Assembly: GCA_934101595.1 (NCBI GenBank)
Contig: CAKORR010000001.1
Location: 107,558 to 171,557 of the forward strand
Direction of reading: 5' to 3'
Length of the DNA stretch: 64,000 nucleotides
From: an uncultured Bacilli bacterium
GTDB taxonomy: Bacteria > Bacillota_I > Bacilli_A > RF39 > UBA660
Part shown: positions 1-64,000 of the stretch, piece by piece
Position numbering within the stretch: position 1 is the first letter of the stretch
Layout: every line of letters starts with the position of its first letter
The notes under the pieces: model-generated
Databases searched by the model: none
What the model was told of the DNA's origin: nothing
What the model saw: the letters and a program-made list of their open reading frames with translations, nothing else
Position numbers and translations under genes: made by a program

Positions 1-430
1 CAAGAATTATAAGGCCACTAGTATCTTTATCAATGCGATGTACTACTCCAGGACGTTCAAGTCCCCCTATTTTACTTAATTTTTTATTATAATGAATTAA
101 AGCATTTACTAGTGTATTAGAAGCATTTCCACTACCAGGGTGAACTGTTAAACCGCTTTGTTTATTTACTACAATTATATCGTCATCTTCATATACTATA
201 TCAATGGGAATATCTGTACCTTCAAAAGGGCTGTTTCTTTTTTCTTCTTCAGATATGGTTATTTCGTCATTTTCTTTTACAATATAATTTGCTTTTACAG
301 TTTCATTATTAACCAAAATTAAGCCATTTTTTACCAAGTCTTGAATTTTTTCCCTACTCAAATCCACTTTTTTGACAAGGTATTTATCAATTCGCTCAAA
401 ATTATTATCATTTACGACTATTTTTTGCAT
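1..430 (-). CDS. rluD: RluA-family pseudouridine synthase (RluD-like), 3' end truncated by window edge
   Basis: Minus-strand translation from ATG at 428-430 reads MQKIVVNDNNFERIDKYL...HRIDKDTSGLIIL: an S4-like N-terminus followed by the RluA hallmark HRxDxDTSG. Sits next to lspA, a common pairing. Confidence 0.8.
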   Translation of the reverse strand, partial: MQKIVVNDNNFERIDKYLVKKVDLSREKIQDLVKNGLILVNNETVKANYIVKENDEITISEEEKRNSPFEGTDIPIDIVYEDDDIIVVNKQSGLTVHPGSGNASNTLVNALIHYNKKLSKIGGLERPGVVHRIDKDTSGLIIL

Positions 431-872
431 GATCTTCTCCTTTTAATATTGCGATTCCTAGTAAAATAACTCCAATAACAAGGGCTATATCTGCTAAGTT
501 AAATATCGGATAATTATAATTAAATATTCTAAAATCTAAAAAATCTCGAACATATCCTAACATAACTCTATCTAACAAGTTGCCCAACAAACCTCCATAT
601 AAAAGTCCAAAGGCAATTTTATTTCTTATATTCATCTTAAAATATGATTGATACCTAAAAAGAATAATTAATACTATAATAGAAACTATAATTAAAAATA
701 TAGTTTTGTTAGGTAAAATGCTCCACGCAGCGCCATAATTTTTGACCGGAGTTATATAGAAAAAATCAGATATTATAATCCGACAATCATCAATAAACAT
801 TTTTAATAATTGATCAATAATAACAACAACTGCTCCAAATATATATATAAATTTATTTTTCATTTTTATCAC
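408..872 (-). CDS. lspA: lipoprotein signal peptidase II
   Basis: 154 aa polytopic protein with the LspA motifs NYGAAWSIL and FNLADIALVIG. Confidence 0.85.
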   Translation of the reverse strand: MIKMKNKFIYIFGAVVVIIDQLLKMFIDDCRIIISDFFYITPVKNYGAAWSILPNKTIFLIIVSIIVLIILFRYQSYFKMNIRNKIAFGLLYGGLLGNLLDRVMLGYVRDFLDFRIFNYNYPIFNLADIALVIGVILLGIAILKGEDHAKNSRK

Positions 873-917
873 TTATTAAATTATACATTATTTTTTAAAT
901 AAAAAGAAGAGAAAATA

Positions 918-1145
918 CTAATCTATTTTAACCAAAATAACATCTTCTCCTACTCTATCTATATTTTTAATTGAAATAAAAACATCTGGATTATTTTTAA
1001 ATATTCTTAAAAAAAATCTTCTTTTTTCAACGGCAAAGTTTATTATTTGCCCATCTTCATTAATTTCCGCATCGATTATTCTTCCTAAATTTTTTCCATC
1101 CGTAACTGAGACAATGTCTTTTTTTTGCATATCAGATAGATACAT
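918..1145 (-). CDS. YlmC/YmxH-family PRC-barrel sporulation protein
   Basis: 75 aa, MYLSDMQKKDIVSVTDGKNLGRIIDAEINEDGQIINF... matches the conserved YlmC/YmxH pattern (D-G-x-x-LG-x-I-x-D). Lies near sigE/sigG as in other sporeformers. Confidence 0.7.
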   Translation of the reverse strand: MYLSDMQKKDIVSVTDGKNLGRIIDAEINEDGQIINFAVEKRRFFLRIFKNNPDVFISIKNIDRVGEDVILVKID

Positions 1146-1196
1146 AATATCACCAATTAATTATATGAAAAAAAGAAGAGTTTATCTTCTTTTTAA

Positions 1197-1679
1197 CTAT
1201 CTAAGACTAAGAATTTTTTCCTTTTTCGAAATGCAAGCAAGTACAACTACACCAGCAACACTTATAACTGAAGTGAAAACATAAAGTAAAATATTATCTG
1301 AAGTATTTGGAGTTTCTGTAACGTTTTCATTACCATCAGTTTTTATTTCATAAGTTTTTTCGTCAATTACTTTATCACCGTTTTTATGAATAACTTTAGC
1401 ATACTTTTCAGTTATTTCTTTTAATATAGGGACTTTAATGCTTACTGATTTTTTAATGGCCTCGTTAGGAATTTTCCTTTTCTCTCCACCATCAATTATA
1501 TAGTAAGGCTTAATATCATAAACTAATGTCTTAGAATTTTTATCATAAGATTTTAAAGACGCTTCTATAAATAAAGCTACTTTACTGTTATCAGTAATAA
1601 TAAGTTTTGATTTATCTACTGCATCTAATAAACCAGATTTACTATTATCAAGTTTTTCAAAGCCTTTAAACTTCTTCAC
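1197..1679 (-). CDS. hypothetical tail-anchored protein (C-terminal TM helix)
   Basis: 160 aa, no N-terminal signal. Hydrophobic stretch LLYVFTSVISVAGVVVLACI near the C-terminus followed by a basic tail. Confidence 0.45.
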   Translation of the reverse strand: MKKFKGFEKLDNSKSGLLDAVDKSKLIITDNSKVALFIEASLKSYDKNSKTLVYDIKPYYIIDGGEKRKIPNEAIKKSVSIKVPILKEITEKYAKVIHKNGDKVIDEKTYEIKTDGNENVTETPNTSDNILLYVFTSVISVAGVVVLACISKKEKILSLR

Positions 1680-1777
1680 TACTCAAATCTCCTCCCTAGT
1701 TTAGGGCTATCACACTATTTCAAGCGTTACAATTATTTTGTAAGAGAAAATAGTCTAGAATGTAAACTTTTATTAAC

Positions 1778-2554
1778 TCATTTAATTAATCTTCGCACAT
1801 TATTTATAGCATTTTTTTCAATCCTTGACACTTGAGCTTGACTAATATTTAAACTTTTGGCTATCTCCATTTGAGTTTTACCTATAATAAAACGTTCAAT
1901 TAAAATATCTCTTTCTCTTTTCTTTATATCATTTAATGCCTTTCTTAATGAAATATATAGGTCTTTATCTTTTTCGATATTATTCTTATCAGCAATCTGA
2001 TCTAGTAAATATATCGTATCTCCACCTTCATTATATACCGGTTCATAAAAACTTGATGGTTCTCTTAAAGCATCTAGAGCGTAGGTTATTTCATATTCCT
2101 CAATATTTAAGTTTTTAGCTATAATTTCATTACTAGGAAAAGCAGCATGTTCTTTAGCATAATCATCTTTAAAACGAATGATTTGATAAGCTAAGTCTTT
2201 TATACTTCGAGATACTCTTAATGACGTACTATCTCTAATACTTCGCTTACACTCACCAATAATTAAAGGACAGGCATATGTTGATAGTTTTAAGTTATAA
2301 GACATATCAAAATTATCAATTGCTTTTATTAGCCCTATCACACCCACTTGAAATAAATCATCTAAGTTTTCTACTTTATTAGAAAATCTTTTAATTATCG
2401 AAAGCACTAACTTGAGATTCCCTTTCACTAGTTTTTCTTTAGCAGTGCTATCTCCTTCGTGCATTTTTTTAAACAATTCCATATTTTCTTCATGACTTAG
2501 AGATTTCAAATTATTTGTATTCAACCCAGTAATTTCAACTTTTCCTTTTGCCAA
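1778..2554 (-). CDS. sigG: forespore sigma factor SigG
   Basis: 258 aa sigma-70 family protein with regions 2-4. Begins MAKGKVEITGLNTNNLKSL..., typical of SigG, and sits immediately downstream of sigE. Confidence 0.85.
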   Translation of the reverse strand: MAKGKVEITGLNTNNLKSLSHEENMELFKKMHEGDSTAKEKLVKGNLKLVLSIIKRFSNKVENLDDLFQVGVIGLIKAIDNFDMSYNLKLSTYACPLIIGECKRSIRDSTSLRVSRSIKDLAYQIIRFKDDYAKEHAAFPSNEIIAKNLNIEEYEITYALDALREPSSFYEPVYNEGGDTIYLLDQIADKNNIEKDKDLYISLRKALNDIKKRERDILIERFIIGKTQMEIAKSLNISQAQVSRIEKNAINNVRRLIK

Positions 2555-2606
2555 TCAAAAAACTCCTTTCATACCTTTATTGGTGCAAAAAGAGTTTTTT
2601 TATACA

Positions 2607-3290
2607 TTATAATCTCATTAATGATTTAAGTTTTTTAATAACCTTCTTTTCTATTCTCGAAATATAAGATTGAGAAATACCAAGCATCTCAGCAACTTCT
2701 TTTTGAGTGTATTCTTCCGTATTATTAAGTCCATAACGAAGGGTCATTATTTCCTTATCTCTACCCTCTAATTTTTTCACCTCCTCTTTTAATATTTCTA
2801 AATCTAAATTATGTTCAAATTCTTTGTGAACTATGTCACTATCAGTTCCAAGTATATCTTCCAAATGTAATTCGTTACCTTCCGCATCATAATTAAGAGA
2901 ATCTTCTAGGCTAATCTCAGTTTTTCTTTTCTTGTTTTTTCTTAAGAACATTAATATTTCATTGGCTATACATCTTGATGCGTATGTAGCTAATTTAATA
3001 TTTTTGTCAATTTTATAAGTGTTTATTCCTTTAATTAATCCGATTGAACCAATACTAACTAAATCTTCAATGTCATAGCCAGTATTTTCATATTTTTTGG
3101 CTAAAAAAACTACCAGCCTTAAATTATGTTCAATAAGAATATTTTTAGCTTCTTCATCTCCTTTTTTAGCGGCAATTAAATATTTCAACTCATCTTCTTT
3201 ATCCAAAGGTGGAGGTAACTTATCAGTACTTCCCACAAAGAAGCATTCATTGTATTTCTTTTTTAAATATTCTATTATTTTTTTAAGCAT
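2607..3290 (-). CDS. sigE: mother-cell sigma factor SigE (pro-sigma-E)
   Basis: 227 aa sigma-70 family protein with an N-terminal pro-sequence. Directly downstream of spoIIGA. Confidence 0.85.
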   Translation of the reverse strand: MLKKIIEYLKKKYNECFFVGSTDKLPPPLDKEDELKYLIAAKKGDEEAKNILIEHNLRLVVFLAKKYENTGYDIEDLVSIGSIGLIKGINTYKIDKNIKLATYASRCIANEILMFLRKNKKRKTEISLEDSLNYDAEGNELHLEDILGTDSDIVHKEFEHNLDLEILKEEVKKLEGRDKEIMTLRYGLNNTEEYTQKEVAEMLGISQSYISRIEKKVIKKLKSLMRL

Positions 3291-4113
3291 TAATCTCCTC
3301 CATCATTCTATAATTAAGCAAACATTCAACACCATCAATCGTAATATTTTCCTCAATTGTTCCAATTAAAATATTATTAAACGGATGATTTTTAATTAAA
3401 AATTGAGATGGTTTATAACATTTTATTAATGAATTTTTATTAACTGTTTTAATTGGCACATACATTGGACTACGATTATGAATAGCGCTTTTAATGATTT
3501 CTCTATTTACTAAAACGATTGCTTTATTAGTAATGGGGTCCTTTAACTTGTTTCCCGTATCTAAAAAGCCTATTAAATTAAATTTTTCTCCGTACAAAAA
3601 CAACTCAACATCATAGTAATAATTATAATTATTTTTTAATTCTCTGGATTGCTTTATATATAAATACAAAAATAATGGCATTATTAAGATAATTAAATAA
3701 AGATTTACTTTTAAGCCATTTTTACTTGCGACAAGTCCCTTAAATTCATAGGAAAAACTTGTATTAATAAAATATACCGCCCCTGCAAAAATTGTGCTTA
3801 CCATATATAAATAACTCATATTTTTAAAAAAATAACGCCACGAACGAAAGCCAAAAGCAATTAAGATCATAAAAACGCCTATTATTAATTTATATATGAA
3901 TAAATTAAAATTATTAAGTGGTATTAAGAGTAAAAATATACTCAATGCTCCACATAAAGATGAAAGTAATAATCTTTTTATTTTAGTTTTTCTTTTTAAA
4001 ATATATTTTACTGTTATTAAAAGCATTAAATCAATAAGAAGATTAAGTAAGAATAAAACATCTAAGTATATTACCATAATATCACCAAAATTATTATATA
4101 AAAAAAGCAACAT
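3283..4113 (-). CDS. spoIIGA: sigma-E processing aspartic peptidase SpoIIGA
   Basis: 276 aa with an N-terminal polytopic membrane domain. C-terminal domain has FLDTGN, the aspartic-protease DTG signature of SpoIIGA. Position between ftsZ and sigE is the expected one. Confidence 0.8.
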   Translation of the reverse strand: MLLFLYNNFGDIMVIYLDVLFLLNLLIDLMLLITVKYILKRKTKIKRLLLSSLCGALSIFLLLIPLNNFNLFIYKLIIGVFMILIAFGFRSWRYFFKNMSYLYMVSTIFAGAVYFINTSFSYEFKGLVASKNGLKVNLYLIILIMPLFLYLYIKQSRELKNNYNYYYDVELFLYGEKFNLIGFLDTGNKLKDPITNKAIVLVNREIIKSAIHNRSPMYVPIKTVNKNSLIKCYKPSQFLIKNHPFNNILIGTIEENITIDGVECLLNYRMMEEINA

Positions 4114-4138
4114 AAATTATGTCGCTTTAACAACTATT

Positions 4139-5212
4139 TTAAAAATCGTCTCTATTTCTTAAGAATGCTGGAATATCTAAATCATCAGCAGAGTCTGTGA
4201 CATTACGACGTTTAGGTAACTCATCAGTTACTTTTTTTGGTGGTTGTTCATCACCAGCAACAACGTCTTCATCAAAACCTGTAGCAATAACAGTTACGAT
4301 AACTTCATCAGTTAAATTTTCATTTTTAATTGCTCCGAATATAATGTTTACATCGCTATTAGCAGCTTCTCTAACTGTTTCAACTGCATCTTCAATTTCA
4401 AATAATGTTAAATTATTTCCACCTGTTACGTTAACAATGGCATTAGTAGCCCCATCAATTGTTGCTTCCAAAAGTGAATTAGCAACTGCTTGGCGAGCAG
4501 CTTCGATAGCTCTATTTTCACCAGCATTGCATCCAATACCGATAATTGCACTTCCACTTTTTTCCATGACTGCTTTAACATCAGCAAAGTCTAGGTTAAT
4601 AACTCCTGTTACAGCAATTAAATCAGAAATTGATTGGACACCTCTATGTAAAACATTATCTACTTCTTTAAATGCCTGCTCAAAGCTTGTAGTCTTGTCA
4701 ATAATGTCTCTTAGTCTATCGTTTGGAATAATTATTAATGTATCAACATGTTGCTTTAACTCGTCTAAACCCATTAAGGCATTTTCCATACGACGTTTTC
4801 CTTCAAATCTAAAAGGCTTAGTAACAATGCCTACAGTTAGTGCTCCTAGTTCTTGAGCAATTTCTGCAATTATTGGAGCAGCTCCAGTACCAGTTCCTCC
4901 GCCTAATCCACAAGCTATGAAAACCATGTCCGCGCCACGTAATTGTTCTTCTAATTCTGTTTTACTTTCTAAAGCTGCTGCTCTTCCTATTTCAGGATTG
5001 GCCCCAGCTCCTAAACCATCAGTTATGTTTGCGCCAATTTGAATTTTGTTTTCGGCATGAGAAGCATTTAACACTTGCAAATCAGTATTAACTACTATAA
5101 ACTCTACACCCTTAACTCCCTCATCAATCATTCGGTTAACAGCGTTACATCCGCCTCCACCTACACCAACAACTTTAATTTTGGCAATTTGATCCATTTG
5201 TAATCCGTTCAT
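4139..5212 (-). CDS. ftsZ: cell division GTPase FtsZ
   Basis: Tubulin signature [24 protein letters not shown], and a C-terminal DIPAFLR tail. Confidence 0.95.
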
Positions 5213-5224
5213 GCTACACTCTCC

Positions 5225-6469
5225 TTAATTGTCGAAAAAATATCCAAATAATTTACCTAGTATTGAATTTTCAGATATATTAATTTTCTTTGATAAACCA
5301 CTAAATTCTTCTTGCTCTTCTAAAGTGAAGATAGAATAATCTTTGTTTTTTAATTTTAATCTACTATTATAATATTTTATCATACCAACACATGTTGAGT
5401 ATTTATTATTTCTAACCCCTAATTCAAAAACTTTTTTTAACCTTGCTCTTGTTCCGTAAACATCTTCCAAAACAAGTTCAAAATCTTGTGTTTCTGTTAC
5501 TCCCCCTGTGACCATTATATAACTAATTTCTTTTTTTGTTAAGAGATTTATTTGTTTTTTGGTTAAATTTAATATTTCTTCTAATCTGCTCATCACTATT
5601 TCAGAAGCATCATATTGATTAATTTTTACTTCATCACCAAACTTATCAGTTAATGTCATACTCTCACTTGGCTCAGCAAGTCTATTGTGTGCTAAGGCTA
5701 GTTTTTCCTTAACTAATCTTGCATTTAATCTCGTTAATTTATAAACATACGCCAAATCATTTTCTATGTTCGCTCCGCCTATATCAATAACTTCACTATT
5801 TGTTAATATTCCACGGTTGAAAACAGAAACAGTGGTCGTTTCGCTTCCAATATTTATAATTGCACATGGTTCTTTATCAGATTCTTTAGTTTTGAATTCA
5901 TAATAATCTCCAAGTGGCGATGTTGCAATATCAATTATTGAAACGCCTATTTTGTTTAAACAAGCATTAATGGCCGCAACATTTTTCTTTGGCACTGTTG
6001 TTACAACTGCTTTTACGCTCAACTTATTAGCACTCATATTTAAAGGATTTTTAATTATTTCTGAGTCATTAATAGCAAAATTAGTAGGCATAATAGTCAC
6101 AAGTTCAACAGTTGGACCAATCTTATTTTCTAAGGCATTTTTTAAAGCATTTAATATATCATTGGAAGTTACCAATCCATTTTCACTATTAACGCTAACT
6201 CTGCCTTCCGTTAAAAAATAATCAGCCATATAAGAAGGTACACTTGCAATAACTTCTTTTACTTTTAAACCCAACATTGTTTCAACTTCATTAAAAACTT
6301 CACTTAATGCTTCGGTTGCACTTTCACTATTAACTACATAACCCTTTTTTATTCCACGACTAGGAGTTTCAACAGAAGCTAAAATATTTAATTTATTACG
6401 AAATACTTCTCCGACTACAAGCTTTATTGCATCAGAACCGATATCTAAACTGGCTATTATTCTTCGCAT
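5225..6469 (-). CDS. ftsA: cell division protein FtsA
   Basis: 414 aa actin-fold protein beginning MRRIIASLDIGSDAIKLVVGE. Immediately upstream of ftsZ. Confidence 0.9.
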   Translation of the reverse strand: MRRIIASLDIGSDAIKLVVGEVFRNKLNILASVETPSRGIKKGYVVNSESATEALSEVFNEVETMLGLKVKEVIASVPSYMADYFLTEGRVSVNSENGLVTSNDILNALKNALENKIGPTVELVTIMPTNFAINDSEIIKNPLNMSANKLSVKAVVTTVPKKNVAAINACLNKIGVSIIDIATSPLGDYYEFKTKESDKEPCAIINIGSETTTVSVFNRGILTNSEVIDIGGANIENDLAYVYKLTRLNARLVKEKLALAHNRLAEPSESMTLTDKFGDEVKINQYDASEIVMSRLEEILNLTKKQINLLTKKEISYIMVTGGVTETQDFELVLEDVYGTRARLKKVFELGVRNNKYSTCVGMIKYYNSRLKLKNKDYSIFTLEEQEEFSGLSKKINISENSILGKLFGYFFDN

Positions 6470-6573
6470 TTCTTCACTCCTCGTATTTTTCTAACAATTA
6501 TTATACCTAATATGCTTTAAAAACTCAAGGACTATATAAAATTTTAAATAAAAAAAGTTCATAAAAATGAACT

Positions 6574-8109
6574 TTAAGATATACCTAAATCTGCAAATGT
6601 ATTTGTTGAATAATATCCAAATTTAACGTTATTTTGATTTAAACTTGTATTACCTTCGAAAGGTTTTGCCGAAGTAGAACCAAGTGTTATAGTTTTATTA
6701 ATTGTTAAACTATTTAATTTATTATTTTTAAATGCCGATGAATCAATGGTTACTTCGGAGTTTATCTCTAACTCAGTTAAATCATTGCCATAAAAAGCAC
6801 TAGCTTCAATAGTTTTAATTGTCGTCGGTAAGTAAACATTCTTTAATCCGCAATTGTTAAACATTCCATTTGCAATTCTTTCTAAGCCTTCGGGCAATTC
6901 TAACTTGGCTATTTTAATTCCGGTAAAATAATTCACATCTTTTAAATTTAATTGTTTTAAATTACTTAAATCCACAAGATTGTAAAAACAGTCTGTTCTA
7001 CCATCGGTAGTTCCACTACATCCTCCCCAGTTAAATCCTCCAATGACATGGTCTTCTCCACCTTCATCAAGAGGCGTTTTTCCGGTATAGTCTGAGCCAC
7101 TTTTTAAAAACATAAACTTTATGTTCAAGTAAGCGTTGCTTCCATCGTCATTTTCATAAAATACTTGATCTTGACCCAGTGATAATTCTGGATTAATGCT
7201 AAATAAATCTTTGCTTACTTCATCAGATAATTCACTATATCTTATAATGCTTTTCGTTTCGTAGCCACTTTCACTAGCATCAAATTGATTTACTGCAGCA
7301 CTTAACGTATTATAATTAGCTTCATCAAGAATTACATAAACATCTTTTGATTCATTTGTGTCTTGATAATATAAAACATTTCCCTTTTGGAATGTTTGGT
7401 TAATCATATATTTTGCTGTTATTCCTTTAATTGTTTCGGGAACTATTATATTTTCACCACATTTATAATTGTTATAGTAACCCAAAAGTCCATTTGATCC
7501 TATCAAGAAACAATCTTCGCTACTTTCTTTTATCCCCTTTTGTGTTTGGCTTGCTACTACTACTACTTTACTATCAAACACCTTATTTTGTTCGGTCATT
7601 GGTGTATTTTCATCCATCCACATTTTTATACTATGAGTTTTGCTTTTATCCTTTTCACTTGTTCCTAATACTCCAACATATAGTTCTTTATCAAATCTTG
7701 CATTTGCCTCTTTTTTGACATTTACTGTTTCATATTTAGTAAGAGCTCTTCCCACTTTATTATCTAGAGCTATTTTTATATTACTTTCATCTATATAATT
7801 TGTATTTGTGCTATTTGTTAATGCCTCTAAATTTACAGAATATGATATTTCATTATTACAATTATTTGTTACGGTAAATTGATATCCGCTTCCTTTTATT
7901 CCTTCGCTATCTGGTGTTGGAAATGTATTATTTAGGGCTATTCCATCTCCATTATCACTAAAGTTTATATCCAAACATGACGAAGTTAATGTATTTACTC
8001 CACTTTGACTTTTTGTTACTTGCCATAACGCATATGTTCCTGCTACTACTAGTGTTATTAATAACATTACTATTATGCTTGTTAAAATTATCCTCCTTTT
8101 GGTATCCAT
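6574..8109 (-). CDS. exported surface protein, paralog 1: TasA/camelysin-like SipW-type signal peptide + beta-rich domain + BspA-type LRR C-terminus
   Basis: 511 aa. The N-terminus ...LLITLVVAGTYALWQVTKSQSG resembles SipW-cognate signals such as TasA GGGTWAAFND. The C-terminus has LRR_5/BspA-like repeats (LPTTIKTIEASAFYGN..., SSAFKNNKLNSLTI). N-terminal ~300 aa are near-identical to the 34560-36086 protein. Confidence 0.6.
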   Translation of the reverse strand: MDTKRRIILTSIIVMLLITLVVAGTYALWQVTKSQSGVNTLTSSCLDINFSDNGDGIALNNTFPTPDSEGIKGSGYQFTVTNNCNNEISYSVNLEALTNSTNTNYIDESNIKIALDNKVGRALTKYETVNVKKEANARFDKELYVGVLGTSEKDKSKTHSIKMWMDENTPMTEQNKVFDSKVVVVASQTQKGIKESSEDCFLIGSNGLLGYYNNYKCGENIIVPETIKGITAKYMINQTFQKGNVLYYQDTNESKDVYVILDEANYNTLSAAVNQFDASESGYETKSIIRYSELSDEVSKDLFSINPELSLGQDQVFYENDDGSNAYLNIKFMFLKSGSDYTGKTPLDEGGEDHVIGGFNWGGCSGTTDGRTDCFYNLVDLSNLKQLNLKDVNYFTGIKIAKLELPEGLERIANGMFNNCGLKNVYLPTTIKTIEASAFYGNDLTELEINSEVTIDSSAFKNNKLNSLTINKTITLGSTSAKPFEGNTSLNQNNVKFGYYSTNTFADLGIS

Positions 8110-8132
8110 TACAAATCTCCTTATCTTAGATA

Positions 8133-8161
8133 ATTATAAGAAAAATAAACAATTCAGTCAA
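8133..8161 (-). promoter_or_regulatory. near-consensus sigma-A promoter for paralog 1 (TTGACT-17nt-TATAAT)
   Basis: On the minus strand, TTGACT is the reverse complement of 8156-8161. A 17-nt spacer follows, then TATAAT (reverse complement of 8133-8138). AAGGAGA RBS lies 8 nt before the ATG. No homopolymer tract is present. Confidence 0.5.
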
Positions 8162-8194
8162 TATCTATGACAAAAATATTGCTAAATTGACACT

Positions 8195-9778
8195 CTAAGA
8201 GAACGGTTTGTAAATAGATATTATTTCTTCAAAAGCTTTTAGTCCGTCAATTGCTGCAGAAGTAATACCACCTGCATAACCTGCACCTTCTCCTATTGGG
8301 TAAACGCCTTTAATATTACTTTGCATATTGTCGCCTCTTAATATTCTGATTGGTGATGATGTTCTTGACTCCACACCAGCCAAAATAGCATCATCTCTAG
8401 AAAATCCATCAATTCTTTTACCAAAAGCATATATTGCTTTTTTTATGTTTTCATTAATACTATCTGTAAACAACTCATTTAAATTAGCAAATTCATATTT
8501 TCCTTTTATACAAGGCAAAAATTCACCAAAACCAGTACTAATTAAATTGTCTTTATAATCTTTATATAACTGGACGGGAATATTGCCATGTGCAAGCAAG
8601 AATGCTTTTTTTTCCAATTGCTCTTGAAATTTAACTCCATCAAATAGTTCTTTGCCATAATCATTTTCACTTACAGTTATAACTATAGCACTATTAGACA
8701 CCGCTTCGTCTCGATCATAATTGCTCATGCCATTTATCACTAATTTGTTTTCTTCACTTGAAGCATTAACAACAAAGCCTCCTGGACACATACAAAATGT
8801 GTATACTCCTCTATGGTCATTAGTTTGATATGTTAGTTTATAATTAGCCCCGGAAAGCAAAGCATTTCCATACTGAGAATTATCAATCATTTTTCTGGGA
8901 TGCATAATTCTTAACCCAACAGCAAAAGGCTTTTGCTCCATTTTGAAATTGTTTTGATGAAGCATTCTAAAAGTATCTCTTGCACTATGACCTATTGCCA
9001 AGACTAGACATTCTGTAAAATACTCATCTTTATTATTTACAATAACACTTTTAATTTTATCGTTTTCTATATTAATATCTGTAACTAAAGAGTTGTAATA
9101 AAACTTTCCCCCTTTAGATATAATTCTATTTCTCATATTCTTGATAACTTCTCGTAATTTATCAGTTCCAATATGAGGTTTATTAAGATATAGTATTTCT
9201 TCTGGAGCATTATTGGCAACAAATATTTCATATACTTTTTTTCCTCGATTAAGTTTGTCTTTTACTAAGGTGTTTAATTTTCCGTCCGAAAAAGTTCCAG
9301 CTCCCCCTTCGCCGAATTGAACGTTGGAATTTTTCTTTAAGACATTATTGTTCCAAAAATCATTTACAGATAAAACTCTTTTATCTATTTCTTCGCCTCT
9401 TTCAAATATAATTGGTTCGTATCCATTTTCAGCCAGCATATATGCGGCAAATAAACCTGCCGGACCACTTCCTACAATTATTGGCCTATGTTTTAAGGTG
9501 CTTTTACCAGTTATTTTAAAACTATATTTTTCTTCAGCATACTTACTTATATCCTTATTTTTAAAAATATGAATATCTTCATTTTTTAAATCTATTGCCA
9601 ATTCATAAACGAAGTAAATCACTGGCTTTTTGCGAGCATCTATAGATTTTTTAAGTATTTTTAATTCTTTTATATTAAGAATATTTATTGAATACTTTTT
9701 TGCTATTAAATCTCTTAAATCTCTATTATCATTAACATTAACTTTAAAATTACTGATCTTAATCATTTTTACCAACAC
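8195..9778 (-). CDS. FAD-dependent oxidoreductase (COG2509-like, uncharacterized FAD dehydrogenase)
   Basis: 527 aa with a GSGPAGLFAAYML dinucleotide-binding motif after a ~90 aa N-terminal extension. Confidence 0.55.
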   Translation of the reverse strand: MLVKMIKISNFKVNVNDNRDLRDLIAKKYSINILNIKELKILKKSIDARKKPVIYFVYELAIDLKNEDIHIFKNKDISKYAEEKYSFKITGKSTLKHRPIIVGSGPAGLFAAYMLAENGYEPIIFERGEEIDKRVLSVNDFWNNNVLKKNSNVQFGEGGAGTFSDGKLNTLVKDKLNRGKKVYEIFVANNAPEEILYLNKPHIGTDKLREVIKNMRNRIISKGGKFYYNSLVTDINIENDKIKSVIVNNKDEYFTECLVLAIGHSARDTFRMLHQNNFKMEQKPFAVGLRIMHPRKMIDNSQYGNALLSGANYKLTYQTNDHRGVYTFCMCPGGFVVNASSEENKLVINGMSNYDRDEAVSNSAIVITVSENDYGKELFDGVKFQEQLEKKAFLLAHGNIPVQLYKDYKDNLISTGFGEFLPCIKGKYEFANLNELFTDSINENIKKAIYAFGKRIDGFSRDDAILAGVESRTSSPIRILRGDNMQSNIKGVYPIGEGAGYAGGITSAAIDGLKAFEEIISIYKPFS

Positions 9779-10967
9779 TTTTCCCTACTATTATTCCCGT
9801 AATCCAGGCGTTCATTAAATTATAACCACCGCAAACGCCATCAATATCCAAAAGTTCCCCAGTAATAAATAAATTCGGAATTCTTTTGGACTCTAATCTG
9901 TCTATGTAAACTTCATTTAAATCTAATCCTCCTGATGTAACTTGAGAATCCAAAAATGATTTATATCCAGTTATATTTAGGCAGAATGCTTGTAAATTAT
10001 TTATTAAACGTTTTAATTCTGTCTCTGAAAGAGAACTTACAATTTTTTCTTCGTTTATTTCGGATTTTTTTAAAATTATTTTCACCACTTTATAATTAAT
10101 TAAGCTTTCTAAAAACTCCATGATCGTACTATTTGGCATTAGTTTTTTTCGTTTTTCAATAAAAGCAAAATGATCAGATGTAAATGGTAAAAAATCTATT
10201 TTAATTTCTTCGTGGTTGTTATTTGCTAGGCCTCTTATAATACCACTGCTTAAATTGAAAATGCATATACCACTTACACCATAATCAGTAAGTTGGATTT
10301 CGCCTTTCTCTTCTTTTTTTAACTTTCCGTCTTCAAACCATTTAACAGATACATCACATCTAATTTTAGCCCATTTATCAAAATATGTTTCACTGCCCTT
10401 TAGTTGGACAAGTGATGGAAGGGGTTTTATTATTTTATGACCAAAACTTTTCAATAGTTTATAGCCATTAAACATATCGGCATCCTTTAATGCTGATTTA
10501 CTTCCTGTTGATAGTACAAGATAATCACATTCAAAATCATTATTTACAATAAATTTATTAGATTTTCTTTCAATAGTGTTTACAAAAATATTGGTCTTTA
10601 TATTAACTCCACAACTTTCAGCTTCATTAATTAATGATTCTTTCATGCAATAAGAATTATTAGCAAATGGATAACAATAGCCATTTTTTACTTTTGGAAC
10701 AATACCAATATTTTCAAAAAATTCTTTAGCTTCATTTATATTATCTTCGCTAAATATCATTTTAGCTAATTCTTTATTTTCACTATTAATCTTAGTTTCA
10801 TCAAAATATTCATTAAAATAATTACATTTTCCATTACCAGTTAATAATAGCTTTTTTAGTACTTCATTATTTTTTTCTAAAATTGTAACATCAAGCCCTC
10901 TTTTTTTGGCATAAATACCTGCAACTATACCAGATGCTCCCCCACCTATAATAAGTAACTTTTTCAT
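9759..10967 (-). CDS. HI0933/BaiN-like NAD(P)/FAD-dependent flavoprotein
   Basis: 402 aa. Begins MKKLLIIGGGASGIVAGIYAKKRGLDVTILEKNN and ends GELLDIDGVCGGYNL, typical of the HI0933 family. Confidence 0.7.
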   Translation of the reverse strand: MKKLLIIGGGASGIVAGIYAKKRGLDVTILEKNNEVLKKLLLTGNGKCNYFNEYFDETKINSENKELAKMIFSEDNINEAKEFFENIGIVPKVKNGYCYPFANNSYCMKESLINEAESCGVNIKTNIFVNTIERKSNKFIVNNDFECDYLVLSTGSKSALKDADMFNGYKLLKSFGHKIIKPLPSLVQLKGSETYFDKWAKIRCDVSVKWFEDGKLKKEEKGEIQLTDYGVSGICIFNLSSGIIRGLANNNHEEIKIDFLPFTSDHFAFIEKRKKLMPNSTIMEFLESLINYKVVKIILKKSEINEEKIVSSLSETELKRLINNLQAFCLNITGYKSFLDSQVTSGGLDLNEVYIDRLESKRIPNLFITGELLDIDGVCGGYNLMNAWITGIIVGKSVGKND

Positions 10968-11019
10968 AAATTCACCTTTTTCATTAATATTTTAGCAAAA
11001 ACATTAACGATAAGTAAAG

Positions 11020-11352
11020 CTATTCTGTTTTCTGCTTATTCGAAGATAAAAATGTTACTTTTTCAGCTATAACATCAACGCTATACTTCTTTTCACCATT
11101 TTTTTCATAAGAAGAAGTTTGAATTCTTCCTTTAATACCAACTATATCTCCCTTTTTGCAATATTCTTTAGTATTTGAAGCAACTTGATTCCATAAAATA
11201 CATCTTATATAATCCGTATCATAAAGCCCATCACTGTTTTTAAAAGATCTAGCTACGGCTAAATTAACAGTCGTCTTTTTCTTTCCTCCTTCCATTTCCA
11301 CAACAGCCGGATCTTCAACTAATCTTCCAACTAAAACAACTTGATTTAACAT
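11020..11352 (-). CDS. single-stranded DNA-binding protein, short form lacking the acidic C-terminal tail
   Basis: 110 aa OB-fold beginning MLNQVVLVGRLVEDPAV. There is no D/E-rich tail with a terminal DDDIPF-like motif. Confidence 0.65.
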   Translation of the reverse strand: MLNQVVLVGRLVEDPAVVEMEGGKKKTTVNLAVARSFKNSDGLYDTDYIRCILWNQVASNTKEYCKKGDIVGIKGRIQTSSYEKNGEKKYSVDVIAEKVTFLSSNKQKTE

Positions 11353-11454
11353 AATAATTCTCCTTTCAAAAGTGTTATATCAATAAACAAAAAAAATAGC
11401 AAAACGCTAAAATTGTTTAATTAAAGTAAAACGATTACCAAAATATTATTTTAG

Positions 11455-11484
11455 CAAACAAAAAGATAAGATTTTGATCTTACC
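11455..11484 (-). terminator. intrinsic terminator downstream of sufB
   Basis: Minus-strand hairpin GGTAAGAT-CAAA-ATCTTATC followed by TTTTGTTTG. Also hairpin-plus-U-run on the plus strand. Confidence 0.5.
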
Positions 11485-11509
11485 TTTTTGCTAAAAAACA
11501 AATTTAATA

Positions 11510-12817
11510 CTATCGACAATTTAATAATCTATTTAACTCAACTGCGTACTCCATAGGAAGTTCCTTTTTAAAATCACTAATAAATCCCATTATAAGTAAC
11601 TCAACTGCTCGTTCTTCGGATAATCCTTTGCTTTGTAAATAAAACAGTTCTTCCTTTTTTAGTTTAGATACAGTAGCTTCATGTTCTAATGTTGAGGTGT
11701 TATTCTTTACTATATTTTTAGGGTATGTATCACTCTTTGAAGTATCATCAAGTAATAGTGTATCACACTTTATAACAGCTTTACTATTAATTGCACTTTC
11801 TTCTATTTTACTTACCCCTCTATAATTAGCAATCCCACCATCTTTAGCTATTGATTTACTCACTATGTTACTTCTAGTATTTTTACCAATATGAATCATT
11901 TTAGCTCCAGCATCAAGTGTTTGGCCTTCTTTAGCATAAGCAATACTTATTGAATTACCAACAGCATTATTTCCTATTAAAATACATGATGGATATTTCA
12001 TTGTAACTTTACTGCCTATGTTACCATCAACCCACTCCATTTTGGCATCATCATAAACAATCGCCCTTTTGGTAACCAAATTATAAACATCCAATGACCA
12101 ATTTTGAATTGTTGAATAACGCATTCTGGCATTATTTAACACAAAGATCTCAACCACTCCAGCATGTAATGAATTTGAGGAATAACTTCTAGCCGTACAG
12201 CCTTCAATATAATCAAGCTCTGCATGTTCATCAACTATAATAATTGTTCGTTCAAATTGACCTAAAGCTTCACTTTCAATTCGAAAATAGCTTTGAAGAG
12301 GTCTATCCAGTTTAGTATATGGTGGAACATATATAAAACTACCCCCACTCCATAGCGCTCCATTTAAAGCAGTAAATTTATTCTCATCATACTTTACCAA
12401 AGTGTTAAAATACTTTTTAAATAAATCAGGATATTTTTTTAAAGCATCATCAGTACTTAAAAAAATAACACCACTATCAAATTTATTTTTGTGATAAACA
12501 ACTTCACTTTCATATTGGTTAGTTACTCCGCCTAAGTATTTTTTTTCAGCATCAATAACACCTAAATCACAAAACTTTTTTTCTATTCCTTTGTCAACTT
12601 TGCTCCAATCGTCATAACTTTCGGAAACATCAGATTTATAATACATTATTTTGTCAAAATCAATATCTATATCAGGGCCAAAAGAAGGATTATCTAATTC
12701 TAAAAATTTATGATAAGCTTTTAATCTAAAATCAAGCATCCATTTTGGTTCCTTTTTTTTATTTGAAAGCTTGCGTATAAAATCTTCATTAAGTTTTTCC
12801 AATTTAACCACTTCCAA
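11510..12817 (-). CDS. sufB: Fe-S cluster assembly protein SufB (SufB/SufD family), stand-alone
   Basis: 435 aa with a C-terminal ...GFISDFKKELPMEYAVELNRLL matching the SufB C-terminal consensus. No sufC/D/S/U genes are adjacent. Confidence 0.6.
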   Translation of the reverse strand: MEVVKLEKLNEDFIRKLSNKKKEPKWMLDFRLKAYHKFLELDNPSFGPDIDIDFDKIMYYKSDVSESYDDWSKVDKGIEKKFCDLGVIDAEKKYLGGVTNQYESEVVYHKNKFDSGVIFLSTDDALKKYPDLFKKYFNTLVKYDENKFTALNGALWSGGSFIYVPPYTKLDRPLQSYFRIESEALGQFERTIIIVDEHAELDYIEGCTARSYSSNSLHAGVVEIFVLNNARMRYSTIQNWSLDVYNLVTKRAIVYDDAKMEWVDGNIGSKVTMKYPSCILIGNNAVGNSISIAYAKEGQTLDAGAKMIHIGKNTRSNIVSKSIAKDGGIANYRGVSKIEESAINSKAVIKCDTLLLDDTSKSDTYPKNIVKNNTSTLEHEATVSKLKKEELFYLQSKGLSEERAVELLIMGFISDFKKELPMEYAVELNRLLNCR

Positions 12818-12899
12818 AAAATATAATACACTATAATTTAATTTAAAACAATTGTATTTTTCTTACTTTTTTGTTACTATTATAAGGTAGGAGACTAAT

Positions 12900-13565
12900 A
12901 TGAAGAATATGGATAATGAAAATTATGACAACGACTTATTTTTTGATAACCTTAAAAATGATTATCCGCAGTTGGCTCAAATTAAGGTAAAAGAAAATGT
13001 CTTAACTTACAAAGATTATATTTTATCATTAAAAGGTTTTTCTTTATGTAGTTTAAAAAAAGAGACATTCTTATTGCTTCCATATGATTTTATAAATATT
13101 ATTAAAATACATCTAGATGTTTTAGAAGAAAATAATTATTTAGAAAAAAATGACTTTAACATAAATTATGCTTATTTAAGAATTCGAACTTATTTAGTTA
13201 AAAACCTTCTAACTGGTGATGAAATAGAAGAAATAAAATTTTTCATCCAATCATTTTTAGTATTGTTTAAAAATCAAGATTATTTAGTTGATAAAGCTTT
13301 GGATAAATTTATAAACATGCAAAATATTATTCGCGATTCACTTTACGATGCGAAACTAGATACTCCCGGAATTAGAATGATAAAGAATGAGTTAAATGGT
13401 AGTGATTTTTTAAAGGAAAAAGGCCCTAAACTAGTTTTAATAAATAGCAATTATCCAGAAACTATTAATTCAAAAGTAGGTAAAGAAGGATTTGGAGCCA
13501 CCACTCTAATAATTTACATTGTTATTAATATAGGAATTATTTTAGCTGTATTTTTACTTAAATAA
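12900..13565 (+). CDS. hypothetical protein with C-terminal TM helix
   Basis: 221 aa. One of only two clear plus-strand genes in the first 59 kb. Has a GGAG-type RBS and a C-terminal hydrophobic segment. Confidence 0.4.
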   Translation: MKNMDNENYDNDLFFDNLKNDYPQLAQIKVKENVLTYKDYILSLKGFSLCSLKKETFLLLPYDFINIIKIHLDVLEENNYLEKNDFNINYAYLRIRTYLVKNLLTGDEIEEIKFFIQSFLVLFKNQDYLVDKALDKFINMQNIIRDSLYDAKLDTPGIRMIKNELNGSDFLKEKGPKLVLINSNYPETINSKVGKEGFGATTLIIYIVINIGIILAVFLLK

Positions 13566-13593
13566 AAAGGATATTGGGTTAACCAATATCTTT

Positions 13594-16500
13594 TTATAAA
13601 CATTTAATCCTTTTTATAGCATCATATCTATTAAATGAAGGATATACTCTTACAATTTGAGTGCTATTTGGAATAGTTAAAATAGTCAAATAATTCTCGC
13701 CATTTAAACCAATATTTTCAAGATAAATAGAATAAATGTCATAGCCATTACTTTTTATAAATGTATCTTTTGATAACTTACTTTGGGCAAATTCTAAAAC
13801 CGTAATAATATCATATAAATCACTATTAATTAGATCTATAGAAGCATTAATTAATCTTTCAAAACTATAATCGCAAATTTGATTTTTACCATAAGTTTCT
13901 TTTCCATAAAATGAAACAGGTAACATTATGTTTAAAGCCTTTGACAAGTACGTGTATGTAAGTGTTGCATTTGCACTTGATGATTCAGCACGCATTAAAT
14001 CATTATTTAAGAAAAAAGCTTCTTCTAAATTGTTTTCATGAATGTACAAACTAACTAACTCACTTTTTGCATCAATATTATAGTTTACAGTAGATAAATC
14101 TTTTAAAAGCTTTTTGGCTAAATCATATTCCCCTAAAATAACATAAATTCTGGCAAGTTCCATTTTGGCATTATAACAATTACTAATATTTATGCAGCTT
14201 TCTAAAAACTTTTTAGCATTAATAAAATCTTCTTCGTAAATATAAGCCATGGCTAAATAAAAATACTTTTCTGTATCATATTTACTATTATTTATACTAC
14301 TTAATAATTCTAAACCTTTTTCTGGATTATCAAATTCCGTTAAAAATCTTCCTCTACACAACTTTATTAAATCAATATCAGCATTGTTTTTTTCTAAATT
14401 ATGAATGTAAATTTCAGCTTGAGATTTATCATGCTCTAATAGAGCTATTTCAAAGAGTTGTACTATCACAGTGTTTTTCATATTGTCATCATCAATTTCT
14501 AATAAATAACGTTTTGCTTCTTTATATAATTTCTCTTTTTTAGATTTTATACCCAATTTTAATAAAGAATCATTATCAATTTTTTCTTTCTTTATGCCAC
14601 CGTTTAGGGCAAGATTATAACATTCATTTGATTTATCAAAGTCTCTTAATATAGCATATATTCTAGATTCATTCATATAAGCCATTTTTTTATCCTCAGC
14701 TGATGTTGATTCAACGATTATTAACTCATAGTATTTTAAAGCTTCAGAAAAATTATTTAATGCAGAATATAAATTACCAAGTTCTAATAAAGCATATAAT
14801 CTATTATCAGTCATAAGTATGTTTTTAAATATTAAGATTGCCTCATTATATTCTCCTAATTTAGTTTTTATTTTGCCGTACTGTAAATAAGCCATATTAT
14901 TAACAGGAGGATTTATTAGAGGCTTTAAAACTTCTATAGCTTTTTTGTAATCCCCTAATTTATATAAAATACATGCATATTTTAAATATATATAATCAAA
15001 TACTCTGGTATTAGGCGTATTTTTAACTAGTTCTTCTATATATTTTAAAGCTTCTTGGTAATTATTTTCTTTTTCTAAAATTGAAACCATCATATATAAT
15101 GATTCGTCACAATTAAAATCTTCATTCAAATATACTTCATTAAATATTCTTTTAGCATTTTCATAATCATTCATTTGCAAATAACAGTTACTTAATTTTA
15201 AAAGTGCCTTAGCTTTATAAATACTATTTTTTTGATCTAACTCATGAAAACACTTTTCGGCTTTCTCTAAATTATTTTTCATCAAAGCAAGTTCTCCTTG
15301 CAATAATATATATAAATCTTTATTTATAGTGGGCCTTTTTAATATTTCACTAGCTAGAATTTCTAATGATTCACTATCTAATAAATTATAATCTAAGAAA
15401 TCATTAACAGTTTTTTCAAATAAATAAGTACCTTTTAATTCTAATAATAAATCACGAGCTTTTTTAAAGTCTTTATTTATGAGCGCTATTCTAGCGTATA
15501 AATATTTGCATCTAATAACGTCATTATAATTATTAGATCTTTTTAAAATTTCTATAACTTCTTCGGCTTCATCTATTTTTCTTAAGATTACATAAATAAC
15601 AGCTTTTTCATATAAGGCTTTATAATAGGACTTGCTATTTGGCAAAACTTTTTCAAGGCTTGATAATGCCAAATCATATTTAGATTCATTGCGATATAAT
15701 TTACTTAATTCAATCAAGGCTTCATTTTTATCAAATGAATTACTATCAATTAATTCTTTAAGAATGCGTTTTGATTCATCATATTCTTTAGCATGGAAAT
15801 AGTATCTTGCTTCATCTAGTTTCCCAAAATCTGTATTATTAATCTCACGTAATTTTTTAAAACATAGATTGGCATTTTCTCTATCATGTATAAGTAAATA
15901 AACCTTAGCCATTTCTAAGTAAGCCTCGGACTTATCACGCACAGTTCCATTTAAAGCTTTGTTTGCCCATGATAAAGCACTTTCATAATTAGATAAGTTT
16001 CGCTCACAAACAGACATACCTAAATATGCAATATTTTTGTCTCTCTCTTTACCTTTTAACATTTCTTGATAATATTCTTCACTCTTTATTAAATTACCAC
16101 TAAATTTTTCTATATTGGCTAGAAAATTAATAACTTTAAATTTTATTCCACTTATATTTGTTGATAATTCCAAATGCTTTCTTGCTTTATCATATAGACC
16201 TAACTTATAACAAGTTCTTCCATAATTAAAATTACGATATTTGTCCATCTTATCATCCAAGTTTTTTTCGTAATATTTTAAAGCGTTTTCATAATCATTT
16301 ATTATATACAAAACATTACCCATTGCTCTATTTGCATTAAAGTTTTTTTCATCTGTTAAAACAGCTTTTTTTGCCCATGATAATGATTCTTTTGTGTTTC
16401 CTTCTGCCAAATATACGTCAGATAACTCAGTATAAATACTTACTGCCTTCCTTCTAGATAATTCAAAATTATCTGCTATATATAAAAGAGTTTCAAGCTG

Positions 16501-16908
16501 TTTATCTCTATTTCTTGTATTTCTATAATAATCTACTAAGATAAACTGAGCATAAAGATTAGTTTTATAATTATTAATTTGTCTTAAATAAAAATTAAAA
16601 TTAGTTTTATCGCTTTCACTCTTAGGCTTTTTTAAAATATTATCTTTTTTTATTCTTTCACCATACATTTTAGCTAATAAATATGCAGCTTTAGATCTAG
16701 AGTCTTTGTTTTCCATCGTATTAAAAACTAATATTGCGTCATCAAAAAAGCCTAAATTGTAATATGAATTAAACAAAATATCTTTCATGTAATTATAAGA
16801 AAGTAATTCAGTGTTCTCGTTTATAATTTTTATTAACCCTTCATAGTCTTCTTTTTTTAAAAGTTCGTTTACAATACATCGAAAATCTTCGTATTTATAA
16901 TTATCCAT
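13594..16908 (-). CDS. large tetratricopeptide-repeat (TPR) protein
   Basis: 1104 aa. The A/Y/L/K-rich 34-residue periodicity is visible throughout, e.g. ...AEGNTKESLSWAKKAV..., ...LGDYKKAIEVLKPLIN.... Confidence 0.65.
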   Translation of the reverse strand: MDNYKYEDFRCIVNELLKKEDYEGLIKIINENTELLSYNYMKDILFNSYYNLGFFDDAILVFNTMENKDSRSKAAYLLAKMYGERIKKDNILKKPKSESDKTNFNFYLRQINNYKTNLYAQFILVDYYRNTRNRDKQLETLLYIADNFELSRRKAVSIYTELSDVYLAEGNTKESLSWAKKAVLTDEKNFNANRAMGNVLYIINDYENALKYYEKNLDDKMDKYRNFNYGRTCYKLGLYDKARKHLELSTNISGIKFKVINFLANIEKFSGNLIKSEEYYQEMLKGKERDKNIAYLGMSVCERNLSNYESALSWANKALNGTVRDKSEAYLEMAKVYLLIHDRENANLCFKKLREINNTDFGKLDEARYYFHAKEYDESKRILKELIDSNSFDKNEALIELSKLYRNESKYDLALSSLEKVLPNSKSYYKALYEKAVIYVILRKIDEAEEVIEILKRSNNYNDVIRCKYLYARIALINKDFKKARDLLLELKGTYLFEKTVNDFLDYNLLDSESLEILASEILKRPTINKDLYILLQGELALMKNNLEKAEKCFHELDQKNSIYKAKALLKLSNCYLQMNDYENAKRIFNEVYLNEDFNCDESLYMMVSILEKENNYQEALKYIEELVKNTPNTRVFDYIYLKYACILYKLGDYKKAIEVLKPLINPPVNNMAYLQYGKIKTKLGEYNEAILIFKNILMTDNRLYALLELGNLYSALNNFSEALKYYELIIVESTSAEDKKMAYMNESRIYAILRDFDKSNECYNLALNGGIKKEKIDNDSLLKLGIKSKKEKLYKEAKRYLLEIDDDNMKNTVIVQLFEIALLEHDKSQAEIYIHNLEKNNADIDLIKLCRGRFLTEFDNPEKGLELLSSINNSKYDTEKYFYLAMAYIYEEDFINAKKFLESCINISNCYNAKMELARIYVILGEYDLAKKLLKDLSTVNYNIDAKSELVSLYIHENNLEEAFFLNNDLMRAESSSANATLTYTYLSKALNIMLPVSFYGKETYGKNQICDYSFERLINASIDLINSDLYDIITVLEFAQSKLSKDTFIKSNGYDIYSIYLENIGLNGENYLTILTIPNSTQIVRVYPSFNRYDAIKRIKCL

Positions 16909-16915
16909 ATTCCCC

Positions 16916-17890
16916 CTACTTCTTAGTACTCAAAAATTCAAGTAGTATTTTTGGATCAGTTGGATTATTAACAATATTACTTAAAATATTGATAAAAGGA
17001 TATTTAATTTTTTTACTATGAATAATCGCATTTATTTCTTTTAAAGTATTAACGCCTTCCACCGTATTATTATTTAAATATTCTTTTAATTTAGATGAAT
17101 CTAATCCAGATCCAATCATATATCCATAAGTAAAATTTCTACTACTTGGAGATGTACAAGATAGTATTATATCACCAAATCCTGAAAAAGAAAGAATTGT
17201 TTTTTCTCTACCTCCCATTTTTTTAATAAATTTACGAATATCATTTAAGCTTTCTGTTAAAAACATAGCTTTAGTTGAATCCGAAACACCAAGGCCTTCT
17301 AAAATTCCCGATGCAATAGCTAAGACGTTTTTCATAGTACCACATAGCTCAACGCCCCTAAAGTCTTTAGTACGGCGCAACTTTAAGGTATCACTTTTTA
17401 ATGCTTTTAAAACAAGTTTATAAGTGACGTTATTACTAGCCGCCACACTAAGACCAACGTATGAATCATTAACTAAATCTTTGGCAAAACTAGGTCCTGA
17501 AATGGTACAAACCTTTTTTGTATTTAAAACTTCCTTAATGATTCGTGAAGCAAACTTATGAGTTTTTTCACAAATTCCTTTTGAAGCTATAACAATATGT
17601 TCCTTATTATAAAATGGTTTTATAAGTAAAGAAACATCTAAGACATATTTGCTTCCGACTGCTATAATTACTAACTGAACATCTTTGTAGGCTTCTTTTA
17701 TATCTGTAGATAAAGTTATGTTTTTTGGTAAGGTAAATGATGGCAAAGCATGCTCATTTTTTCGGGTGCTTTTTAAAGTTTCAATTTCCGATTTAACGCA
17801 ACTATATAAAGTAACTTTATTACCATTTTTATTTAATCTATAACTTAGTCCAAGGCCAAAAGCCCCGGCTCCAATAACTAGAATATTCAT
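16916..17890 (-). CDS. gpsA: NAD(P)H-dependent glycerol-3-phosphate dehydrogenase
   Basis: 324 aa. Begins MNILVIGAGAFGLGLS (Rossmann fold). Has the GpsA family motifs (GxxKNV...AIASG). Confidence 0.85.
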   Translation of the reverse strand: MNILVIGAGAFGLGLSYRLNKNGNKVTLYSCVKSEIETLKSTRKNEHALPSFTLPKNITLSTDIKEAYKDVQLVIIAVGSKYVLDVSLLIKPFYNKEHIVIASKGICEKTHKFASRIIKEVLNTKKVCTISGPSFAKDLVNDSYVGLSVAASNNVTYKLVLKALKSDTLKLRRTKDFRGVELCGTMKNVLAIASGILEGLGVSDSTKAMFLTESLNDIRKFIKKMGGREKTILSFSGFGDIILSCTSPSSRNFTYGYMIGSGLDSSKLKEYLNNNTVEGVNTLKEINAIIHSKKIKYPFINILSNIVNNPTDPKILLEFLSTKK

Positions 17891-17942
17891 ATAATCACCA
17901 ATTTAATATTATCATAATTAAATGTATTAAAAAAGAGTCCTT

Positions 17943-18197
17943 TTATTTGGACTCAACAATAAGTTTTATAGCTGTTTTTTCTTCGCCATTAATATTAATA
18001 TCATTAAAAGCTGGAATTAATACTAAGTTGCTTCCACTTGGGGCAACAAATCCCCTTGCAATCGCCACAGCCTTTATGGCTTGATTTAAACTTCCTGCTC
18101 CTATCGTTTGAATTTCAACCGTGCCATTATCTCTAAACATATTTGCTATCGCTCCGGCAACTTTGCTAGGATTTGACTTACTAGATACTTTTAACAT
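17943..18197 (-). CDS. spoVS: stage V sporulation protein S
   Basis: 84 aa, MLKVSSKSNPSKVAGAIANMFRDNGTVEIQTIGAGSLNQAIKAVAIARGF...: a near-canonical SpoVS sequence. Confidence 0.85.
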   Translation of the reverse strand: MLKVSSKSNPSKVAGAIANMFRDNGTVEIQTIGAGSLNQAIKAVAIARGFVAPSGSNLVLIPAFNDININGEEKTAIKLIVESK

Positions 18198-18259
18198 TTT
18201 TCCTCCTTAGTTTTATATTTAATAATATGATTTAAAAAGAAAAATATTAAAATAAATAA

Positions 18260-18847
18260 CTAATCATTTACCACTTTAATATACTCTATCACTGGTTGAT
18301 TTTTATACTCTACTGTACCATTATCATCAATAGCTTTAACGTCACTTATTTTTAATACAACATCCAACCCTGATGTAACAACACCAAAAGCTGCATACTT
18401 ACCATCAAGAAATGTGCTATCCTTAGTCACTATAAAAAATTGACTTGACGCTGAATCATAATCACTAGATCTGGCCATCGATATAACTCCCTTTTTATGA
18501 GAAATGTTATTGTTTACACCATTATCTTTAAACTCCCCTTTTATTTTGTTTTTACTACCACCTGTACCATTATGTAAAGGATCTCCACCTTGAATCATAA
18601 AATCCTTAATTATTCGATGAAATGTTAAATTATTATAAAAACCTTCATTTACTAAATTAACAAAGTTTGTAACTGTAATAGGTGCTACATCGGCATTTAA
18701 TTTTAAAATTATTTTTCCATAATCTTTAACAGACATTTCAACGTTAATAAACCCTCTTAATAATTTTTTATCACTTTTTTCAATTGTCACCTTACTACAT
18801 CCAGCTAGCAAAAATAACGATAACATTAACACAAATAATTTTTTCAT
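18260..18847 (-). CDS. cyclophilin-type peptidyl-prolyl cis-trans isomerase, lipoprotein
   Basis: Lipobox LLAGC. Cyclophilin motifs FHRIIKDFMIQGGDP and GKYAAFGVV. Confidence 0.8.
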   Translation of the reverse strand: MKKLFVLMLSLFLLAGCSKVTIEKSDKKLLRGFINVEMSVKDYGKIILKLNADVAPITVTNFVNLVNEGFYNNLTFHRIIKDFMIQGGDPLHNGTGGSKNKIKGEFKDNGVNNNISHKKGVISMARSSDYDSASSQFFIVTKDSTFLDGKYAAFGVVTSGLDVVLKISDVKAIDDNGTVEYKNQPVIEYIKVVND

Positions 18848-19542
18848 TTATTTAAAGTCCTTTCTAATTTCATAACTTCATCTGCAATTATGCCGTCACA
18901 TTGGCAATTTTTAAAGCGATGAAATAACTCTTCGGTTTCTTTATATAATAAAGTCCAAGTCCAAGCATACAATTTTTGCTCTGGCAACATATACTCTCTA
19001 TATTTTTTATAACCATATGGTTTAAAAAAATGCTCGCTTGATAAACCAATACCAAGACAATCATAAAATAGTTCCTTTTTTATAAGATCTTTTAAGCTTG
19101 TAAAAATTCTTGCAAGTATAATAATTTTTGATTCAGAAAAATGCTTCTTAACTTCCTCTAACAAAGAAATATCAAAGCTTTCAATTATATAGTTATCGGG
19201 ATTAAATTCTTTTAACAAAGGAATCAACATATCTTTTATTTTTTCAGTGTCAACGTAATCTTTAACATCTAATAATAAAGTCTTTCTTTCTTTTACTAAA
19301 TCATAAACTTCATTAATTGATAAGGCTTCTTTTTCATATTTCTTAATTTCCGAAAGCGAAAGCGTACTTATTTTCTTGCCTTTAATTATGGGATCATGAA
19401 TACATACAAATTTATTATCTTTAGTTAAATTTAAGTCTACTTCTATAATATCACAAGGAGAATCCAAAGCTTTCTTTATTTTACTTTCAGATACTACACC
19501 ACTGCCTTTTTTTATATTTGCAGCGTGAGAAATTATTTCCAT
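18844..19542 (-). CDS. glycerophosphodiester phosphodiesterase-like (GDPD/UgpQ-like) protein
   Basis: 232 aa, ...ISHAANIKKG...CDIIEVDLNLTKDNKFVCIHD, resembling the GDPD fold. Motifs are not fully canonical. Confidence 0.5.
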   Translation of the reverse strand: MEIISHAANIKKGSGVVSESKIKKALDSPCDIIEVDLNLTKDNKFVCIHDPIIKGKKISTLSLSEIKKYEKEALSINEVYDLVKERKTLLLDVKDYVDTEKIKDMLIPLLKEFNPDNYIIESFDISLLEEVKKHFSESKIIILARIFTSLKDLIKKELFYDCLGIGLSSEHFFKPYGYKKYREYMLPEQKLYAWTWTLLYKETEELFHRFKNCQCDGIIADEVMKLERTLNK

Positions 19543-19545
19543 ATT

Positions 19546-20793
19546 TTAATCTTGTTTTCCTTTCTTAAATAATTCATCATATATTTTCATTAATGCTAGC
19601 TTACCATACTCATAAGTCATTGAACCTTGTTGATATGCAACATAAGGACTTCTTATAGGGCCATCACATGATAGTTCTATACTTGATCCTTGAATAAATG
19701 AACCACTTGCCATTATTATTTCATCATCGTATCCCGGTGTACTAGTTGGCATTGGTATTACATTACTATCTATTAGAGAATATTTTTGAATTAATTTACA
19801 ATAATTTATTAATAAGTCTTTATCATTAAACATAATAGTAGTTACAATATCTACTCTCTTATCCTTGCTTTTAGGCTCTACTAAAATATTATTATCTTCC
19901 ATTAATTTACTAGTTAAAAGAGATATTTTAATACTTGATAAAACTACACTAGGAGCAAAAGCTAAACCTTGCAAAATACTTTTATTAGCTCCTAAACTAG
20001 GTCCAACTTCTTTAGCTTCCCCAACAACATTTAGCCTTTCACTACATAGTTTAATTAAATCTTTTCGACCTACTATATAGCCTCCATTTTCACAAATGCA
20101 ACCGCCTAAATTCTTTATTAGAGATCCTACACAAATATCAGCACCTACTTCGATAGGTTCCTCTTTATTTACAAATTCACAATAACAATTGTCTACCATA
20201 ACAATTATATTTCTATCTATCTCTTTTATTTTTTTTATAATTCGTTTAACTTTTTCGATAGATAAACTTTTTCTTAAGGAATAACCTTTACTTCTTTGGA
20301 TTTCTATCACTTTTACTTTATTATTTTTTATATAATTAATTATTTTTTCATCATCAAAGTCATTATTTTTTAAATCTATCTCATCATATTTTACTTGAAA
20401 ACTCATTAAAGAACTATCATTGTCTCTAATACCAATTACCTCATGTAAAGTATCATATGGTGTACCAGAAATTGATAATAATAAATCACCTGGCCTTAAG
20501 AGTGCAAATAAAGCCGTTTGGATAGCATGAGTTCCTGAAATAAATTGAGTTCTAACAAGGGCATCCTCCGCAGAGAAAATAGTTTTATAAGCCTCTTCAA
20601 TAGTATCTCTGCCTATATCGCCATAACCATACCCAGTTGTTTTATTAAAACTTGATTCTGACACATTACATTTTTTAAAAGCAGTTAATACCTTGTTTGA
20701 ATTATATAAACAAATATCTTCATAATAATCATAATCAAGATTTTCTTCTAGTTTCTTAAAGTATTCAATATTATTCATCTTTACCTCCATCAA
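19546..20793 (-). CDS. PLP-dependent methionine gamma-lyase-family / aluminium-resistance-family protein
   Basis: 415 aa, ...TGYGYGDIGRDTIEEAYKTIFSAEDALVRTQFISGTHAI..., typical of YnbB-like PLP enzymes. Confidence 0.55.
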   Translation of the reverse strand: MMEVKMNNIEYFKKLEENLDYDYYEDICLYNSNKVLTAFKKCNVSESSFNKTTGYGYGDIGRDTIEEAYKTIFSAEDALVRTQFISGTHAIQTALFALLRPGDLLLSISGTPYDTLHEVIGIRDNDSSLMSFQVKYDEIDLKNNDFDDEKIINYIKNNKVKVIEIQRSKGYSLRKSLSIEKVKRIIKKIKEIDRNIIVMVDNCYCEFVNKEEPIEVGADICVGSLIKNLGGCICENGGYIVGRKDLIKLCSERLNVVGEAKEVGPSLGANKSILQGLAFAPSVVLSSIKISLLTSKLMEDNNILVEPKSKDKRVDIVTTIMFNDKDLLINYCKLIQKYSLIDSNVIPMPTSTPGYDDEIIMASGSFIQGSSIELSCDGPIRSPYVAYQQGSMTYEYGKLALMKIYDELFKKGKQD

Positions 20794-21466
20794 CTCTAAT
20801 TATCGCATTATTAATATAACTAGCCTCATCGCTTGCTAAAAAGTAAATAACATTTGCTATTTCCTCTGGTTTTGCAAACCTTTTTAGTAAGATCTTACTT
20901 TCCTCTTCTTTTTTAAAGGACTCTAACATATTATCATTCATAGAAGTATTCACCCAACCAAGCATTAAAGCATTAACTCTTATATCGGGCGCATAATATT
21001 TAGCAAAATTCTTGGTAAGAGAATTTACGCCAGCTTTAGAGGCATCATAGTCACAACTTAATGGATAATAAGTATCCTTAGCATTAGTCGATGAAATATT
21101 AATTATTGATCCTGAAGGTAAAATATCTTTTATATATTTACACATTAAAAATGTTCCTGTTAAATTTGTATCTATAACCTTTCTAAAAACAGCTGCACTT
21201 TTAGAATTAATATCTTCGTCATAACAAATTGCAGCGTTATTTACTAAGACATCTATTCTTTCATAATCGCGTTTTATATCACTAATAAGTTTTTTTATGC
21301 ATTCTTCATCACATAGATCTAAATAATATGATTTAACATTTCGAATCCCATTATTATTTTTATAATAGGTTGTAATGACATTCCAATTATTATCTAAAAA
21401 CTTTTGAGCTGTTGCTTGAGTTATTTTTGATGATGATCCTGTTATTAATACTGTTTTCATGTTCAC
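20771..21466 (-). CDS. short-chain dehydrogenase/reductase (SDR)
   Basis: TGSSSKITQATAQKF (TGxxxGxG-like), NNAA, and YxxxK-like catalytic region (YDASKAG). Confidence 0.75.
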   Translation of the reverse strand: MNMKTVLITGSSSKITQATAQKFLDNNWNVITTYYKNNNGIRNVKSYYLDLCDEECIKKLISDIKRDYERIDVLVNNAAICYDEDINSKSAAVFRKVIDTNLTGTFLMCKYIKDILPSGSIINISSTNAKDTYYPLSCDYDASKAGVNSLTKNFAKYYAPDIRVNALMLGWVNTSMNDNMLESFKKEEESKILLKRFAKPEEIANVIYFLASDEASYINNAIIRVDGGKDE

Positions 21467-21525
21467 CTCTTAGGGTTTTATTATACCATTTATTAAAAAC
21501 TATAACAACACGAAAAAAGATAACC

Positions 21526-21681
21526 TTAATGGTTACCTTTTACTAAATCATCTGTTTTTTTTATTACATCACATAAAAGCTGATCAGCTTTTTTACTTGT
21601 TTTCTTATTCATTAAAGAGTAAGCCATCAAGCCCACTACACTTGCCGATATAGCTCCAGCCATAAATCCAATTTTTTTCAT
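21526..21681 (-). CDS. small hydrophobic protein (about 51 aa), not in the ORF track
   Basis: Minus-strand ORF MKKIGFMAGAISASVVGLMAYSLMNKKTSKKADQLLCDVIKKTDDLVKGNH, preceded by a strong GAGGTGG RBS. Confidence 0.45.
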   Translation of the reverse strand: MKKIGFMAGAISASVVGLMAYSLMNKKTSKKADQLLCDVIKKTDDLVKGNH

Positions 21682-21706
21682 TTTCCACCTCAGTATTAGT
21701 ATGGCT

Positions 21707-23902
21707 TTAATTTAAAAATCTATTCACTATTCTTTCTTTTAAGGTTGTTTTTCGATTAGTACTATAATCATTTAATACCGCACTAGTAAAAGCGTTAACA
21801 TCTCCTATAATTACAAGACTTTTTTTAGCTCTACTTACTCCTGTATAAATTAATTTATTATAAAGCATTTTTGAATACGATTTTGTAATAGGCATAATAA
21901 CGTGAGGAAATTCACTTCCTTGACTTTTATGAATAGTAATTGCATAAGCATGTTTAACATTAAACATATCTTCCTTTTTATAAATAACTTTAGTTCCTTC
22001 AAAATTAATAATTATTACATCTCTTTTACGTGGTGAAAATTCTTTTTTTATTTCCTCTATATAACCTATATCACCGTTATAAACATTGGCATCGGGATTA
22101 TTTTGGAGTTGTAAAACTTTATCTCCTTCTCTATAAGTGATGTCGCCGATTTTTATTTCCTTTTTATCTTTTTGAGGATTAAATATTTCTTGTAAAGTGA
22201 CATTTAAATTATCAATACCATTTTCTCCTTTATAAAGTGGAGCTAATATTTCTATATCATCAACACTTAAGCCCTTTTCTAGAGATAAATCACATATTTT
22301 AGCAATAGTATTTTTTATTTTTAGAGAAGGAACCTGTAAAAAATTATAATCATCTTTTTTAGAAAGTATATCTTCATCTATATTTTTTTCTTTAATATCT
22401 CTCGCTAAATACGGTATATATGAATCACTACTTTGCCTATATATTTCTTTCAAAGGACAGTACGAAAACATGTCACTATTAATTAAATCGCTAAGTATTA
22501 ATCCCGGCCCAACACTTGGTAATTGAAATGAATCCCCAACCAATACTAAAAGTACATTAGTAGTTATTCCTTTTAATAAAGATGAAAAAAGTAAAATATC
22601 TATCATTGATACTTCATCAACTATAATTAGTTTGTGATAATTTTTATTATATTCATTTATACCAAAATTATTTGTTTCTTTATTCCATTTTAAATATCTA
22701 TGAATTGTCATAGCTGGAAGAGATGTGGACATACTCATTTTTCTACTAGCCCTACCGGTCGGAGCAATAAGGGCAATGCTTTGGAAAACATCAATTGGAG
22801 ATAAATTATAAATAGAAGTATATATTTTTACAATGGCATTGATAATAGTTGTCTTTCCAGTTCCAGGACCACCACTTATGATAGTTACACGATTATTCAA
22901 AGCTTGATATATAGCATTTTTTTGCTCTTCGTTATATTTTATATGAGAACTATTCTCTATCTTTTTTATTTCTTCATCAATATTTCCTACTTTTTTTAAT
23001 GGTGTCTCAGTTATGGCATACAAATAATTTGCTATGTCAAGTTCCATTTCATAATACTCTTTTAAGTAATAATTTTCTTTTTCTAAAATTATTTTATTTT
23101 CCTCAATTAACATTTTAAGGATTTCATAAAGTGGTGAATCAGCTAGAGTAATATTAAAACTTATTGCCATTTCTTTTTTTATTTCACTAAAGCATGAATA
23201 AACATCTCCATTTTTGAAAGCTAAATATTCCATACTTTCTAAGGTACATGCTTTTAGTCTTGTTATATCTTCTTTATCATTAAATTTTGTAAAAATATCA
23301 TCTAATTTTTTAAAATCTATTATTTCTTTTAGTAGATAAATGTTACTTTTTATTATTTCTAGTGCTTCTTTATGATATTTATTATATATTTTAGTACTTT
23401 CATTCATTGAAAAACCATATTCTTTTAATTTAATGATTATATCTGAGACCGATTCATTAGCTAAGATGCTATTATATATTTTTTCAGCTTTATCTTTACT
23501 CATCCCCTTGATTTCCATAAGTCTTTCGGGATTATCTTTAATAATAGAAATAGCATCTTCTCCAAAGGCCTCAGCAATTTTTAATGCAGTTTTTTCACCG
23601 CATCCTTTAACTAAGGAACTACTTAAATACTCAACAATTGAATCAACATCACTTGGTTTTACTCTTTCATAGCTTTTAAATGAATACTGGTAACCAAATC
23701 TTTCATTATTAATATATTCTCCATATAAAATATACGTCTCTTCCATGTTTGCATCAAGTATCACACCAGTCACAGTTATAGTCTTATTTAAACTATCTTT
23801 TAATTCTATATCATTAGTTTCTTTAATACGAAAAAGAGCTACTTGAAAGCCCGATTCATTTTGATAAATTATTTTTCTTATTTTACCCTTGATGTAATCC
23901 AT
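21707..23902 (-). CDS. recD2: RecD2-like ATP-dependent DNA helicase (YrrC family)
   Basis: 731 aa. N-terminal HhH region. Walker A ISGGPGTGKTT, DEVSMID, and the C-terminal SH3-like/helicase motifs of RecD2. Confidence 0.85.
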   Translation of the reverse strand: MDYIKGKIRKIIYQNESGFQVALFRIKETNDIELKDSLNKTITVTGVILDANMEETYILYGEYINNERFGYQYSFKSYERVKPSDVDSIVEYLSSSLVKGCGEKTALKIAEAFGEDAISIIKDNPERLMEIKGMSKDKAEKIYNSILANESVSDIIIKLKEYGFSMNESTKIYNKYHKEALEIIKSNIYLLKEIIDFKKLDDIFTKFNDKEDITRLKACTLESMEYLAFKNGDVYSCFSEIKKEMAISFNITLADSPLYEILKMLIEENKIILEKENYYLKEYYEMELDIANYLYAITETPLKKVGNIDEEIKKIENSSHIKYNEEQKNAIYQALNNRVTIISGGPGTGKTTIINAIVKIYTSIYNLSPIDVFQSIALIAPTGRASRKMSMSTSLPAMTIHRYLKWNKETNNFGINEYNKNYHKLIIVDEVSMIDILLFSSLLKGITTNVLLVLVGDSFQLPSVGPGLILSDLINSDMFSYCPLKEIYRQSSDSYIPYLARDIKEKNIDEDILSKKDDYNFLQVPSLKIKNTIAKICDLSLEKGLSVDDIEILAPLYKGENGIDNLNVTLQEIFNPQKDKKEIKIGDITYREGDKVLQLQNNPDANVYNGDIGYIEEIKKEFSPRKRDVIIINFEGTKVIYKKEDMFNVKHAYAITIHKSQGSEFPHVIMPITKSYSKMLYNKLIYTGVSRAKKSLVIIGDVNAFTSAVLNDYSTNRKTTLKERIVNRFLN

Positions 23903-23910
23903 AATTTCTC

Positions 23911-24288
23911 CTATAAAAAATTTTTACTTGAATTATATAAATTAATAAGTTTATTAAATAAAATCTTATTATTTTTATTTTGTAAATATTCATTTTTAGC
24001 TGTATAAATTTTCCTTTTAATATCTGTTAATCCATTAAATTTGTTTTGATATTTAAGTTTTTCAATATCATTTTTAGAATAATGAATAAAGTTTTCATAA
24101 CGTAAAAGAGTATCATTAATTAAATTATCCAAATTATTAAATTGTTCATTTTTTAACAAAAACATAAATCCCGTATTAAATGGTTGATCATATTTTTTTA
24201 ACTTGTACATATCTAATTTTTGAAAAATGTCTATTACCCCAACAGGTTTACCATCTTTATTCTTTATTAAGTATCTCACTTTATTCAT
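23911..24288 (-). CDS. hypothetical cytoplasmic protein; candidate immunity/antitoxin partner of the upstream LXG-type protein
   Basis: 125 aa with no signal or TM. Sits immediately downstream of an LXG-like effector gene, where cognate immunity genes of polymorphic toxins usually lie. No recognisable motif. Confidence 0.35.
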   Translation of the reverse strand: MNKVRYLIKNKDGKPVGVIDIFQKLDMYKLKKYDQPFNTGFMFLLKNEQFNNLDNLINDTLLRYENFIHYSKNDIEKLKYQNKFNGLTDIKRKIYTAKNEYLQNKNNKILFNKLINLYNSSKNFL

Positions 24289-24329
24289 AAAATCATTCCT
24301 ATATCAATTATAATAAAATCAGAAAAAAA

Positions 24330-24363
24330 GTTCAATCAAAAAGGAACTAGTATTTAGTTCCTT
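24330..24363 (-). terminator. intrinsic terminator overlapping the stop codon of the 24362-25264 gene
   Basis: Minus-strand hairpin AAGGAACTA-AATAC-TAGTTCCTT followed by TTTTGATTG. Confidence 0.5.
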
Positions 24364-25264
24364 AATTATATTTTTCTATCGAAGTTATATTTCCCTTAAA
24401 TCTAGCATCGGAATTATAGTCACCGGTAGTTCCACCTTTGACTCTTATTGAATCTGGTGATGAGATATAAAACTCTACTAAATCTTTTTTAGTTCCATGA
24501 GAATGATACCAAGATCCTCCACTTGAATGAAAATTATTAGTATCGCTTCCCTTGGCGTCAACTATAATAACATCGAATTCATTTCCAGCATCGGTTTTAA
24601 CTTTAAAGGTGTCTCCCTCTGTACCATAATAAGTTCCCATTGCAACAGTATAGTATTTCTTTCCATCACCTTTATCGACATAACGCATTCCCGTATCATC
24701 AGTTTTAACATCAAAAGTTTGGCCTTCATATTTACCATATGGCATTGGTTTACCATTATTAATAGCATAAGCTGTTGTTGATTTATCTGTTACTTTCTCA
24801 TAATTAGTATATGATTTAAAAGATGTATCTCCACTTGGAACATCCATAGCGCTACCTACCGATGGTTCGGCTACATTAGTTTTTTGAGCTGCCTGTTCAC
24901 TTGCACTAGCGCCTAAAATAGCTTTAGCCGCTGCTACGCCAAATGTTAAAGGATCTTGTGAATAAACATCTTCTGCTTTTTTACCTTCAGATTCATCAAT
25001 TTTTTCTGTTTCTGTAGCTATTTCGTTTAACTTGGTTCTAACAGTTTCACCATAATTACCAAACTCTTCTACAAGGGCTACTAATTTGCTATAAGCAGTG
25101 GATATAGTGGCATTAGCAACACCTTGCAAATAGCCTTCTTCATTTATCTTATTTAGATTATTTTTATATTCAGTCAAACATGTATCAATATTATTTTTAG
25201 CTTTTTGTATTGTGCTTGCTAAGGTTTTTAATTCCTCAGGATTAACTTTTGTATAACTTGACAT
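24362..25264 (-). CDS. LXG-like N-terminal domain protein with uncharacterised C-terminal domain (candidate T7SS-type effector A)
   Basis: 300 aa with no signal peptide. N-terminal ~100 aa helical region with EEGYLQGVANATISTAYSKL (LxG + A-x-x-I-x-x-AY, like YeeF-type LXG domains). Linker ...DVYSQDPLTF.... C-terminal ~150 aa is a beta-rich D/G/K/T/Y-rich domain of unknown function, possibly 3D/YuiC-like (very uncertain). Confidence 0.5.
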   Translation of the reverse strand: MSSYTKVNPEELKTLASTIQKAKNNIDTCLTEYKNNLNKINEEGYLQGVANATISTAYSKLVALVEEFGNYGETVRTKLNEIATETEKIDESEGKKAEDVYSQDPLTFGVAAAKAILGASASEQAAQKTNVAEPSVGSAMDVPSGDTSFKSYTNYEKVTDKSTTAYAINNGKPMPYGKYEGQTFDVKTDDTGMRYVDKGDGKKYYTVAMGTYYGTEGDTFKVKTDAGNEFDVIIVDAKGSDTNNFHSSGGSWYHSHGTKKDLVEFYISSPDSIRVKGGTTGDYNSDARFKGNITSIEKYN

Positions 25265-25273
25265 AATACCTCC

Positions 25274-26167
25274 TTATTTCAAGTATTCATTAGACATTTC
25301 ATCATATTTTTGGTCTAATCGATTAGCTAAATCTTGTTTGGTTATTACCCCGTCCTTATTTAGATCTAATCCTGCATTATAATTATAATAAGACTCGCCT
25401 TTTGTTGCTAAAACATCTTTATTTGCTCTACCTGGTAAGAACATTATTGAATAAAGTGTTCCCGCATCAAGCTCTTGATCTTTATTATAATAATTGCAAT
25501 TTTTTACATATTTTTCAACTAAATCAAGTTGATCTGTTGCGGACATATTAGCTATTTCTTCAGTAGTGTAGCCTAAGCTTTTAGCTGTAGCTGGCATAAA
25601 TTGAATTAATCCTACTGCCCTAGTGCTTTTTTCAATGTGATTTGGATTTAATCCACATTCCGAATACATAATAGCTAGTAAGTCATTGGGATCACAATTA
25701 AGATTTTTAGCGACTTCTTCAACCTTAGCACTAAATCCTGGTTCAAACTTTTGATCCAAACTAGAGGCTAAATTAGCATCTATCACTGTTGTCGCAGTAT
25801 TTGAATTAGTTGTTTTAGCGTTTTCATTATAAGTAAGAGGATCCTTAGAATAGATATCCTCCTCTTTTTTCTGCTCTTCATTTTCAATCGCTTCAGTTGA
25901 CGAAACTATTTCTTTTATTTTACCATTAACAGTATCCGCATATTCTATAAAGTCATTTACCAGAGTAGTAATCCTATTATAGGCAATATTAATAGTTTCA
26001 TTAGCAATTCCTTGTAAGTAGCCATTACTACTAATACTATTTAAATTATGGCGATATTCTTCTAAATCAGATGCTAAATTATTCTTGACTGATTTAATGG
26101 AATTTGCTAAATCATTTAGCTCACTAACATTAACTTTAGTATAAGAAAAATTAGCCATTACTACCAC
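25274..26167 (-). CDS. LXG-like N-terminal domain fused to a family-1 lytic transglycosylase (SLT) domain (candidate effector B)
   Basis: 297 aa with no signal peptide. N-terminus has SNGYLQGIANETINIAYNRI. C-terminus has ...MYSECGLNP...AVGLIQFMPATAKSLGY (SLT E-S ... GLMQ...P-x-TA motif) and a Ca-loop-like DLNKDGVITKQD. Confidence 0.6.
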   Translation of the reverse strand: MVVMANFSYTKVNVSELNDLANSIKSVKNNLASDLEEYRHNLNSISSNGYLQGIANETINIAYNRITTLVNDFIEYADTVNGKIKEIVSSTEAIENEEQKKEEDIYSKDPLTYNENAKTTNSNTATTVIDANLASSLDQKFEPGFSAKVEEVAKNLNCDPNDLLAIMYSECGLNPNHIEKSTRAVGLIQFMPATAKSLGYTTEEIANMSATDQLDLVEKYVKNCNYYNKDQELDAGTLYSIMFLPGRANKDVLATKGESYYNYNAGLDLNKDGVITKQDLANRLDQKYDEMSNEYLK

Positions 26168-26451
26168 CTTGTGGCATTACTATCTTCTATTGCTCTTCTA
26201 TACAAAGCATAAGCATGTCTTGAAAGTACATTATTAAAGCTCTTTAACCATAGGCTACTACTTCTCATTTTGCCAGCATATCCAACTAGAGCTGACTTAT
26301 ATGCGGTAGCATCTACACCAACCCAACTTCTAGTATTATTAATAGCATTTAATAAATCATTGATTGTACTATTCATATCATCTAATAAAGAATCCATTTT
26401 TGCAATAGATGCTTTTACACTTTCATAATCAGCTGCGACTACATTCGCCAT
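26161..26451 (-). CDS. WXG100-family protein (EsxA/YukE-like)
   Basis: 96 aa. Two predicted helices with a central SWVGVDATAYKSAL (W-x-G at residues 43-45). Overlaps the start of the downstream gene by 7 nt (translational coupling). Confidence 0.75.
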   Translation of the reverse strand: MANVVAADYESVKASIAKMDSLLDDMNSTINDLLNAINNTRSWVGVDATAYKSALVGYAGKMRSSSLWLKSFNNVLSRHAYALYRRAIEDSNATRW

Positions 26452-26460
26452 TATATCACC

Positions 26461-26796
26461 CTATCCGTTAAAGTTTGTTGGATCAACACTTAATAAGTCA
26501 TTGTATTCTTTATTAAATTCTGATTCAATAGATTTTTCATCACTAATTATTCCATTAATATCATTTGCTACATTTCCACAATAATTATCAAATTTTTCAT
26601 AAACTTGTTTAATTTTAGTCATGTTATTATCAAAAGCCTCTAAAGCTGAACCTTCAATTTGTCCGGAATTAGCAAGCATTTGCATTGCACTAGAAAATGC
26701 ATTTAATGCATTTCCACAAACTCTTTGAGCTGTTTGCATACTTTTTAAAATATCGTTTAACTGATTTGTGTTAACTTGAGTATAACTATTATTCAT
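26461..26796 (-). CDS. stand-alone short LXG-like domain protein (truncated effector N-terminus?)
   Basis: 111 aa, MNNSYTQVNTNQLNDILKSMQ...NSGQIEGSALEAF.... Homologous to the N-termini of the 24362 and 25274 proteins. Ends ...SVDPTNFNG, right at the linker where the paralogs continue into cargo domains. Confidence 0.5.
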   Translation of the reverse strand: MNNSYTQVNTNQLNDILKSMQTAQRVCGNALNAFSSAMQMLANSGQIEGSALEAFDNNMTKIKQVYEKFDNYCGNVANDINGIISDEKSIESEFNKEYNDLLSVDPTNFNG

Positions 26797-26807
26797 TAAT
26801 ATTCCTC

Positions 26808-27101
26808 CTAATCAAAAATTCTAGCATTTCTGTCGCTTTGAGCTCTTTCATATAGTCTCTCGGCATGACTAATTGCTTGGTTCCCTGCAGCTTCCATCCA
26901 TGCTGCACTATTTTTTAATTTTTGGCAAAAATCTAAAAGTGCTGATTTATGAGCAGTTGCATCTACTCCTTGCCATTCTGTAGCATTATTAATTGCACTT
27001 TCTAAGTTGGAAAGTGCTCTAATCATTTCACCTCTTGAAGATGAAGTTTGGTTAATTCTTGATTTAACCAATTCAAAATTTGTTGCAATATTTGAATTCA
27101 T
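26808..27101 (-). CDS. WXG100-family protein (EsxA/YukE-like)
   Basis: 97 aa with a central EWQGVDATAHKSAL (W-x-G at residues 43-45). Paralog of the 26161-26451 protein. Confidence 0.75.
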   Translation of the reverse strand: MNSNIATNFELVKSRINQTSSSRGEMIRALSNLESAINNATEWQGVDATAHKSALLDFCQKLKNSAAWMEAAGNQAISHAERLYERAQSDRNARIFD

Positions 27102-27124
27102 TTCCCATTCTCCTTATCATTCTA

Positions 27125-27153
27125 AATATATAAAAAATATTCTTCAATGTCAA
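27125..27153 (-). promoter_or_regulatory. candidate sigma-A promoter of the WXG100/LXG operon 1 (TTGACA-17nt-TATATT)
   Basis: TTGACA is the reverse complement of 27148-27153. A 17-nt spacer follows, then TATATT (reverse complement of 27125-27130), about 20 nt upstream of the 26808-27101 start. Confidence 0.45.
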
Positions 27154-27164
27154 TTTAACATATG

Positions 27165-27191
27165 AATGTTTACACTATGCATGTAAACATT
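27165..27191. repeat. perfect 10-bp inverted repeat AATGTTTACA-N7-TGTAAACATT just upstream of the operon-1 -35 box
   Basis: Read directly from the sequence. It has no following U-run on the minus strand, so it is not a classical terminator. It overlaps the stop codon of the 27190-28587 gene. Candidate operator. Confidence 0.5.
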
Positions 27192-28587
27192 AATACTTCG
27201 ATAAAATAGTTCTAAAAGTCTTATCTCCTCTTGGTAAAGCATCAGTAATTCCATGATCAAACAATCCTGAATACCCGCCACCTCTAAATGATCCACCTCG
27301 TTTAATCCATGGAAAACTTGAGGTAGCAAAATAAGATAAGTTACCATACCAAGATTGATATTCAGTAGTATTTGCTTTAGTTTCAAAAGTAGCATCACCC
27401 AAATATCCACGGGTATGATCGAGCATTGCTCCATTATTGTACAATGTATAATACCTCGTTTCTTTAGGAAGTGAACCATTATATCCACCAATATTATCTG
27501 GAAGATTAGGACCACTAATAAGTCCCATTACACACTCCCAAGAACCACCTACCAAATCGTAAATACCATAGATATTACCTGTTGAAGAAGCACCTGTACC
27601 ATAAATTGAAACATCATATTGGTATCTACAATTTGCACTACCTCCAGTTGACACGGTACCAGCTGAACAACCAGTTAATTGATTATCCCAATTATCACTT
27701 CCCATGGCATTATTGATATAAACTCTTTTTACTTTAAAATCATTATTACCAGGTTTTCCATAATTGCTATAAGTAAAATAAGCAATAGCTCCCCATTCCA
27801 TATTTGTTATTATACGTGATGGAGTATCCAGTCCATAACTATCTTTAATCCCTGTTGCGTATTTCCACATAGTAGCCATATTAATGCTTGCTATAGGCTT
27901 TTTATTAGGAACAAGTCTTACTAAATTATTTTCAAGACTTGGTTCAAATTTAGCAATCCAAAAGCCATCTAATTCATAAGTATCTCCGCTTTTATATTGA
28001 GCGGTAAATGCTGGATGTGTATAGTATTCTCCATTTTTTATGGTAGTTTTCTTCGGCGTTGTTTTAGATACTATATTAATTTCAATAATTTGCTCTTTAA
28101 CAAGCTTTTTATCTACATTAAATAATTTGTACTCAAAACGCGGAATCCATACAAAAAAGCCTAAAATTTCATCTAAATTTATTATTTCACCAGGAAGAGC
28201 ATTAGAATATTTTTCGCGATACTCTTCTTTAGCTATTACTACATTAGCCCACCATTCTTTAGAATAATCGTACCATTTTTCTAAAGGATCAGCTTTTTTC
28301 CACGTTTTCTCTTCGAAATCATAATAAACCGGAATCATTGTATTATCAACTAATGGATCACTACCGTTAAGTGTCGGATCACTATACATAGATACAACTG
28401 GTTCATGATTTGGCTTCGCCTTTTCTTTTTCAAAAACATCAACACTTTTATACATAATATGTACATTTGGAAAGAATAATAAACCAAGCGAAATTAGAAT
28501 AAAAAATAAACTTAAATAGGTGATTTTTAACCATACATTTTTACCACTCATGCTTAACACCTTACTATCATTACTATGGTAACACAT
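27190..28587 (-). CDS. membrane-anchored protein with SUMF1/FGE-like (formylglycine-generating-enzyme family) C-terminal domain
   Basis: 465 aa with an N-terminal TM helix. C-terminal region has NMEWGAIAYF, VGGSWECV and WIKRGGSFRGG, reminiscent of FGE-sulfatase (DUF323) RGGSW motifs. Assignment is tentative. Confidence 0.4.
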   Translation of the reverse strand: MCYHSNDSKVLSMSGKNVWLKITYLSLFFILISLGLLFFPNVHIMYKSVDVFEKEKAKPNHEPVVSMYSDPTLNGSDPLVDNTMIPVYYDFEEKTWKKADPLEKWYDYSKEWWANVVIAKEEYREKYSNALPGEIINLDEILGFFVWIPRFEYKLFNVDKKLVKEQIIEINIVSKTTPKKTTIKNGEYYTHPAFTAQYKSGDTYELDGFWIAKFEPSLENNLVRLVPNKKPIASINMATMWKYATGIKDSYGLDTPSRIITNMEWGAIAYFTYSNYGKPGNNDFKVKRVYINNAMGSDNWDNQLTGCSAGTVSTGGSANCRYQYDVSIYGTGASSTGNIYGIYDLVGGSWECVMGLISGPNLPDNIGGYNGSLPKETRYYTLYNNGAMLDHTRGYLGDATFETKANTTEYQSWYGNLSYFATSSFPWIKRGGSFRGGGYSGLFDHGITDALPRGDKTFRTILSKY

Positions 28588-28629
28588 TATTTATTTTTTG
28601 TAAATAAATACAAAAAATAGCAAATACTG

Positions 28630-29499
28630 CTATTTATTTATTGTATCAATTTTTATATTTGATTTAGTTCCATCAGGAATTTTTAATTCTCCATAATTAG
28701 AATTACCAGTGCTTGCTGATAAAGTAGTTAAATCAAGTAAATTGATAATCTTTATCAAATCATCTAAAATATCAGCGCCTGCAGTAGCCTCTCCAGTATC
28801 AAATAAAGCAAACCTCATTAATTTATTGCTGCTGATAGGCACAAATATAATTACAGCTTCATTGGATTCAAATATTCCAAACTCTTTTCCTTTATAACTA
28901 CATTTTTCATATTCCAATTCCGTAAAGCCTTGAGAAGCAAAGTTTTGCATAAGCTCTTCATAATTATTGTCTACGTCATCCAAAGTTCCATTTAATATAA
29001 GAGTTGAATATGCAATCTTAATGAAATTTGAATAAATAATTAAATTATTATCTTTTACTGCAAATTCATAATCACTACTTTTTTTAAATTTGTAACCATT
29101 ATATATTTCATAATCACTACCTTTATCATCATTATCATTTTTTATATTATTTATGGAATCGTTTTTATTATCTTTATTTTTACCATTATCCTTTTTATTT
29201 TCATCTATTTTAACTGGAGTATCAGAATTTCTTTTGTTTCCAAAGTTATCAATAACTAATTTAGCCGAAACCACTCCAATTAAGATTAATAACAAAACAA
29301 TAATTATAATAAAAATAACATTACTATTTTTCTTATTATTTTGTGGGACGTTATTCACCACATTATTAATAGGAGTCTCATTATTTACAGGAGGTGTAGG
29401 ATTATTAATAGCAGGTTTGTCACTAACGACACTAGCTCCACAATTCGTGCAAAATTTCGCATCTTTATTTAACTCACTTCCACAATATTTACAATACAT
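28630..29499 (-). CDS. zinc-ribbon membrane protein (N-terminal CxxC...CxxC, one TM, extracellular domain)
   Basis: MYCKYCGSELNKDAKFCTNCG zinc ribbon, then a P/N-rich linker, a TM helix, and an N/K/D-rich exodomain. Confidence 0.5.
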   Translation of the reverse strand: MYCKYCGSELNKDAKFCTNCGASVVSDKPAINNPTPPVNNETPINNVVNNVPQNNKKNSNVIFIIIIVLLLILIGVVSAKLVIDNFGNKRNSDTPVKIDENKKDNGKNKDNKNDSINNIKNDNDDKGSDYEIYNGYKFKKSSDYEFAVKDNNLIIYSNFIKIAYSTLILNGTLDDVDNNYEELMQNFASQGFTELEYEKCSYKGKEFGIFESNEAVIIFVPISSNKLMRFALFDTGEATAGADILDDLIKIINLLDLTTLSASTGNSNYGELKIPDGTKSNIKIDTINK

Positions 29500-29514
29500 A
29501 ATTAATCCTCTTTT

Positions 29515-31494
29515 CTATTTTAAACTTACTGGCTTTGAGTAAGTTGTTTTACCATAAATATCATCTATTTTGAATATACAAATATAATCATCACTTTTAT
29601 CTAACGATACAAATTCAAAATTATCTTTTTTGCTAGTTTCAAATTCATATCCATAAATAGTTTTATAGCTTTTCCAGTCTTTTGTGAAATTACCATTTTC
29701 ATCAAATATTTTATACCAATATGTTAAAAATTCAAAATGAGTATAATCAGAAATATTTAATACTGATTTATTCGGTAATTCATTTAAATCTTCACGTCCC
29801 CTGGTAACAACATTGGTAATTGATGGTACTCCATTTAAATCTTTAAAGTAATAGTATACAGTTTTAATATCCCATATATTGTTATCTTTTAAAGTTTCTT
29901 TATTAAAGTTTGATATGGTACCAATTGCTCTATAGCCATCTTTTTTAGTATTAACAACCTGTAAATAAGCATTATCTATTTTATTCCCGTCGTTATCACT
30001 AACCTCTTTTATTTTAATTATCTTATTAGTAATATTCGTCTTCAATACCAAATCATCAGTTAATTCACTATCATCAGATGAATAAACGAAGTTATAATAT
30101 TCATCATTCATTTTTTTAAATATCATATATGAACTATTTGCGTATTCCCGTGCTTCATCTTGAGTAAGCTGCAAACTAAATTCATTATTATTTATCTTTG
30201 GATTAGATGAAGCCATACTTTCAACTGTTAGGGCTTTACTACTATTACCACTTTTATAATTATAAAAAGCATTTATAAATGATAAATAATCTTTTCCTTC
30301 ACTAAATAATTTATAAATATCCATAGTATATAGCTGAGCCTTATCTACTCCTTTAAAAGGAAAATATAAAGATAAACCCTTTAAATTATCATCACTTGAA
30401 TAATTATATAAAATTGCTTCATTTAAAGCTTTTAATACATCATCAGATTTAACTTTAGATTCACTACCTAACTTCTCAAAGAAATTATAAGCATCTACTG
30501 TATCATATTCAGGGGCATCCTCACCAAACTGATAGACGCTTTGTCTTACTTTTGAAATTGTTCCATAATTATCTTTTATATTTAACTTTTTGACATATTT
30601 ACTTATCTCATTAAATACATTATCGATCTTTTCTAAATCTATTATTGAATATGTCGTAACCCATTGTCCGTATGGATCTAATTTTTCCACATAATCTATA
30701 TATGATTTTATAAAACTTTTGCCTAAATCAAGGGCACTTTGATTTCTATTTATTCCATTTATGAAATCATAATATCCATACAACCCACCATAAATTATTT
30801 CTTCACTTGCTACTAAGTAATCGGCATAAGGACTAAAGGTTAGTGCAACCTCAGCTGTTTGCATCAAACAAGCCGTAAACATTAGTAATTCAAGCTTATT
30901 ATCACCATTAAATGGACTACTATTAAATGCAGTTTGGAATTCCTCCAAAGTAACAATATCATTTTTGAAATAGTCATCAGTAACTGCGCCTTGCAAGGCT
31001 CCACCATGGTCATAGATTATTAAATCATATTTATCGGTTTTAGAATAATCATAAGAATAATTCAAAAATGAGCTTAAAGTATTACCATCACCCATACTTG
31101 TTATTTTATAAGATTCTAGCTTTGTGAAACCATCTTCAGTTAACTTGTAAATAGCATTCTCATCATTTCTTATGAAATTGTGCCATTTGCTAGTTCCACC
31201 AGTATATAATAATACAGTTACGTCATCTAAGTTTACTTCCTTTGGATAAATAGTATTTAAATCCAAGGTAACAGATTTTGCATCTCGTTCTAAATTGGTT
31301 CCCGAAATATATATCATTAAGGTTCTCGTGCCACCAACATTGTTATCTTTTTTCTTATTATTAAAAGATAACAAGCCTAAAAGAATAAGCAAAATAAAAA
31401 GCAATACTATAATAATTATGTAATACTTCTTCTTACTATTATTAACATCTTCTTTATTCACAATAATCACCCTACAATAAAATTTTAACAGCAA
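29515..31494 (-). CDS. membrane-anchored clostripain-family (C11) cysteine peptidase
   Basis: 659 aa with an N-terminal TM. The His motif YDLIIYDHGGALQG and Cys motif LLMFTACLMQTAEVA match the C11 catalytic dyad context (…HG… / …DAC[LM]M…). Confidence 0.6.
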   Translation of the reverse strand: MLLKFYCRVIIVNKEDVNNSKKKYYIIIIVLLFILLILLGLLSFNNKKKDNNVGGTRTLMIYISGTNLERDAKSVTLDLNTIYPKEVNLDDVTVLLYTGGTSKWHNFIRNDENAIYKLTEDGFTKLESYKITSMGDGNTLSSFLNYSYDYSKTDKYDLIIYDHGGALQGAVTDDYFKNDIVTLEEFQTAFNSSPFNGDNKLELLMFTACLMQTAEVALTFSPYADYLVASEEIIYGGLYGYYDFINGINRNQSALDLGKSFIKSYIDYVEKLDPYGQWVTTYSIIDLEKIDNVFNEISKYVKKLNIKDNYGTISKVRQSVYQFGEDAPEYDTVDAYNFFEKLGSESKVKSDDVLKALNEAILYNYSSDDNLKGLSLYFPFKGVDKAQLYTMDIYKLFSEGKDYLSFINAFYNYKSGNSSKALTVESMASSNPKINNNEFSLQLTQDEAREYANSSYMIFKKMNDEYYNFVYSSDDSELTDDLVLKTNITNKIIKIKEVSDNDGNKIDNAYLQVVNTKKDGYRAIGTISNFNKETLKDNNIWDIKTVYYYFKDLNGVPSITNVVTRGREDLNELPNKSVLNISDYTHFEFLTYWYKIFDENGNFTKDWKSYKTIYGYEFETSKKDNFEFVSLDKSDDYICIFKIDDIYGKTTYSKPVSLK

Positions 31495-31545
31495 CTTACA
31501 TTAACGTCTATTTATATATTTTTTAACATGTAAAAAGAGTGTCTA

Positions 31546-32517
31546 TTAGTCACTCTCTCCTTCTTTCAACATTGATGTAATAAATATTCCATATCCACTT
31601 TTCGGTTCATCTACCACAACATGAGTTACAGCTCCTATTATTTTATCATTTTGAATTATTGGGGAACCACTCATTCCCTGTACTACTCCTCCTGTTTTTT
31701 TAAGTAATTCATTATCTGTTATTATAAATGAAATATTCTTTGTCTTAGATGTTTCATTTATACTAGTTATCTCTATATCATATGATTTAATCTCTTCATT
31801 TTCTAGAACCGTTAAAATACTAGCCTTACCAACTACGATTTCGTCTTTAGAAGCAACTGGTAAAGCTTTGGTGCTAGGAAGAGGATCATTATAAATTCCA
31901 TATATACCCTTATTAGTATTTTTTGTTATAGTACCATATGTCATATTCTTATAAAATTTAGCATTTTTACTTCCGGGATGTCCAGACATACTTTTAGTGA
32001 TTGAGGTAATAGTATTTTTAAAAATATTACCTGTTTTTATTTCTACAATTTTATTATGGCTTGATTCCACTATTTCATGGCCTAAGGCTCCATATATATG
32101 AGTTTCAGGATCTATATAACTAAGAGTACCAATTCCAGTTATTTTGTCTTTAACATATAAACCTGTTTTATATATATTATTTTCATATATTAAATTTAAT
32201 TTAGTAGTTAATAGTTTATCATCACGTTTATAAGTTATTGTTATACTATCTTTATCATTATTTTCAATTTCGTTAGTTAATTCTAAAATGGAAGAAACAT
32301 CCTTATCATTTACTTTTTTAATATAATCTCCTACTTTTAAATTGCTTTTATTTAGTTTACCATTTATTTCATAAAATCCTATCACCATTATTCCATCACT
32401 GTTTATTTCAATACCGAGGGTGTTACCTCCTGGAATAATATATTTAGAATATGCTAAAACTTCAAATGGAAACATGAAGCACATTAAAAACAACAATATT
32501 TTTTTCAAAATAATCAC
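31546..32517 (-). CDS. spoIVB: stage IV sporulation protein B (SpoIVB S55 peptidase)
   Basis: 323 aa: signal, PDZ domain, then catalytic YGALGHEI and GMSGSPIIQNDKIIGAVTHV. Confidence 0.85.
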   Translation of the reverse strand: MIILKKILLFLMCFMFPFEVLAYSKYIIPGGNTLGIEINSDGIMVIGFYEINGKLNKSNLKVGDYIKKVNDKDVSSILELTNEIENNDKDSITITYKRDDKLLTTKLNLIYENNIYKTGLYVKDKITGIGTLSYIDPETHIYGALGHEIVESSHNKIVEIKTGNIFKNTITSITKSMSGHPGSKNAKFYKNMTYGTITKNTNKGIYGIYNDPLPSTKALPVASKDEIVVGKASILTVLENEEIKSYDIEITSINETSKTKNISFIITDNELLKKTGGVVQGMSGSPIIQNDKIIGAVTHVVVDEPKSGYGIFITSMLKEGESD

Positions 32518-32582
32518 CTAGTACTATTATTTACAATTCTAAATAAATTAAAAAAACAATAATTGGTATTTACCAATTATTG

Positions 32583-32804
32583 CTATTCTTCAACATTAAA
32601 ATCTTCAAGTTTTCCATTCTCTGCCAAAATTTTATTAACCTTTTTTGTGGCATCATTTAATTTTTCACCACAAAACTTTGCCAGTTTCATTGCTTCAGTA
32701 TATTTATTTATGGCATCATCTAAAGATACATTACCGCTTTCTAATTCTTTAACAATTTCTTCTAATTCCTGTAATGAATCTTCAAAATTTTTATTTTCTT
32801 CCAT
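32583..32804 (-). CDS. xseB: exodeoxyribonuclease VII small subunit
   Basis: 73 aa, MEENKNFEDSLQELEEIVKELESGNVSLDDAINKYTEAMKL...: canonical XseB. Confidence 0.85.
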   Translation of the reverse strand: MEENKNFEDSLQELEEIVKELESGNVSLDDAINKYTEAMKLAKFCGEKLNDATKKVNKILAENGKLEDFNVEE

Positions 32805-32828
32805 TATTATTCCTCTTTTCCTTTATAA

Positions 32829-34091
32829 TTAATCTTTTTCAATAACTTTGGCTTTTATTTTTCCATCATGGAGTCTTATATTTATGGTATCATCTATTGA
32901 AACCTCAGAACTATTCTTTATAATATGACCATTAATATCTACCAAAGAGTATCCTTTTTCTAGTATACCAAGGGGATTAACCAATTTTAAAGTATTGATA
33001 AGTAATGTATAGTCATTTCTTTTCTTATCAAATAAACTCATAGGATTTTTAAAAACATAAGACATTTTTAATTCTTTGAGTTTTGCTTCATTAGTTTGTA
33101 AAATATTTTTTATATCTTTAGTTAAGAAATCAAGTAATGTATCTAGTTTTTGCTCTTTTACTTCATACATTGCCATAGGATTTTTTAAAATAAAATTATT
33201 TTTTAAACTACGCCATTTAATAAATTTAGTGTTAACCATATTTTTTATATTTTTATTAAGTCTAATTTTTAAATTATTTAAAAGATTGTTAACATCTAAA
33301 ACTGTAGGAACAGCCATTTCAGCTGCCCCAGTTGGAGTTGGAGCCCGTAAATCTGCGACATAATCTGCAATTGTCCAATCTATTTCATGTCCAACGGCAC
33401 TTATTATTGGTGTATTTGAGTCATATATTGCATGAGCAACAATTTCTTCATTAAATGCCCACAAATCTTCAATAGATCCTCCCCCACGGCCAACTATAAT
33501 TGTATCAACACCATATTCATCTGCTCTTTTTATTTGCTTAACTATATCTTGGGCTGCTTGTTTACCTTGAACTAAACAAGGAAATAAAATAGCTTCACAT
33601 ATAGGATATCTTCTTTTAATAGTGCTCATTATATCTTTTACAGCGGCACCGGTTGAAGCGGTAACAACGCCTATTCTATTTGGATATTTAGGAATTGGTT
33701 TTTTATGCTCACTAGCAAATAATCCTTCACTAGCTAATTTCTTTTTTAATGCTTCATATTCTATATAAAGTGCTCCTAATCCATCAGGCTGCATGTTATC
33801 AACATAAATTTGGTAACTACCACTAGCTGGGTATGCACTTATTCTTCCTTCAACTAAAACATTCATTCCATCTTCGGGTGTAAAAGTAAGCTTAGATGCA
33901 TTACCATAAAACATTACAGCGTTAATTCTTGACGTATCATCTTTTAAGGTAAAATATAAATGTCCTCTTGTGTGGTTTTTAAAGTTACTAATTTCTCCCT
34001 TTAGATATACCTTATTTAAAAATGCATCATTATCTAAAATTTTTTTTATATAATTATTTAAATCACTTATCTTTAAATATTTTTCATCCAT
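32829..34091 (-). CDS. xseA: exodeoxyribonuclease VII large subunit
   Basis: 420 aa with an N-terminal OB fold (...RGHLYFTLKD...) and catalytic region (...RGGGSIEDLWAFNEE...). Confidence 0.85.
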   Translation of the reverse strand: MDEKYLKISDLNNYIKKILDNDAFLNKVYLKGEISNFKNHTRGHLYFTLKDDTSRINAVMFYGNASKLTFTPEDGMNVLVEGRISAYPASGSYQIYVDNMQPDGLGALYIEYEALKKKLASEGLFASEHKKPIPKYPNRIGVVTASTGAAVKDIMSTIKRRYPICEAILFPCLVQGKQAAQDIVKQIKRADEYGVDTIIVGRGGGSIEDLWAFNEEIVAHAIYDSNTPIISAVGHEIDWTIADYVADLRAPTPTGAAEMAVPTVLDVNNLLNNLKIRLNKNIKNMVNTKFIKWRSLKNNFILKNPMAMYEVKEQKLDTLLDFLTKDIKNILQTNEAKLKELKMSYVFKNPMSLFDKKRNDYTLLINTLKLVNPLGILEKGYSLVDINGHIIKNSSEVSIDDTINIRLHDGKIKAKVIEKD

Positions 34092-34095
34092 ATAA

Positions 34096-34494
34096 TTATT
34101 TATCCTTACTAATCTTATCTAAAACAGCATTAATCATTTTACGAACGGCATCATCACTATACTTCTTAGCAAGTTCAAGAGCTTCATTAATCACTACTAA
34201 AGACGGCGTATCTGTATACATAAGTTCATAGATACCAATTCTTAATATAGTGGCCCCAGTTTTATCTAAGCGATCTATATTCCAATCAACCATATATTTA
34301 TTAGCAAGACTATTAATTGCTTCCATATTTGTAATAACGCCATATACTACGTCTTTAACAAATTCATTTTCAATATCAATGTTATTTTTTATAATATCAT
34401 CAATATTTTCTTTGATATGATTAGAGGTCATTATATCATATTGATATAAGATAATCATACATTTTTCCCTTAATTCAGATCTACTTAAAGCCAT
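34096..34494 (-). CDS. nusB: transcription antitermination factor NusB
   Basis: 132 aa all-helical protein with the NusB pattern (...ILYQYDIM..., ...DRLDKTGATILRIGIYEL...). Confidence 0.85.
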   Translation of the reverse strand: MALSRSELREKCMIILYQYDIMTSNHIKENIDDIIKNNIDIENEFVKDVVYGVITNMEAINSLANKYMVDWNIDRLDKTGATILRIGIYELMYTDTPSLVVINEALELAKKYSDDAVRKMINAVLDKISKDK

Positions 34495-34559
34495 AATAAC
34501 ACCTCAACTTAATTGATTATAACACGTTTAAAAAAAAAATACATTAAATAATGTATCTT

Positions 34560-36086
34560 TTAACTAATATTTAAATCTGCAAATGTATTTGTCGAATAAT
34601 ATCCAAATTTAACGTTATTTTGATTTAAACTTGTATTACCTTCGAAAGGTTTATACTTAGTAGAACTAAGTGTTATTGTTTTATTAATTGTTAAACTATT
34701 TAATTTATTATTTTTAAATGCCGATGAATCAATGGTTACTTCGGAGTTTATCTCTAACTCTGTTATGTTATTACTAGAAAAAGCGTTGTCGCCAATTTCT
34801 TTAAGAGTTGTCGGTAAATAAACATTTGTTAATCCACAATTGGAAAACATTTGCTGTGCTATTTTTTCTAGCCCTTCAGGTAATTCCAATTTAGATATTT
34901 TAATCCCAGGAAAGTATTCATAATCTCCTAAATTCAATTGTTTTAATTTACTTAAATCCACAAGATTGTAAAAACAATCTGTTCTATCTGAGTCATACAT
35001 GCAACTTGCAGAGTTATATAAACCAATTATATAATCTGTACCCATTACTACTTCGGTAGGATTATTTCCAGAATAGTCTGTGCCGCTTTTTAAATACATA
35101 AACTTTATACCATTGTATACGCTGCTGCCATCGTCATTTGTATAGTCGTCGCCAATGCCAATCATTGAATTTGGAATACTAAACAAATCTTTGCTTACTT
35201 CATCAGATAATTCACTATATCTTATAATGCTTTTCGTTTCATAACCACTTTCGCTCGCATCAAATTGATTTACTGCAGCACTTAACGTATTATAATTAGC
35301 TTCGTCAAGAATTACATAAACGTCTTTTGATTCATTTGTGTCTTGATAATATAAAACATTTCCCTTTTGAAAAGCCGGGTTAATCATATTTTTTGGCGTT
35401 ATTCCTTTAATTGTTTCGGGAACTATTATATTTTCACCACATTTATAATTGTTATAGTAACCCAAAAGTCCATTTGATCCTATCAAGAAACAATCTTCGC
35501 TACTTTCTTTTATCCCCTTTTGTGTTTGGCTTGCTACTACTACTACTTTACTATCAAACACCTTATTTTGTTCGGTCATTGGTGTATTTTCATCCATCCA
35601 CATTTTTATACTATGAGTTTTGCTTTTATCCTTTTCACTTGTTCCTAATACTCCAACATATAGTTCTTTATCAAATCTTGCATTTGCCTCTTTTTTGACA
35701 TTTACTGTTTCATATTTAGTAAGAGCTCTTCCCACTTTATTATCTAGAGCTATTTTTATATTACTTTCATCTATATAATTTGTATTTGTGCTATTTGTTA
35801 ATGCCTCTAAATTTACAGAATATGATATTTCATTATTACAATTATTTGTTACGGTAAATTGATATCCGCTTCCTTTTATTCCTTCGCTATCTGGTGTTGG
35901 AAATGTATTATTTAGGGCTATTCCATCTCCATTATCACTAAAGTTTATATCCAAACATGACGAAGTTAATGTATTTACTCCACTTTGACTTTTTGTTACT
36001 TGCCATAACGCATATGTTCCTGCTACTACTAGCGTTATTAATAACATTACTATTATGCTTGTTAAAATTATCTTCCTCTTATTCAT
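34560..36086 (-). CDS. exported surface protein, paralog 2 (TasA-like signal + LRR), driven by a poly-G-containing promoter
   Basis: 508 aa. Residues 5-225 are identical to paralog 1, then a mosaic divergent middle and a similar LRR C-terminus. RBS GAAGGTAGG. Confidence 0.6.
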   Translation of the reverse strand: MNKRKIILTSIIVMLLITLVVAGTYALWQVTKSQSGVNTLTSSCLDINFSDNGDGIALNNTFPTPDSEGIKGSGYQFTVTNNCNNEISYSVNLEALTNSTNTNYIDESNIKIALDNKVGRALTKYETVNVKKEANARFDKELYVGVLGTSEKDKSKTHSIKMWMDENTPMTEQNKVFDSKVVVVASQTQKGIKESSEDCFLIGSNGLLGYYNNYKCGENIIVPETIKGITPKNMINPAFQKGNVLYYQDTNESKDVYVILDEANYNTLSAAVNQFDASESGYETKSIIRYSELSDEVSKDLFSIPNSMIGIGDDYTNDDGSSVYNGIKFMYLKSGTDYSGNNPTEVVMGTDYIIGLYNSASCMYDSDRTDCFYNLVDLSKLKQLNLGDYEYFPGIKISKLELPEGLEKIAQQMFSNCGLTNVYLPTTLKEIGDNAFSSNNITELEINSEVTIDSSAFKNNKLNSLTINKTITLSSTKYKPFEGNTSLNQNNVKFGYYSTNTFADLNIS

Positions 36087-36106
36087 AACTACCTACCTTC
36101 TATTTA

Positions 36107-36137
36107 ACTATACCCCCCCCCCCGCGTATTTTGTCAA
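36107..36137 (-). promoter_or_regulatory. promoter with an 11-nt G homopolymer inside the -35/-10 spacer (putative phase-variation switch)
   Basis: Minus-strand reading is TTGACA (reverse complement of 36132-36137), AAATACGC, G×11 (plus-strand C run 36113-36123), then TATAGT (reverse complement of 36107-36112). Spacer is 19 nt. ATG lies 21 nt further downstream. Confidence 0.6.
36113..36123. repeat. homopolymeric C11 (G11 on the coding strand) tract
   Basis: Counted directly: C at 36113-36123. An 11-nt G/C run in a genome of very low GC. Confidence 0.9.
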
Positions 36138-36164
36138 GCAAAAAAACACGATATATTCGTGTTT
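36138..36164 (-). terminator. intrinsic terminator downstream of the 36177-36548 gene, abutting the -35 box
   Basis: Minus-strand hairpin AAACACG-AATATAT-CGTGTTT followed by TTTTTT, then GCTTGACA. Confidence 0.55.
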
Positions 36165-36176
36165 ACATATGCAAAT

Positions 36177-36548
36177 CTAATTATTATGAGCACTATCATT
36201 ATTTAGTGCCATTGATTCAATCTTAATACTATCACTAGCATTTTCAATGTCTTTTGAAACTTCTGTATCAGTACCTTGTTCAGCTTCTACAGTGTCGTTA
36301 ATAAACTTTGTCATATCGGCAAGTTCGTTTTGTAATGTTTCAATAATAGATTGTGATCCACTATTACAAAAGCTATTAAAATCTTCAAAAAATCTTTCGC
36401 TTTTTGGTCCGATCCATGATTTGTTTTCTTCAAGATTTTTAAAGTCTTTTAAAATGGTTTCAATATTTACGATAGTTGAATTCATATAGTCTTTTAACTT
36501 TGATGATATATTTAAAACTTCATCTGTATTTATATATTTTTCTTGCAT
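36177..36548 (-). CDS. WXG100-like small helical protein (W-I-G-P-K-S subtype)
   Basis: 123 aa with a central ...ENKSWIGPKSERFFEDF. Homologous to the 40493-40810 protein (YWLGPKSAIFAEKI). Acidic C-terminal tail. Confidence 0.6.
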   Translation of the reverse strand: MQEKYINTDEVLNISSKLKDYMNSTIVNIETILKDFKNLEENKSWIGPKSERFFEDFNSFCNSGSQSIIETLQNELADMTKFINDTVEAEQGTDTEVSKDIENASDSIKIESMALNNDSAHNN

Positions 36549-36555
36549 AATTCAC

Positions 36556-36825
36556 CTACCTATAAATATCTATTTGTTGATACTCTTTAATATATCTTGA
36601 AAGTTTTTCATTATAATTTTTTAATCCATTAACTACTTTTCTTAGATATACAAGGGTTTCTCCATTTATGTGCCTATCGAATGCTCTTTGATATTTACTA
36701 CTCCAAGCTGTGGTATTACCTGTTAAGTTTTGAATTAATGGAATATTTTCTTGCACTCTTTGGATTAATGTAGCGATATCTTGACAAGCATCAGAAACAT
36801 CTTGATATTTAATTTTTGTATTCAT
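36556..36825 (-). CDS. small helical WXG100-like partner protein (degenerate W-S-S)
   Basis: 89 aa, ...TAWSSKYQRAFDRHINGETLVYLRKVV... Homologous to the 40823-41095 protein (GEWKGKYQEEYDNHINGKTEKYLRKLV). Confidence 0.5.
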   Translation of the reverse strand: MNTKIKYQDVSDACQDIATLIQRVQENIPLIQNLTGNTTAWSSKYQRAFDRHINGETLVYLRKVVNGLKNYNEKLSRYIKEYQQIDIYR

Positions 36826-36840
36826 AATAATCTCCCTTTT

Positions 36841-38511
36841 TTATGAAGCTTTATTTGCTTTCGCATAAATGTTGCCTGTATTTATATAAGAACCTTTTTC
36901 TAATCTTGTATCAACCCCTTGTTTCTTTTGATAATAATTGGCAATCTCATCAGCACTTTTACCTGCTAACTCTTCTTCAGTAAAGTCTGTTTTAGCATAT
37001 TCCAAATGCAAATGGGTTCCAGATGATCGGCCTGTACTTCCCATTATACCAATTGGACTATCGTCTGTTATAACATCGCCGGCTTTAACTTTAGGAGTCT
37101 CTCTTAAGTGGGCATATCTACTCATATAATACGATATAGTTCCATCATCATTTATTACCTCGTGAAGCATAACAACTTCATTACCATAGCCATAATTTGA
37201 ATGTCCTGAATAGACTACAACTCCCTCTTGGATAGGTTTTATAGAAACATTTTCTCGTGATCCCTCAGGAACATAATCACAGCCCCTATGGTCAAAATAA
37301 CCATTACCAGTGCCGTCTTCACTCCATCTCGAATCTATGTATGAACTAATTCTATATGCGTTATTTAATGGCAAATTTATATCTGTTTTTTCAAAAGAAG
37401 AGGCTTCAACGCTCCAACTTGATTTTGAAAGTTTTTCGTAAGAAGCTAATTTATTTATAACTAATGGCTCTATTTCTTCTTTCTCGGCATCAATATAAGT
37501 TTTAGTTACATTTCCTAAATCATTAGAAGCACCTTTTACAGTTGAAGCTAAACCAGGGATTATTATAACTTGGCCAACTTCTATTTGATTTGGGTTAGAA
37601 ATAGTATCTCTATTTGCTTCATATATTTCTTCCCAATCAACACCATACTTTTCAGCAATTTTACTTAATGAGTCACCGCTTGCAATAGTGTATTTCAAAG
37701 GCTCTGTTTTTTTCTCTCCTTCTACTTCCTCATTTAAAGTTTCATCTGCTAAATCTATTAAAACAACGTCTTCATTATTCTCATATTTTGTAATATTATC
37801 AATATGATTTTTACTTTTAACTATAACATCTGTAGCAGCACTTTTTATTTTCTCGATATTTTTTATGATAACACTTCTAAAAGTGCCAATTGGTTCTCTT
37901 ATTATTTTCGCTTTACCATTATACTTTGATATAACTTCCAAAGTACGATTATCATATGTTGAATTACCTAAAGCAGTAATTGTATTTTCACATATTGTAA
38001 TAAGATTTTCGAATAAAGTCGTAACGTTTTCTGCAAAATCTGTTTGGATGCCGAAAACTTCATTTCTTATCATGCCCTGAACTGCAGGTATATTCCAATA
38101 AATTTTAAATTCTTCTCGTAAAATACCAATTCTACGTTGAGTATCAATAAGTTTATTTTTAGCCCTATAATATTCTTGCATATAATGTTCCCATACGGAT
38201 GTCGAAGCCGTACCATCATTTACATGTTCTTTCATAACGGCACAATTATCAAGAGCATCCATAAATTGCTGAAGATCTATTTTTTCTTCTTCAACAAGTA
38301 TAACCATTTCATCTAATTTATTTATTTGATTGATTACATTATTAACAGATGGATATCCAACACTATTAACCATATCTCTTAACTTTTGGCCAACTTGAAA
38401 AGCAACAAACCCCACCCAAGGATCGCTTTCGCTATCACCAAAAAGAGAATTCGGAGCAATTCTTCGAGAAGTTAAAATCCAATTTTGTAAATCAGTTGTA
38501 TTTATGGCCAT
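36841..38511 (-). CDS. LXG/WXG-like N-terminal domain + LysM + M23 (LytM-type) metalloendopeptidase (candidate effector I)
   Basis: 556 aa with no signal peptide. N-terminus has SLFGDSESDPWVGFVAF (L-x-G and W-x-G). LysM at YTIASGDSLSKIAEKYGVDWEEIYEANRD...GQVIIIPG. M23 motifs FDHRGCD (HxxxD) and GTHLHLEY (HxH) are intact. Confidence 0.65.
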   Translation of the reverse strand: MAINTTDLQNWILTSRRIAPNSLFGDSESDPWVGFVAFQVGQKLRDMVNSVGYPSVNNVINQINKLDEMVILVEEEKIDLQQFMDALDNCAVMKEHVNDGTASTSVWEHYMQEYYRAKNKLIDTQRRIGILREEFKIYWNIPAVQGMIRNEVFGIQTDFAENVTTLFENLITICENTITALGNSTYDNRTLEVISKYNGKAKIIREPIGTFRSVIIKNIEKIKSAATDVIVKSKNHIDNITKYENNEDVVLIDLADETLNEEVEGEKKTEPLKYTIASGDSLSKIAEKYGVDWEEIYEANRDTISNPNQIEVGQVIIIPGLASTVKGASNDLGNVTKTYIDAEKEEIEPLVINKLASYEKLSKSSWSVEASSFEKTDINLPLNNAYRISSYIDSRWSEDGTGNGYFDHRGCDYVPEGSRENVSIKPIQEGVVVYSGHSNYGYGNEVVMLHEVINDDGTISYYMSRYAHLRETPKVKAGDVITDDSPIGIMGSTGRSSGTHLHLEYAKTDFTEEELAGKSADEIANYYQKKQGVDTRLEKGSYINTGNIYAKANKAS

Positions 38512-38595
38512 ATTACCACGTCTCTTTCCCTATTCTTTATCATGTTAATTATAATATTATTCTCACATTAAATCAATTATAAAATTAAATACATT

Positions 38596-38623
38596 AAAAT
38601 AAAAATTACAGGGCACCCTGTAA
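38596..38623 (-). terminator. GC-rich intrinsic terminator between the LysM-SLT and LysM-M23 genes
   Basis: Minus-strand hairpin TTACAGGG-TG-CCCTGTAA (plus 38606-38623) followed by TTTTTATTTT. A TTGATT-17nt-TATAAT promoter candidate follows at about 38540-38575. Confidence 0.55.
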
Positions 38624-38627
38624 TCTT

Positions 38628-40484
38628 CTACATTATATCTCGTAACATTTCCGTATACTTCTTATTTAAACGATTAGCTAGATCTTGTTTAGTTATTACT
38701 CCATCGCCATCCACGTCTAAACCCCTATTATAAGAATAATAGCTTTCGCCTTTGACACATAAAGTATTTTTCTTGGCTCTACCTGGTAAGAACATAACCG
38801 CATATAATGTACCAGCATCTAATTCTTCGCCATTTTTGTAAGGACTAGCGCTTTTAATATATTTTTCAACTAAATCAAGTTGATCTGTTGCGGACATATT
38901 GGCTATCTGTTCAGTCGTGTAACCAAGATTACGAGCAGTGCTTGGCATAAATTGGATAAGGCCAACAGCTCTACTACTGCTTTCAATATGAGATGGATCA
39001 AGAGCACATTCTGAATACATAAGAGCAAGTAAATCATTTGGATCACAATTAACATTTTTAGCGACTTGTTCTAGTTTAGCACTAAATCCTGGCTCGAATC
39101 TGTCATCCAAACAACTTGCTAAAGCACTATCTAATACTTCTACTTTAGGAGAGCTAGTATTAGTACTTGTCTGAGCCGCGGATACTCCTTTTTCATTTGC
39201 TCTTTTATGGGCAGCTTCATTTCTATCTTTAGTTGCTTGTTCTCTTTCACTAATTTCCTTAGTATCACTTTCTTTAGATACAGCTTCTTTAACTTCTGTT
39301 TTTTCTTTAACCTCAGATTTTTTATCATCCTTACCAGATTCTGTTTCGTCAGTCTTTTTAGTTGCCACACTAACAGAACCAATGGCTGCAGCACCAATTA
39401 CGCCTTCAAATACTGGAGGGTTAATATCAAATGCTTCCTCTTCTTTTTCCTCAAACTTAAGACCTGTATATTTGCTAATAACATCTGCGGCACTTACAGG
39501 ATCATTACTTTCTTCTTTTTGACCTGGAATTGTAAGCACTTGTCCAGGATATATCAAGTTTGGATTATCGATCTTATCAGCGTTTGCTTCATAAAGCTCT
39601 TTCCAGTCAATTCCATATTTCGCTGCAATTTTAATTAAATAGTCACCTTTTTCAACAACATATGTTCCGTGATTAGAAGATGTACTATCACTACTAGTCC
39701 TTTTTCTTTCTTTAGCATATTCAAAGTCATTACGATATTCAAATTGTTTAATCTTGGCAAAATGATATTTTAACAAATTTAATTGGCGAGTTGCTTCATC
39801 AAGACATTTTTTAATATTAACTTTTATATTATTACACGCTGAATAGAAAAAACCACTAACTTGATAATCACTAGAAGATAAATCGTCATTGCCACTTGGA
39901 ATTTGAAAATCACTTGACCTCATGGAATTCATATTCAACATTTGCATATTTAAATATTTTACTATATTATTTAAGGGCTCAATGACTTGCTTCTCAAAAG
40001 TTGCTAAGTTTATCTCATATTTATCTGAATTATAGTTTTCCCATGGAGTAACCTCTATTTCCACAATTGGAGTTAAAACAGAAACTATTTCTTCTTTCTT
40101 TTTGATGATTTTCTTTTTTAATTCTTTAAGTGTCGAAGATATTATAATCTTTTGTTGAGCCAACATATAAACGTCCGCATGATCTTTATATGCAATTTCT
40201 TCATCTATAGTTTTGCACGCTTTGTATTTACTTTCATAAGATAACTTTAGGGCAAGTAAACCATCGGTTGGATTCATTACTAAATCAACCGCTTTGCTAT
40301 AATCTTTTAGCTGGTACATAATGCCTTCATTTTGGATATAGCTCAACATTCTATCAATAATATAGCATCTCCGCTTTAATTCAGCTGCTCTTTTTCCGTA
40401 AAACATCAAAGTTGCCGGATTAAATCTTTTAGATATCTGATATGCAAGAAAAATATTATTTGTATCTATTTTTACTTTAACCAT
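38628..40484 (-). CDS. LXG-like N-terminal domain + LysM + family-1 lytic transglycosylase (SLT) (candidate effector H)
   Basis: 618 aa with no signal peptide. N-terminus has ...LMFYGKRAAELKRRCYII (compare F-x-G-K-x-A-x-x-I-K of LXG domains). LysM at YVVEKGDYLIKIAAKYGIDWKELYEANAD...GQVLTIPG, then a K/E-rich low-complexity linker. The C-terminal SLT domain is about 70% identical to that of 25274-26167 (MYSECALDP...AVGLIQFMPSTARNLGY). Confidence 0.65.
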   Translation of the reverse strand: MVKVKIDTNNIFLAYQISKRFNPATLMFYGKRAAELKRRCYIIDRMLSYIQNEGIMYQLKDYSKAVDLVMNPTDGLLALKLSYESKYKACKTIDEEIAYKDHADVYMLAQQKIIISSTLKELKKKIIKKKEEIVSVLTPIVEIEVTPWENYNSDKYEINLATFEKQVIEPLNNIVKYLNMQMLNMNSMRSSDFQIPSGNDDLSSSDYQVSGFFYSACNNIKVNIKKCLDEATRQLNLLKYHFAKIKQFEYRNDFEYAKERKRTSSDSTSSNHGTYVVEKGDYLIKIAAKYGIDWKELYEANADKIDNPNLIYPGQVLTIPGQKEESNDPVSAADVISKYTGLKFEEKEEEAFDINPPVFEGVIGAAAIGSVSVATKKTDETESGKDDKKSEVKEKTEVKEAVSKESDTKEISEREQATKDRNEAAHKRANEKGVSAAQTSTNTSSPKVEVLDSALASCLDDRFEPGFSAKLEQVAKNVNCDPNDLLALMYSECALDPSHIESSSRAVGLIQFMPSTARNLGYTTEQIANMSATDQLDLVEKYIKSASPYKNGEELDAGTLYAVMFLPGRAKKNTLCVKGESYYSYNRGLDVDGDGVITKQDLANRLNKKYTEMLRDIM

Positions 40485-40492
40485 ACCTTCAC

Positions 40493-40810
40493 CTACTTTA
40501 CTGATTGTCCAATTGCGTCATCAGTTTCTTCAACTTGACCGCAGGCGTCTTTTATAAATTTTATTAATCCATCGAAATCACTTTCAACATTATCTAAAAT
40601 TGCTCCAGAGTTTTCATTTTTAGCAAAAAATTGAGCTATTTTCTCTGCAAAAATAGCAGATTTTGGACCAAGCCAATAATCGCTGGTTATTTTTTCATAT
40701 GATTGCTTTATAACATTAATATCAGTTAAAATTTCATTTTTCTTAGCGTTTAAAACATCTGCTTTGGCTAATAGTCTATCATAATCGACCATTTGGGTAT
40801 TATCGTTCAT
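40493..40810 (-). CDS. WXG100-like small helical protein (W-L-G-P-K-S subtype)
   Basis: 105 aa with a central SDYWLGPKSAIFAEKIAQFF. Confidence 0.6.
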   Translation of the reverse strand: MNDNTQMVDYDRLLAKADVLNAKKNEILTDINVIKQSYEKITSDYWLGPKSAIFAEKIAQFFAKNENSGAILDNVESDFDGLIKFIKDACGQVEETDDAIGQSVK

Positions 40811-40822
40811 TTCTTCACCTAC

Positions 40823-41095
40823 TTATTGATCTATTTTTTGGTAACCTTGCATAGTTTTTTCTAAATAATTATTAAAATCTTCAAAACAGGTTACCAATTT
40901 TCTTAAATATTTTTCTGTTTTACCATTAATATGATTGTCATATTCCTCTTGATATTTGCCTTTCCATTCACCATTAGAAATGGCATCGTTTAACATAGAA
41001 TCAATACTAAGTTGTAGTTGTGAAATATATCTTTTAATAAGATTAATTTCATTTCTAATTTCAGTATAATGAACAGAAACCTTCTCATTATTCAT
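40823..41095 (-). CDS. small helical WXG100-like partner protein (W-K-G)
   Basis: The track ORF extends to 41197, but the likely start is ATG at 41093-41095 (MNNEKVSVHYTEIRNE...), preceded by AAGGTG. 90 aa with a central GEWKGKYQEEY. The 5' extension would overlap the mutS terminator. Confidence 0.5.
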   Translation of the reverse strand: MNNEKVSVHYTEIRNEINLIKRYISQLQLSIDSMLNDAISNGEWKGKYQEEYDNHINGKTEKYLRKLVTCFEDFNNYLEKTMQGYQKIDQ

Positions 41096-41182
41096 TCTAT
41101 CACACACCTTACTATAATAATAATAGCATATTATTATTCGATTTTTTAATTTATACTTACATTTAATGTAAATAATATGTAT

Positions 41183-41209
41183 ATAAAAAAGAAACATTTT
41201 TAATGTTTC
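41183..41209 (-). terminator. intrinsic terminator overlapping the mutS stop codon
   Basis: Minus-strand hairpin GAAACAT-TAAAA-ATGTTTC followed by TTTTTT. Confidence 0.5.
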
Positions 41210-43755
41210 TTTCTCTCTTCTTTAAGTTTATATAATATATTTAAGGCATCAATTGGGGTTGTATTTAAAATATCAAGTCTATCTATTTCTTCTAAAATTT
41301 TGTTAGATTCTTGTAAGGTATTATCAAAAGACATAGACAATTGAACATTATTTTCTTTTTTCTTTTTAGTTGGATTATTCTCGTATTTTTTTAATATTTC
41401 ATCAGCTCTTTTGATAAGTTCATCTGGCATGCCCGCAAGTTTAGCTACATGAATACCATAGCTTTTATCAATGGCACCATCTTTGACTTTATGCAGAAAA
41501 ACTATTTTTTCATTTTCTTCATAAGCTCTAACATGAACGTTTTTAATAGATGGATAAACTTTTTCTAATGACGTAAGTTCATGGTAATGAGTTGAAAATA
41601 ATGTTTTACAACCTATATGTTTAGTAATATATTCAAGTATTGCTTCGGCAAGGCTCATTCCATCGAATGTAGCTGTACCTCTACCTAACTCATCAAAAAG
41701 TATTAAACTATTTTTGGTAGCGTTTACTATAGCATTTTTTGCCTCGGTCATTTCAACCATGAATGTAGATGATCCACTAACTAAATCATCACTGGCTCCA
41801 ATTCTAGTAAAAATCTGATCTATTAGGGGCAATGTCGCACTTTTAGCTGGGACAAATGAGCCCATTTGAGCCATTATAACAATAATTGCAAGCTGTCTCA
41901 TGTATGTTGATTTACCTGACATATTTGGACCGGTTATTAATAAAGTATTTATATTGCTATCCATAACGATATCATTAGGAACATACTCATCTTTAATTAC
42001 TTTCTCTACAACAGGATGCCTTCCATCACGAACGATTAATTTAAATTCATCTGAAAAGGTTGGACGTACAAAGTTGTATTCTTCCGCACAATGAGCTAGT
42101 GATGTTATGGCATCTAATTCACTAATTATGTATGCAGCTTTTTTTAAATCTAAAATTTCACTTTTAATTTTGTCTTTAATTTCTAAAAACAAATTATATT
42201 CTAACTCAATAATATTTTCTTCAGCGTTTAAAATAAGTGATTCTTTTTCCTTTAAAAGTGGCGAAATATATCTTTCACAATTACTTAAAGTTTGTCTTCT
42301 TTCCCATTTGAATTCATCTTTTACGTAACTGGCTTGACCTTTAGATACTTCTATGTAATATCCAAATACTTTGTTATAGCCAACTTTAAGATTTTTTATC
42401 CCTGTTTGTTCTTTAACCTCTTTTTCAAAATTAGCTAAAAAGTCTTTTCCTCCACTACGAACTTTTTTTAATTCATCTAATTCTTTATTATAGCCATCTT
42501 TTATTAAATATCCCTCTTTTAGAGAAACTGGAGGATTTTCATAAATACCTTTTTCTAGTAATTCATATAAATTATCAAACGTTTTAAATTCATAGTTAAA
42601 TTTTAAATCTTTAATTATTTTACTAATATCAGGAAATACTTTTAAACTAGTTTTTAATTGTAACAAATCACGAGCATTTATATTTCCACAAGTGATTTTT
42701 CCACACAATCTTTCTATATCATAAACCATGTCTAATTTATTTCTTAATTCATCTTTTAAAATAAACTCATTATTTAAAGTTTCAATTTTATCATAACGTT
42801 CATTAATTAAATTAACATTTTTTAATGGATTAAGTAACCAATTTTTTAAAAGACGACTGCCCATCGCTGTTTTAGTTTTATCAATCAACCAAATTAGCGA
42901 ATATGTTCTTTCTTTTAAGCGAAGAGTTTCCACAAGTTCTAGGTTTCTAATGGTATGAACATCCATTATTAGATAATCGTCTTTATTTATTACATTAACT
43001 TTATCGATATGATCAAGAATCTTTAACTCGCGTACTACTAGATAATACAAAAGATGCTTAACACCCATTTTAGCTCGTGCATCACTTACTGAATCAACTA
43101 TTTTTTCATACTTTTCTTCTAGAAATTTATCACTAATAGATACTTCAATTCCATAGTTGTTTTTAAGTGTATCTATAAGCTCTACCTGTAAATTATTTTC
43201 CAAAATAACTTCTTTAACATTTAGACTTAATAATTCACTAATTAACTTTGTCAAATCATGAGTAATAGATAAAGAATTAATAACTCCCGTCGAAATATCC
43301 GCGTAAGTAATCATATAGATATAATTAAAGTCAAGCACACTAGCAATGTAACTATTATCATGTTCACTTAGTAATTCATAGTCTGCAATAGTTCCCTTAC
43401 TTAATACTTCAACAACACCTCGTTTAACCATTCCTTTAGTTGTTTTAGGATCTTCCAATTGCTCACATATTGCAACTTTATATCCCTTATCAATCAACTT
43501 TTCAAGGTAAGGCTTTACTGAATGAAAAGGAACGCCACACATCGGAATTCGCTCAGAAAGTCCGGCATTTTTTCCAGTTAATGTTAATTCAAGTTCTTTA
43601 GATGCTGTTATACCATCTTCAAAAAAAAGTTCATAAAAGTCTCCCAAGCGAAAAAAAAGCAATTCTTCTGGATATTCGTTTTTAATTTCAATATATTGCT
43701 TCATCATTGGGCTTAATTTTTCAAAATCTACATCGTTTCTTTTCATATTTACCAC
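41200..43755 (-). CDS. mutS: DNA mismatch repair protein MutS
   Basis: 851 aa with an N-terminal mismatch-binding domain (...MKQYIEIKNEYPEELLFFRLGDFYELFFED...), Walker A GPNMSGKST, and a C-terminal HTH. Confidence 0.9.
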   Translation of the reverse strand: MVNMKRNDVDFEKLSPMMKQYIEIKNEYPEELLFFRLGDFYELFFEDGITASKELELTLTGKNAGLSERIPMCGVPFHSVKPYLEKLIDKGYKVAICEQLEDPKTTKGMVKRGVVEVLSKGTIADYELLSEHDNSYIASVLDFNYIYMITYADISTGVINSLSITHDLTKLISELLSLNVKEVILENNLQVELIDTLKNNYGIEVSISDKFLEEKYEKIVDSVSDARAKMGVKHLLYYLVVRELKILDHIDKVNVINKDDYLIMDVHTIRNLELVETLRLKERTYSLIWLIDKTKTAMGSRLLKNWLLNPLKNVNLINERYDKIETLNNEFILKDELRNKLDMVYDIERLCGKITCGNINARDLLQLKTSLKVFPDISKIIKDLKFNYEFKTFDNLYELLEKGIYENPPVSLKEGYLIKDGYNKELDELKKVRSGGKDFLANFEKEVKEQTGIKNLKVGYNKVFGYYIEVSKGQASYVKDEFKWERRQTLSNCERYISPLLKEKESLILNAEENIIELEYNLFLEIKDKIKSEILDLKKAAYIISELDAITSLAHCAEEYNFVRPTFSDEFKLIVRDGRHPVVEKVIKDEYVPNDIVMDSNINTLLITGPNMSGKSTYMRQLAIIVIMAQMGSFVPAKSATLPLIDQIFTRIGASDDLVSGSSTFMVEMTEAKNAIVNATKNSLILFDELGRGTATFDGMSLAEAILEYITKHIGCKTLFSTHYHELTSLEKVYPSIKNVHVRAYEENEKIVFLHKVKDGAIDKSYGIHVAKLAGMPDELIKRADEILKKYENNPTKKKKENNVQLSMSFDNTLQESNKILEEIDRLDILNTTPIDALNILYKLKEERKKH

Positions 43756-43803
43756 AAGTTTTATTATAACATAAAGATTAAAAAAAGTAACAATTTGTTA
43801 CTT

Positions 43804-44580
43804 TTATCTTCTTAATATCATAGCTATACTATCATTATATATTTCATTTCTATCATAATCATAACTACTATCAGTACTTTTATCTAAATAATATAATTCT
43901 TTATAAGCCTCTACTAATTCTTTTTCCTCTTTATAAGGAGTTACTTTTAAAGGATCATAGTTACTATATTTTAAATTAAAATCACCATAAGTATAATCAA
44001 ATCTATCTGCCCTAACAACTTTACAATAGTCTTTTAAAGCATTTAGAATAATTTCATATCCTTCATTATTTAAATAATGATTAATATAATTAATAGCACT
44101 CAAAACATTATTATCTTTCAAATATTCACAGTAAGTTTCTCTTTCTTTTTTAGAAAAACGACACTTTGATATTTCTTTTTCATTAGTATAAGCCCAATTT
44201 AATGCTTCATCAATTTCCATTTCCGATAACTCTTTTAAATTATCTTCATTTGTCATTTCCTCATAATAAGAAGTTTTTTTCTTAACTATTTCTAAAACTA
44301 TATCATTAAACTCGTTTGAATACCTAGCATATTTTAATACTTTATTAATTAAAGAAATACGTTCTTTATTAAAAACATAAGGAAACAAAGAAAGATCTGG
44401 GCTATAATAACAATCTTCTATTAATTCTTCAAAAGATGTGTATTCTTTTTCCTTACTTTTACATGCACTAGTTATTAAAAGTTGAGTAAATAAAAGAGAT
44501 ATGGCTATTACTTTTTTTAATTTCAATATAATCACCTTTTTTGCAAAGAATATATTAGCAGAGTGCGAATATAAAGTCAA
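43804..44580 (-). CDS. hypothetical lipoprotein
   Basis: 258 aa with an N-terminal ...LLFTQLLITSAC lipobox-like signal and a Y/E/K-rich sequence. True start uncertain. Confidence 0.45.
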   Translation of the reverse strand: MTLYSHSANIFFAKKVIILKLKKVIAISLLFTQLLITSACKSKEKEYTSFEELIEDCYYSPDLSLFPYVFNKERISLINKVLKYARYSNEFNDIVLEIVKKKTSYYEEMTNEDNLKELSEMEIDEALNWAYTNEKEISKCRFSKKERETYCEYLKDNNVLSAINYINHYLNNEGYEIILNALKDYCKVVRADRFDYTYGDFNLKYSNYDPLKVTPYKEEKELVEAYKELYYLDKSTDSSYDYDRNEIYNDSIAMILRR

Positions 44581-44583
44581 ATA

Positions 44584-45942
44584 TTACTTAATTTTTTCTA
44601 AAATTTCTTTGAAATGCATGCCATTACTAGCTTTTAATAAAATACAATCATTTTTATGTTTTATAGTATTTATAAACTCACTTGCTTCTTCATTTGTTTG
44701 AAAATGATAATTAGGTATTTTAACATATTTATTAATAATACTTGATTCTTTACCAACAGTTATCAAAACATCCAATTTAAGCATATTTATCTCTTTAGAA
44801 ATATTTTTATGAATCGTTTTACTATATTTTCCTAATTCAAGCATGTCTCCCAAAACGGCAATTTTTCTACCCTTTAAAGTGTCTAAATATTTCAAAGCCG
44901 CAACCATGGAATCATAATTAGCATTATATGTATCATCAATTATTGTAAAGCTACCCTTAATAATTTCCATACGGTTACTAGATAATTTAAAGTTTTCCAA
45001 GCCATTTTTAATTTTCTCTAAACTAATATTTAATACTTTTCCAACAGCTAGAGCACACAAAGCATTATATAAAAAGTGTTCTCCTCCAACAGGTACTAAA
45101 AAAGTTTGATCTTTATAATTAAACTTAGTATAATCCTCTTCTTTATCTATTTTAGAAGGCATTATATCTGACTTGTTATTTATTCCATAAGTTATAACAT
45201 CAATAGTTTTATTCTTACTGTTCCATTCATGCAATAAATCATTGTCATTATTAATTATTAAGGGGCCATTTAATCCGCTTAGTATTTCTAATTTAGCTTT
45301 TAAAATATTTTCACGACTCTTTAAGATTCCTATATGAGCGGTGCCTATGTTCGTAATTACCGCTACAGTTGGTTTAACAATATTTGATAAGACTTCAATT
45401 TCATGAGGATGATTCATGCCCATTTCCACAACTAAGGCCTCATGATCTTTTAGTTTTAAAATTGTCAAAGGAAGTCCTATATGATTATTATAATTACCGC
45501 TAGTATAAAGGGTTTTATATTCTTCACTGACTATTGACGAAACCATATCTTTTGTACTAGTTTTACCAACACTACCAGTTATGGCAATTACAGGTATATC
45601 ATATTTATTTCTTTTGTATAAAGCAATATCTTGTAAAGTTTTAATAGTATTATCTACGATTAAAATTGGAACATTTTTACTAATTATTTCTTCAGGTAGT
45701 TCTTTTTCGCTAATTATTAAAGATGCCTTTTTCTTAATTGCTTCCATAATAAAATCATGGCCATCGAAGTTTTCTCCTTTTATAGCAACATAAACGTCGT
45801 TTTCATTCATTGTTCTTGTGTCTTTTGAAAACTCGCCAAGTTCTATATCTTTTTTATTAAACAAAAAAGTATAATCAATATTGTTTATTATTTCCTCTAA
45901 AGTCATAATCCACCTCATATTAATTATACTATTGTTTTTCAT
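44584..45942 (-). CDS. murF: UDP-N-acetylmuramoyl-tripeptide--D-alanyl-D-alanine ligase
   Basis: 452 aa with the Mur ligase P-loop ITGSVGKTSTKDM and MurF domain order. Confidence 0.85.
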   Translation of the reverse strand: MKNNSIINMRWIMTLEEIINNIDYTFLFNKKDIELGEFSKDTRTMNENDVYVAIKGENFDGHDFIMEAIKKKASLIISEKELPEEIISKNVPILIVDNTIKTLQDIALYKRNKYDIPVIAITGSVGKTSTKDMVSSIVSEEYKTLYTSGNYNNHIGLPLTILKLKDHEALVVEMGMNHPHEIEVLSNIVKPTVAVITNIGTAHIGILKSRENILKAKLEILSGLNGPLIINNDNDLLHEWNSKNKTIDVITYGINNKSDIMPSKIDKEEDYTKFNYKDQTFLVPVGGEHFLYNALCALAVGKVLNISLEKIKNGLENFKLSSNRMEIIKGSFTIIDDTYNANYDSMVAALKYLDTLKGRKIAVLGDMLELGKYSKTIHKNISKEINMLKLDVLITVGKESSIINKYVKIPNYHFQTNEEASEFINTIKHKNDCILLKASNGMHFKEILEKIK

Positions 45943-48253
45943 TTTTAAATATTAAATTATATATTTCTTGATAATTTTTTACAGTTATAATACTTATGTT
46001 ATCAAGGATTCTCTTATCAAGTTCTTTTAAAATAGCTTTGTTTTCATCAGGTATGATAACAGTTTTAATATTGCTATTATAAGCCCCGATTATTTTTTCT
46101 TTTAAACCTCCTATTTTTAAAACGTCTCCTCTTAGCGATAACTCACCAGTCAAAGCAATATCTTTGGAAACCTTTTTTTTGGTAAACAAACTTATTAAAG
46201 ATGTTAATATAGCAACTCCTGCACTAGGTCCATCTTTTTTTTGACCACCTGATAAAAAATGAATATGAATATTTTTCTTATAAAAGTAGTTTTCATTTAT
46301 CTCATATTTATCTACATTAGCCTTTAAGTAACTAAGAGCTACATCAACACTTTCTTTCATAGAATCACCAAGTAAACCAGTTATTAAAACTTTTCCTGTT
46401 CCATCATACATAGTTGATTCAACTTGGGTAACCAATCCTTTTTGAGAAGTATAAGCAAGTAAATTTACAGTGCCAAAATAATTATTATTATTAATACTAT
46501 TATCAAACTTTTTCTCACCTAAATATTTAGGTAAATCATCTTTTTTTAAACTGATCTTTACTTGGGTTTTATTTAATAAAGACTCGGTAATTATTTTTCT
46601 AATTATTTTATCAAGCGATCTTTCAAGTTCTCTTACTCCAGCCTCGGAAGTATATGAATTAATTATATTTTTTATAATATCATTGTTAATTTTTATTTCA
46701 TTTTTTATTTTTACTTTTTGAAACAATCTTGGAATTATATAATTATTAGCAATGTCTATTTTTTCAAACTCAGTATATCCTGGAATTTCAATTATTTCTA
46801 ATCTATCACGTAGCGGTTCTGGGATTAAATTTAAATCATTAGCAGTTAAAATAAATAATACCTTTGATAAATCAAATTCTTCATCAATATAATTATCTAT
46901 AAATCTACTATTTTGATTACTATCTAAAATATCAAGTAAAGCACTAGCCGGATCACCCTTTATGTCTTTGACCATTTTATCAACTTCATCAATTAGAATA
47001 ACCGGATTAGCAGTTTTACATTTAATTAAAGCATTTACTATTTTTCCAGCACTAGCTCCAACGTAGGTTCTTCTATGTCCAATTAATTCTGCTGTGTCAT
47101 TTAACCCTCCAACACTTATCTTAGCAAAGCTTTTATTTAACGATTTAGCTATACTTTCAGCAAGGGTTGTTTTACCAACCCCCGGAGGTCCAACCAAACA
47201 TATTATGGGTGATGGAATAGAATCATTTCGCGTACTAACAGCAATATACTCTAAAATTCTATTTTTAACTTCAAGAAGAGCATAATGGGTATCATCCAAA
47301 GAATTTTTAATTTTTGTTAAATCTGTTTCATCAGTACTTTTAACATTCCAAGGTAAAAGAAGTATAGTTTCAAGATAGGTACGAACAATACTCATTTCAG
47401 GGCTTGCTTCTGAGATTAAAGCATAAGATTCAATTTCACCTTTTAATTTAATTTTAAGTTGCTCGCTAATTTCTAAAGTTTCTAATTTGTTTTTAAAGTT
47501 TTTAACATCTTCTTTTATCAAAGAATCTTCTTCATTTAATTCTTTTTTAATTTCTCTTAATTTTTCTTTTAAAAGATATTTCTTCTGAGCTTCATCCAAA
47601 TCATTACTTAACGATTCCTCTATTTTAGCATCTAATTTTAATACTTGAATCTCAAAGTTAATATCTTCAATTAAATTTTTAGCACGATACATAGCGTTTA
47701 TTTCTTGCATGTAAGTAAGCTTTTTTTCTATACTTAAAGGCAAAAATGAGGTTATCATATCTGTCATTGAAAATAGAGAACGGCACTTTTCTAATCTGCT
47801 AAAAATGCTGTTGGAAATATGAGGCGCAGCGTTAACGTAATTATTAAGCATTTCTTTTAGTTTTCTTTTAACTGCTTCTTCCTCGGAAGCATCATACTTA
47901 GGAATGTGAACACTTGTAATTATACTATCAAGGATTTCACTATCCTCATCATTATTTTTATATTCAATAACTGAGACTCTTTCTAAGCCCTTTAAAGTAA
48001 TCCTTAGATTATTATTTGGTAAAATTAATTTACTTACAATTTTACTTAAAACGCCCACAGTTGGCAAATCTGTAACATCAGGGCTTTCCTCTTTTTGATC
48101 AAGCGGACATACCACTAAAACTTTGCCTTCAGATTTTTTTAATGATTCACTCACTACTTTTTTTGTTATCTCATTATTAAGTTCAAGTTTTACTTCTTGA
48201 TTAGGCAAAATAACAAAGCTTTTTAATAGCATAACAGGTAGTTCATTACTCAT
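45929..48253 (-). CDS. lon: ATP-dependent Lon protease
   Basis: 774 aa with the Lon N domain, AAA+ Walker A GPPGVGKTT, and proteolytic domain (...DGPSAGVAI... Ser, ...K... dyad). Confidence 0.9.
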   Translation of the reverse strand: MSNELPVMLLKSFVILPNQEVKLELNNEITKKVVSESLKKSEGKVLVVCPLDQKEESPDVTDLPTVGVLSKIVSKLILPNNNLRITLKGLERVSVIEYKNNDEDSEILDSIITSVHIPKYDASEEEAVKRKLKEMLNNYVNAAPHISNSIFSRLEKCRSLFSMTDMITSFLPLSIEKKLTYMQEINAMYRAKNLIEDINFEIQVLKLDAKIEESLSNDLDEAQKKYLLKEKLREIKKELNEEDSLIKEDVKNFKNKLETLEISEQLKIKLKGEIESYALISEASPEMSIVRTYLETILLLPWNVKSTDETDLTKIKNSLDDTHYALLEVKNRILEYIAVSTRNDSIPSPIICLVGPPGVGKTTLAESIAKSLNKSFAKISVGGLNDTAELIGHRRTYVGASAGKIVNALIKCKTANPVILIDEVDKMVKDIKGDPASALLDILDSNQNSRFIDNYIDEEFDLSKVLFILTANDLNLIPEPLRDRLEIIEIPGYTEFEKIDIANNYIIPRLFQKVKIKNEIKINNDIIKNIINSYTSEAGVRELERSLDKIIRKIITESLLNKTQVKISLKKDDLPKYLGEKKFDNSINNNNYFGTVNLLAYTSQKGLVTQVESTMYDGTGKVLITGLLGDSMKESVDVALSYLKANVDKYEINENYFYKKNIHIHFLSGGQKKDGPSAGVAILTSLISLFTKKKVSKDIALTGELSLRGDVLKIGGLKEKIIGAYNSNIKTVIIPDENKAILKELDKRILDNISIITVKNYQEIYNLIFKNEKQ

Positions 48254-48356
48254 AATCTTGCCTCCTCAAGTTATTGGTTTTTATTATAAGTACTAAATCT
48301 TGTTTTGTAAACATAATTAGACATTTTTTGACACAAAAAAAGAAGCGATTGCTTCT

Positions 48357-50030
48357 TTATAATTCATATTTAACTACAGCATCACCGCTCCAGTTACTTC
48401 CTAAAGTCATTCCTGTTGCATCAGCTCTTTTTATAGTAATTGTTGATGCATTAGTTAGGCCATTAAATGCTCTATCATCTATTTTGGTTACACTATTTGG
48501 AATAATGACATTTGTAATTGTTGACTGAGCAAACGCGGCGTTATAAATTTCCGTATATCCTTGGGCAATTTCTAATTTATTAATTTTCATGTTTGTGAAT
48601 GCGCCATTAGCAACTGTTTCATTAGTATTAATATGGCCTAAAATATCATGACCAGTTACATACGTAAATGTTAAATTATTAATGGTTGACCCTTCAAAAT
48701 ATCCTATTGCACTATACTCATTTACAGGGTTAAATATTAATGATCCATAAAGTTCTAGAGTATCAATATTACTATAGGCAAATGCTCCAACACCAATTTT
48801 TATATCACTAGTATTAACTCCAAAATTTAGACTTGTTAGTCCAACTCTTTGAGTTTGTGTTGTATCAAGTTCATATGATGTTTTTCCATCACTTGTCGTC
48901 TCTTTATACATAACATTTGAAAATGCAAATTTTTCTATTTCTTCTAGTTTAGTGGCTTTTGAGAAATTAACACCTTTTATTACTAAAGAAGCACTAACTT
49001 TTGGCGTTTGGCTTACCGTCATTTCACCGTCTTCACTTTCAGGTAAAATATAATATAATCCTTCTTCTCCAGCCGTTGCCGTTTCGGGTACATCAGATTC
49101 TTTAGTTACATAAGTAATAGTTGCTGTTTGATCCTCTTCTGTTAAACCATTTAGTAATGCTTCTATACGTGATCTATTTGATTCATTTTTTACAAGAATA
49201 TAATATTTCATTCCTATGTAAACATCGTTAGTAGAGTCATATGTTGCATTTGATGAATCATTCCACATCATAAAATCAGTTAAGTCCTTTTCTTGTCTAA
49301 ATGCACTTGTTGCTATTTTCTTAACATCTTTTTTATTAACACTTTCAGGAATAACTACATTTTCTCCACATGAAGTATCATATGCGGTAATCACTCCATT
49401 AGAATCTATTGTAAAGCAGTTTTCTGGAGTAGCAACTAAACCTTCATTGTCATTTTTAATTCCTTGTCCACCCGTTATAAATATTTTTCCATTAAATTGT
49501 TTTCCTTGTTCAGTAATAGGTGCATTTTCATCAATCCATATTTTTAGCAAATGAGTCTTAGTGGCATTACCACCTATAGATGCGGTTTTTAATTCTTTTG
49601 ATGATCTATAAGTATCAGGGCCTTCGATATCATTTAAACTACCATATGTTCCTAAAACCTCATTATCTATAGATAGTGCAACAGCACTATCTGACATATA
49701 TCCCGTATTTGCATCCCCATCTACTGATTCCAAACCTATAATATAATTTACGGCATTACTACAATTATTAGTTACCGTAAAAGTGTATCCAGTTAAATCA
49801 TTTTGAGCATTAGCACTAGTCATTGGCCAGCTATTTTCTAAACTGATGGGTGTGCCTTCGCCTACTTTATTAAGATCTAAATCTAGACATGCCGCGATCA
49901 TGCTATTTTTATCTTTTTGAGTTTTAGTTACTTGCCATAAGGCATAAGTCGAAGCAACTATTATTAAAAGAACTAAGCAGATTCCAATAGACATACCAAT
50001 AATTTTATTACGTCTAACACTATTTTCCAT
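48357..50030 (-). CDS. exported surface protein, paralog 3 (TasA-like signal + LRR)
   Basis: 557 aa. N-terminus ...LLIIVASTYALWQVTKTQKDKNS. Shared core CFTIDSNGVITAYDTSCGENVVIPESV. LRR-like C-terminus. Upstream TTGACT-18nt-TATTAT promoter candidate has no homopolymer. Confidence 0.6.
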   Translation of the reverse strand: MENSVRRNKIIGMSIGICLVLLIIVASTYALWQVTKTQKDKNSMIAACLDLDLNKVGEGTPISLENSWPMTSANAQNDLTGYTFTVTNNCSNAVNYIIGLESVDGDANTGYMSDSAVALSIDNEVLGTYGSLNDIEGPDTYRSSKELKTASIGGNATKTHLLKIWIDENAPITEQGKQFNGKIFITGGQGIKNDNEGLVATPENCFTIDSNGVITAYDTSCGENVVIPESVNKKDVKKIATSAFRQEKDLTDFMMWNDSSNATYDSTNDVYIGMKYYILVKNESNRSRIEALLNGLTEEDQTATITYVTKESDVPETATAGEEGLYYILPESEDGEMTVSQTPKVSASLVIKGVNFSKATKLEEIEKFAFSNVMYKETTSDGKTSYELDTTQTQRVGLTSLNFGVNTSDIKIGVGAFAYSNIDTLELYGSLIFNPVNEYSAIGYFEGSTINNLTFTYVTGHDILGHINTNETVANGAFTNMKINKLEIAQGYTEIYNAAFAQSTITNVIIPNSVTKIDDRAFNGLTNASTITIKRADATGMTLGSNWSGDAVVKYEL

Positions 50031-50130
50031 ATATTAACCTACTTTCTATGTTAATAATACAATTAACTCTTTTGGATAGTCAATATAAATTAAATAAATA
50101 AACATTTTTTTACATAAAAAAAGCCCTATA

Positions 50131-51951
50131 TTAAGGCTCAAATTTAATTGTTGCATTGCTACTCCAATTTTCACCTAAAGTCATGCCATCTAGATTTGCT
50201 CTTTTCATAATTATTGTGTCTTTTTCTATAGCACCAGCAAATGCCTTTTCGCCAATAATCTTAACATTTTTAGGCACGACTATAGAAGTTAATAAAAAGT
50301 CGTTTTCACTATCTTCATCACTAAAAACAAATTGATATCCGCCAATTTCGATTAATGATTCTGGCAAATTTACATTTTTTATAAATACGCTTTGAAATGA
50401 TTGTTCACTTATTTTAGTAATGCCTTCGCTTATATTAACAGTTGTAACATAGGATAGAAAAAATTGGCCGCTTAAAACCGATCCGATTACTCCGCCAACA
50501 GTTGTATCATCAACAGTTTTATCTTTATAGTCAATCACAGTATTATCCTTAGATGGTTTAATTGTTAGATTATTAATTGAACTCATACCAAATGTTTGTG
50601 AATTGTATCCTTTTTCTATAGTGCCTGTAAGCGAATTATAAACTGTTAATTTATCAAGTTTGCTAAACAAAAAAGCCCCCGTACCTATTTTTATGGCATT
50701 ATCATTAGCCCCAAAATTAATATAAGTTAATCCAAAATCTAAAGAATTATCAAAATTATCTTTACCATTAGCAGTTGCCTTATCATAATTTGCTGAAATT
50801 TTATCAAGACCAGCTTCGGTCGTACCATCATAAAGGGTAAATGCATATGGTTCTATTTCTTCTAAGTAAATTGCTTTTGAAAAATCTACTCCTTTAATAG
50901 TAAATATATTGTCCTTATAAGGAGTTTGAGCTAATAAAAATTCATCCTCGCCATTCTCATCCTTGGCAATAATGCCATACTTACCTTCTTCTGTTTCACT
51001 CGCTGTTGTTGGAAGTTCTGATTCGTTATTTATGAAAAAGTTATTTGAGGCTTCTTCTTCAGATACTTTTTTAAAAAACTCTTCTATTCTACTCTTGGCT
51101 TTGTCATTTTTAACTATTATATAATACTTTATTCCTGTAGTCTTATCTTCTTTTTCATCATACACCGAAGAACTTAAATCTTCCCAAAGCAAAAAATCTG
51201 TAACATCTTTTTCTGGTCTAAATGCGTTAGTAGCGATCTTTTTTACTTTGACATTGTTAACGCTTGCAGGTATTACAACCATTTCTCCACAAGAATCATC
51301 ATATTTAGAAATAATTCCATTAGAATCTATTGTAAAACATTTTTCCGGAGTTGCTAATAACCCTGGATTATCATTTAAAATTCCTTGACCACCAGTTATA
51401 AATATTTTTCCATTAAAGGCTTTTCCCTGTTCCGTAATAGGAGCTCTTTCATCAATCCATATTTTTAATAAATGCGTATTGGTTTCTTTTCCCTTGATTT
51501 CAGCAGTTTTTATTTCTTTTGATAAAATATATGTATCAGGGCCTTCGATATCATTTAAGCTATTAAATGTTCCTAACACATCGTCATCAATTGCTAATGC
51601 AACTGCTGATGCACTTAAACTTGCTAGCCTTTCATCTTCTAATGATTCAAGTCCTATTACATAACTTATTGGCGTATCACAATTATTAGTTACGGTAAAT
51701 GTATATCCTGTTAATTCTTTTACGGCATCAACCGCATTCATAGGCCAACTATTTTCAAGGTTAATAACACTACCTTCACCAGTTTTGTTAAGATCAAGAT
51801 CTAGGCATGCCGCAATCATACTATTTTTATCTTTTTGCGTTTTAGTTACTTGCCATAAGGCATAAGTCGAAGCAATTATAATTAGAAGTACCAGAGCAAT
51901 TCCTATAGATACCCCTATAATTTTGTTATGTTTATTATTTTCACTTTTCAT
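50131..51951 (-). CDS. exported surface protein, paralog 4 (TasA-like signal + LRR), driven by a poly-G-containing promoter
   Basis: 606 aa. N-terminus ...LLIIIASTYALWQVTKTQKDKNS. In tandem with paralog 3. RBS TAGGATGG. Confidence 0.6.
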   Translation of the reverse strand: MKSENNKHNKIIGVSIGIALVLLIIIASTYALWQVTKTQKDKNSMIAACLDLDLNKTGEGSVINLENSWPMNAVDAVKELTGYTFTVTNNCDTPISYVIGLESLEDERLASLSASAVALAIDDDVLGTFNSLNDIEGPDTYILSKEIKTAEIKGKETNTHLLKIWIDERAPITEQGKAFNGKIFITGGQGILNDNPGLLATPEKCFTIDSNGIISKYDDSCGEMVVIPASVNNVKVKKIATNAFRPEKDVTDFLLWEDLSSSVYDEKEDKTTGIKYYIIVKNDKAKSRIEEFFKKVSEEEASNNFFINNESELPTTASETEEGKYGIIAKDENGEDEFLLAQTPYKDNIFTIKGVDFSKAIYLEEIEPYAFTLYDGTTEAGLDKISANYDKATANGKDNFDNSLDFGLTYINFGANDNAIKIGTGAFLFSKLDKLTVYNSLTGTIEKGYNSQTFGMSSINNLTIKPSKDNTVIDYKDKTVDDTTVGGVIGSVLSGQFFLSYVTTVNISEGITKISEQSFQSVFIKNVNLPESLIEIGGYQFVFSDEDSENDFLLTSIVVPKNVKIIGEKAFAGAIEKDTIIMKRANLDGMTLGENWSSNATIKFEP

Positions 51952-51973
51952 ATTTTACTACCATCCTATTTTA

Positions 51974-52003
51974 ACTATACCCCCCCCCGGAGCATTTTGT
52001 CAA
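51974..52003 (-). promoter_or_regulatory. promoter with a 9-nt G homopolymer inside the -35/-10 spacer (putative phase-variation switch)
   Basis: Minus-strand reading is TTGACA (reverse complement of 51998-52003), AAATGCTCC, G×9 (plus-strand C run 51980-51988), then TATAGT (reverse complement of 51974-51979). Spacer is 18 nt. The flanks are conserved with the 36107-36137 cassette. Confidence 0.6.
51980..51988. repeat. homopolymeric C9 (G9 on the coding strand) tract
   Basis: Counted directly: C at 51980-51988. Confidence 0.9.
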
Positions 52004-52034
52004 ATAAAAAAACATATGCTTTTAACATATGTTT
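52004..52034 (-). terminator. intrinsic terminator downstream of the TPM-domain gene, abutting the -35 box
   Basis: Minus-strand hairpin AAACATATG-TTAAAAG-CATATGTTT followed by TTTTTTATT, then TGACA. Confidence 0.55.
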
Positions 52035-52048
52035 ACATAAGAAAAATT

Positions 52049-52801
52049 TTAAAAACCACGTGAACTTCCGCCACCACCGGAAGAGCCTCCACCTCCAGAG
52101 AATCCTCCAAATGATGAATGACTAGACGAAGAGTCACTATCGCCAAAGCCAAAGAATAAAGTGTTATTTCTTCTTCGACCACCAGGTTTTTGATTACGGC
52201 TTGCAATAAGGACGATTATAACGAATATAAAAATTATACCCAAGCGAAAGAACACTTCATAATCTACATTGCTTTCTTTTTCTGGACTATCTACAGAGCC
52301 ATCATAATTATAATAGTCAGCCACTTCTTTAAAAAATGCTTTATAACCATTTAACATTCCTTCATTAAAATCATTAGTTTTAAAGTAAGGAATCATATAC
52401 TCATCTTGAAATCTTCCTGTTTTACCATCTGGTAATATGCCCTCTAAACCATATCCAACTTCTACGCGCATTTTTCTTTCTTCCAAAGATAATAACAATA
52501 ATAAGCCATTATTCTCATTCTTATTACCAATCTTGAAATTACGGAATAATTGTGTAGCATATTCTTCCAAACTTGCTCCATTTAAATTTGGTACTGTTAC
52601 TACAACGATTTGAGCTGTTGTTTTACTGGCAAGTGCTACACTATGCTCTTGGATATAATTTTCAGTTTCACTATCTAGTATGTTAGCATAATCATTAACA
52701 TAATAATTTCTTGTTGGAGTAACAGTTTCAAATGCTAAAACGTGTTCTTTAGGAATACATAAAACTACTAAAAAAAGAAAAAAGAATAAAATCTTTTTCA
52801 T
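52049..52801 (-). CDS. TPM-domain (YgcG-like) protein with Gly-rich C-terminus
   Basis: 250 aa: signal peptide, TPM/phosphatase-like domain (...YANILDSETENYI...QIVVVTV...), a TM helix, then a GGGGSSGGGGSS tail. Immediately downstream of lemA, a conserved pair. Confidence 0.7.
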   Translation of the reverse strand: MKKILFFFLFLVVLCIPKEHVLAFETVTPTRNYYVNDYANILDSETENYIQEHSVALASKTTAQIVVVTVPNLNGASLEEYATQLFRNFKIGNKNENNGLLLLLSLEERKMRVEVGYGLEGILPDGKTGRFQDEYMIPYFKTNDFNEGMLNGYKAFFKEVADYYNYDGSVDSPEKESNVDYEVFFRLGIIFIFVIIVLIASRNQKPGGRRRNNTLFFGFGDSDSSSSHSSFGGFSGGGGSSGGGGSSRGF

Positions 52802-52802
52802 T

Positions 52803-53366
52803 TTAGAACTCTACTTTTGGAGCATCAGTTTTACTTTGATCTGCTTCAAAATAAGCTTTTTTATCAAATCCGAACATATTAGCTAAAATATTAGTTGGGA
52901 ATGTTTTAATAGCTGTATTGTATGAAGTAACAGCATCATTATAGTCGCGTCTTGCCGTAGCTATTCTATTTTCAGTCCCCGCAAGCTCATCAGATAATTG
53001 AATAAAGTTTTGACTTGACTTTAAGTCAGGATAATTTTCAACTACTACCATTAATGCATTCAAAGCACTAGTTAACTCGCTATTAGCAGCACTTTTCTCA
53101 GATACAGTATTTGCTTTTAATAAATTTTCTCTAGCTGAAGTAATTTTATTAATTATTTCAGTTTCATGAGAAGTATAACCCTTTACTGTACTAACTAAGT
53201 TAGGTATTAAATCTGCTCTTCTTTCTAATTGGACATCAATATTAGATAATTCTCTATCCACTTTTTCTTTTTTAGCAACTAATCCATTATAACTACCACC
53301 AATACTAGCAATAATAATGATAACGATTGCCACAACCCCTAATAAAATCATTGTTGATTTTTTCAT
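52803..53366 (-). CDS. lemA: LemA-family membrane protein
   Basis: 187 aa with an N-terminal TM followed by ...YNGLVAKKEKVDRELSNIDVQLERRADLIPNLV..., the LemA consensus. Confidence 0.8.
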   Translation of the reverse strand: MKKSTMILLGVVAIVIIIIASIGGSYNGLVAKKEKVDRELSNIDVQLERRADLIPNLVSTVKGYTSHETEIINKITSARENLLKANTVSEKSAANSELTSALNALMVVVENYPDLKSSQNFIQLSDELAGTENRIATARRDYNDAVTSYNTAIKTFPTNILANMFGFDKKAYFEADQSKTDAPKVEF

Positions 53367-53454
53367 AACTCACCTTCCTAAAATAAGAATAACAATACTT
53401 AATTAAAAAAAGAAGACTATTTCTCATTTGTTTACATTTTTAGACATTTTGATA

Positions 53455-53483
53455 ATTTAAAAACATATGCAAAATGCATATGT
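53455..53483 (-). terminator. intrinsic terminator downstream of ileS
   Basis: Perfect 11-bp inverted repeat AAACATATGCA-AAA-TGCATATGTTT with a U-run on the minus strand. TGTTTACAT motif lies nearby (53429-53437). Confidence 0.5.
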
Positions 53484-53489
53484 TTAATT

Positions 53490-56400
53490 TTAAATTTTCT
53501 CGATATCAATTAGTACTTCATGAGAATTTATATCAAGCTTCTCATTTAAATTATCCTTTTTAGAAATTTCAACAGCTAAAGTTTCATCTTTAATATATTG
53601 TTCAAATTCTTTGAATGATTTTTCTATTTCTTGATCAGCATTGTAATATAATTTTATACGATCAACTACATCAAAGTCTTTATTTTTTCTTAATTGTTGA
53701 ACTTTAGAAACGATTTCTCTAGCATTTCCTTCAAGAATTAATTTATCTGTTAATTCAGTATTTAAAATAACAAATAAATTATTATCCATGCCAACATTAA
53801 AGCCTTCTTTATTAGAAATTCTAATATCAATTAGATCACGAGTAATTTCATAATCCTTACCATTTATTTTTAAAGTAACAGATTCACTATTTTCTAGTTT
53901 TTTAATAGAATCTTTGTCTAACTCTTTTAAAGCATTTTGATATTCTTTAATATCTTTGCCAAATACTTTACCTGCCTCTTTAAAGTTCGGTCTAATTTCT
54001 AAATTCATGTATTCATTTAAATCATCATTAAACTTAACATTTTTAACGTTCAACTCTTCTTCAATCAACCATACTAAATCATCAATAATAGCTTTTTTTC
54101 CGCCATCTAAGATAATCTCACTTAAAGGTTGACGAACCTTTATTTTGTTTTCTTCCCTAACCATACGTCCAATCGAAATTAAATCTCTTACTAAATCCAT
54201 CTTTTCTTCTAATTTATCATTTATTAGCGATAAATCATACTTAGGGAAATCTTCTAAATGAACAGATTCTTTGTCAGTCAAATTGGTAAATATTTCCTCA
54301 CTAATAAAAGGAGTGATTGGGGCAATCATTTTTGATAACCCAACTAATACATCATATGTAGTTTTATATACAGCTTTTTTTGAATTATCTAAATCGCTTT
54401 GCCAGAACCTTTTTCTATTTCTTCTAATATACCAGTTAGATAAGTCATTTGAAACAAACTCTGTTACAGCTTTGACAACTTTATTTAAATCATATTCATC
54501 ATAACTATCAGTAACATATTTTAAAAGTTTATTATATTTTGATAAAAGCCACTTATCTATTTCTTCTAAATCATCATATGATACATCACATGCATTAATA
54601 TCAATCTCATCCGTATTAGCATACATAGCAAAGAAATTATAGGTGTTTTTTAGAGGATTAAAGAATTTAGAATATACTTCTTTCATACCATTTATATCAA
54701 ATTTAAGTGGAGTCCATACTGGTGATACGTATGGTAAATAGAATCTTACTACATCAGCACCATACTCTTTAATTGTTGTAAATGGTTCGACTATATTGCC
54801 TCTACTTTTAGACATCTTATGTCCATCTTTATCTTGAATTAGATCATTTACTAATACGCTTTTAAATGGGCTTACCCCTTTTACAAAAACTGAAATAACA
54901 AGTAGCGTATAGAACCAACCTCTTGTTTGATCTATGCCTTCACAGATAAAATCAGCAGGAAACTGAGAATTGAACAACTCTTCATTTTCAAAAGGATAAT
55001 GATACTGAGCAAATGGCATTGATCCAGAATCAAACCAACAATCAATTACATCTTTTGCACGAGTCATTTTTCCTTGACATTTAGGGCATCTTAAATGAAC
55101 ATTATCTACATATGGTCTATGTAATTCAATAGATGTATCAATATCTTCGATTGCAAGATCTACAAGTTCTTTTCTACTTCCAACCATGATACTGTGACCA
55201 CATTCACAAATCCAATATGGAAGTGGGGTTCCCCAATATCTTGAACGAGATATTGCCCAATCTTTTAAATTCTCAAGCCAATTTCCAAAACGCTTCTCGC
55301 CAACATATTCTGGATACCATTTAACTTTTTTATTTGCTTCAATTATTTTATCTTTAATTTTTGTTATTTCAAGATAATAACTAGGTTTTGAATAGTAAAT
55401 AAGTGGTGAATCACATCTCCAGCAATGAGGATAAGCATGAACTATTTTTTGCTTTTTAAATAGTTTATCATTTTTCTTTAAATATTCTATAACTAACTTG
55501 TCGGCATCAAAAACGTTCATACCTTTCCATGGACCGTCTAAATATTTTCCATCTTCTCCTACTGGATTTAAATATGGTAAATTATATTTTTTACCTACGT
55601 TAGCGTCATCTTCACCAAATGCAGGAGCTAAGTGAACAATACCGGTACCATCTTCCATTGTTACATAGTTATCTACAGTTACGTAAAATGCCTTTTTGTT
55701 AACTGATAAGCCAGGAATTAATTGCTCATATTCACTATACTCTAAATCTTTACCTAAATAAGTTCCTAATATTTCATATTCATCTCCTAGAACCTTATTA
55801 GCTAATTTTTTTGCTAAAATAAATTTATAACCTTGAGAAAGAACTTTAACATATTCTTCATTAGGATTTACACATAATGCCACATTGGCAACTAAAGTCC
55901 AAGGAGTTGTTGTCCATACTAAGAAGTAAACATCCTCATCTTTTTTCTTCATAGGAACAATAACTGTTTCTACTGAAACATCTTTATATCCTTGCGCAAC
56001 TTCATGTGAAGCTAAACCTGTTCCACATCTAGGACAATATGGTAATATTTTAGATCCTTCATAAAATAGTCCCTCATCAAAGAATTTTTTTAATATCCAC
56101 CATTCAGTTTCAATATAATCATTTTGATAAGTTACATAAGGATGTTCCAAATCAATGAATTGGCCCATTTTACTAGTCAATAATGAAAAAGCCTTTTCAT
56201 TTTTCCAAACACTTTCACGGCACTTTTTATTAAATTCTTCGATACCATATTTTTCGATATCTTTTTTGCCACTAAAGCCTAACTCTTTTTCTACTTGCAA
56301 CTCAACTGGAAGGCCATGAGTATCCCATCCAACTTTTCTTAATACTCTCTTACCTTGCATTGTTTTGTACTTACAAAATGTATCTTTTAAAAACTTAGCA

Positions 56401-56585
56401 AGCATATGATGTAAACCTGGAAGTCCGTTAGCTGTTGCAGGGCCATCATAAAAAACAAAGTTTTCACAATTTTTTCTATTTTCAATTGTTTCTTCTAATA
56501 TCTTGTTAACTCCGCCCCATTTTTTTAGAATACTTTCTTCAACTTGATCAACAGGTCTTTTGTCTAATTCTTTAAAATTTTTCAT
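53490..56585 (-). CDS. ileS: isoleucine--tRNA ligase (long, type-2-like form)
   Basis: About 1030 aa class I aaRS with a HIGH-region variant (...GLPGLHHMLAKF...) and KMSKSRGN. Size and insertions fit IleRS. The start is set at MKNFKEL (ATG 56583-56585) with an AAAGGA RBS rather than the longer track ORF. Confidence 0.85.
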   Translation of the reverse strand: MKNFKELDKRPVDQVEESILKKWGGVNKILEETIENRKNCENFVFYDGPATANGLPGLHHMLAKFLKDTFCKYKTMQGKRVLRKVGWDTHGLPVELQVEKELGFSGKKDIEKYGIEEFNKKCRESVWKNEKAFSLLTSKMGQFIDLEHPYVTYQNDYIETEWWILKKFFDEGLFYEGSKILPYCPRCGTGLASHEVAQGYKDVSVETVIVPMKKKDEDVYFLVWTTTPWTLVANVALCVNPNEEYVKVLSQGYKFILAKKLANKVLGDEYEILGTYLGKDLEYSEYEQLIPGLSVNKKAFYVTVDNYVTMEDGTGIVHLAPAFGEDDANVGKKYNLPYLNPVGEDGKYLDGPWKGMNVFDADKLVIEYLKKNDKLFKKQKIVHAYPHCWRCDSPLIYYSKPSYYLEITKIKDKIIEANKKVKWYPEYVGEKRFGNWLENLKDWAISRSRYWGTPLPYWICECGHSIMVGSRKELVDLAIEDIDTSIELHRPYVDNVHLRCPKCQGKMTRAKDVIDCWFDSGSMPFAQYHYPFENEELFNSQFPADFICEGIDQTRGWFYTLLVISVFVKGVSPFKSVLVNDLIQDKDGHKMSKSRGNIVEPFTTIKEYGADVVRFYLPYVSPVWTPLKFDINGMKEVYSKFFNPLKNTYNFFAMYANTDEIDINACDVSYDDLEEIDKWLLSKYNKLLKYVTDSYDEYDLNKVVKAVTEFVSNDLSNWYIRRNRKRFWQSDLDNSKKAVYKTTYDVLVGLSKMIAPITPFISEEIFTNLTDKESVHLEDFPKYDLSLINDKLEEKMDLVRDLISIGRMVREENKIKVRQPLSEIILDGGKKAIIDDLVWLIEEELNVKNVKFNDDLNEYMNLEIRPNFKEAGKVFGKDIKEYQNALKELDKDSIKKLENSESVTLKINGKDYEITRDLIDIRISNKEGFNVGMDNNLFVILNTELTDKLILEGNAREIVSKVQQLRKNKDFDVVDRIKLYYNADQEIEKSFKEFEQYIKDETLAVEISKKDNLNEKLDINSHEVLIDIEKI

Positions 56586-56619
56586 AACCATTTCCTTTCT
56601 AAAATAAAAAACACCCATC

Positions 56620-56800
56620 CAAAGGACGAATGTTTCGTGGTACCACCTTAATTATACTCATCTTAATAACGCCATCTAGACGGATTATCTTACACTTATT
56701 TCAGATAATCAGCTCCCAAGTGATTTTAGATAATTTCTTCTTCTTAGTTTTCACCAACCACTAATTCTCTTTAAGAATAGATTACCTAACATGTCTTGTT
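56620..56800 (-). promoter_or_regulatory. T-box riboswitch leader (Ile specifier) upstream of ileS
   Basis: Minus-strand AATTAAGGTGGTACCACG (reverse complement of 56636-56653) matches the T-box consensus AAUUAGGGUGGUACCGCG at 16 of 18 positions. AAAGAGA K-turn-like stem I start (about 56761-56772). GAAAUUAUC contains Ile codons AUU/AUC in the specifier-loop region (about 56728-56737). The terminator region precedes the RBS. Confidence 0.7.
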
Positions 56801-56849
56801 CATTGCTTTTATAGTCATTAGTATATCACAATTTTTTTAAATATCTAGT

Positions 56850-57083
56850 CTATTTTATTAAATCTTTGTAATAATTTAAAACTTTTTTTAATTCTTCTTC
56901 ACTATCTAATTTAGTTATATAGGTCTCATTATCATTATAATCTTTTACTAGTTTTCTAATTTCAATATCATTATCATCATCTACGCTTGCTAATAAAAGA
57001 TAAACCACATTATCAATCATATCTTTTTTCAATTCATAATATTCTTTATCGTTTTCTAACTTTACAACGTTTTTTTCTATCAT
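56850..57083 (-). CDS. hypothetical small acidic protein
   Basis: 77 aa, D/E/K-rich, no motif recognised. Confidence 0.4.
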   Translation of the reverse strand: MIEKNVVKLENDKEYYELKKDMIDNVVYLLLASVDDDNDIEIRKLVKDYNDNETYITKLDSEEELKKVLNYYKDLIK

Positions 57084-57086
57084 GGC

Positions 57087-57869
57087 CTAACTCCTTTTTA
57101 TATCATCAGTATTATGATAAGCTTCTTTTATAACATCACTATAATTAAATTCTACTGTTTTACCATGCTCTATGCCACCCTTAAATTTCTTAGCAATAAG
57201 GTCTTTTACAGTTCTAGCCTTGGCTTCTAAATCTGCAAATGATGAAACACCTAATTCGTGTATGAAATCTTCCATGTTATCCGGGCCAAGTAAAATATTA
57301 TAATCGCTTTTTCCAATTTCAATTATATGATTATAAACAGTCATAGTTTCAAGCTCAGGGTCTACAAATGACTTTTTTTCTAAAAAGTTGCAATATAAAT
57401 GTCCTAATGTTGCTAATAAATAATCTTTATCTTGAAATCTTTCATCTTTAAAATACTCAGTAGCAATTTTACGCTCATCATATTGATATTTTCCGGTTTC
57501 ACCAAAATATACTCGTCCGTCATCTTCATTCACAAAGCATGATTCAATTAAGGATTGAGCATGATTATTAGCTTGATTATTATCATAAGCCATGTAAGAT
57601 GCACCTAATATGGTAAGTGCTGCTAAAGCTGTAGCAAGGGCTTTTAAAAGTTTTTTTCTTATTTCATCCCTGCTAACTTTTCTTTTTTCTGGTTTATATG
57701 TCACTTTTTTTGGAACTTCGTTTTCGTTTCTTACCGAAGATGAAAAGCTATCAAATGATTTATTTTCTTTTAAAAATTCATCATCTTTTCTTGTTATAGC
57801 ATCAGCTATTTTTTCAGTACGGGCATTTAACTCTTTATAGCTTTCAAAAATTTCATTATTCACTTCCAT
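57087..57869 (-). CDS. hypothetical membrane protein (single TM, extracytoplasmic domain)
   Basis: 260 aa with TM ...LLKALATALAALTILGASYMAY... after a ~70 aa cytoplasmic N-terminus. Confidence 0.45.
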   Translation of the reverse strand: MEVNNEIFESYKELNARTEKIADAITRKDDEFLKENKSFDSFSSSVRNENEVPKKVTYKPEKRKVSRDEIRKKLLKALATALAALTILGASYMAYDNNQANNHAQSLIESCFVNEDDGRVYFGETGKYQYDERKIATEYFKDERFQDKDYLLATLGHLYCNFLEKKSFVDPELETMTVYNHIIEIGKSDYNILLGPDNMEDFIHELGVSSFADLEAKARTVKDLIAKKFKGGIEHGKTVEFNYSDVIKEAYHNTDDIKRS

Positions 57870-57896
57870 ATTTAAAGAAGGATTATTAATGTTATT

Positions 57897-58076
57897 TCAT
57901 CTATTTCTATAAATTTCAGATTGATACAAATCTTTCACTATCTCCATTAGTCTAGCTACTTCTTTTTCAGTGGGTGTAATTGGAAATGGTAGCCCTGTTT
58001 CACGTAAATATATTTCTTCTGCTTTGTATCTATATTTGTTCATCATATTTTTTTCTTGATCACTAAACTGGGTCAT
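57897..58076 (-). CDS. small hypothetical protein (59 aa), not in the ORF track
   Basis: Minus-strand ORF MTQFSDQEKNMMNKYRYKAEEIYLRETGLPFPITPTEKEVARLMEIVKDLYQSEIYRNR with an upstream AGGGA-like RBS. Forms an operon with the two downstream hypotheticals. Confidence 0.35.
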   Translation of the reverse strand: MTQFSDQEKNMMNKYRYKAEEIYLRETGLPFPITPTEKEVARLMEIVKDLYQSEIYRNR

Positions 58077-58196
58077 GTTATCCCTACTTTCCTATAAAAA
58101 TTCTACTATTAATATAAAGTTTTGTCAAACCATGTGCAAAGTTATTTACGCATTTTAACAATGTTTGTTACAATTAAGAAAAGGATGGTAGATATA

Positions 58197-59552
58197 ATGG
58201 ATTATAATATTTTTCGAGCCTATGATATAAGGGGCGTTTATCCTAGTACAATTAATAAGGATGTAAGTTATACCATTGGTAGAGCTTATGGAAGTTACAT
58301 CAGAGAAAAACTTGGTAAAACATTTTGTGTGGTATCCCATGACAATAGATTAAGTAGTGAAGAATTATCTAGCTTTTTAATTAAAGGCATAACTGAAAGT
58401 GGATGTAATGTTATAAATTATGGATTAACTACAACTCCTATGAATTATTATGCTAGATATTTAAACAATTCTTTAGGAATAATGGTAACGGCTAGTCATA
58501 ATCCCAAAGATGATAATGGATTTAAGTTTTCTTTTGATAACTTAGCTAATGCTCGTGGCGAAATGATAACTGATTTTAAAAATTATGTTATGGCTGGCAA
58601 GTTTTTAAGCGGAACTGGCTCTGTTACTAATAATGATATGGTAAATAAATATATCGAGTATTTTAAAAATGGTATTTCAATGGGTCCTAATAGAAGAAAA
58701 GTCATTATCGATTGTGGAAATGGTGTTACATGTACTGTAGCAAGGAAAATCCATGAAAATTTTAATATTGATTTTGAAGTTATTTGTGAAGAAAATGATG
58801 GTAGTTTTCCTAACCACCACCCTGATCCAAACGTTGAAGAAAATCTAAGTATGTTAAAGAAAAAAGTTTTGGAAACAAAAGCAGATATTGGCATTGCTTA
58901 TGATGGTGACGGCGATCGTGTCGGAATAATAGATAATGAAGGAAAATATGTTACAACTGAAGAATACATGATTTTAATAATCAGAGATATTATTAATAAG
59001 GTCAAAAATAAAACATTTTTATATGATGTAAAATGCTCAAAATCCCTAGAAGATGAAATTTTAAGACTAGGTGGTACACCTTTTTGTTATCGTACTGGAG
59101 CAAGCTATACCCAAGCTAAAACTAAAATGGATAACTTAGCCTTTGGTGGTGAGTACTCAGGTCATATTTATTTTAGAGATCGTGTTAATGATATTAATAG
59201 TGGTATTTATGCGGGATTAAGACTTGTCGAGATATTATCAAAAACATCAGATAAATTAAGTGATATGACTAAAAACATTCCTAAATATTATCATACTCCT
59301 GAACTAAGAATTCCCGTAAGTGATGATAAAAAATTTATGGTAGTAGAAAAAATAAAAGAATACGCTAAAAGCGTTAACTTCCAAATAAATGATATAGATG
59401 GCGTTAGAATTAATTTTTCTAATGGTTGGGCTTTAATAAGAGCAAGTAATACGGGTCCAAATCTTACTGTTAGAGTTGAAGCTAATGATAATGATTCAAT
59501 GGTTAGATTAAAGGAATTTGTATTAAAGTTAATCGATACATATAGTAAATAA
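58197..59552 (+). CDS. phosphomannomutase/phosphoglucomutase-family phosphohexomutase
   Basis: Start set at MDYNIFRAYDIRGVY (ATG 58197-58199; the track ORF starts at 58122). Active-site TASHNP and GEYSGH. Confidence 0.8.
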   Translation: MDYNIFRAYDIRGVYPSTINKDVSYTIGRAYGSYIREKLGKTFCVVSHDNRLSSEELSSFLIKGITESGCNVINYGLTTTPMNYYARYLNNSLGIMVTASHNPKDDNGFKFSFDNLANARGEMITDFKNYVMAGKFLSGTGSVTNNDMVNKYIEYFKNGISMGPNRRKVIIDCGNGVTCTVARKIHENFNIDFEVICEENDGSFPNHHPDPNVEENLSMLKKKVLETKADIGIAYDGDGDRVGIIDNEGKYVTTEEYMILIIRDIINKVKNKTFLYDVKCSKSLEDEILRLGGTPFCYRTGASYTQAKTKMDNLAFGGEYSGHIYFRDRVNDINSGIYAGLRLVEILSKTSDKLSDMTKNIPKYYHTPELRIPVSDDKKFMVVEKIKEYAKSVNFQINDIDGVRINFSNGWALIRASNTGPNLTVRVEANDNDSMVRLKEFVLKLIDTYSK

Positions 59553-59582
59553 AAAAGATTTCGTTTGAAATCTTTTTTTATT

Positions 59583-61334
59583 TTATAAATATCTCATTAA
59601 TATGAAAATTAATAATAAACATAACAACATACCTAAAGCAAATTTCCAGATATATTTTATGTAGTCTTTATAATCAACATCAGTATAAGTTAATCCAGCA
59701 ACCAAAATAATACTTGTTGGAGCAATGAATGCTACAAACCCAAACATAGCAACAAATATAAATACTATTAGATTAATATTAGCTCCAAATGCTTGCAACA
59801 TATATCCAGATGTAGTGTATCCAGTATAAACCATATCGTTATGGAAAATATGAGTAATAAATGCAGCAAGTGTTGTTTTAGCTATACTAAAATCAGTATC
59901 TACATTAACATTTGGATATCCATCTTGATCAGAATCATAATTTAATGTTGATGTATTACTACTTTTACTATATGTTTTTTCGATTGTTTCATCAGCTTCG
60001 GTAATCTTGCCATCGCCATCAAAATCTAGATAAGCATCAGGCCATCCATCTCCGTCAGTGTCACAATTAATTGTACATGACTTATTTTTAGTAGCATCAT
60101 TAACTAAGTTAAAATCTGCTTTTTGATCGTTGTCTTTATCTAAGTTAAAGAACGCTATTCCACTACCCTTATAATCTATATTAATATCAGGACGTCCATC
60201 AGTTTTAATTAAATTATGAGTAATAGTGCTCATCATTGGTGAAAAATAGAAAATTATGTATACTGAATAAGCGGCTACTACTAAAAGACTAACTTTTCCC
60301 ATCTTTTTAAGTCCATTTAAAGCAGCATCTTTAAATTTAGTGAAATCAATTCTATAAATTATTATTAATAATAAACTAAATACTAAAAGTAATGCATCTA
60401 AACTATAAAGATTAAATTTTGCATAATCACTTAATTGATTTCCGAATGGTGCTAATGAACTACCTAAAATGCTGGCAATCAATTTAAAATCATTCTTACC
60501 AATTGAAAGCGAAGTTAACCATTCATGGAAACTATTAAAGGTTGTTATACCAAAATTTCCATTCCAATCTATTATTCCTAAAACCGTAATAACTAAGATA
60601 ATAGCCATTAACACAATTAGAGGAATATAGCTTTCTTTACTCTTTTTACTTTCAACTTCGAATACATCATTTTTAGATTCATTTACATTTTTCTTTAAAA
60701 CATTCTTGATATGAATTATTGTAAAGAAATTAAATAAAATTAATGATACAACTAGAACTAATACTCTGTACCAAACATCTATTTTCATGAAATTTAGAGT
60801 TGATTGTTGAGTAATATAACTATTTAACCAATAAAAACCATCTGTACCAAATGTTGCTCCTAATGTTCCAACTAATATCGATCCAAAAGTTACCATAAAT
60901 GCCGTCATCTTATCCATTTTAGCATTCAAGATAATACTTATGATAAATGGAACAAATACTAATACTCCAAATGAAGTAAAACTAAATGATGTTAATACAG
61001 CAATAAGTACTGATGATATAACTGCAAATAATATTTCCTTTCCTTTTATTTTATTAGCTATTTTTAAGACTAAATTATTATAAGCAGGAATTTTTTGTAA
61101 TATTCCATAGAATACACCCAAAACAAGTAAGAACAATACTTTATCTATACTCATGTAAATCATAAAATAAAGTAAGTTTCCTAAATCTGCTAAACCAAGT
61201 CTAACTTTTTCTCCAGCAACATATTCTGCTCCATTAAATGATCCGGTCGGAACAATCCATGTTAGAACAAATGCTAGAACAAAAAATATAGCTAATAATT
61301 TACCTAAACTATGTTTTTCAAAAAACTTTTTCAT
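59583..61334 (-). CDS. YfcC-family polytopic membrane transporter with inserted acidic Ca-binding-type D-x-D-x-D-G repeats
   Basis: 583 aa. N-terminus ...AIFFVLAFVLTWIVPTGSFNGAEY matches YfcC (…FFV…TWVVPVGMF…). An extracytoplasmic insertion has CDTDGDGWPDAYLDFDGDGKITEADE, DSDQDGYPNVNVDTD. Confidence 0.55.
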   Translation of the reverse strand: MKKFFEKHSLGKLLAIFFVLAFVLTWIVPTGSFNGAEYVAGEKVRLGLADLGNLLYFMIYMSIDKVLFLLVLGVFYGILQKIPAYNNLVLKIANKIKGKEILFAVISSVLIAVLTSFSFTSFGVLVFVPFIISIILNAKMDKMTAFMVTFGSILVGTLGATFGTDGFYWLNSYITQQSTLNFMKIDVWYRVLVLVVSLILFNFFTIIHIKNVLKKNVNESKNDVFEVESKKSKESYIPLIVLMAIILVITVLGIIDWNGNFGITTFNSFHEWLTSLSIGKNDFKLIASILGSSLAPFGNQLSDYAKFNLYSLDALLLVFSLLLIIIYRIDFTKFKDAALNGLKKMGKVSLLVVAAYSVYIIFYFSPMMSTITHNLIKTDGRPDINIDYKGSGIAFFNLDKDNDQKADFNLVNDATKNKSCTINCDTDGDGWPDAYLDFDGDGKITEADETIEKTYSKSSNTSTLNYDSDQDGYPNVNVDTDFSIAKTTLAAFITHIFHNDMVYTGYTTSGYMLQAFGANINLIVFIFVAMFGFVAFIAPTSIILVAGLTYTDVDYKDYIKYIWKFALGMLLCLLLIFILMRYL

Positions 61335-61430
61335 ATAATACCTCCCTGTTTTTTAGTATATCACTATAAATTGGCAAAAAAAAGACTTTTATGTCGATTT
61401 TCTATGAAAAAATCTTCACAAAAGTACTTA

Positions 61431-62915
61431 TTATTCATTTGGTTTCATTATTGGGAATAAGACTACATCCCTTATTGATGGTACATCATAAATAAGCATC
61501 ATTAAGCGATCAATACCAAATCCCAAACCTGATATTGGAGGCATTCCTTGTTCCATAGCAAGCAAGAAATCTTCATCCATATCCATTGTTTCTTCGTCTC
61601 CTTGAGCTTTTGCTCTTAATTGGCCTTCAAAGGCATCTCTTTGTTCTATTGGATTAACAAGTTCTGAATAAGCCTTACATAATTCAGTACCAGCAGCTAC
61701 AACTTGGAAAACATCGATACGACGTTTGTCATTATCATTTCTTCTAGCAAGTGGTATTAACACTGCTGGATAGTTATAAATGATTGTTGGTTGAACTATA
61801 TTTACCCTAATTTTCTTTTTATAAACAAAATCTATAATTTGACTTACTGACTTATAATCTTCTAGATCTTGATATGTGAATAACCCTTGACTAACAATTT
61901 TTTCCTTTAAAATATCTGGCTCTGTAATATCTAAAAAGTCAAATCCCAAAACTTTAGTTAATTCTTCACAATAATTTATTCTATCCCAGTTTTCTTTAGA
62001 AAAATCAAGCTCAACATCATGATATTTGATTATATTAGTATTAACTAGTTCCATTAATAAAGCTTTAATAAATCCTGTATAAAATTTTATATTATCTTCA
62101 AAATCCCAATATGAAGCATACCACTCAACTTGAGTAAATTCCTGTAAATGTTCCGAATCCATACCTTCATTGCGAAAACATTTAGCAACTTCATATACTT
62201 TATCAAAGCCACCAGCTATACACTGTTTCAAGAATATTTCTGGAGCAATACGTAAGTTACAATCCAAATCAAGAGCGTTGTGATGCGTATAAAAAGGTTT
62301 AGCGGCAGCACCACATACCGATGTTTGAATTATTGGTGTTTCTACTTGTAAAAAGCCATGCTCTGCTAAATATTTATGTAAAAACATATAAAACTTACTA
62401 CGTCCCAAAAATACTTTACGTGATTGCTCATTAGTTATTAAATCAACATATCTTTGACGATATTTAACTTCTGTATCAACAAGTCCATGGAATTTTTCTG
62501 GTAATGGACGAAGAGCCTTTCCTAAAAATTCAAAAGTATGTACTCTTAAGGTTTTTTCTCCAGTTTGGGTTGTAAATATTTCTCCTGTAGCTCCAATAAA
62601 ATCACCAGTATCAATATATTTTTTAAAGAAATCATATTTATCTAATCCTACTGTGTCAACTTTAAACTCAAGTTGCATGTCTGCTTCTAAATCACGAATT
62701 CTTACAAAGCTTAATTTTCCCATCTTACGCATAAAAATAATTCTTCCAGCTATACTAACGTCTGTAGTTTCATCATCCAAATTCTTAGCATCTTTTAAAG
62801 CGTGAGTTTTTATAAATTTCTCAGGATAAGGATTAACAATTTTACTAATTTCCTCTAATTTGTTTCTTCTAACAATCTCTTGTTCTGAATATTCTCTCAT
62901 AAATCTCAACTCCAT
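61431..62915 (-). CDS. lysS: lysine--tRNA ligase (class II)
   Basis: 494 aa with an N-terminal OB anticodon-binding domain and class II motifs (...FRNEGMD..., ...GLGFGIDRLMMLI...). Confidence 0.9.
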   Translation of the reverse strand: MELRFMREYSEQEIVRRNKLEEISKIVNPYPEKFIKTHALKDAKNLDDETTDVSIAGRIIFMRKMGKLSFVRIRDLEADMQLEFKVDTVGLDKYDFFKKYIDTGDFIGATGEIFTTQTGEKTLRVHTFEFLGKALRPLPEKFHGLVDTEVKYRQRYVDLITNEQSRKVFLGRSKFYMFLHKYLAEHGFLQVETPIIQTSVCGAAAKPFYTHHNALDLDCNLRIAPEIFLKQCIAGGFDKVYEVAKCFRNEGMDSEHLQEFTQVEWYASYWDFEDNIKFYTGFIKALLMELVNTNIIKYHDVELDFSKENWDRINYCEELTKVLGFDFLDITEPDILKEKIVSQGLFTYQDLEDYKSVSQIIDFVYKKKIRVNIVQPTIIYNYPAVLIPLARRNDNDKRRIDVFQVVAAGTELCKAYSELVNPIEQRDAFEGQLRAKAQGDEETMDMDEDFLLAMEQGMPPISGLGFGIDRLMMLIYDVPSIRDVVLFPIMKPNE

Positions 62916-62929
62916 ATTTGTATGATAAC

Positions 62930-62956
62930 ATAAAAAAAGCCTTAAATAAAGGCTTA
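62930..62956 (-). terminator. intrinsic terminator overlapping the stop codon of the 62954-63517 gene
   Basis: Minus-strand hairpin AAGCCTT-TATTT-AAGGCTT followed by TTTTTTT. Confidence 0.5.
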
Positions 62957-63517
62957 AATTTTATACATCTTAGTTTTTTTTCTACTAGTTGCTAGTACTG
63001 TTACAACACCAGCTGATCCTAATGCTAAAGCTACATATGGAATGGCATATCCAGTTTCAGCACCACCACCTGATGATCCGCCACCTTTTGTATCTTCACC
63101 AACTTGTTTAAATCCTAATGAACAATCTTCACCATTATTCTCAGCAAGAATTGTAAATTCACCAAGTATAATAGATTCTCCAGCATTTACATCATCAAAA
63201 CTTACACTAATTTGATCAGCGTTACCATTATCTTTTTGAGTAACACTTGGGCTATTAGGTTTAAACTCATAAGATTTTACACCAGTACCCTTTTTAGTAA
63301 CTTGAACAGTTAAAGTTGTGCCCTTAAATGTTTCCGTACTTGTATTTTTTGCAGTCCATGTACATGTTACAGTTTTAGTTTTATTAGCTACATCAATCTT
63401 AGGATTTTTGTTATCACAATCAATAGAACTAAAATCAAGTTTTGCTGCTGCTGAAACACTTATTGGAAGTATAACTAGTGTAAATAACATGCAAAGACTA
63501 AAAAGAATTTTTTTCAT
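62954..63517 (-). CDS. secreted protein with a C-terminal Gly-rich / hydrophobic / basic tripartite anchor
   Basis: 187 aa with signal peptide ...ISVSAAAK, a T/K-rich beta domain, then ...TKGGGSSGGGAETG + YAIPYVALALGSAGVVTVLA + TSRKKTKMYKI. Confidence 0.5.
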   Translation of the reverse strand: MKKILFSLCMLFTLVILPISVSAAAKLDFSSIDCDNKNPKIDVANKTKTVTCTWTAKNTSTETFKGTTLTVQVTKKGTGVKSYEFKPNSPSVTQKDNGNADQISVSFDDVNAGESIILGEFTILAENNGEDCSLGFKQVGEDTKGGGSSGGGAETGYAIPYVALALGSAGVVTVLATSRKKTKMYKI

Positions 63518-63660
63518 ATTAACCTCTCTCTTTCTTCTACCTTTATTATGACTTAATTATAACATAAAAATACAAAATTCAAACTGTTTTTTATTTTTTT
63601 CGATATTTTATTTTAAAAAATGTAAAGTTATGGTATACTAATTTACAGTAGGTGTTTCAA

Positions 63661-64000
63661 ATGAAAAAAGTATTAATTTCTATAAAAAAGAATTATTTAG
63701 CCTTCTCTTATCGTAAAAACACTAATAGTGAGCAAAAAAAAATTTTAAACACCAATATTATTAGTGACAACGAACTAATATTTTCAGAAGACTATATATT
63801 AAATAATCCTAAAATAGTATCTTGCTTTTTAAAAGAAGTATGTGAACAATATAAAATAAGAATTATTTCTTTTCAAAAAAATGATATGTTTGACTTGATT
63901 TTTCCACTTTTTAGTAAAATATCATTTGTAAAAGTTCTATATCTTTTTGAGGAAAAAAGCTTACCCTATTATATATGTGAAGGCGTAATCAAATCTAAGA
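63661..64000 (+). CDS. hypothetical protein, 5' portion (runs off window end)
   Basis: ORF MKKVLISIKKNYLAFSYRKNTNSEQKK... still open at position 64000. No motif recognised. Confidence 0.35.
   Translation, partial: MKKVLISIKKNYLAFSYRKNTNSEQKKILNTNIISDNELIFSEDYILNNPKIVSCFLKEVCEQYKIRIISFQKNDMFDLIFPLFSKISFVKVLYLFEEKSLPYYICEGVIKSK

Follow-up and report, generated by a model that had tools for sequence, protein, structure and literature searches.

Probable recent homogenization of the 5′ part of two old paralogous genes for BspA-type leucine-rich-repeat proteins in an uncultured gut Bacilli bacterium

Two genes on the minus strand of an uncultured Bacilli genome, 27,980 bp apart, share a direct repeat that is real and statistically unambiguous. 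The genes are old paralogs whose 5′ 0.9 kb was homogenized recently, and the best explanation, which we consider quite probable, is recurrent ectopic gene conversion between them. The window analyzed, i.e., the whole stretch of 64,000 nucleotides, is part of a 405,683-bp NCBI/ENA contig from a metagenome assembly. The organism has a G+C content of approximately 28% and is represented by metagenomes only; its close relatives occur in human-gut datasets, Hadza samples included. All sequences compared here are metagenome assemblies, apparently short-read, although the technology is not recorded.

The repeat was recovered both by a repeat search and by self-BLAST of the window, in agreement with the preliminary description of this DNA, which had reported approximately 0.9 kb of near-identical sequence at 7190-8100 and 35200-36075. 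The coordinates of the repeat, of its subdivisions, and of the expression signals are listed in Table 1. In a base-by-base DNA alignment, codons 1 to 5-6 differ between the paralogs and form a locus-specific start, and the boundary of identity at codon ~6 is abrupt. Mismatches within the 888-bp tract are restricted to one at 8053 and 14 between 7417 and 7261 (paralog 1 coordinates). The identical run of 635 bp has to be compared with a maximum of 152 bp obtained when the 179 differing columns were permuted 100,000 times, and the run of 211 obtained with third codon positions only with a permutation maximum of 93. The upstream flanks of the two genes are unrelated, their identity of ~41% corresponding to the AT-rich background level. 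Downstream of both genes, weak similarity persists for ~30 nt beyond the stop codon and is then lost. Given the abrupt boundary at codon ~6 and the unrelated flanking DNA, the repeat is not a recent segmental duplication. The two identical plus-strand open reading frames lie inside the repeat antisense to the genes and are by-products of it, as had been supposed.

Table 1. Positions of the paralogous genes, the shared tract, and the expression signals in the window
Feature	Position	Strand	Properties
Paralog 1	6574-8109	-	ORF, 511 aa
Paralog 2	34560-36086	-	ORF, 508 aa
Whole homogenized tract	8092-7205 = 36072-35185	-	873/888 identical (98.3%); paralog 1 codons ~7-302
Perfect repeat, 635 bp	8052-7418 = 36032-35398	-	0 differences
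Variable region	7204-6700 (paralog 1) vs 35184-34686 (paralog 2)	-	71.5% identity over 508 bp, with indels
Hypervariable core of the paralog 1 variable region (codons ~303-470)	residues 306-400	-	dS 0.84, dN 0.33
Conserved 3′ end, coding part	6699-6577 vs 34685-34563	-	89.4% identical
Conserved 3′ end with ~30 nt beyond the stop codon	6543-6699 vs 34527-34685	-	89% identical; 10 fixed locus-specific differences
Antisense ORF, spurious	7431-7718 and 35411-35698	+	95 aa; mutually identical
Paralog 1 promoter-like site	8161-8133	-	TTGACT-17 nt-TATAAT, 11/12 match, without repeat tract
Paralog 2 promoter-like site	36137-36107	-	TTGACA (36137-36132), 19-nt spacer, TATAGT (36112-36107)
G11 at the end of the paralog 2 spacer	36123-36113	-	adjoins the -10 hexamer TATAGT
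Terminator-like hairpin of the gene upstream of paralog 2	36144-36164	-	insulates the paralog 2 promoter
Paralog 3	48357-50030		in tandem with paralog 4
Paralog 4	50131-51951		in tandem with paralog 3
G9 in the promoter preceding paralog 4	51980-51988		promoter homologous to that of paralog 2

Divergence along the gene pair was analyzed with Nei-Gojobori estimates of dS and dN between the two window genes. In codons 7-226, dS was 0.007 (one synonymous difference in 135 synonymous sites) and dN was 0. The respective values were 0.34 and 0.021 in codons 227-305, 0.84 and 0.33 in codons 306-400, 0.68 and 0.13 in codons 401-470, and 0.15 and 0.097 in codons 471-513. The synonymous contrast between the shared tract and the sequence further on gave p = 4e-20 in a Fisher test. 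Selection at the protein level cannot explain the identity, since synonymous differences escape such constraint and dS is 0.007 in the tract versus 0.7-0.8 beyond it. The variable regions are near synonymous saturation, which makes the paralogs old, and the gradation of dS along the gene (0.007, 0.34, and 0.15 at the 3′ end) points to homogenized tracts of different ages. The proteins had been described as identical up to residue ~225 and again up to ~305, and then as diverging completely for ~170 residues. Near-identity over the first part was found, but with four substitutions at residues 232-239, and the complete divergence was not: the proteins are alignable throughout, with strong divergence at residues 306-400 and moderate divergence at residues 401-470.

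Both genes are complete and encode BspA-type leucine-rich-repeat (LRR) surface proteins, membrane-anchored or secreted. The product of paralog 1 consists of an N-terminal signal-anchor helix, a conserved beta-sandwich domain, a hypervariable segment, and a BspA-type LRR C-terminus, and the product of paralog 2 has the same architecture. The sole Pfam match of both proteins is LRR_5 (PF13306) near the C-terminus, covering ~100 residues, with E=4e-16 at residues 393-495 of paralog 1 and E=6.5e-17 in paralog 2; the scores of 59.5 and 62.1 bits lie well above the gathering cut-off of 27.7 and assign both proteins to the BspA type. The NCBIfam model adhesin_HupY gave a weak partial match of 37 bits against a cut-off of 1250. 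The proteins may be adhesins or have another surface-exposed role. The first ~190 residues comprise the hydrophobic N-terminal helix followed by the conserved domain. This N-terminal domain of ~190 aa has no model in Pfam or NCBIfam, and a search with its profile gave nothing significant among PDB sequences and only three hits in a word-indexed protein database. It was found at the N-terminus of ~2,640 protein clusters, joined to different C-terminal parts, e.g., LRR, PKD, and Big_3. Profile searches with full-length family members matched mostly unrelated LRR proteins, and AlphaFold modeling of the full-length protein was poor, the pLDDT being 58 and falling under 40 in the variable region, with residues 298-399 worst. 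According to window self-BLAST, only two close copies of the gene are present in the window. Two further family members in tandem, paralogs 3 and 4, have 28-36% amino-acid identity, and the DNA of the shared tract is not conserved in them.

The two genes differ in their expression signals. The preliminary description had assigned a fixed promoter to one copy and a poly-G promoter to the other, and this assignment was borne out by the hexamers and spacers given in Table 1. Paralog 2 also has its own ribosome-binding site and start codon. Its homopolymer exceeds 8 nt, lies between the -35 and -10 hexamers, and varies in length among assemblies, homopolymer error being possible. In seven assemblies, runs of G11, G10, and G9 were present, giving spacers of 19, 19, and 18 nt, respectively; these length differences could include errors of homopolymer sequencing or assembly. 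Per window, 0.1 G runs of 8 nt or longer are expected; the search gave six overlapping matches, which fall into two tracts, the promoter of paralog 4 carrying the G9 run. The paralog 2 promoter is built like a promoter-spacer contingency switch, and, judged by its sequence, it would function as one, with paralog 2 probably phase-variable. As the switch is not part of the converted tract, conversion cannot carry it between the genes. An invertible-promoter switch was also considered and rejected, as there are no inverted repeats of at least 60 nt within the window. No Rfam match was found in or near either gene, the shared tract included.

DNA of both loci was recovered from other metagenomes by looking up exact matches to homologs and to the neighboring FtsA and NusB proteins; exact look-ups with the window's own paralog proteins and with protein P0001 matched no contig. 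Locus 1, between a FAD-protein gene and ftsA, was obtained from 10 other contigs (L001, L005-L009, and L040-L043), and locus 2, between a gene for a 123-aa protein and nusB, from eight other contigs (L002-L004, L010, L012, L013, L015, and L016). The structure of the loci was analyzed in alleles of these other metagenomes, seven for each locus. No fixed inter-locus differences were found at 8092-7434 and 7433-7205, where 8 and 16 polymorphic sites are common to the loci and the Fst-like values are 0.10 and 0.29, respectively. At 7204-7000, there are 23 fixed differences and 6 common polymorphic sites (Fst-like 0.54), and in the last 123 bp, 10 fixed differences and 1 common polymorphic site (Fst-like 0.85). 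The 23 fixed locus-specific differences are retained in the first 208 bp of the hypervariable block. One four-base variant, ATAG/TCTT at 7660-7651, is present at both loci. In the three contigs containing both genes, which are metagenome assemblies and apparently short-read, the within-genome copies differ by 0-1 nt over a tract of 659 bp; over the same tract, orthologs of different strains differ by 3-22 nt. Strains diverge by up to 3% inside the tract, with a pi of 0.7-2%, synonymous sites included. As the tract is polymorphic among strains, constraint at the nucleotide level is not the cause of the identity either.

The alleles also carry traces of exchange. Over 9.5 kb, contig L002 differs from the window by only 14 SNPs, all at 7417-7261 of paralog 2 and all corresponding to the paralog-1 allele. 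At the protein level, the paralog-1 product (P0242) on the same 363,917-bp contig also carries the paralog-1 allele, and the patch is thus a conversion footprint and not an assembly path swap. The locus-1 alleles of L006/L009, L007, and L041-L043 contain locus-2-like patches with differing breakpoints, together with private substitutions, and these mosaic alleles recur across several independent samples. In the block 6903-6844, the locus-1 allele of L005 is 96% identical to paralog 2 of the window and 80% identical to paralog 1. At least six allele classes of the variable region occur among the strains. The tract common to the two genes of the window is the conserved part, and across the strains a few variable blocks are shared between the loci. 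The contrast in dS, the lack of fixed differences in the tract, the shared polymorphisms, and the footprint in L002 agree with the mosaic genes and the gene conversion that had been proposed for this pair.

Gene conversion is indicated by a tract with a dS close to zero inside paralogs otherwise diverged at 0.68-0.84, by homology confined to the tract between unrelated flanks, and by within-genome paralogs that, in these apparently short-read metagenome assemblies, are closer to each other than between-genome orthologs and have no fixed differences. In the proposed mechanism, the 5′ part of ~0.9 kb, comprising the signal anchor, the N-terminal beta-sandwich domain, and a first LRR-like module, would be held near-identical by recurrent non-reciprocal homologous recombination between the direct copies 28 kb apart. 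The process would presumably be conversion of the RecA type, and the exchange would be ongoing. Conversion tracts cannot extend upstream of codon ~6, as homology stops there, so that each gene retains its own expression signal. Paralog 1 has a consensus-like fixed promoter; in the promoter of paralog 2, which is presumably switched through slipped-strand mispairing, the run of G9-G11 determines the distance between the -35 and -10 hexamers. Most tracts would end in the divergent middle, so that a largely distinct hypervariable segment is kept at each locus, and occasional longer or internal tracts would give rise to the mosaic alleles. In this genome, exchange involves the conserved N-terminal sequence, so that conversion homogenizes and does not diversify.

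The window pattern alone could have arisen from a single recent event, i.e., one conversion or partial duplication that overwrote the 5′ part of one gene with no continuing exchange, and repeat collapse could have inflated the within-genome identity in the other assemblies. We consider such a single event unlikely, because the strains have no fixed locus-specific differences in the tract despite their divergence there, the allele breakpoints vary, the graded dS implies tracts of different ages, and the near-clonal pair of L002 and the window is separated only by a conversion-like patch. Somewhat less probable still is an assembly artifact, in which similar copies were collapsed to one consensus and chimeric paths mimic mosaics. 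De Bruijn assemblers can pop bubbles and thread repeats arbitrarily, only metagenome contigs, apparently short-read, were available, L008, L009, L015, and L016 stop within the repeat, and the 1.8-kb contig L045 fuses the upstream flank of locus 1 to the downstream flank of locus 2. Collapse, however, presupposes a true identity of ~97-99%, far above the ~70% further along the gene. The single mismatch at 8053 survives in the window itself, as do the segment-B differences (7417-7261). In assemblies of other samples that carry the same project prefix, MERR22, such as L005/L010, these 14 differences are not merged, and the mosaic locus-1 alleles with their private substitutions recur in independent samples. 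The "100%" within-genome identity could really be ~98-99%, and some mosaics may be chimeric. Bubble popping during assembly weakens the claim of ongoing exchange, whereas the step from near-identity in the tract to ~70% identity beyond it is unaffected.

The preliminary description had likened the pair to classical antigenic variation, with a silent or variable cassette that exchanges segments with a constitutive copy. In this reading, paralog 2 would be the donor cassette and would be copied into the constitutive paralog 1 in the style of pilS/pilE or vls. The hypervariable block does lie between conserved 5′ and 3′ blocks, some variable-region blocks are common to both loci, and the population holds many alleles. 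This reading is nevertheless very improbable. No promoterless or truncated donor was found: paralog 2 is a full-length open reading frame with its own -35 and -10 hexamers, ribosome-binding site, and start codon, and its promoter is insulated by an upstream terminator. The close copies are only two, what they have in common in this genome is the conserved part, the variable core keeps fixed locus-specific differences, and paralog 2 is dispensable, being missing from L011 and L014. Least credible of all is that purifying selection at the nucleotide level, e.g., on an overlapping RNA or antisense element, holds the 5′ regions identical without exchange. The identical antisense reading frame in both copies would fit such an element but is expected from the repeat anyway, the tract has no Rfam match, the DNA of the distant paralogs 3 and 4 is not conserved, and the between-strain polymorphism in the tract, which includes synonymous sites, effectively refutes it. 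Recurrent conversion between the paralogs thus remains the preferred explanation.

The interval of 28 kb between the repeats contains sufBD, ssb, gpsA, recD2, nusB, and xseAB. The repeat had been regarded as a substrate for deletion or duplication of this interval; formally the copies are direct repeats, but deletion would probably be lethal because of the housekeeping genes inside. The only junction-like contig, L045, comes from a divergent lineage, and its junction is the one that a duplication or an excised circle would give, though this contig may be a chimera. In L011 and L014, locus 2 is empty, and 21 nt are present in place of 1,602 bp. Of the gene itself, the final 15 nt are kept there, which identifies the empty locus as a deletion remnant. 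No relative was found when the GTDB representative genomes were scanned with paralog 2. The nearest GTDB representative is at most 72% identical in FtsA, and the LRR gene at the position of locus 1 is absent in related species, so that the locus cannot be dated with an outgroup.

By architecture and mechanism, the closest analogue is the babA/babB/babC system of Helicobacter pylori, whose adhesin paralogs occupy separate loci and consist of a variable middle part between an N-terminal and a C-terminal homology region (PMC4552749). Intragenomic gene conversion of the bab genes yields chimeras, a frame-shifting CT repeat within the coding region renders one paralog phase-variable, and in some strains loci are empty (PMC4552749). 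Our system resembles bab in its separate loci, conserved ends with a variable middle, conversion chimeras, a single repeat-bearing paralog of the pair, and a sometimes-empty locus, here locus 2. The bab products are outer-membrane proteins of the Hop family, in contrast to the signal-anchored BspA-type LRR proteins of a Gram-positive-lineage host described here; no Hop or Bab outer-membrane homology was found in the paralogs, for which Pfam and NCBIfam show LRR_5 only. The bab switch thus sits within the reading frame, whereas here a poly-G run between the promoter hexamers, which the converted tract does not include, would act as the switch. A rather doubtful extension of the analogy is that a two-locus adhesin system like bab operates in real time in this uncultured commensal gut lineage. 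In it, poly-G tracts would toggle paralogs 2 and 4, conversion through the 5′ and 3′ blocks would move hypervariable, host-facing segments between constitutive and switchable sites, and the N-terminal anchor domain, widespread in ~2,600 clusters, would possibly be TasA-like.

Individual features have counterparts in other systems. Homopolymer tracts in promoter spacers are present in porA and opc of Neisseria meningitidis and in vlp of Mycoplasma hyorhinis. As in these genes, -35-like and -10-like hexamers are separated by a spacer with a homopolymer, here of 9-11 nt, whose length differs among strains; unlike in them, the lengths seen at paralog 2 never give the optimal 17-nt spacer, and the tract belongs to an uncultured commensal. 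Surface proteins with BspA-type LRRs (PF13306) include BspA of Tannerella forsythia and HupY/LrrG of Streptococcus agalactiae. The paralogs resemble this group in their C-terminal LRR_5 repeats and, by the weak partial match, in adhesin_HupY, but differ in that the LRR_5 match spans only ~100 residues and the N-terminal domain of 190 aa is without a model. The silent-cassette systems of antigenic variation comprise pilE/pilS, vlsE, and MgPar of Mycoplasma genitalium. In these as in the present pair, conserved blocks around a variable block could guide segmental conversion; unlike in them, there are no promoterless or truncated cassettes here, but two close copies, both apparently expressible.

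For the analysis of metagenomes, the practical consequence is that a repeat of 0.64-0.9 kb breaks assemblies, four contigs ending within it, and can produce misleading chimeras in metagenome-assembled genomes (MAGs). Similar copying between genes is known from adhesin families of pathogens; the present case belongs to an uncultured gut lineage and a poorly described protein family. The analysis also flags an abundant family of surface proteins whose N-terminal domain lacks a Pfam or NCBIfam model. If the exchange is real and ongoing, the contingency tactics of mucosal pathogens, namely, paralog conversion and repeat-driven promoter switching, would also be present in an uncultured member of the healthy gut known only from MAGs.

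Four metagenome contigs from other samples (L008, L009, L015, and L016) began or stopped within the near-identical repeat of paralogs 1 and 2, and the repeat therefore fragments the assemblies of this species. The two loci were joined in L045, a 1,839-bp Logan contig from DRR198866. This contig belongs to a divergent lineage, its flanks sharing about 86% identity with the window. It ran from the locus-1 upstream flank through the gene to the locus-2 downstream flank (nusB), and its gene differed from the locus-1 gene of the compared contig L044 at 3 of 1,533 nt, all within the final two codons. Such a junction is expected from a duplication of the 28-kb interval or from an excised circle, or else it is an assembly chimera. 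Between the window (6603-6723) and L044, the final ~150 bp of the gene were 98% identical, compared to only ~86% for the flanking genes of the lineages. On these identities, the 3' block points to either unusually strong conservation or its exchange between lineages.

Upstream of paralog 4 (50131-51951), the same terminator hairpin as at paralog 2 was observed, together with TTGACAAAAT, nine consecutive G (G9), and TATAGTTAAA. The promoter regions of paralogs 2 and 4 are homologous, with a protein identity of only ~30% between the coding regions of this pair, and a poly-G spacer is therefore present in two of the four family members. The tandem paralogs 3 and 4 repeat the layout of paralogs 1 and 2, a conserved front and a diverged back, without the near-identity; their similarity dropped sharply past the 5' 0.8 kb. 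Two genes with SLT/lysozyme domains, at 25274-26167 and at 38628-40484, share a further diverged repeat. The T-box leader 5' of the isoleucyl-tRNA synthetase gene (53490-56618) is an ordinary feature.

Promoter, leader, and diverged repeats in the window
Feature	Position	Strand	Remark
Paralog 4 promoter region	51952-52048 (poly-G 51980-51988)	minus	homologous to paralog 2 promoter
T-box leader	56619-56812	minus	118 bits
Tandem paralogs 3 vs 4, 5' 0.8 kb	49256-50060 and 51177-51980		74.5% identical
Diverged direct repeat	25294-25772 and 38645-39123		75% identity over 480 bp

At locus 2 of other strains, paralog 2 was missing from both L011 (3899-3919) and L014, with 21 nt in place of 1,602 bp and the final 15 nt of the gene kept. 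Judged by this residue, the empty locus looks like a deletion remnant. The presumably switchable copy, paralog 2, thus shows a presence/absence polymorphism among strains.

Follow-up and report, generated by a model that had tools for sequence, protein, structure and literature searches.

We describe here a chromosomal operon of five genes (A1, B1, A2, B2 and B3) from an uncultured gut bacterium, which probably encodes secreted enzymes that cleave the glycan strands of peptidoglycan and that carry an export tag of WXG100 type, not of Sec type. The direct basis of this reading is formed by the genes themselves, their paralogy, the conservation of the cassette, the identities of the cargo domains and the swapping of cargo. 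The operon and its surroundings in the window, the whole stretch of 64 kb that was analysed, show the following features:

27125-27153, minus strand: sigma-70-like promoter TTGACA-17-TATATT upstream of A1, 11/12 positions matching
26808-27101, minus strand: A1, divergent WXG100-like protein of 97 aa, W43-Q-G45, AAGGAG ribosome-binding site ahead
26461-26796, minus strand: B1, stand-alone B-type hairpin protein of 111 aa, turn G45-Q-I-E-G49, C-terminal S-V-D-P-T-N-F
26161-26451, minus strand: A2, divergent WXG100-like protein of 96 aa, W-V-G, pI 9.0
25274-26158, minus strand: B2, 294 aa, with a B-type N-domain (about 25826-26158), a linker and an SLT cargo (about 25277-25795)
24362-25264, minus strand: B3, 300 aa, with a B-type N-domain (about 24938-25264), an Ala-rich linker and a predicted DPBB-like cargo (about 24365-24859)
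24368-24883, minus strand: exchangeable cargo cassette of 516 bp within B3; strain L008 has an unrelated segment of 574 bp in its place
24341-24363, minus strand: intrinsic terminator at the operon end, hairpin AAGGAACTA...TAGTTCCTT followed by a T-run
23911-24288, minus strand: basic ORF of 125 aa, a separate unit with a promoter-like TTGAAC-17-TATAAT at 24335-24307

Organization of the operon

Six minus-strand ORFs, those of the five genes and the 125-aa ORF downstream, had been listed in an earlier note on this DNA, and all of them were found at their coordinates. They can be considered real genes and not chance ORFs, since orthologous A-B-A'-B::cargo cassettes with 53-68% protein identity occur in other metagenomic lineages. 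The promoter proposed upstream of A1 was confirmed as the top-scoring sigma-70-like site within 23600-27400, and the terminator was found where it had been placed, its hairpin and T-run (24363-24341) lying directly 3' of the 300-aa gene B3. The genes are spaced by 11, 9 and 9 nt, plus 2 nt between A2 and B2. Gaps of 7-11 nt had been announced, which holds for the first three values, but the 7-nt overlap of A2 with B2 is an artefact of the choice of a GTG start. B2 starts at the ATG at 26158, which has a GGTGG Shine-Dalgarno sequence ahead and was also picked by gene callers, hence the 2-nt gap. No signal peptide or membrane segment was found in the five operon proteins (maximum 19-residue hydropathy <1.0), and the description of small W-x-G proteins and signal-peptide-less enzymes encoded in one tightly coupled operon is upheld.

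A1 and A2 are divergent WXG100-like proteins

A1 and A2 are paralogues with 39% identity, both containing W-x-G-V-D-A-T-A-[H/Y]. Their size and motif fit WXG100 proteins, with 97 and 96 aa, W43-x-G45 in the middle of the protein and a predicted hairpin. A1 gave no match to the WXG100 HMM and matched the PPE model at E=0.0034, and A2 matched WXG100 PF06013 at E=0.088 (13.5 bits vs a cut-off of 27.3) and TIGR03930 at E=0.067 (13.4 bits vs a cut-off of 44.85), so that neither of them reached the curated cut-offs of PF06013 and TIGR03930. In the A family as a whole, weak matches to WXG100 were obtained for 5/7 members, with a best E-value of 3.3e-4. A profile built from these seven A-type proteins aligned over its full length with CFP-10/EsxB from the PDB (E=0.02), with WxG in register, and orthologues of A1 in other lineages are 63-68% identical to it. 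As far as their sequences tell, A1 and A2 are very divergent WXG100-like proteins that stay below every curated threshold: the two WXG100 proteins of the earlier note keep their motif and length, but not a membership score.

A B-type domain stands alone in B1 and heads B2 and B3

B1 and the N-termini of B2 and B3 consist of a B-type domain of ~110 aa, the size of a WXG100 protein, which ends at residue 106-111 with a conserved [D/N]-P-x-x-[F/Y]. Between B2 and B3, this domain is 51% identical over 107 aa (E=1e-33), the similarity stopping at DPLT[Y/F], and B1 is about 25-28% identical to their N-termini. Low-confidence AF2 modelling gives the domain two long helices (9-42 and 47-101), the Y-L-Q-G lying just past the short turn and opening the second helix. 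This L-x-G at the turn reads Y-L-Q-G in B2 and B3 and Q-I-E-G in B1, and its glycine is invariant in 22/22 relatives.

In profile searches, B1 matched TIGR03930 at E=6e-5, under the cut-off, and B3 matched TIGR03930 at 1.4e-6 and PF06013 at 8e-6 (26.4 bits vs a gathering threshold of 27.3). WXG100 was matched, below threshold, by 13 of the 22 B domains, LXG weakly by seven of them (best 0.0026) and DUF5344 by two, at E=0.027 only; matches that recurred were to the models of WXG100, LXG and EspC, with no other consistent match. Against known structures, the B profile gave E=0.03 with the LXG structure 8gmh_B (TelA) and about 0.04-0.08 with EsxA/EsxB. None of the Lap families (DUF3130, DUF3958, DUF5344, DUF5082) was significantly matched by A1, B1 or A2. 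The A and B families have no detectable homology to each other (hhalign probability 5%), and every match of this pair of families to WXG100 and LXG models lies under the curated cut-offs.

Three LXG-like proteins, one of them truncated, had been announced, and this part of the earlier note did not stand. PF04740 (LXG) was not matched by B1, B2 or B3 at E<=1, the domain measures ~110 aa and not ~200 aa, and its best match, although sub-threshold, is WXG100, which rules out LXG membership. B1 belongs to a conserved family of stand-alone proteins of 109-113 aa that likewise end in [D/N]Pxx[F/Y], and this rules out a truncated LXG protein. What remains of the claim is a helical N-terminal domain of the WXG/LXG superfamily placed on enzymes, which is borne out; the HMM searches that had been proposed as a check came out for the WXG100 models, all below curated cut-offs, but not for PF04740.

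B2 and B3 carry cell-wall-enzyme-like domains

The cargo of B2 matches SLT PF01464 with 35.7 bits, above the gathering threshold of 21.3, and the SLT motifs can be read in its sequence as YSEC (E-C for E-S), GLIQ and NYNAG. As had been proposed, we assign it as an SLT lytic transglycosylase domain. It is paralogous to the SLT domain of a 618-aa protein encoded at 38628-40484.

The cargo of B3 had been reported as an unknown beta-rich domain, and can be re-read as a predicted double-psi beta-barrel (DPBB)-like, cell-wall-enzyme-like domain of the MltA/RlpA/expansin fold class. No match to it was obtained in Pfam, NCBIfam, PHROG or PDB sequences; the 3D (PF06725) and DPBB_1 HMMs were not matched by B3, and its Sec-type relatives have no Pfam or NCBIfam match either. 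The residues conserved in this family are D236, K238 and E264 (B3 numbering). Its members are found as small proteins whose hydrophobic N-terminus resembles a signal or an anchor, as CHAP fusions and as phage tail-hub hydrolases, including phage baseplate-hub proteins in which the domain stands beside CHAP or M23 domains. Most of these relatives have a hydrophobic N-terminus that, by a crude hydrophobicity count, is consistent with a Sec signal or a membrane anchor. Since the five operon proteins are signal-less, the relatives of the cargo are Sec-like and the substrate of SLT enzymes lies outside the membrane, the helical N-domain stands in the position of an export signal.

Four types of cargo (SLT, Phage_lysozyme2, 3D and DPBB-like) were found on this one family of tags. 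Across the cassettes, cargo with an identifiable fold was of peptidoglycan glycosidase type every time, and no nuclease or NADase was found among the B-tagged relatives.

The cassette recurs and its cargo is exchanged

The four-gene cassette A-B-A'-B::cargo was found again in other metagenomic lineages, at different places in the chromosome. Lineage L009 has one cassette; L012 and L013 have two each in tandem, with identical small genes and different cargo. In L007 and L009 it follows spoIVB, and here, too, spoIVB is close by; in L012 it is flanked by rpoC and miaA. When this locus was compared by blastn with that of strain L008, the flanks were 98.8% and 99.6% identical and homology was lost only over 24368-24883, the L008 variant of B3 being protein P0003. 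Judged from the alignment, such a precise allelic replacement of the cargo segment fits the behaviour of polymorphic effectors. With this swap, the tandem cassettes and the four cargo types on one tag family, the locus has the C-terminal variability of polymorphic toxins, whose N-terminal trafficking domain stays constant.

Proposed export of B2 and B3

[quoted passage not shown] It has been described that polymorphic toxins can have short WXG-type N-terminal trafficking domains (PMC3482391) and that T7SSb effectors are encoded 3' of small helical WXG100-like targeting factors forming the export signal (PMC10801868). No T7SS core gene (EssC/FtsK-SpoIIIE ATPase, EssB, EsaA, YukD-like) was found in the 64-kb window, among scanned or annotated ORFs, nor in ~7 kb beyond its left end, in ~10 kb beyond its right end or at any related locus retrieved; T7SS substrates are frequently encoded far from the machinery (PMC10765036).

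We infer the pairing of the hairpins, the dependence on a T7SS and the target as follows. A and B hairpins would pair into WXG100-like four-helix bundles, conceivably A1 with B1, whereas the partner of A2 would be the B2 or the B3 tag. Within a bundle, the W-x-G turn of A would adjoin the [D/N]-P-x-x-[F/Y] arm that is conserved at the C-terminus of B, and the two motifs together would be analogous to the composite signals WxG + YxxxD/E or LxG + FxxxD. The complex would be recognised by an EssC/TsxC-type ATPase encoded elsewhere in the genome, and the exported enzymes would cut peptidoglycan glycan strands, most likely those of neighbouring cells and possibly those of the producer's own wall.

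More tentatively, these proteins may represent an undescribed class of type VII substrates, with a four-gene module, a WXG100-sized tag accompanied by a free-standing copy, peptidoglycan glycosidases only as cargo and no dedicated immunity. In the most radical version of this proposal, the organism would have no EssC-type ATPase and the hairpin complexes would use another route. The cargo of the proposed class would include a new DPBB enzyme family that also occurs in phage baseplate hubs.

Alternative explanations

In the earlier note, the 125-aa ORF was taken for an immunity gene, which would make the locus a polymorphic toxin operon of the classical LXG kind, its cognate immunity protein being cytoplasmic and encoded at 23911-24288. 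This gene is indeed small, immediately downstream and without a family match, its product is signal-less as claimed (no signal peptide and no membrane segment), and the turn of B2 and B3 contains an L-x-G. However, it is set apart from B3 by a terminator and by a promoter-like site of its own, and its stop codon overlaps the ribosome-binding site of recD2 (21707-23902), with which it appears to be co-transcribed, outside the hydrolase operon. It is moreover 100% identical in strain L008 despite the swapped upstream cargo, and absent 3' of the same cargo domain in L007, L009 and L012, where no conserved downstream gene was found. The terminator with its promoter-like site, the invariance across the swap and the absence elsewhere speak against it as the immunity gene, and this role is also disfavoured for a signal-less protein because a peptidoglycan hydrolase works outside the membrane. 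With PF04740 unmatched and a domain half the length of LXG in addition, this account is very improbable and already largely refuted; an immunity function of the 125-aa ORF is not supported, and it is no part of the hydrolase system. No cognate immunity gene was linked to the cassette in the four lineages examined. Antibacterial effectors are usually linked to one, and the lack of it counts against our main reading.

This same lack, found in four lineages out of four, would be expected if the enzymes were exported in the same way but acted as autolysins remodelling the producer's own wall, for instance in wall opening for the secretion apparatus (as EssH in S. aureus), cell separation, sporulation or germination. 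The position of the cassettes among core genes (spoIVB, rpoC/miaA) and a cargo that only cleaves the wall point the same way, and EssH shows that a peptidoglycan hydrolase can serve a T7SS (PMC10765036, PMC13059805). We nevertheless regard such a housekeeping role as rather unlikely, since the allelic exchange of cargo and the tandem cassettes that differ in cargo are typical marks of effectors that diversify in conflicts, EssH as described in these two papers is not itself a WXG/LXG-tagged substrate, and proximity to spoIVB may be mere lineage synteny, L012 being different. Even less probable is that the proteins have no relation to a T7SS, and that they assemble into the spore coat or cortex region out of the cytoplasm of the mother cell, in the manner of CwlJ, a lytic enzyme that has no signal peptide either, or leave the cell by an undescribed route. 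The machinery missing from the retrieved DNA and the wholly sub-threshold similarity to WXG100 and LXG would agree with this, as would the fact that the organism sporulates (spoIIGA, sigE, sigG, spoIVB and spoVS in the window or its loci) and that cassettes adjoin spoIVB and spoIIGA in two lineages. Against it stand the W-x-G at the hairpin turn of ~97-aa proteins, their full-length, in-register alignment with EsxB, the repeated matches of B domains to WXG100, LXG and EspC models and to no others consistently, and small helical genes 5' of the effector that mirror the Lap-LXG layout (PMC10801868); distance from the machinery is common for T7SS substrates (PMC10765036).

Comparison with known systems

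The closest layout is that of the LXG-Lap systems of T7SSb (TelA-LapA3-LapA4 and TelC-Lap1-Lap2 of S. intermedius), which also have a signal-less effector with an N-terminal helical targeting domain, an [L/Y]-x-G turn and a variable C-terminus, and translationally coupled genes for small alpha-helical WXG100-like proteins immediately upstream; the weak match of the B profile to the TelA structure 8gmh_B adds to the likeness. Unlike these systems, the operon described here has a tag of ~110 aa instead of ~200 aa that does not pass PF04740, three partners instead of two, none of them of a Lap family and one of them a stand-alone paralogue of the effector's tag, no immunity gene, and a cargo confined to peptidoglycan glycosidases. 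If our main reading is true, this compact tag (a ~110-aa hairpin with two W-x-G partners and a free tag copy) could be compared with the LXG-Lap heterotrimer, which could show the minimum recognised by a T7SS ATPase.

WXG-type polymorphic toxins (Zhang et al. 2012, PMC3482391) likewise carry a WXG-size N-terminal domain on variable cargo, and the EsxA/EsxB and PE/PPE pairs (PMC3482391) are ~100-aa hairpins of which one has the W-x-G and its partner a conserved arm at the C-terminus; CFP-10 is the member with which the A profile aligns. Here, in contrast, scores lie under the PF06013 and TIGR03930 cut-offs, the arm motif is [D/N]-P-x-x-[F/Y] and not YxxxD/E, and EccC/EssC is not adjacent.

EssH of S. 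aureus hydrolyses peptidoglycan and has a functional link to type VII secretion, but it is a CHAP enzyme at the T7SS locus that is not described as WXG/LXG-tagged (PMC10765036, PMC13059805), whereas the enzymes here are tagged themselves and glycan-cleaving. In the T7SSb reviews consulted, peptidoglycan hydrolases are named only in an accessory role, as with EssH, and full-text searches of the literature brought up no description of a WXG- or LXG-tagged lytic transglycosylase. If the proposed export is correct, glycan-cleaving hydrolases would be added to the proteins that bear a type VII export tag of their own, and a T7SS-dependent 'exported autolysin/lysin' pathway would exist in an uncultured lineage of gut Bacillota. 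With no immunity gene present, one would also have to ask how a Gram-positive producer withstands the glycosidases that it exports.

If our reading of the B3 cargo is confirmed, a widespread double-psi β-barrel domain that has had no annotation would receive a name and a function that can be tested. In comparison with the MltA, 3D-domain, RlpA and YuiC lytic transglycosylases, it has no Pfam, NCBIfam, PHROG or PDB match, its own conserved set of D236, K238 and E264, and an activity that is predicted; P0043 combines the B-type tag with a bona fide 3D domain. The phage baseplate hub-hydrolases share with B3 a domain of its DPBB-like type, which adjoins CHAP or M23 domains there.

Operon structure and transcription signals

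The six minus-strand ORFs proposed in the earlier note are all present as described, and none of their products contains a hydrophobic segment (maximum 19-residue Kyte-Doolittle value below 1.0). One of them, a 125-aa ORF (23911-24288, minus strand), lies beyond the terminator and is treated separately. The others encode two small W-x-G proteins (A1 and A2), a stand-alone B-type hairpin protein (B1), and two proteins carrying a B-type N-terminal tag followed by a cargo (B2 and B3):

26808-27101, minus strand: A1, W-x-G protein
26461-26796, minus strand: B1, B family, stand-alone, 111 aa
26161-26451, minus strand: A2, W-x-G protein
25274-26158, minus strand: B2, B family, fourth gene, 294 aa from its ATG, SLT cargo
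24362-25264, minus strand: B3, B family, 300 aa, cargo resembling a double-psi beta-barrel (DPBB)

The short spacing expected from the sequence holds, with intergenic gaps of 11, 9 and 9 nt. The 7-nt overlap reported between A2 and B2 does not, because the fourth gene is started at ATG 26158, the start chosen by gene callers, which is preceded by a GGTGG Shine-Dalgarno sequence and leaves a 2-nt gap. The proposed promoter, TTGACA-17-TATATT at 27153-27125, is the top promoter-like match of the region (11 of 12 positions), and the terminator is found as a hairpin with a T-run at 24363-24341, 3' of the 300-aa gene.

The gene directly upstream of the promoter (27190-28587, minus strand) encodes a protein of 465 aa with a single membrane segment at its N-terminus. 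This protein belongs to no Pfam or NCBIfam family, has a weak PHROG match (E=6.5e-5) and does not belong to the cassette conserved in other lineages; the genes before it encode a zinc-ribbon membrane protein and a clostripain-family (C11) peptidase.

The B domain is a WXG100-sized hairpin

The N-termini of B2 and B3 share 51% identity over 107 aa, and their similarity ends exactly at the motif D-P-L-T-[Y/F]; B1 aligns along all of its 111 aa and ends 5 residues past the same D-P motif. These regions had been taken for LXG domains, a reading that the profile searches contradict, as B1, B2 and B3 gave no match to LXG (PF04740) at E<=1 and their best matches were WXG100 models just below threshold (B3: 26.4 bits for a WXG100 cut-off of 27.3; TIGR03930, E=1.4e-6). 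Among 22 B-family members, weak matches to WXG100 were obtained for 13 and to LXG for 7, and with the family profile E-values were 0.03 for the TelA LXG structure and approximately 0.04-0.08 for EsxA/EsxB. The AF2 model of full-length B3, built from 7 sequences, is poor (pLDDT 47), and a Foldseek search with its N-domain was uninformative; in this low-confidence model, long helices (residues 9-42 and 47-101) are separated by a short turn (43-46), and Y-L-Q-G (45-48) stands at the start of the second helix. Taken together, the profile matches, the domain length and the low-confidence helix model indicate that the B domain is a WXG100-sized hairpin of the WXG/LXG superfamily and not an LXG domain. 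Nor is the 111-aa protein truncated, as had been supposed: stand-alone B proteins, 109-113 aa long, make up a conserved sub-family comprising several clusters at 50% identity.

Directly after [D/N]-P-x-x-[F/Y], B3 contains a Gly/Ala/Val-rich stretch (residues ~100-112, window 24929-24965). An equivalent region is seen in four other cargo-bearing B proteins (P0013, P0019, P0025 and P0028), reaching ~60 aa of semi-hydrophobic repeats in P0028. A flexible linker is one possible role of this stretch, interaction with the membrane or wall another.

A1 and A2 share 39% identity and the motif W-x-G-V-D-A-T-A-[H/Y]. Their assignment to WXG100 is borne out for the W-x-G motif but not by the curated models, to which A1 gave no WXG100 match and A2 only 13.5 bits for a cut-off of 27.3. 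A profile of 7 A-type proteins nevertheless gave a full-length alignment to M. tuberculosis EsxB/CFP-10 that keeps W-x-G in register (E=0.02), and 5 of the 7 weakly matched PF06013. Inspection of the A-type alignment by eye for a YxxxD/E motif showed that neither the Tyr nor the +4 acidic residue is conserved, and comparison of the A and B profiles with hhalign detected no homology.

The cargo domains are wall-enzyme-like

The SLT cargo assigned to B2 is confirmed (35.7 bits for a Pfam threshold of 21.3), and its motifs E-C, G-L-I-Q and N-Y-N-A-G are readable in the sequence. A 618-aa protein encoded in the same window has a closely paralogous SLT domain (136/230 identities, linker included), so that this genome attaches the same cargo to two distinct targeting modules. 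The 618-aa protein belongs to a second, differently built operon (36177-41197, minus strand). Three genes of that operon encode small W-x-G-like proteins of 124 (or ~90), 105 and 123 aa; in its two enzymes, LysM-SLT (618 aa) and a LysM-M23 peptidase (556 aa), a helical N-domain of ~270 aa precedes LysM.

The C-terminal 165 aa of B3 had no Pfam, NCBIfam, PHROG or PDB-sequence match. An exhaustive HMMER search nonetheless recovered hundreds of relatives, and the domain is present in 134 of 158 collected proteins. By a crude count, most of these have 200-260 aa and a hydrophobic N-terminus resembling a signal peptide or membrane anchor; fusions with CHAP, Big_2 or fn3 also occur. AF2 produced a confident model of the domain from a 42-sequence alignment (pLDDT 88, pTM 0.86), for which Foldseek against the PDB returned no significant match, the double-psi beta-barrel class being ranked without significance. 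A B3-type DPBB-like domain is also carried by 51 viral contigs. In the two that were inspected, it lies within a baseplate-hub protein encoded between the tape measure and the baseplate wedge, where it adjoins a CHAP-type or M23-type lysin domain:

L040 (IMG/VR), 7533-9506: baseplate-hub protein, CHAP + DPBB + hub
L035 (IMG/VR), 6501-8438: baseplate-hub protein, M23 + hub + DPBB

The DPBB-like domain is a widespread wall-enzyme-like family lacking a Pfam, PHROG or NCBIfam model, and its fold and domain context make cleavage or binding of cell-wall glycans the best-supported prediction for the activity of B3. Members of the B-tag family carry SLT, Phage_lysozyme2, 3D or DPBB-like cargo; nucleases, deaminases and NADases were not seen among them.

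A conserved cassette with exchangeable cargo

Related loci contain a four-gene cassette, A-B-A'-B::cargo, and the window operon is such a cassette with a second cargo gene appended:

L009: spoIVB, A98, B111, A98, B::cargo (420 aa), spoIIGA
L012 and L013: rpoC, [A98-B112-A99-B::Phage_lysozyme2], [identical A98-B112-A99, then B::DPBB], miaA
L007: variant cassette with W-x-G in the cargo protein itself

In L012, the entire cassette is duplicated in tandem (9026-13453); the two copies have the same sequence at all three small genes, and their cargo genes combine a near-identical tag with different enzymes (Phage_lysozyme2 and DPBB-like). This arrangement looks like a snapshot of cargo diversification through duplication and recombination. 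A phage origin of the cassette was rejected because neither the A nor the B1 family occurs in viral contigs.

Two pattern scans of 185,579 GTDB species representatives found no relatives of the A or B1 type and no T7SS-adjacent copy, and a metagenome scan returned the identical locus only. The divergent B-tag proteins that were looked up lie on contigs of ~1 kb without neighbouring genes. Many metagenome contigs of the species (L002-L006) terminate inside B2 or at the polymorphic junction of B3, and one database protein (P0002) is a chimera of the B3 tag and threonyl-tRNA synthetase. Apparently, assemblies are interrupted or wrongly joined because of the repeated tag and allelic cargo, a possible reason for the absence of the locus from representative genomes.

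The cargo of B3 is itself allelic. The locus of another strain (L008) is 98.8% identical up to window position 24884 and 99.6% from 24367 onward, and only the 516 bp encoding the B3 cargo are replaced, by an unrelated 574-bp segment. The alternative cargo (in protein P0003) has no family in Pfam, NCBIfam, PHROG or PDB-sequence searches.

The downstream 125-aa ORF had been proposed as the immunity gene of B3. Its product is basic (pI 9.7) and matched no family in the same searches. It is 100% identical in both cargo alleles, is missing after the B3-type cargo domain in L007, L009 and L012, lies behind the terminator and encodes no signal peptide; it is therefore not the cognate immunity gene but a separate gene. 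A second promoter-like site precedes it (24335-24307) and its stop codon overlaps the ribosome-binding site of recD2, with which it is apparently co-transcribed. No alternative immunity candidate is conserved across the compared loci. In L009, the DPBB-cargo gene is followed by one for a 104-aa protein (2746-3060) without family match and with a multi-pass membrane look from its sequence; not conserved in the other loci, it is the sole plausible candidate for a surface-located immunity protein.

Proposed export and function

Elsewhere, the same cargo has a signal- or anchor-like N-terminus, whose place is taken here by the B tag. Encoded upstream of the tagged enzymes, in translational coupling, are three small helical proteins. 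In Lap-LXG systems, complexes of small upstream helical proteins form the T7SSb export signal (PMC10801868), and polymorphic toxins with short WXG-type trafficking domains have been documented (PMC3482391). From these parallels, we propose that hairpins of the A and B families pair into WXG100-like bundles, the probable partner of A1 being B1 and that of A2 the tag of B2 or B3. Such pairing would be compatible with the charges, A2 being basic and the B domains acidic. The bundles would bring the W-x-G turn beside the [D/N]-P-x-x-[F/Y] arm and could be exported by a T7SS encoded elsewhere; every step past gene content is inference. The operon would then work like LXG-Lap or WXG-type T7SS effector modules, although it differs from LXG in HMM matches, domain length, Lap families and immunity, and falls outside curated WXG100.

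As for the target, cargo swapping favours antagonism toward competitors, whereas the missing immunity speaks for an activity directed at the producer itself or tolerated in some other way. The T7SSb reviews consulted give peptidoglycan hydrolases only as T7SS accessories, e.g. EssH, and no WXG- or LXG-tagged lytic transglycosylase is described in the literature searched in full text.

Genomic setting

Among the scanned or annotated ORFs of the window, none was found to encode an FtsK/SpoIIIE-type ATPase or another T7SS core component, and ~7 kb to its left and ~10 kb to its right contain housekeeping and sporulation genes only. The window has a G+C content of ~28% and nearly all its genes are co-oriented; its core and sporulation genes include ftsA, ftsZ, spoIIGA, sigE, sigG, recD2, spoIVB, nusB, xseA, mutS, lon and ileS. 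The same DNA is present in many human-gut metagenome assemblies, Hadza samples among them. Dispersed among the housekeeping genes are four paralogous BspA-type LRR proteins (PF13306) of 500-600 aa, probably surface proteins of a gut organism:

6574-8109: BspA-type LRR protein
34560-36086: BspA-type LRR protein
48357-50030: BspA-type LRR protein
50131-51951: BspA-type LRR protein

Follow-up and report, generated by a model that had tools for sequence, protein, structure and literature searches.

Duplicated lytic transglycosylase domain on two signal-less N-terminal regions with WXG100-like partners in an uncultured gut Bacilli species: probable type VII export of swappable wall hydrolases

Two genes in the 64-kb stretch of DNA analysed here (the window) end in the same kind of soluble lytic transglycosylase (SLT) domain on different N-terminal regions. 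Are their products weapons or wall enzymes of the producing cell, and by which route might they be exported? The preliminary description regarded the pair as the outcome of cassette exchange between LXG-type carriers, a signature of polymorphic toxin loci, and took the hydrolases for exported effectors, not housekeeping autolysins. The two ORFs (25274-26167, 297 aa, and 38628-40484, 618 aa) matched each other by BLASTP at E=2e-91, and a gapless alignment from FEPGF to the C-terminus of both showed 114 identical residues of 157 (72.6%); by tblastn, identity was 73.8% over 164 aa (25277-25786 against 38646-39137). These values bear out the roughly 70% first noted for the C-terminal ~150 aa. Local DNA alignment gave 73-75% identity over ~480 nt (25294-25772 against 38645-39123), with identities of 76, 85, and 58% at the three codon positions. 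The long identical DNA stretches described previously were also found: an exact 26-mer at 25524 and 38875, with no third site and a chance expectation of 0, lies within a stretch of 42 identical nucleotides (from 25508 and from 38859), equal to 14 consecutive identical codons (shuffle P about 0.002). The likeness extends over the entire roughly 165-aa domain and beyond the catalytic motif; therefore, the objection that only this motif is shared fails. As had been stated, the N-terminal parts of the 297-aa and 618-aa proteins are unrelated, neither BLASTP nor profile comparison showing any similarity between them.

The closest known relative of each SLT copy is the other copy (72-74%), and any other protein found was at most 57% identical. 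Between the copies, dN was 0.18, dS 1.23, and dN/dS 0.15; the duplication is old, and both copies are under purifying selection. A recent cassette exchange was ruled out because of the dS of 1.23.

In Pfam searches, SLT (PF01464) was detected with 35.7 bits in the 297-aa protein and 30.3 bits in the 618-aa protein (cut-off, 21.3), this match reaching only to about position 55 of the 117 in the profile. The full domain was matched by PDB 9udh_A ("lytic transglycosidase") at E=4e-21, and PHROG tail-lysin and baseplate-hub families matched the module at 1e-32 to 1e-20 (best, phrog_13530, 1e-32, and the baseplate hub phrog_196, 3e-22). The same domain is contained in the phage internal protein 9k2v_E of the PDB. 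Both copies have MYSEC(G/A) and AVGLIQFMP, which align with the ESG and GLIQFMP of 12 relatives and PDB 9udh, and Cys takes the place of Ser in the catalytic E-S motif in this lineage. Phage virion-associated lysins and PDB 9udh have the same catalytic module, with the E-S/C motif, GLIQFMP, and a DLNKDG-ITK loop, whereas the module here is chromosomal, is joined to N-termini that are WXG100-like or contain LysM, and lies outside any phage context. Judged from these matches, the module is a predicted complete family-1 (SLT) lytic transglycosylase domain of the phage tail/baseplate-lysin type. The survey of relatives proposed in the preliminary description was productive, in that the same module was found at the tips of Rhs proteins (including P0040, where it follows the Rhs core as the C-terminal tip), in PG_binding_1 proteins, in coiled-coil proteins, and on low-complexity N-termini. 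This distribution, together with the placing of two mutual nearest relatives on unrelated N-termini in the window, supports the view of the SLT domain as mobile, modular cargo.

The first copy lies in locus A, which has the following features:
27125-27153, minus strand: promoter-like site TTGACA-17-TATATT (11/12) before locus A, a consensus match only
26808-27101, minus strand: WXG-a, 97 aa, of the WXG100 superfamily by its W-x-G and PDB profile matches; first gene of the module
26461-26796, minus strand: carrier-only protein, 111 aa, a carrier N-domain without cargo, as judged by its homology to that domain in the 297- and 300-aa proteins
26161-26451, minus strand: WXG-b, 96 aa, paralogue of WXG-a, with conserved W-x-G and similar PDB profile matches
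25823-26158, minus strand: N-terminal carrier domain (~112 aa) in the 297/294-aa protein, a helical hairpin with a Y-L-x-G turn, from family search and sub-threshold WXG100/TIGR03930 matches
25277-25786, minus strand: SLT cargo copy 1, with the C-terminal EF-hand-like loop DLNKDGVITKQD; Pfam SLT, PDB 9udh_A, and PHROG matches
24362-25264, minus strand: second carrier-plus-cargo gene, 300 aa, of the same carrier family, with a probable double-psi beta-barrel (DPBB) cargo
24368-24883, minus strand: cargo segment exchanged for unrelated sequence in other strains (316-aa allele), from comparison with L002 and L089
24341-24363, minus strand: terminator-like hairpin right after the 300-aa gene, at the end of the locus A operon, a consensus match only

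The conserved order in locus A is WXG-a, carrier-only, WXG-b, and carrier plus cargo. This four-gene module was also present in L003, in L004/L005 as a tandem duplicate with different cargo, and in L007, and WXG-a orthologues hold the same gene position in L003, L004, and L007. Stand-alone orthologues of the 111-aa protein were found (P0070-P0077). WXG-b was 39% identical to WXG-a by alignment (40.4% by tblastn). The probable start of the 297/294-aa protein is the ATG at 26158, and its database orthologues are 294 aa long. This family is rare, with 35 representatives among 1.84 billion proteins in the family search. A search with the WXG-a alignment gave no match in GTDB representative genomes or viral contigs, and its matches in JGI metagenomes were confined to the same species. 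The cargo of the 300-aa protein is probably a double-psi beta-barrel of the RlpA/MltA/expansin-like kind; AlphaFold gave an uninformative single-sequence model (pLDDT 38) and a moderate one when rerun with 7 sequences.

The second copy lies in locus B, which consists of two units, each with a LysM hydrolase (SLT in one, M23 in the other) and a pair of WXG-like genes:
40823-41095, minus strand: WXG100-like protein, 90 aa, ending in YQKID (YxxxD); Pfam WXG100 E=3e-4, below the cut-off, with W-x-G aligned
40493-40810, minus strand: WXG100-like protein, 105 aa; Pfam WXG100 E=0.0025, below the cut-off, with W-x-G aligned
38628-40484, minus strand: 618-aa protein with an orphan N-domain (~270 aa), LysM (aa 275-320), a charged linker, and SLT copy 2, from Pfam
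38646-39137, minus strand: SLT cargo copy 2, 73.8% identical to copy 1 over 164 aa, dN/dS 0.15
38601-38628, minus strand: terminator-like hairpin with a 12-bp stem after the 618-aa gene, a consensus match only
38548-38576: promoter-like site before the 556-aa gene, a consensus match only
36841-38511, minus strand: 556-aa protein with an orphan N-domain, LysM (Pfam, 3e-15), and M23 endopeptidase (Peptidase_M23, 1e-14)
36556-36825, minus strand: 89-aa paralogue of the 90-aa WXG-like protein, ending in YQQIDIYR, from sequence comparison
36177-36548, minus strand: 123-aa paralogue of the 105-aa WXG-like protein, from sequence comparison
36144-36164: terminator-like hairpin after the 123-aa gene, a consensus match only

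The operon limits of both loci were drawn from these promoter-like and terminator-like sites, all of them consensus matches only. The ORF of the 90-aa protein reaches 41197, and the gene call in L001 is 90 aa. In the 618-aa protein, LysM was detected at 1e-15 and a signal peptide was absent; its resemblance to the 556-aa protein is restricted to the LysM region. A search with its N-terminal 262 aa found no homologues, a weak negative because the same search missed the protein's own cluster; with phmmer against all proteins fetched, its N-domain matched that cluster alone. Profile comparison linked the carrier family of locus A to neither of the N-domains in the 618- and 556-aa proteins, and these searches detected no relatives of those domains.

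To place the small proteins of the two loci, a profile of 12 small proteins was compared with the PDB. The top matches were B. anthracis EsxB, S. aureus EsxA, SAG1039, and gbs1074 (E=9e-5 to 1e-2); the best 8 were EsxB/EsxA (9e-5 to 4e-4, with EsxB at 9e-5 and EsxA at 4e-4), full-length and with W-x-G aligned. The 12 proteins are 89-123 aa long, with an invariant W and the central G in 11 of the 12. The WXG100 matches of every individual protein fall below the curated Pfam/NCBIfam cut-offs, and it is the profile that identifies the small partners as predicted members of the WXG100 (EsxA/EsxB) superfamily. The carriers repeatedly gave sub-threshold WXG100/TIGR03930 matches in the same register (carrier N-domain, Pfam WXG100 E=0.02 and TIGR03930 E=3e-4; 111-aa protein, TIGR03930 E=6e-5). 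Their turn reads G-Y-L-x-G or S-L-L-E-G, the final G being invariant in 19 sequences. At the level of sequence, the 297-aa carrier is best described as a short hairpin of the WXG100 kind whose turn is Y-L-x-G. In the 618- and 556-aa proteins, no L-x-G-type motif stands in a comparable context of the N-domain. Pfam LXG (PF04740) gave no match at E<=0.1 in the 297-, 300-, 618-, or 556-aa protein, and the PDB LXG chain 8gmh_B reached only E=0.04-0.07.

The cargo on the ~110-aa carrier N-domain of the 297-aa protein varies among paralogs, species, and strains of the same species. Around the 300-aa gene, the flanks of the cargo segment matched L002 and L089 at 98.8% and 99.6%, respectively, and the segment itself did not; the gene has a 300-aa and a 316-aa cargo allele, and the contigs with one or the other numbered about 75 versus about 41. 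One carrier family bears six types of cargo, namely SLT, Phage_lysozyme2, 3D, DPBB-like, CHAP, and endolysin-like, the last of which is fused to PG_binding_1 elsewhere. PDB and NCBIfam searches gave no identification for the cargo of the 316-aa allele. The repertoire comprised wall hydrolases or unassigned domains only, with no recognised nuclease, NADase, or pore-former, and all assignable cargo is of peptidoglycan hydrolase types. Each genome has four or five different hydrolases, and both loci were found in essentially all assemblies of the species.

No hydrophobic signal or anchor was detected in any of the 12 proteins encoded in the two loci, whereas the control proteins have them. [quoted passage not shown] T7SS core genes (EssC, EsaA, EssB) were absent from the window and from within 10 kb of related loci. 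Effectors of the LXG/Lap1-Lap2 (DUF3130/DUF3958) kind, such as S. intermedius TelC and TelD, are among the nearest analogues, sharing a helical handle at the N-terminus, C-terminal cargo that varies, small WXG100-like genes (two or three) directly upstream, the absent Sec signal, and possibly an L-x-G-type carrier turn. In the LXG model, two small helical genes precede the toxin gene and a heterotrimeric pre-secretion complex is formed (PMC9600955); here, locus A has three small WXG-like genes upstream, and locus B has two for each hydrolase. TelC also works on the wall pathway beyond the membrane and is Ca2+-dependent (PMC9600955; PMC10765036). In contrast to these effectors, the carrier here is about 110 aa, not about 200 aa, and has no Pfam LXG match; the partners match neither DUF3130 nor DUF3958; the assignable cargo is all peptidoglycan hydrolase, with no immunity gene; and the loci belong to the core genome, apart from any T7SS cluster.

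In this uncultured human-gut Bacilli species, an SLT domain duplicated long ago has been preserved by purifying selection on two N-terminal regions that are unrelated and signal-less. We propose that the helical carrier and its WXG100-like partners form a helical-bundle pre-secretion complex like that of LXG toxins with their Lap partners, which a type VIIb secretion ATPase, with its gene at another site of the genome, would recognise and export. Beyond the membrane, the hydrolase domain would cut the glycan strands of peptidoglycan. The carrier may thus serve as a plug-in export handle whose cargo has been swapped repeatedly, for wall hydrolase types wherever assignable. Taken as a whole, we regard this explanation as the probable one, with appreciable room for others. 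As to whose wall would be cut, a bacteriolytic weapon independent of immunity proteins and a self-directed autolysin appear about equally plausible. A more specific version, in which a type VII-like pathway routinely exports the cell's own hydrolases and the four-gene cassette is a plug-in handle for Sec-less autolysins, is offered tentatively, as a possibility at perhaps one chance among several.

Alternatively, the proteins might be wall enzymes outside type VII secretion, serving sporulation, germination, mother-cell lysis, or division and arriving at the wall independently of Sec, for instance from the mother cell, with the WXG-like proteins as cytoplasmic chaperones or inhibitors. The organism is a spore former, with spoIIGA-sigE-sigG and spoIVB in the window; both loci lie in the core chromosome, co-oriented with housekeeping genes, and are conserved across strains without immunity genes; the LysM domains are SafA-like (TIGR02899, E=5e-13, below the cut-off); and the pairing of SLT with M23 recalls cooperating hydrolase pairs. 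However, the partners fall in WXG100, a family known solely from type VII secretion, and a balanced two-allele cargo and tandem modules with different cargo would be unusual for developmental enzymes. The promoter match of locus A is also sigma-70-like and not of sporulation type, a weak point. We consider this explanation unlikely.

The loci could also be classical polymorphic toxins, that is, LXG-type T7SS antibacterials whose cargo is swapped by cassette recombination and which have cognate immunity proteins. A constant N-terminal region with C-terminal domains that vary by strain or paralogue, one of the traits that define polymorphic toxins, is found here on both counts, and peptidoglycan-degrading domains are known among such toxins (PMC3482391). 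Elsewhere the SLT module itself occurs in such settings: in Lutispora (L085) it tips an Rhs toxin whose gene is directly followed by that of a lipoprotein (DUF5991), plausibly for immunity, and in a Clostridiaceae MAG (L087) it is carried by paired 756- and 751-aa proteins, each with a lipoprotein after it. The loci of the window have no such gene, although they share the module family and the modular cargo with Rhs and other polymorphic toxins. No ORF comes directly after a cargo gene in the window, L003, L004, or L089, and no candidate for extracellular immunity lies between or behind the cargo genes; the intervals there measure 9 nt (25265-25273) and 116 nt (38512-38627). The 125-aa gene downstream was rejected for this role because it is unchanged when the cargo is swapped, encodes a cytoplasmic protein without a signal peptide, and lies behind a terminator. 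Stand-alone C-terminal cassettes, which the preliminary description suggested looking for, were absent: when eight cargo types were compared with the window by tblastn, the matches were confined to the two SLT copies already annotated. The lack of a Pfam LXG match, of any recognised nuclease, NADase, or pore-former, and of strain restriction, the loci being in essentially every assembly, also speaks against this explanation. The absence of immunity genes points to something other than a classical toxin-immunity system, which we judge quite unlikely here.

The earlier claims are partly supported. Cassette exchange between LXG-type carriers holds for the mobility of the SLT cargo and the unrelated N-termini but not for the LXG assignment or a recent event, and the polymorphic-toxin signature holds for varying cargo on a constant carrier but not for immunity pairing or orphan cassettes. 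The conclusion that the hydrolases are effectors and not autolysins does not follow, because LXG matches, immunity genes, and cassettes are absent, the exchange is old, and the loci are in nearly all assemblies.

Secreted peptidoglycan hydrolases directed against neighbours are well represented by lysostaphin and zoocin A (class III bacteriocins) and by the T6SS effectors Tse3, Tge, and Tae, whose M23 and glycosidase classes overlap with those found here. They are exported by Sec or the T6SS and paired with an immunity protein or a wall-modifying enzyme.

A further explanation is that the hydrolases are exported to open the cell's own peptidoglycan locally for the T7SS or another apparatus, as EssH or the VirB1-type transglycosylases of T4SS do. 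SLT and M23/CHAP are hydrolase classes typical of secretion machines, and such a role makes an immunity protein unnecessary. The CHAP hydrolase EssH of S. aureus is a T7SSb accessory functionally tied to type VII secretion (PMC10765036) and needed for T7SSb secretion (PMC10765036; PMC13059805). Only one conserved gene, located at the T7SS locus, encodes it, unlike the loci here, which do not adjoin secretion-machine genes; four or five hydrolases per genome with polymorphic cargo also exceed the need of a single apparatus. EssH carries a Sec signal peptide and is not known to be fused to a WXG-like domain. This function is very doubtful for the loci as a whole. Finally, a prophage or phage-tail-like remnant with the SLT genes as decayed virion-associated lysins, which the baseplate-hub/tail-lysin PHROG matches and 9k2v_E might suggest, was rejected as most improbable because the loci have no phage context (no phage genes nearby), and against it also stand the lack of significant PHROG matches for the WXG-like proteins (the 111-aa protein had a marginal tape-measure match, E=0.005), an empty viral contig scan with the WXG-a profile, and purifying selection on both SLT copies.

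The T7SSb substrates described in the literature surveyed are small WXG100 proteins and LXG-type toxins with immunity proteins, and the lipid II phosphatase TelC is the only wall-directed one among them. Wall hydrolases of the glycan-cleaving or endopeptidase kind on WXG/LXG-like carriers were not encountered in this literature on T7SSb and polymorphic toxins (PMC10765036; PMC13059805; PMC3482391). A conserved carrier with hydrolase cargo, as far as assignable, and no linked immunity would widen the known range of type VII substrates, and would give a simple model in which to ask how export is specified by WXG partners together with a short helical handle. It raises the question of how a Gram-positive producer avoids, or exploits, its own exported lysins, and the modular lysin domains may serve practically as enzybiotic parts. 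If type VII export of the cell's own autolysins is the true reading, the T7SS and WXG100 proteins would have a housekeeping role in wall remodelling, beyond conflict or virulence.

The C-terminal parts of two ORFs of the window consist of the same SLT module, hereafter copy 1 and copy 2, respectively.
25274-26167, minus strand, ORF of the 297-aa SLT protein ending in copy 1 (probably 294 aa, with ATG at 26158)
38628-40484, minus strand, ORF of the 618-aa SLT protein ending in copy 2

BLASTP aligned the C-terminal block common to both ORFs with E=2e-91. From FEPGF to the C-terminus, 114 of 157 residues were identical (72.6%), the DNA identity of the same block was 73% (76/85/58% at the codon positions), and tblastn widened the match to 164 aa with 73.8% identity (25277-25786 vs 38646-39137). 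These values agree with the ca. 70% identity over ca. 150 aa given in a preliminary description of this locus, and since local DNA alignment showed similarity across the whole domain and not in the catalytic motif alone, a shared module is upheld. In line with that description, the N-terminal parts of the two proteins showed no relationship in BLASTP and profile comparison, and long stretches are identical in DNA: the 26-mer quoted there occurs exactly twice (25524 and 38875), enclosed in a 42-nt identical run (14 codons; 25508-25549 and 38859-38900). Despite the overall dS of 1.23, this run of 14 identical codons exceeds the shuffle expectation (P ~0.002) and may be a short gene-conversion tract or reflect nucleotide-level constraint.

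Both copies exceeded the gathering threshold of Pfam SLT (35.7 and 30.3 bits; threshold, 21.3) and also touched Phage_lysozyme2. A solved 164-residue 'lytic transglycosidase' (PDB 9udh_A) aligned along the full module (E=4e-21), including a C-terminal D-L-N-K-D-x-x-I-T-K loop, and the PHROG families that matched best (1e-32 to 3e-22) comprise lysins of tails or baseplate hubs. GLIQFMP and the catalytic E-S/C motif were both conserved. Near the C-terminal end of the module lies an EF-hand-like loop, D-[LV]-[ND]-[KG]-D-G-V-I-T-K-Q-D (approximately 25316-25351 and 38676-38711), which is conserved family-wide, PDB 9udh included. This putative Ca2+-binding loop might limit activity to the extracellular, Ca2+-rich side (compare the report on TelC).

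The values between copies 1 and 2 (dN=0.18, dS=1.23, and dN/dS=0.15) indicate that the duplication is old and that both copies are under purifying selection; a recent cassette swap between them was ruled out by the dS. In a common alignment, the copies were 72% identical to each other and each at most 57% to all others, indicating an SLT duplication within the lineage together with attachment to a different N-terminus. A search of 5.8 billion proteins with copy 1 gave, orthologues aside, a best match of 59% identity.

The two SLT genes belong to separate loci.
27153-27125, strong promoter-like site upstream of locus A
27101 to 24362, locus A, encoding in this order 97-aa (WXG-a), 111-aa (carrier-only), 96-aa (WXG-b), 297-aa SLT, and 300-aa proteins
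24363-24341, terminator-like hairpin directly 3' of the 300-aa gene
41095 to 36177, locus B, two units divided by terminator-like and promoter-like sites
Locus B unit 1, 90-aa and 105-aa proteins, then the 618-aa protein (orphan N-domain, LysM, linker, and SLT)
Locus B unit 2, 556-aa protein (orphan N-domain, LysM, and M23), then 89-aa and 123-aa proteins

In locus A, WXG-a and WXG-b are paralogues with a central W-x-G, and the 111-aa protein is homologous to the first ca. 110 aa of the 297- and 300-aa proteins. This domain is called the carrier and the C-terminal domain behind it the cargo; identity to the carrier of the 297-aa protein was 29% for the 111-aa protein and 51% for the domain of the 300-aa protein. 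In locus B, the 89- and 123-aa proteins are paralogous to the 90- and 105-aa proteins, respectively.

The single small proteins gave only sub-threshold matches in Pfam/NCBIfam. When 12 of them from the window and related loci were aligned, W was invariant and G was present in 11. A profile of this alignment searched against PDB placed EsxB of B. anthracis and EsxA of S. aureus at ranks 1-8 and SAG1039 and gbs1074 of S. agalactiae at ranks 12-13; the ranks between were taken by a spike-derived construct and by HP0062, a hypothetical protein of H. pylori with two entries. The WXG100 matches (E 9e-5 to 1e-2) were full-length alignments with W-x-G in register. Judging from this profile, the small partner proteins can be assigned to the WXG100 superfamily. 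Read by eye, the 90-aa protein carries YQKID and the 89-aa protein YQQID at the C-terminal end (codons 40826-40852 and 36556-36582, respectively), and these YxxxD ends resemble type VII export arms. No signal peptide or membrane segment was found in any of the 12 proteins of loci A and B, whose maximum 19-residue hydropathy was at most 1.43, compared with 2.2 and 2.7 in two membrane-anchored neighbours. The presence of four Sec-less peptidoglycan hydrolases, each beside WXG100-like genes, points to type VII-style export. The arrangement is comparable to that of LXG toxin loci, where the products of two small helical genes upstream form a heterotrimeric pre-secretion complex with the toxin (PMC9600955). 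The preliminary description had called the carriers LXG-type; the system works like LXG/Lap effectors, but its proteins do not match the defining Pfam LXG profile.

When 1.84 billion representative proteins were searched exhaustively by HMM, the carrier N-domain was found in just 35, either stand-alone (109-113 aa) or joined to the following cargos.
SLT: P0001 and P0082 (the latter from another species, its SLT showing 55% identity in the common alignment)
Phage_lysozyme2: P0074, P0076, P0078, and P0083
3D domain: P0089
Cargo of the 300-aa protein type: P0068, P0073, P0079, P0081, and P0087, with P0084 and P0086 related
CHAP: P0093

None of the cargos of this family was recognised as a nuclease, NADase, or pore-former domain; those of P0067, P0086, P0097, and P0080 had no family match, the last resembling a 3D domain by eye. 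The four-gene order WXG-a, carrier-only, WXG-b, and carrier with cargo was found again in the related contigs L003, L004/L005, and L007. In L003, one lysozyme2 and one SLT cargo gene follow the module, and in L007, it bears a 3D cargo. In L004 and L005, it is tandemly duplicated behind rpoBC, the first three proteins of the duplicates being identical and the cargo different. In all these contigs, no candidate immunity gene followed the cargo, and EssC was not found within 10 kb of the modules.

Cargo also differs between strains directly beside the SLT gene of locus A. L002, a contig from another sample, was 98.8% identical to the window at 25292-24884 and 99.6% at 24367-22109, but has unrelated sequence in place of the cargo segment between them, so that the protein encoded there is 316 aa long.
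Window, 24368-24883, swapped cargo
L002, 410-983, region for comparison
L089 (a related contig), 6001-6951, region for comparison

A 102-kb Hadza gut contig carries the full variant locus (97, 111, 96, 294 [SLT], 316, and 125 aa, then recD2). The 300-aa allele (DPBB-like cargo) was found in ca. 75 contigs, the 316-aa allele (endolysin-like) in ca. 41, and the small proteins in ca. 100. The two alleles are a common polymorphism of unrelated cargo between 99%-identical flanks. The 316-aa cargo had no family match in Pfam. Many of its relatives are either PG_binding_1 fusions or stand-alone proteins (ca. 160-177 aa), an endolysin-like architecture from which this cargo is most likely a further wall hydrolase; other relatives have Sec signals or different helical N-termini. 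The downstream 125-aa gene was rejected as a cargo-specific immunity gene, being the same in both alleles, cytoplasmic, and behind the terminator. Independent assemblies break at the junction of the 297-aa gene and the next gene (L008 ends at 25274 and L002 starts at 25292), which fits the repeated carrier sequence and strain polymorphism there.

The window belongs to the core chromosome of a low-GC (28.5%) Firmicute that forms spores. It includes ftsA-ftsZ-spoIIGA-sigE-sigG, spoIVB, xseA-nusB, mutS, lon, recD2, and ileS, and the minus strand encodes nearly all of them. FtsZ clusters at 90% with 'MAG: Bacilli bacterium', and one contig of the species derives from a Hadza human-gut metagenome. 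Neither phage genes nor T7SS core genes were found within the 64 kb. Immediately upstream of locus A, a 465-aa membrane-anchored protein (27190-28587) without Pfam, NCBIfam, or PHROG match has a C-terminal region resembling an FGE-sulfatase-type domain by eye. Four BspA-type leucine-rich-repeat paralogues (6574-8109, 34560-36086, 48357-50030, and 50131-51951) share a membrane anchor followed by a TYALWQVTK motif, and the first two hardly differ in their N-terminal ca. 90 aa (336 nt with 98.5% DNA identity).

The SLT module occurs in at least 591 loci of GTDB representative genomes, and a survey of these relatives, proposed in the preliminary description, found it behind Rhs, low-complexity, coiled-coil, and PG_binding_1 N-termini. 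For the most part, the closest relatives listed (44-58% identity; L009-L084) belong to gut Gastranaerophilales (Melainabacteria), which bear the module behind low-complexity (N/F/P-rich) or long coiled-coil N-termini, which suggests a lysin domain shared across phyla among gut bacteria. In a Lutispora MAG (L085, 158-2067), it forms the C-terminal tip of an Rhs core (DPLGLW), directly followed by a DUF5991 lipoprotein gene, a candidate immunity gene. In a Clostridiaceae MAG (L087, JAAYPF010000150.1, 2179-9779), 756- and 751-aa paralogues, each followed by a lipoprotein gene, share a helical N-region and PG_binding_1 (ca. 290 aa). One bears SLT, LysM, and a C-terminal domain, and the other an NlpC/P60-like region (by eye only) and Phage_lysozyme2; this looks like a toxin-immunity arrangement made from wall hydrolases. 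Therefore, SLT is a true polymorphic-toxin tip elsewhere. In contrast to this classical arrangement of cargo and lipoprotein gene, the window loci had no linked immunity genes, and tblastn found no orphan cargo cassettes in the window. The modular cargo expected of a polymorphic toxin locus, as the preliminary description had it, is present, but the toxin-immunity pairing and orphan cassettes are not.

Among wall-directed T7SSb proteins, a 2023 review lists TelC (lipid II phosphatase) as a substrate and EssH as an accessory hydrolase (PMC10765036). A full-text literature search found no WXG/LXG-fused glycosidase or endopeptidase. T7SS dependence of export is an inference, as the window does not encode the machinery, and for the target of the enzymes, two readings are considered. 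An outward-directed weapon would accord with the balanced cargo polymorphism, the tandem modules carrying different cargo, and the use of the SLT module in Rhs toxins. Self-directed autolysins would accord with the absence of immunity genes, the presence of the loci in virtually all strains, the purifying selection on both SLT copies, and the fact that all assignable cargo domains are hydrolases. MurNAc O-acetylation blocks lytic transglycosylases and lysozymes, so O-acetylated peptidoglycan could possibly protect a producer that lacks an immunity protein. On balance, the data best support a system that exports interchangeable peptidoglycan hydrolases in type VII style; the SLT domain would be one of its cargos and occurs in two copies with different handles.

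Follow-up and report, generated by a model that had tools for sequence, protein, structure and literature searches.

A length-variable G-tract between the −35 and −10 hexamers upstream of two BspA-type LRR genes in an uncultured gut Bacilli bacterium: a probable phase-variable promoter

Introduction

In the vlp system of Mycoplasma hyorhinis, a poly-A tract in the spacer between the −35 and −10 hexamers sets the distance between the two and in this way turns surface structures on or off, and several paralogs each possess their own tract promoter. To our knowledge, homopolymers in promoter spacers are known almost only from pathogens such as Neisseria, Haemophilus, Treponema pallidum, and the mycoplasmas. 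Phase variation in the gut microbiota has been mapped mostly through invertible promoters.

[quoted passage not shown] In the case of porA, changes of 1 nt move the spacing to either side of 17 nt, with transcription graded from high to none (PMC7864442, PMC3899988), and in the case of tp0126, which encodes an OmpW homologue, tracts of 7–11 G coexist within isolates (PMC7864442). For the G-tracts of Bifidobacterium breve, direct measurements have revealed length heterogeneity, which shifts in vivo (PMC9187656).

Here, we describe two paralogous genes for leucine-rich repeat (LRR) proteins, A and B, each preceded by a promoter cassette with a G homopolymer in the spacer, as a clean, sequence-defined example of such an arrangement in uncultured human-gut Bacilli. 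Both are located in the window, by which we mean the whole stretch of 64,000 nt that was analyzed. As in the vlp system, the paralogs each bear a tract, which is poly-A there and poly-G here. The window also carries ileS with a T-box leader, lon, a murC-like gene, mutS, nusB, xseA, ftsA/ftsZ, and the sporulation genes spoIIGA-sigE-sigG and spoIVB, nearly all genes being oriented on the minus strand. By its sequence, it represents the core chromosome of a spore-forming, low-GC (28%) member of the gut Bacilli; among named Lon proteins, the nearest, with about 58% identity, are labelled “MAG: Bacilli bacterium”.

In common with porA, A and B have a homopolymer of about 9–11 G in the sigma-70 spacer of a surface-protein gene (PMC7864442, PMC3899988). 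Unlike porA, they belong to a spore-forming gut bacterium of the Gram-positive type with a low GC content, their tract adjoins the −10 hexamer, and the cassette, present at both paralogs, comprises a terminator of its own upstream of the promoter. In porA and tp0126, spacers of 17–20 nt, as found here, would extend from the optimal to the inactive length. Several paralogous tpr genes of T. pallidum also each have a tract (PMC7864442), but there is no sequence homology to the Treponema genes, and the products of tp0126 and the tpr genes are outer-membrane porins, whereas LRR proteins are encoded here. The tprL tract overlaps with the −10 region, and a mechanism based on spacing has been ruled out for it (PMC7864442); the tract described here lies between the hexamers. 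With regard to the gene family, “Candidatus Mycoplasma girerdii” is similar, since it has multi-copy BspA/TpLRR-type surface proteins with a simple-sequence-repeat switch and is likewise a low-GC, uncultivated organism of the Firmicutes/Mollicutes type known from genome-resolved metagenomics; its repeats are mostly dinucleotides within coding regions, causing a translational on/off switch by frameshift, whereas a promoter homopolymer with presumably graded transcription is present here (PMC5476646). The gut commensal B. breve is similar in that tracts of G10–G11 control a surface appendage, its sortase-pilus; these tracts are intragenic and act by frameshift, and tracts in promoter spacers are only mentioned in that paper (PMC9187656). 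In Haemophilus influenzae hifA/hifB, a spacer repeat sets the spacing and in this way turns surface structures on or off, the repeat being a TA dinucleotide versus the poly-G here (PMC3899988). Full-text literature searches did not reveal any poly-G switch described in the promoter spacer of a BspA-type gene, nor one in gut Bacilli. The mechanism is known, being textbook knowledge for pathogens and unsurprising to the specialist, and it is the host and the gene family that are new.

Materials and methods

Tract lengths were compared in 12 sequences, consisting of the window copies of both loci and 10 further metagenome contigs (five sequences for locus A and seven for locus B in total). The contigs with these genes originated from human gut metagenomes, including Hadza samples. 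The short-read assemblies come from several studies and were made with several assemblers; all tract lengths are their consensus values. Short-read data are prone to errors in G-tracts, and the tract lengths given in databases are unreliable (PMC9187656). The 12 sequences are not all independent, because some contigs may share a strain or host.

For the wider occurrence of the design, one genome per species (185,579 species) was scanned with the pattern TTGACAAAAT-N3-6-G6-N0-12-TATAGT. Matches with G6 only were left out of the set of analogous promoters.

Results and discussion

Architecture of the two promoter cassettes

Cassettes A and B each comprise a whole intergenic region (Table 1). The initial annotation had described a conserved promoter cassette upstream of these two genes; both regions were found at these places on the minus strand, and all of the elements listed at that time are common to both. 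In the direction of transcription, they are ATGTAAACA, the last five bases of which open a hairpin, a T7 run, two bases, TTGACAAAAT, 4–5 variable nucleotides (rather than the 3–4 given before), the G11 or G9 homopolymer, TATAGTTAAA, an SD-like GGTAG, and the ATG. [quoted passage not shown]

Table 1. Positions of the paralogs, cassettes, and cassette elements in the window
Feature	Position	Strand	Remarks
Paralog A	34560-36086	minus	508 aa; N-terminal TM helix, beta-sandwich, variable middle, C-terminal BspA/TpLRR-type LRR
Paralog B	50131-51951	minus	606 aa; architecture as in A
Paralog C	48357-50030	minus	adjacent to B
Paralog D	6574-8109	minus	
Cassette A	36087-36176	minus	whole intergenic region between 123-aa ORF (36177-36548) and LRR paralog A (34560-36086)
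ATGTAAACA in cassette A	36160-36168	minus	overlaps 5′ arm of hairpin
Cassette A terminator hairpin AAACACGA-ATATA-TCGTGTTT	36144-36164	minus	T7 reaching 36140
Cassette A −35 TTGACA	36132-36137	minus	followed by conserved AAAT and variable ACGC (36124-36131)
Cassette A G11 homopolymer	36113-36123	minus	abuts −10; −35/−10 spacer 19 nt in the window
Cassette A −10 TATAGT	36107-36112	minus	followed by conserved TAAA
Cassette A SD-like GAAGGTAGG	36092-36100	minus	start codon 36084-36086
Cassette B	51952-52048	minus	whole intergenic region between TPM-domain gene (52049-52801) and LRR paralog B (50131-51951)
ATGTAAACA in cassette B	52030-52038	minus	
Cassette B terminator hairpin AAACATATG-TTAAAAG-CATATGTTT	52010-52034	minus	T7 reaching 52006
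Cassette B −35 TTGACA	51998-52003	minus	followed by AAAT and variable GCTCC (51989-51997)
Cassette B G9 homopolymer	51980-51988	minus	abuts −10; spacer 18 nt in the window
Cassette B −10 TATAGT	51974-51979	minus	followed by TAAA
Start of TTGACAAAAT	36137 (cassette A), 52003 (cassette B)	minus	
Cassette C, tract-less homologue upstream of paralog C	50031-50130	minus	aligns in register with A and B
TTATGTAAA in cassette C	50109-50117	minus	
Cassette C promoter TTGACT-18-TATTAT	50078-50083 (−35), 50054-50059 (−10)	minus	called by promoter scan
Paralog D promoter TTGACT-17-TATAAT	8133-8161, within 8110-8194	minus	canonical AAGGAG SD

In a promoter scan, cassette B was called as TTGACA-18-TATAGT with 11 of 12 matches, while the promoter of cassette A was not called because its spacer of 19 nt is outside the range of 16–18 nt. 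The scan revealed no alternative promoter for A or B, and the terminator is located directly upstream. The hairpin of cassette A was called by a terminator scan (8 pairs and T7) and has a folding energy of −10.7 kcal/mol (z −2.9); that of cassette B (−9.6 kcal/mol, z −2.85) was not called because it is too AT-rich. Both upstream genes thereby end with a stable hairpin and a U-run, as in rho-independent terminators. The interior of the stem differs between copies by paired changes (C-G/G-C to T-A/A-T) and the AAA...TTT base of the stem is kept. In both cassettes, the 5′-UTR is predicted to comprise about 14 nt, little beyond the SD, with the transcription start site (TSS) presumed some 7 nt downstream of TATAGT. 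We considered and rejected a mechanism based on a riboswitch or on the leader, as the leaders of both cassettes are short and do not fold and neither cassette matches an Rfam family.

When the two intergenic regions were aligned globally, 68 of 96 positions were identical (71%; z = 15.5 against shuffles), and the likeness therefore reaches beyond the hexamers and the homopolymer. This value is well below the agreement “almost base for base” stated in the initial annotation, and the differences are not limited to the hairpin arms, the nucleotides abutting the tract, and the tract length, but affect five further places. These include the 5′ flank, 2 nt before the −35 hexamer, an extra A after TTAAA, and the spacer between SD and ATG; also, the hairpin loop has 5 nt in A versus 7 nt with a 9-pair stem in B, the MFE fold closing the loop to 3 nt. 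In the window, the composite TTGACAAAAT-N3-6-G7 is found at these two sites only (0 expected from 100 shuffles), as are runs of G8 or longer (0.1 expected), and the tracts of A and B are the only G or C runs of at least 6 nt in the 64 kb (28% GC). When taken singly, the elements TTGACAAAAT (≤1 mismatch), TTATGTAAA, and GTATAGTTAAA (≤1 mismatch) show no enrichment in the window, significance being reached by the composite alone. With G11 and G9, both tracts have the length of about 8 nt or more at which a homopolymer is long enough to slip.

Tract length differs between samples

Across the 12 sequences, tract length varies from 8 to 11 nt, resulting in a TTGACA-TATAGT spacing of 17–20 nt (Table 2). 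Most of the observed spacers have 18–20 nt and only one has 17 nt.

Table 2. Tract length and −35/−10 spacing in the 12 sequences
Locus	Sequence	5′ flank of tract	Tract	Spacer (nt)
A	window	ACGC	G11	19
A	L004	ACGCC	G10	19
A	L040	ACGCC	G10	19
A	L041	ACGCC	G9	18
A	L039	ACGCC	G8	17
B	window, L001, L002	GCTCC	G9	18
B	L003	GCTCC	G10	19
B	L046, L047	GCCTC	G11	20
B	L048	TAACC	G10	19

The about 100 nt upstream of the genes are otherwise almost identical across the copies, with flanks being 94–99% identical. This near-constancy contrasts with the encoded proteins, in which differences reach 10% at locus A and 14% at locus B. At locus A, the remaining 100 nt upstream are identical save two SNPs in the window copy. 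Apart from the tract, indels were absent from the near-identical copies of both cassettes, and their T7 run is constant in length. The one copy with further indels (a UTR insertion) is L048, an 86%-identical orthologue of B. In this sequence, the bases adjacent to the tract, the UTR, and the hairpin arms are changed, the latter in a compensatory way (AAATATATG...CATATATTT; −7.6 kcal/mol, z about −2.9), and TTGACAAAAT, the tract, and TATAGTTAA are intact. Two contigs start close to the promoter, L002 at 23 nt and L003 at 4 nt upstream of the −35 hexamer; breaks so near to the tract are a hint that assemblers met length heterogeneity, as they would be expected in that case. From the tract length polymorphism between samples, we infer with good reason that the promoters of A and B are switchable.

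The four paralogs and their upstream regions

On the protein level, the four paralogs form the two pairs (A,D) and (B,C): A and D are 88% identical, A and B only 29%, and P0053, a cluster apparently representing C, is 50% identical to B. LRR_5 (PF13306) was found above the Pfam gathering score together with a TpLRR-like fold, and an AF2 model places an N-terminal helix at residues 3–32. No LPXTG motif or lipobox was seen in these proteins. An NCBIfam search with the N-terminal 190 aa for a SipW-type signal or any named family returned nothing usable, and an exact-protein look-up of paralog A and P0001 gave no match. The products are probably membrane-anchored, surface-exposed BspA/TpLRR-type LRR proteins, and proteins of the BspA type probably contact host or partner cells.

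Paralogs A and D share a run of perfect identity of 635 nt (35398-36032 = 7418-8052), which begins 54 nt into the gene, and the N-terminal 230 codons of D match those of A almost base for base. Their upstream regions are unrelated, with an abrupt change to identical coding DNA near the start codon. In the central segment (nt ~900–1350), A and D, and also the A alleles among each other, are only 65–85% identical. Recombination within the paralog family is evident from these sequences, and the A/D junction would be explained by gene conversion of the coding region.

As had been noted before, the promoters of C and D have a TTGACT hexamer with 17/18 spacing and no tract; what had been missed is that the region upstream of C is a homologue of the cassettes. 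It aligns in register with A and B in TTATGTAAA, TTGAC, GTAT, TTAA, TAG, and GTAG (B vs C z = 3.2), with ordinary sequence at the position of the G-run. Its hairpin is decayed, since B's own terminator lies just upstream. In five sequences of cassette C (window and four contigs), there are no indels, no length change, and at most about 9% substitutions. Versions of a single ancestral upstream module are therefore present at three of the four paralogs, namely A, B, and C. The upstream region of D has no similarity to the cassette by alignment, and its promoter is, as judged by its sequence, an unrelated one of the constitutive type.

Proposed mechanism and alternative explanations

The arrangement is best accounted for by a slipped-strand phase-variable promoter of the porA/tp0126 type, in which the tract would set the −35/−10 spacing; we regard this reading as likely. 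Each cassette would be a self-contained expression unit for one surface-protein gene. An intrinsic terminator, with its T-run just upstream of the −35 hexamer, would insulate the cassette from the upstream gene, and as hairpin and T7 would terminate the unrelated upstream genes, expression of A and B would depend on the switchable promoter alone. This promoter is predicted to be of the near-consensus sigma-70 type (TTGACA/TATAGT), its spacer consisting of AAAT, 4–5 variable bases, and the G homopolymer. Slipped-strand mispairing at the G-run during replication would add or remove single G residues and shift the spacing in steps of 1 bp to 17, 18, 19, or 20 nt. Transcription would thereby switch heritably and reversibly between high, intermediate, and off, presumably independently at A and B, so that a cell population would carry mixed surface-protein repertoires while C and D would stay under ordinary promoters. 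By analogy, A would be off or low (spacer 19 nt) and B intermediate (spacer 18 nt) in the window, and the ON length and the reversibility of the A/B switch are likewise presumed from the described systems. The excess of spacers with 18–20 nt would mean either that OFF or low states dominate or that the optimum for a G-rich spacer differs from 17 nt. With mutS in the window, mismatch repair may damp slippage.

Three other explanations bear on the tract itself. The tract could act length-dependently by a route other than spacing, via open-complex formation, contacts at −14/−15, or a G-run-binding protein. Contact of the tract with the −10 hexamer is seen in the present promoters and in 22 of the 25 analogues from other phyla (see below), the observed spacers mostly deviate from 17 nt, and such an action has been argued for tprL, with a G-run-binding protein proposed for tprL and tprE/G/J of T. 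pallidum (PMC7864442). However, the tract is wholly enclosed by near-consensus hexamers, so that every change in length alters the spacing, and the promoters of porA and tp0126, which are built alike, act by their spacing; we therefore consider a route other than spacing unlikely. Equally doubtful is that the tract is an evolutionary tuning knob, with stably inherited, strain-specific lengths setting constitutive expression levels and no appreciable switching within populations. This would agree with length differences seen between samples only, and L046 and L047 have not only G11 but also identical flanking SNPs in common, so that length may track lineage. Stable inheritance fits poorly with four lengths at locus A on an otherwise identical background, with the contig starts of L002 and L003 near the tract, and with the instability of G9–G11 tracts wherever it was measured (PMC7864442, PMC9187656). 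Finally, homopolymer G runs are hard to sequence and two contigs end near the tract, which could suggest that the tracts or their length differences are artefacts of sequencing or assembly. This is scarcely credible, because the tract is found in the same position in 12 of 12 sequences from several studies and assemblers, is kept between paralogs that have little protein identity, is located precisely between promoter hexamers, and ranges in length over 4 nt. That the window copies and the 10 contigs, including the diverged L048, have it at one and the same place in the promoter bears out the statement of the initial annotation that it is not a sequencing artefact.

A further alternative concerns the origin of the cassette, which had been proposed to be a “mobile or duplicated” module. 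Duplication is supported by the tract-less homologue at C and by the similarity of the cassettes of A and B, whose proteins have diverged so far. Mobility is not, and we consider it very improbable that an independently mobile promoter element inserted itself upstream of two genes and so gave rise to the shared cassette. Such an element could explain why cassettes A and B are more alike (68–70% identity) than those of B and its sister C (49–52%; A and C 47–51%), and also the abrupt turn from unrelated upstream to identical coding DNA in the A/D pair. But the A/D junction is accounted for by gene conversion in the coding region, copies were found only upstream of one paralogous family, and the in-register, decayed homologue at C implies inheritance with the gene. 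Viral contigs scanned for the cassette gave 0 matches, and the scan of metagenome contigs gave only one match, which is locus A itself; in the genome scan (matches without the window's own species) and the metagenome scan together, no cassette was found at an unrelated locus. Terminal repeats, target duplications, and flanking repeats beyond the terminator hairpin were not seen, so that the features of a mobile promoter or MITE-like element are lacking. The grouping of cassettes (A with B) disagrees with that of the genes (A with D and B with C). This conflict could be due either to selection holding A and B near the ancestral form, with C drifting after loss of the tract, or to a promoter exchange between A and B.

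If the promoters of A and B truly switch as proposed, metagenome assemblies would under-report surface heterogeneity, and contigs would break at such sites.

Occurrence of the design in other bacteria

The pattern scan identified 34 loci with a bimodal distribution of tract lengths: nine with G6, none with G7, and 25 with G8–G14. Downstream of the G6 matches, most ORFs begin, as read by eye, like CsoR repressors or copper ATPases; exceptions are L016, which looks like HrcA, and L025, which has no downstream ORF. Among the 25 long tracts, 22 directly adjoin a TAnnnT hexamer, a feature not demanded by the pattern, and the spacers are mostly 16–21 nt with a mode of 18–19 nt. The genes downstream mostly encode an N-terminus that resembles a lipoprotein or signal peptide, as read from the sequence, and belong to Treponema, Faecalibacterium, Segatella, and Ruminococcaceae. 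Pfam hits were a YSIRK-type signal in Granulicatella (G13–14), a NusG-like protein in Lachnospiraceae, and a Peptidase_C11 protein in Treponema. For L023, a match in a Bacilli MAG, the downstream protein appeared similar by eye and was not significantly homologous.

By their sequences, these loci are to be regarded as analogues and not as homologues; they lend support to the mechanism and show that the design is not peculiar to the window. As a tentative extension, which we regard as possible rather than probable, a broader, largely unannotated design with a consensus −35 hexamer, G8–G14 against the −10 hexamer, and a very short leader might have evolved on several occasions among host-associated Bacillota, Spirochaetota, and Bacteroidota for surface-protein genes, often shared by paralogs. 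In the bacterium studied here, it might be combined with a pair consisting of a constitutive D and a switchable A, in which a homogenized N-terminal module (TM helix and TasA-like beta-sandwich) and a hypervariable middle would provide a varying ‘head’ on a constant ‘stalk’. The signature of TTGACA, a short spacer, at least 8 G, and TAnnnT could be used to catalog switches of this kind across MAG collections.

At least six promoters of this design were found in gut or oral Treponema in the scan. Near-identical cassettes that differ only in tract length are present in the matches L021/L022 (G10/G11) and L029/L033 (G14/G13), and in one Ruminococcaceae MAG tract length is the sole difference between the cassettes of two paralogs (L026/L037; G11/G9).

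Probable sequence exchange and variation among the LRR paralogs

Paralogs A and D, the putatively switchable and the constitutive copy of the LRR protein genes, share a run of 635 nt at 100% DNA identity, which begins 54 nt inside the gene, and the DNA upstream of A is unrelated to that upstream of D. Because the perfect identity is combined with unrelated upstream DNA, it points to a recent gene conversion that would have homogenised the N-terminal module of both copies. The central part of the genes is hypervariable, with DNA identities of 65-74% between A and D and of 73-85% between A alleles from different samples, and gene identity outside this segment amounts to 93-100%. In the predicted structure, a region of low pLDDT around residues 310-350 falls in the hypervariable segment.

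Cassettes A and B, the upstream regions with a terminator hairpin and a poly-G tract between -35 and -10, and their tract-less homologue C have the same 5′ edge, (T)TATGTAAA. It was unchanged in all samples and is kept in C despite the decayed hairpin. The 9-mer TATGTAAA showed no enrichment across the whole window.

Coordinates and properties of the analyzed features (window positions unless a contig is named)
Feature	Location	Details
(T)TATGTAAA, cassette A	36160-36168	5′ edge of cassette
(T)TATGTAAA, cassette B	52030-52040	5′ edge of cassette
(T)TATGTAAA, cassette C	50109-50117	5′ edge of cassette
Identical A/D run	35398-36032 (A) = 7418-8052 (D)	
Central hypervariable segment	about 34736-35186	paralog A nt 900-1350 and the corresponding part of D
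Paralog D and downstream cluster	1778-8109	
P0014 locus	L045:132-3899	
mutS region	41200-43755	mutS present
SLT, LysM, M23 cell-wall hydrolase paralogs	25274-26167 and 38628-40484 (also 36841-38511)	
T-box leader	56619-56812	118 bits; upstream of ileS (53490-56618)
Tract cassette, HGM13225	L026:483-511	G11, spacer 17
Tract cassette, HGM13225	L037:3412-3438	G9, spacer 15

G-tract promoters in other bacteria

By a pattern scan of genome contigs, 25 promoters with G8-G14 tracts were found among the matches L005-L038, with Treponema, Lachnospiraceae, Ruminococcaceae, Faecalibacterium, Granulicatella, Muribaculaceae, Segatella and others as hosts. The -10-like hexamer directly adjoins the tract in 22 of them, and most precede genes whose products have lipoprotein-like or secreted-type starts; one YSIRK-type protein and one NusG-like gene were also found downstream. 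In the Ruminococcaceae MAG HGM13225, two almost identical tract cassettes serve two paralogous secreted proteins of the same genome. This pair is an independent case of the design seen in the window, a putative switch cassette shared by paralogs.

Tract lengths among L005-L038 are bimodal, with G6 followed by at least G8 and G7 being absent. The G6-only matches L019, L020, L031 and L034 (also L007, L030 and L006) follow the pattern TTGACAAAATAC(A/C)..GGGGGGTATAGT and are conserved promoters of genes for CsoR-like repressors or copper-ATPases in halophilic Bacillaceae and others, as assigned by eye from the initial residues that the downstream ORFs encode. In these promoters the G-run is probably part of a CsoR-type operator and not a simple sequence repeat.

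Three contigs (L002, L003 and L023) start at position 1 only 0-25 nt from a tract-bearing promoter. Assemblers may break at such promoters, in which case these switches would stay hidden in MAGs.

Genomic surroundings of the LRR genes

Paralog D lies directly upstream of ftsA-ftsZ-spoIIGA-sigE-sigG, and on contig L045 of a distant relative the family member P0014 (34% identical) is located between sigE and sigG. The LRR paralog family has a recurrent association with the sporulation sigma-factor cluster.

The genes downstream of mutS (41200-43755) comprise two small ORFs (124 and 105 aa) without Pfam match and a LysM/SLT hydrolase, and mutL is absent from them. The completeness of mismatch repair bears on slippage rates.

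Small ORFs without Pfam match also precede each of the SLT/LysM/M23 cell-wall hydrolase genes. With 72% DNA identity between paralogs across 300 nt, they make up a second array of duplicated genes in the window.
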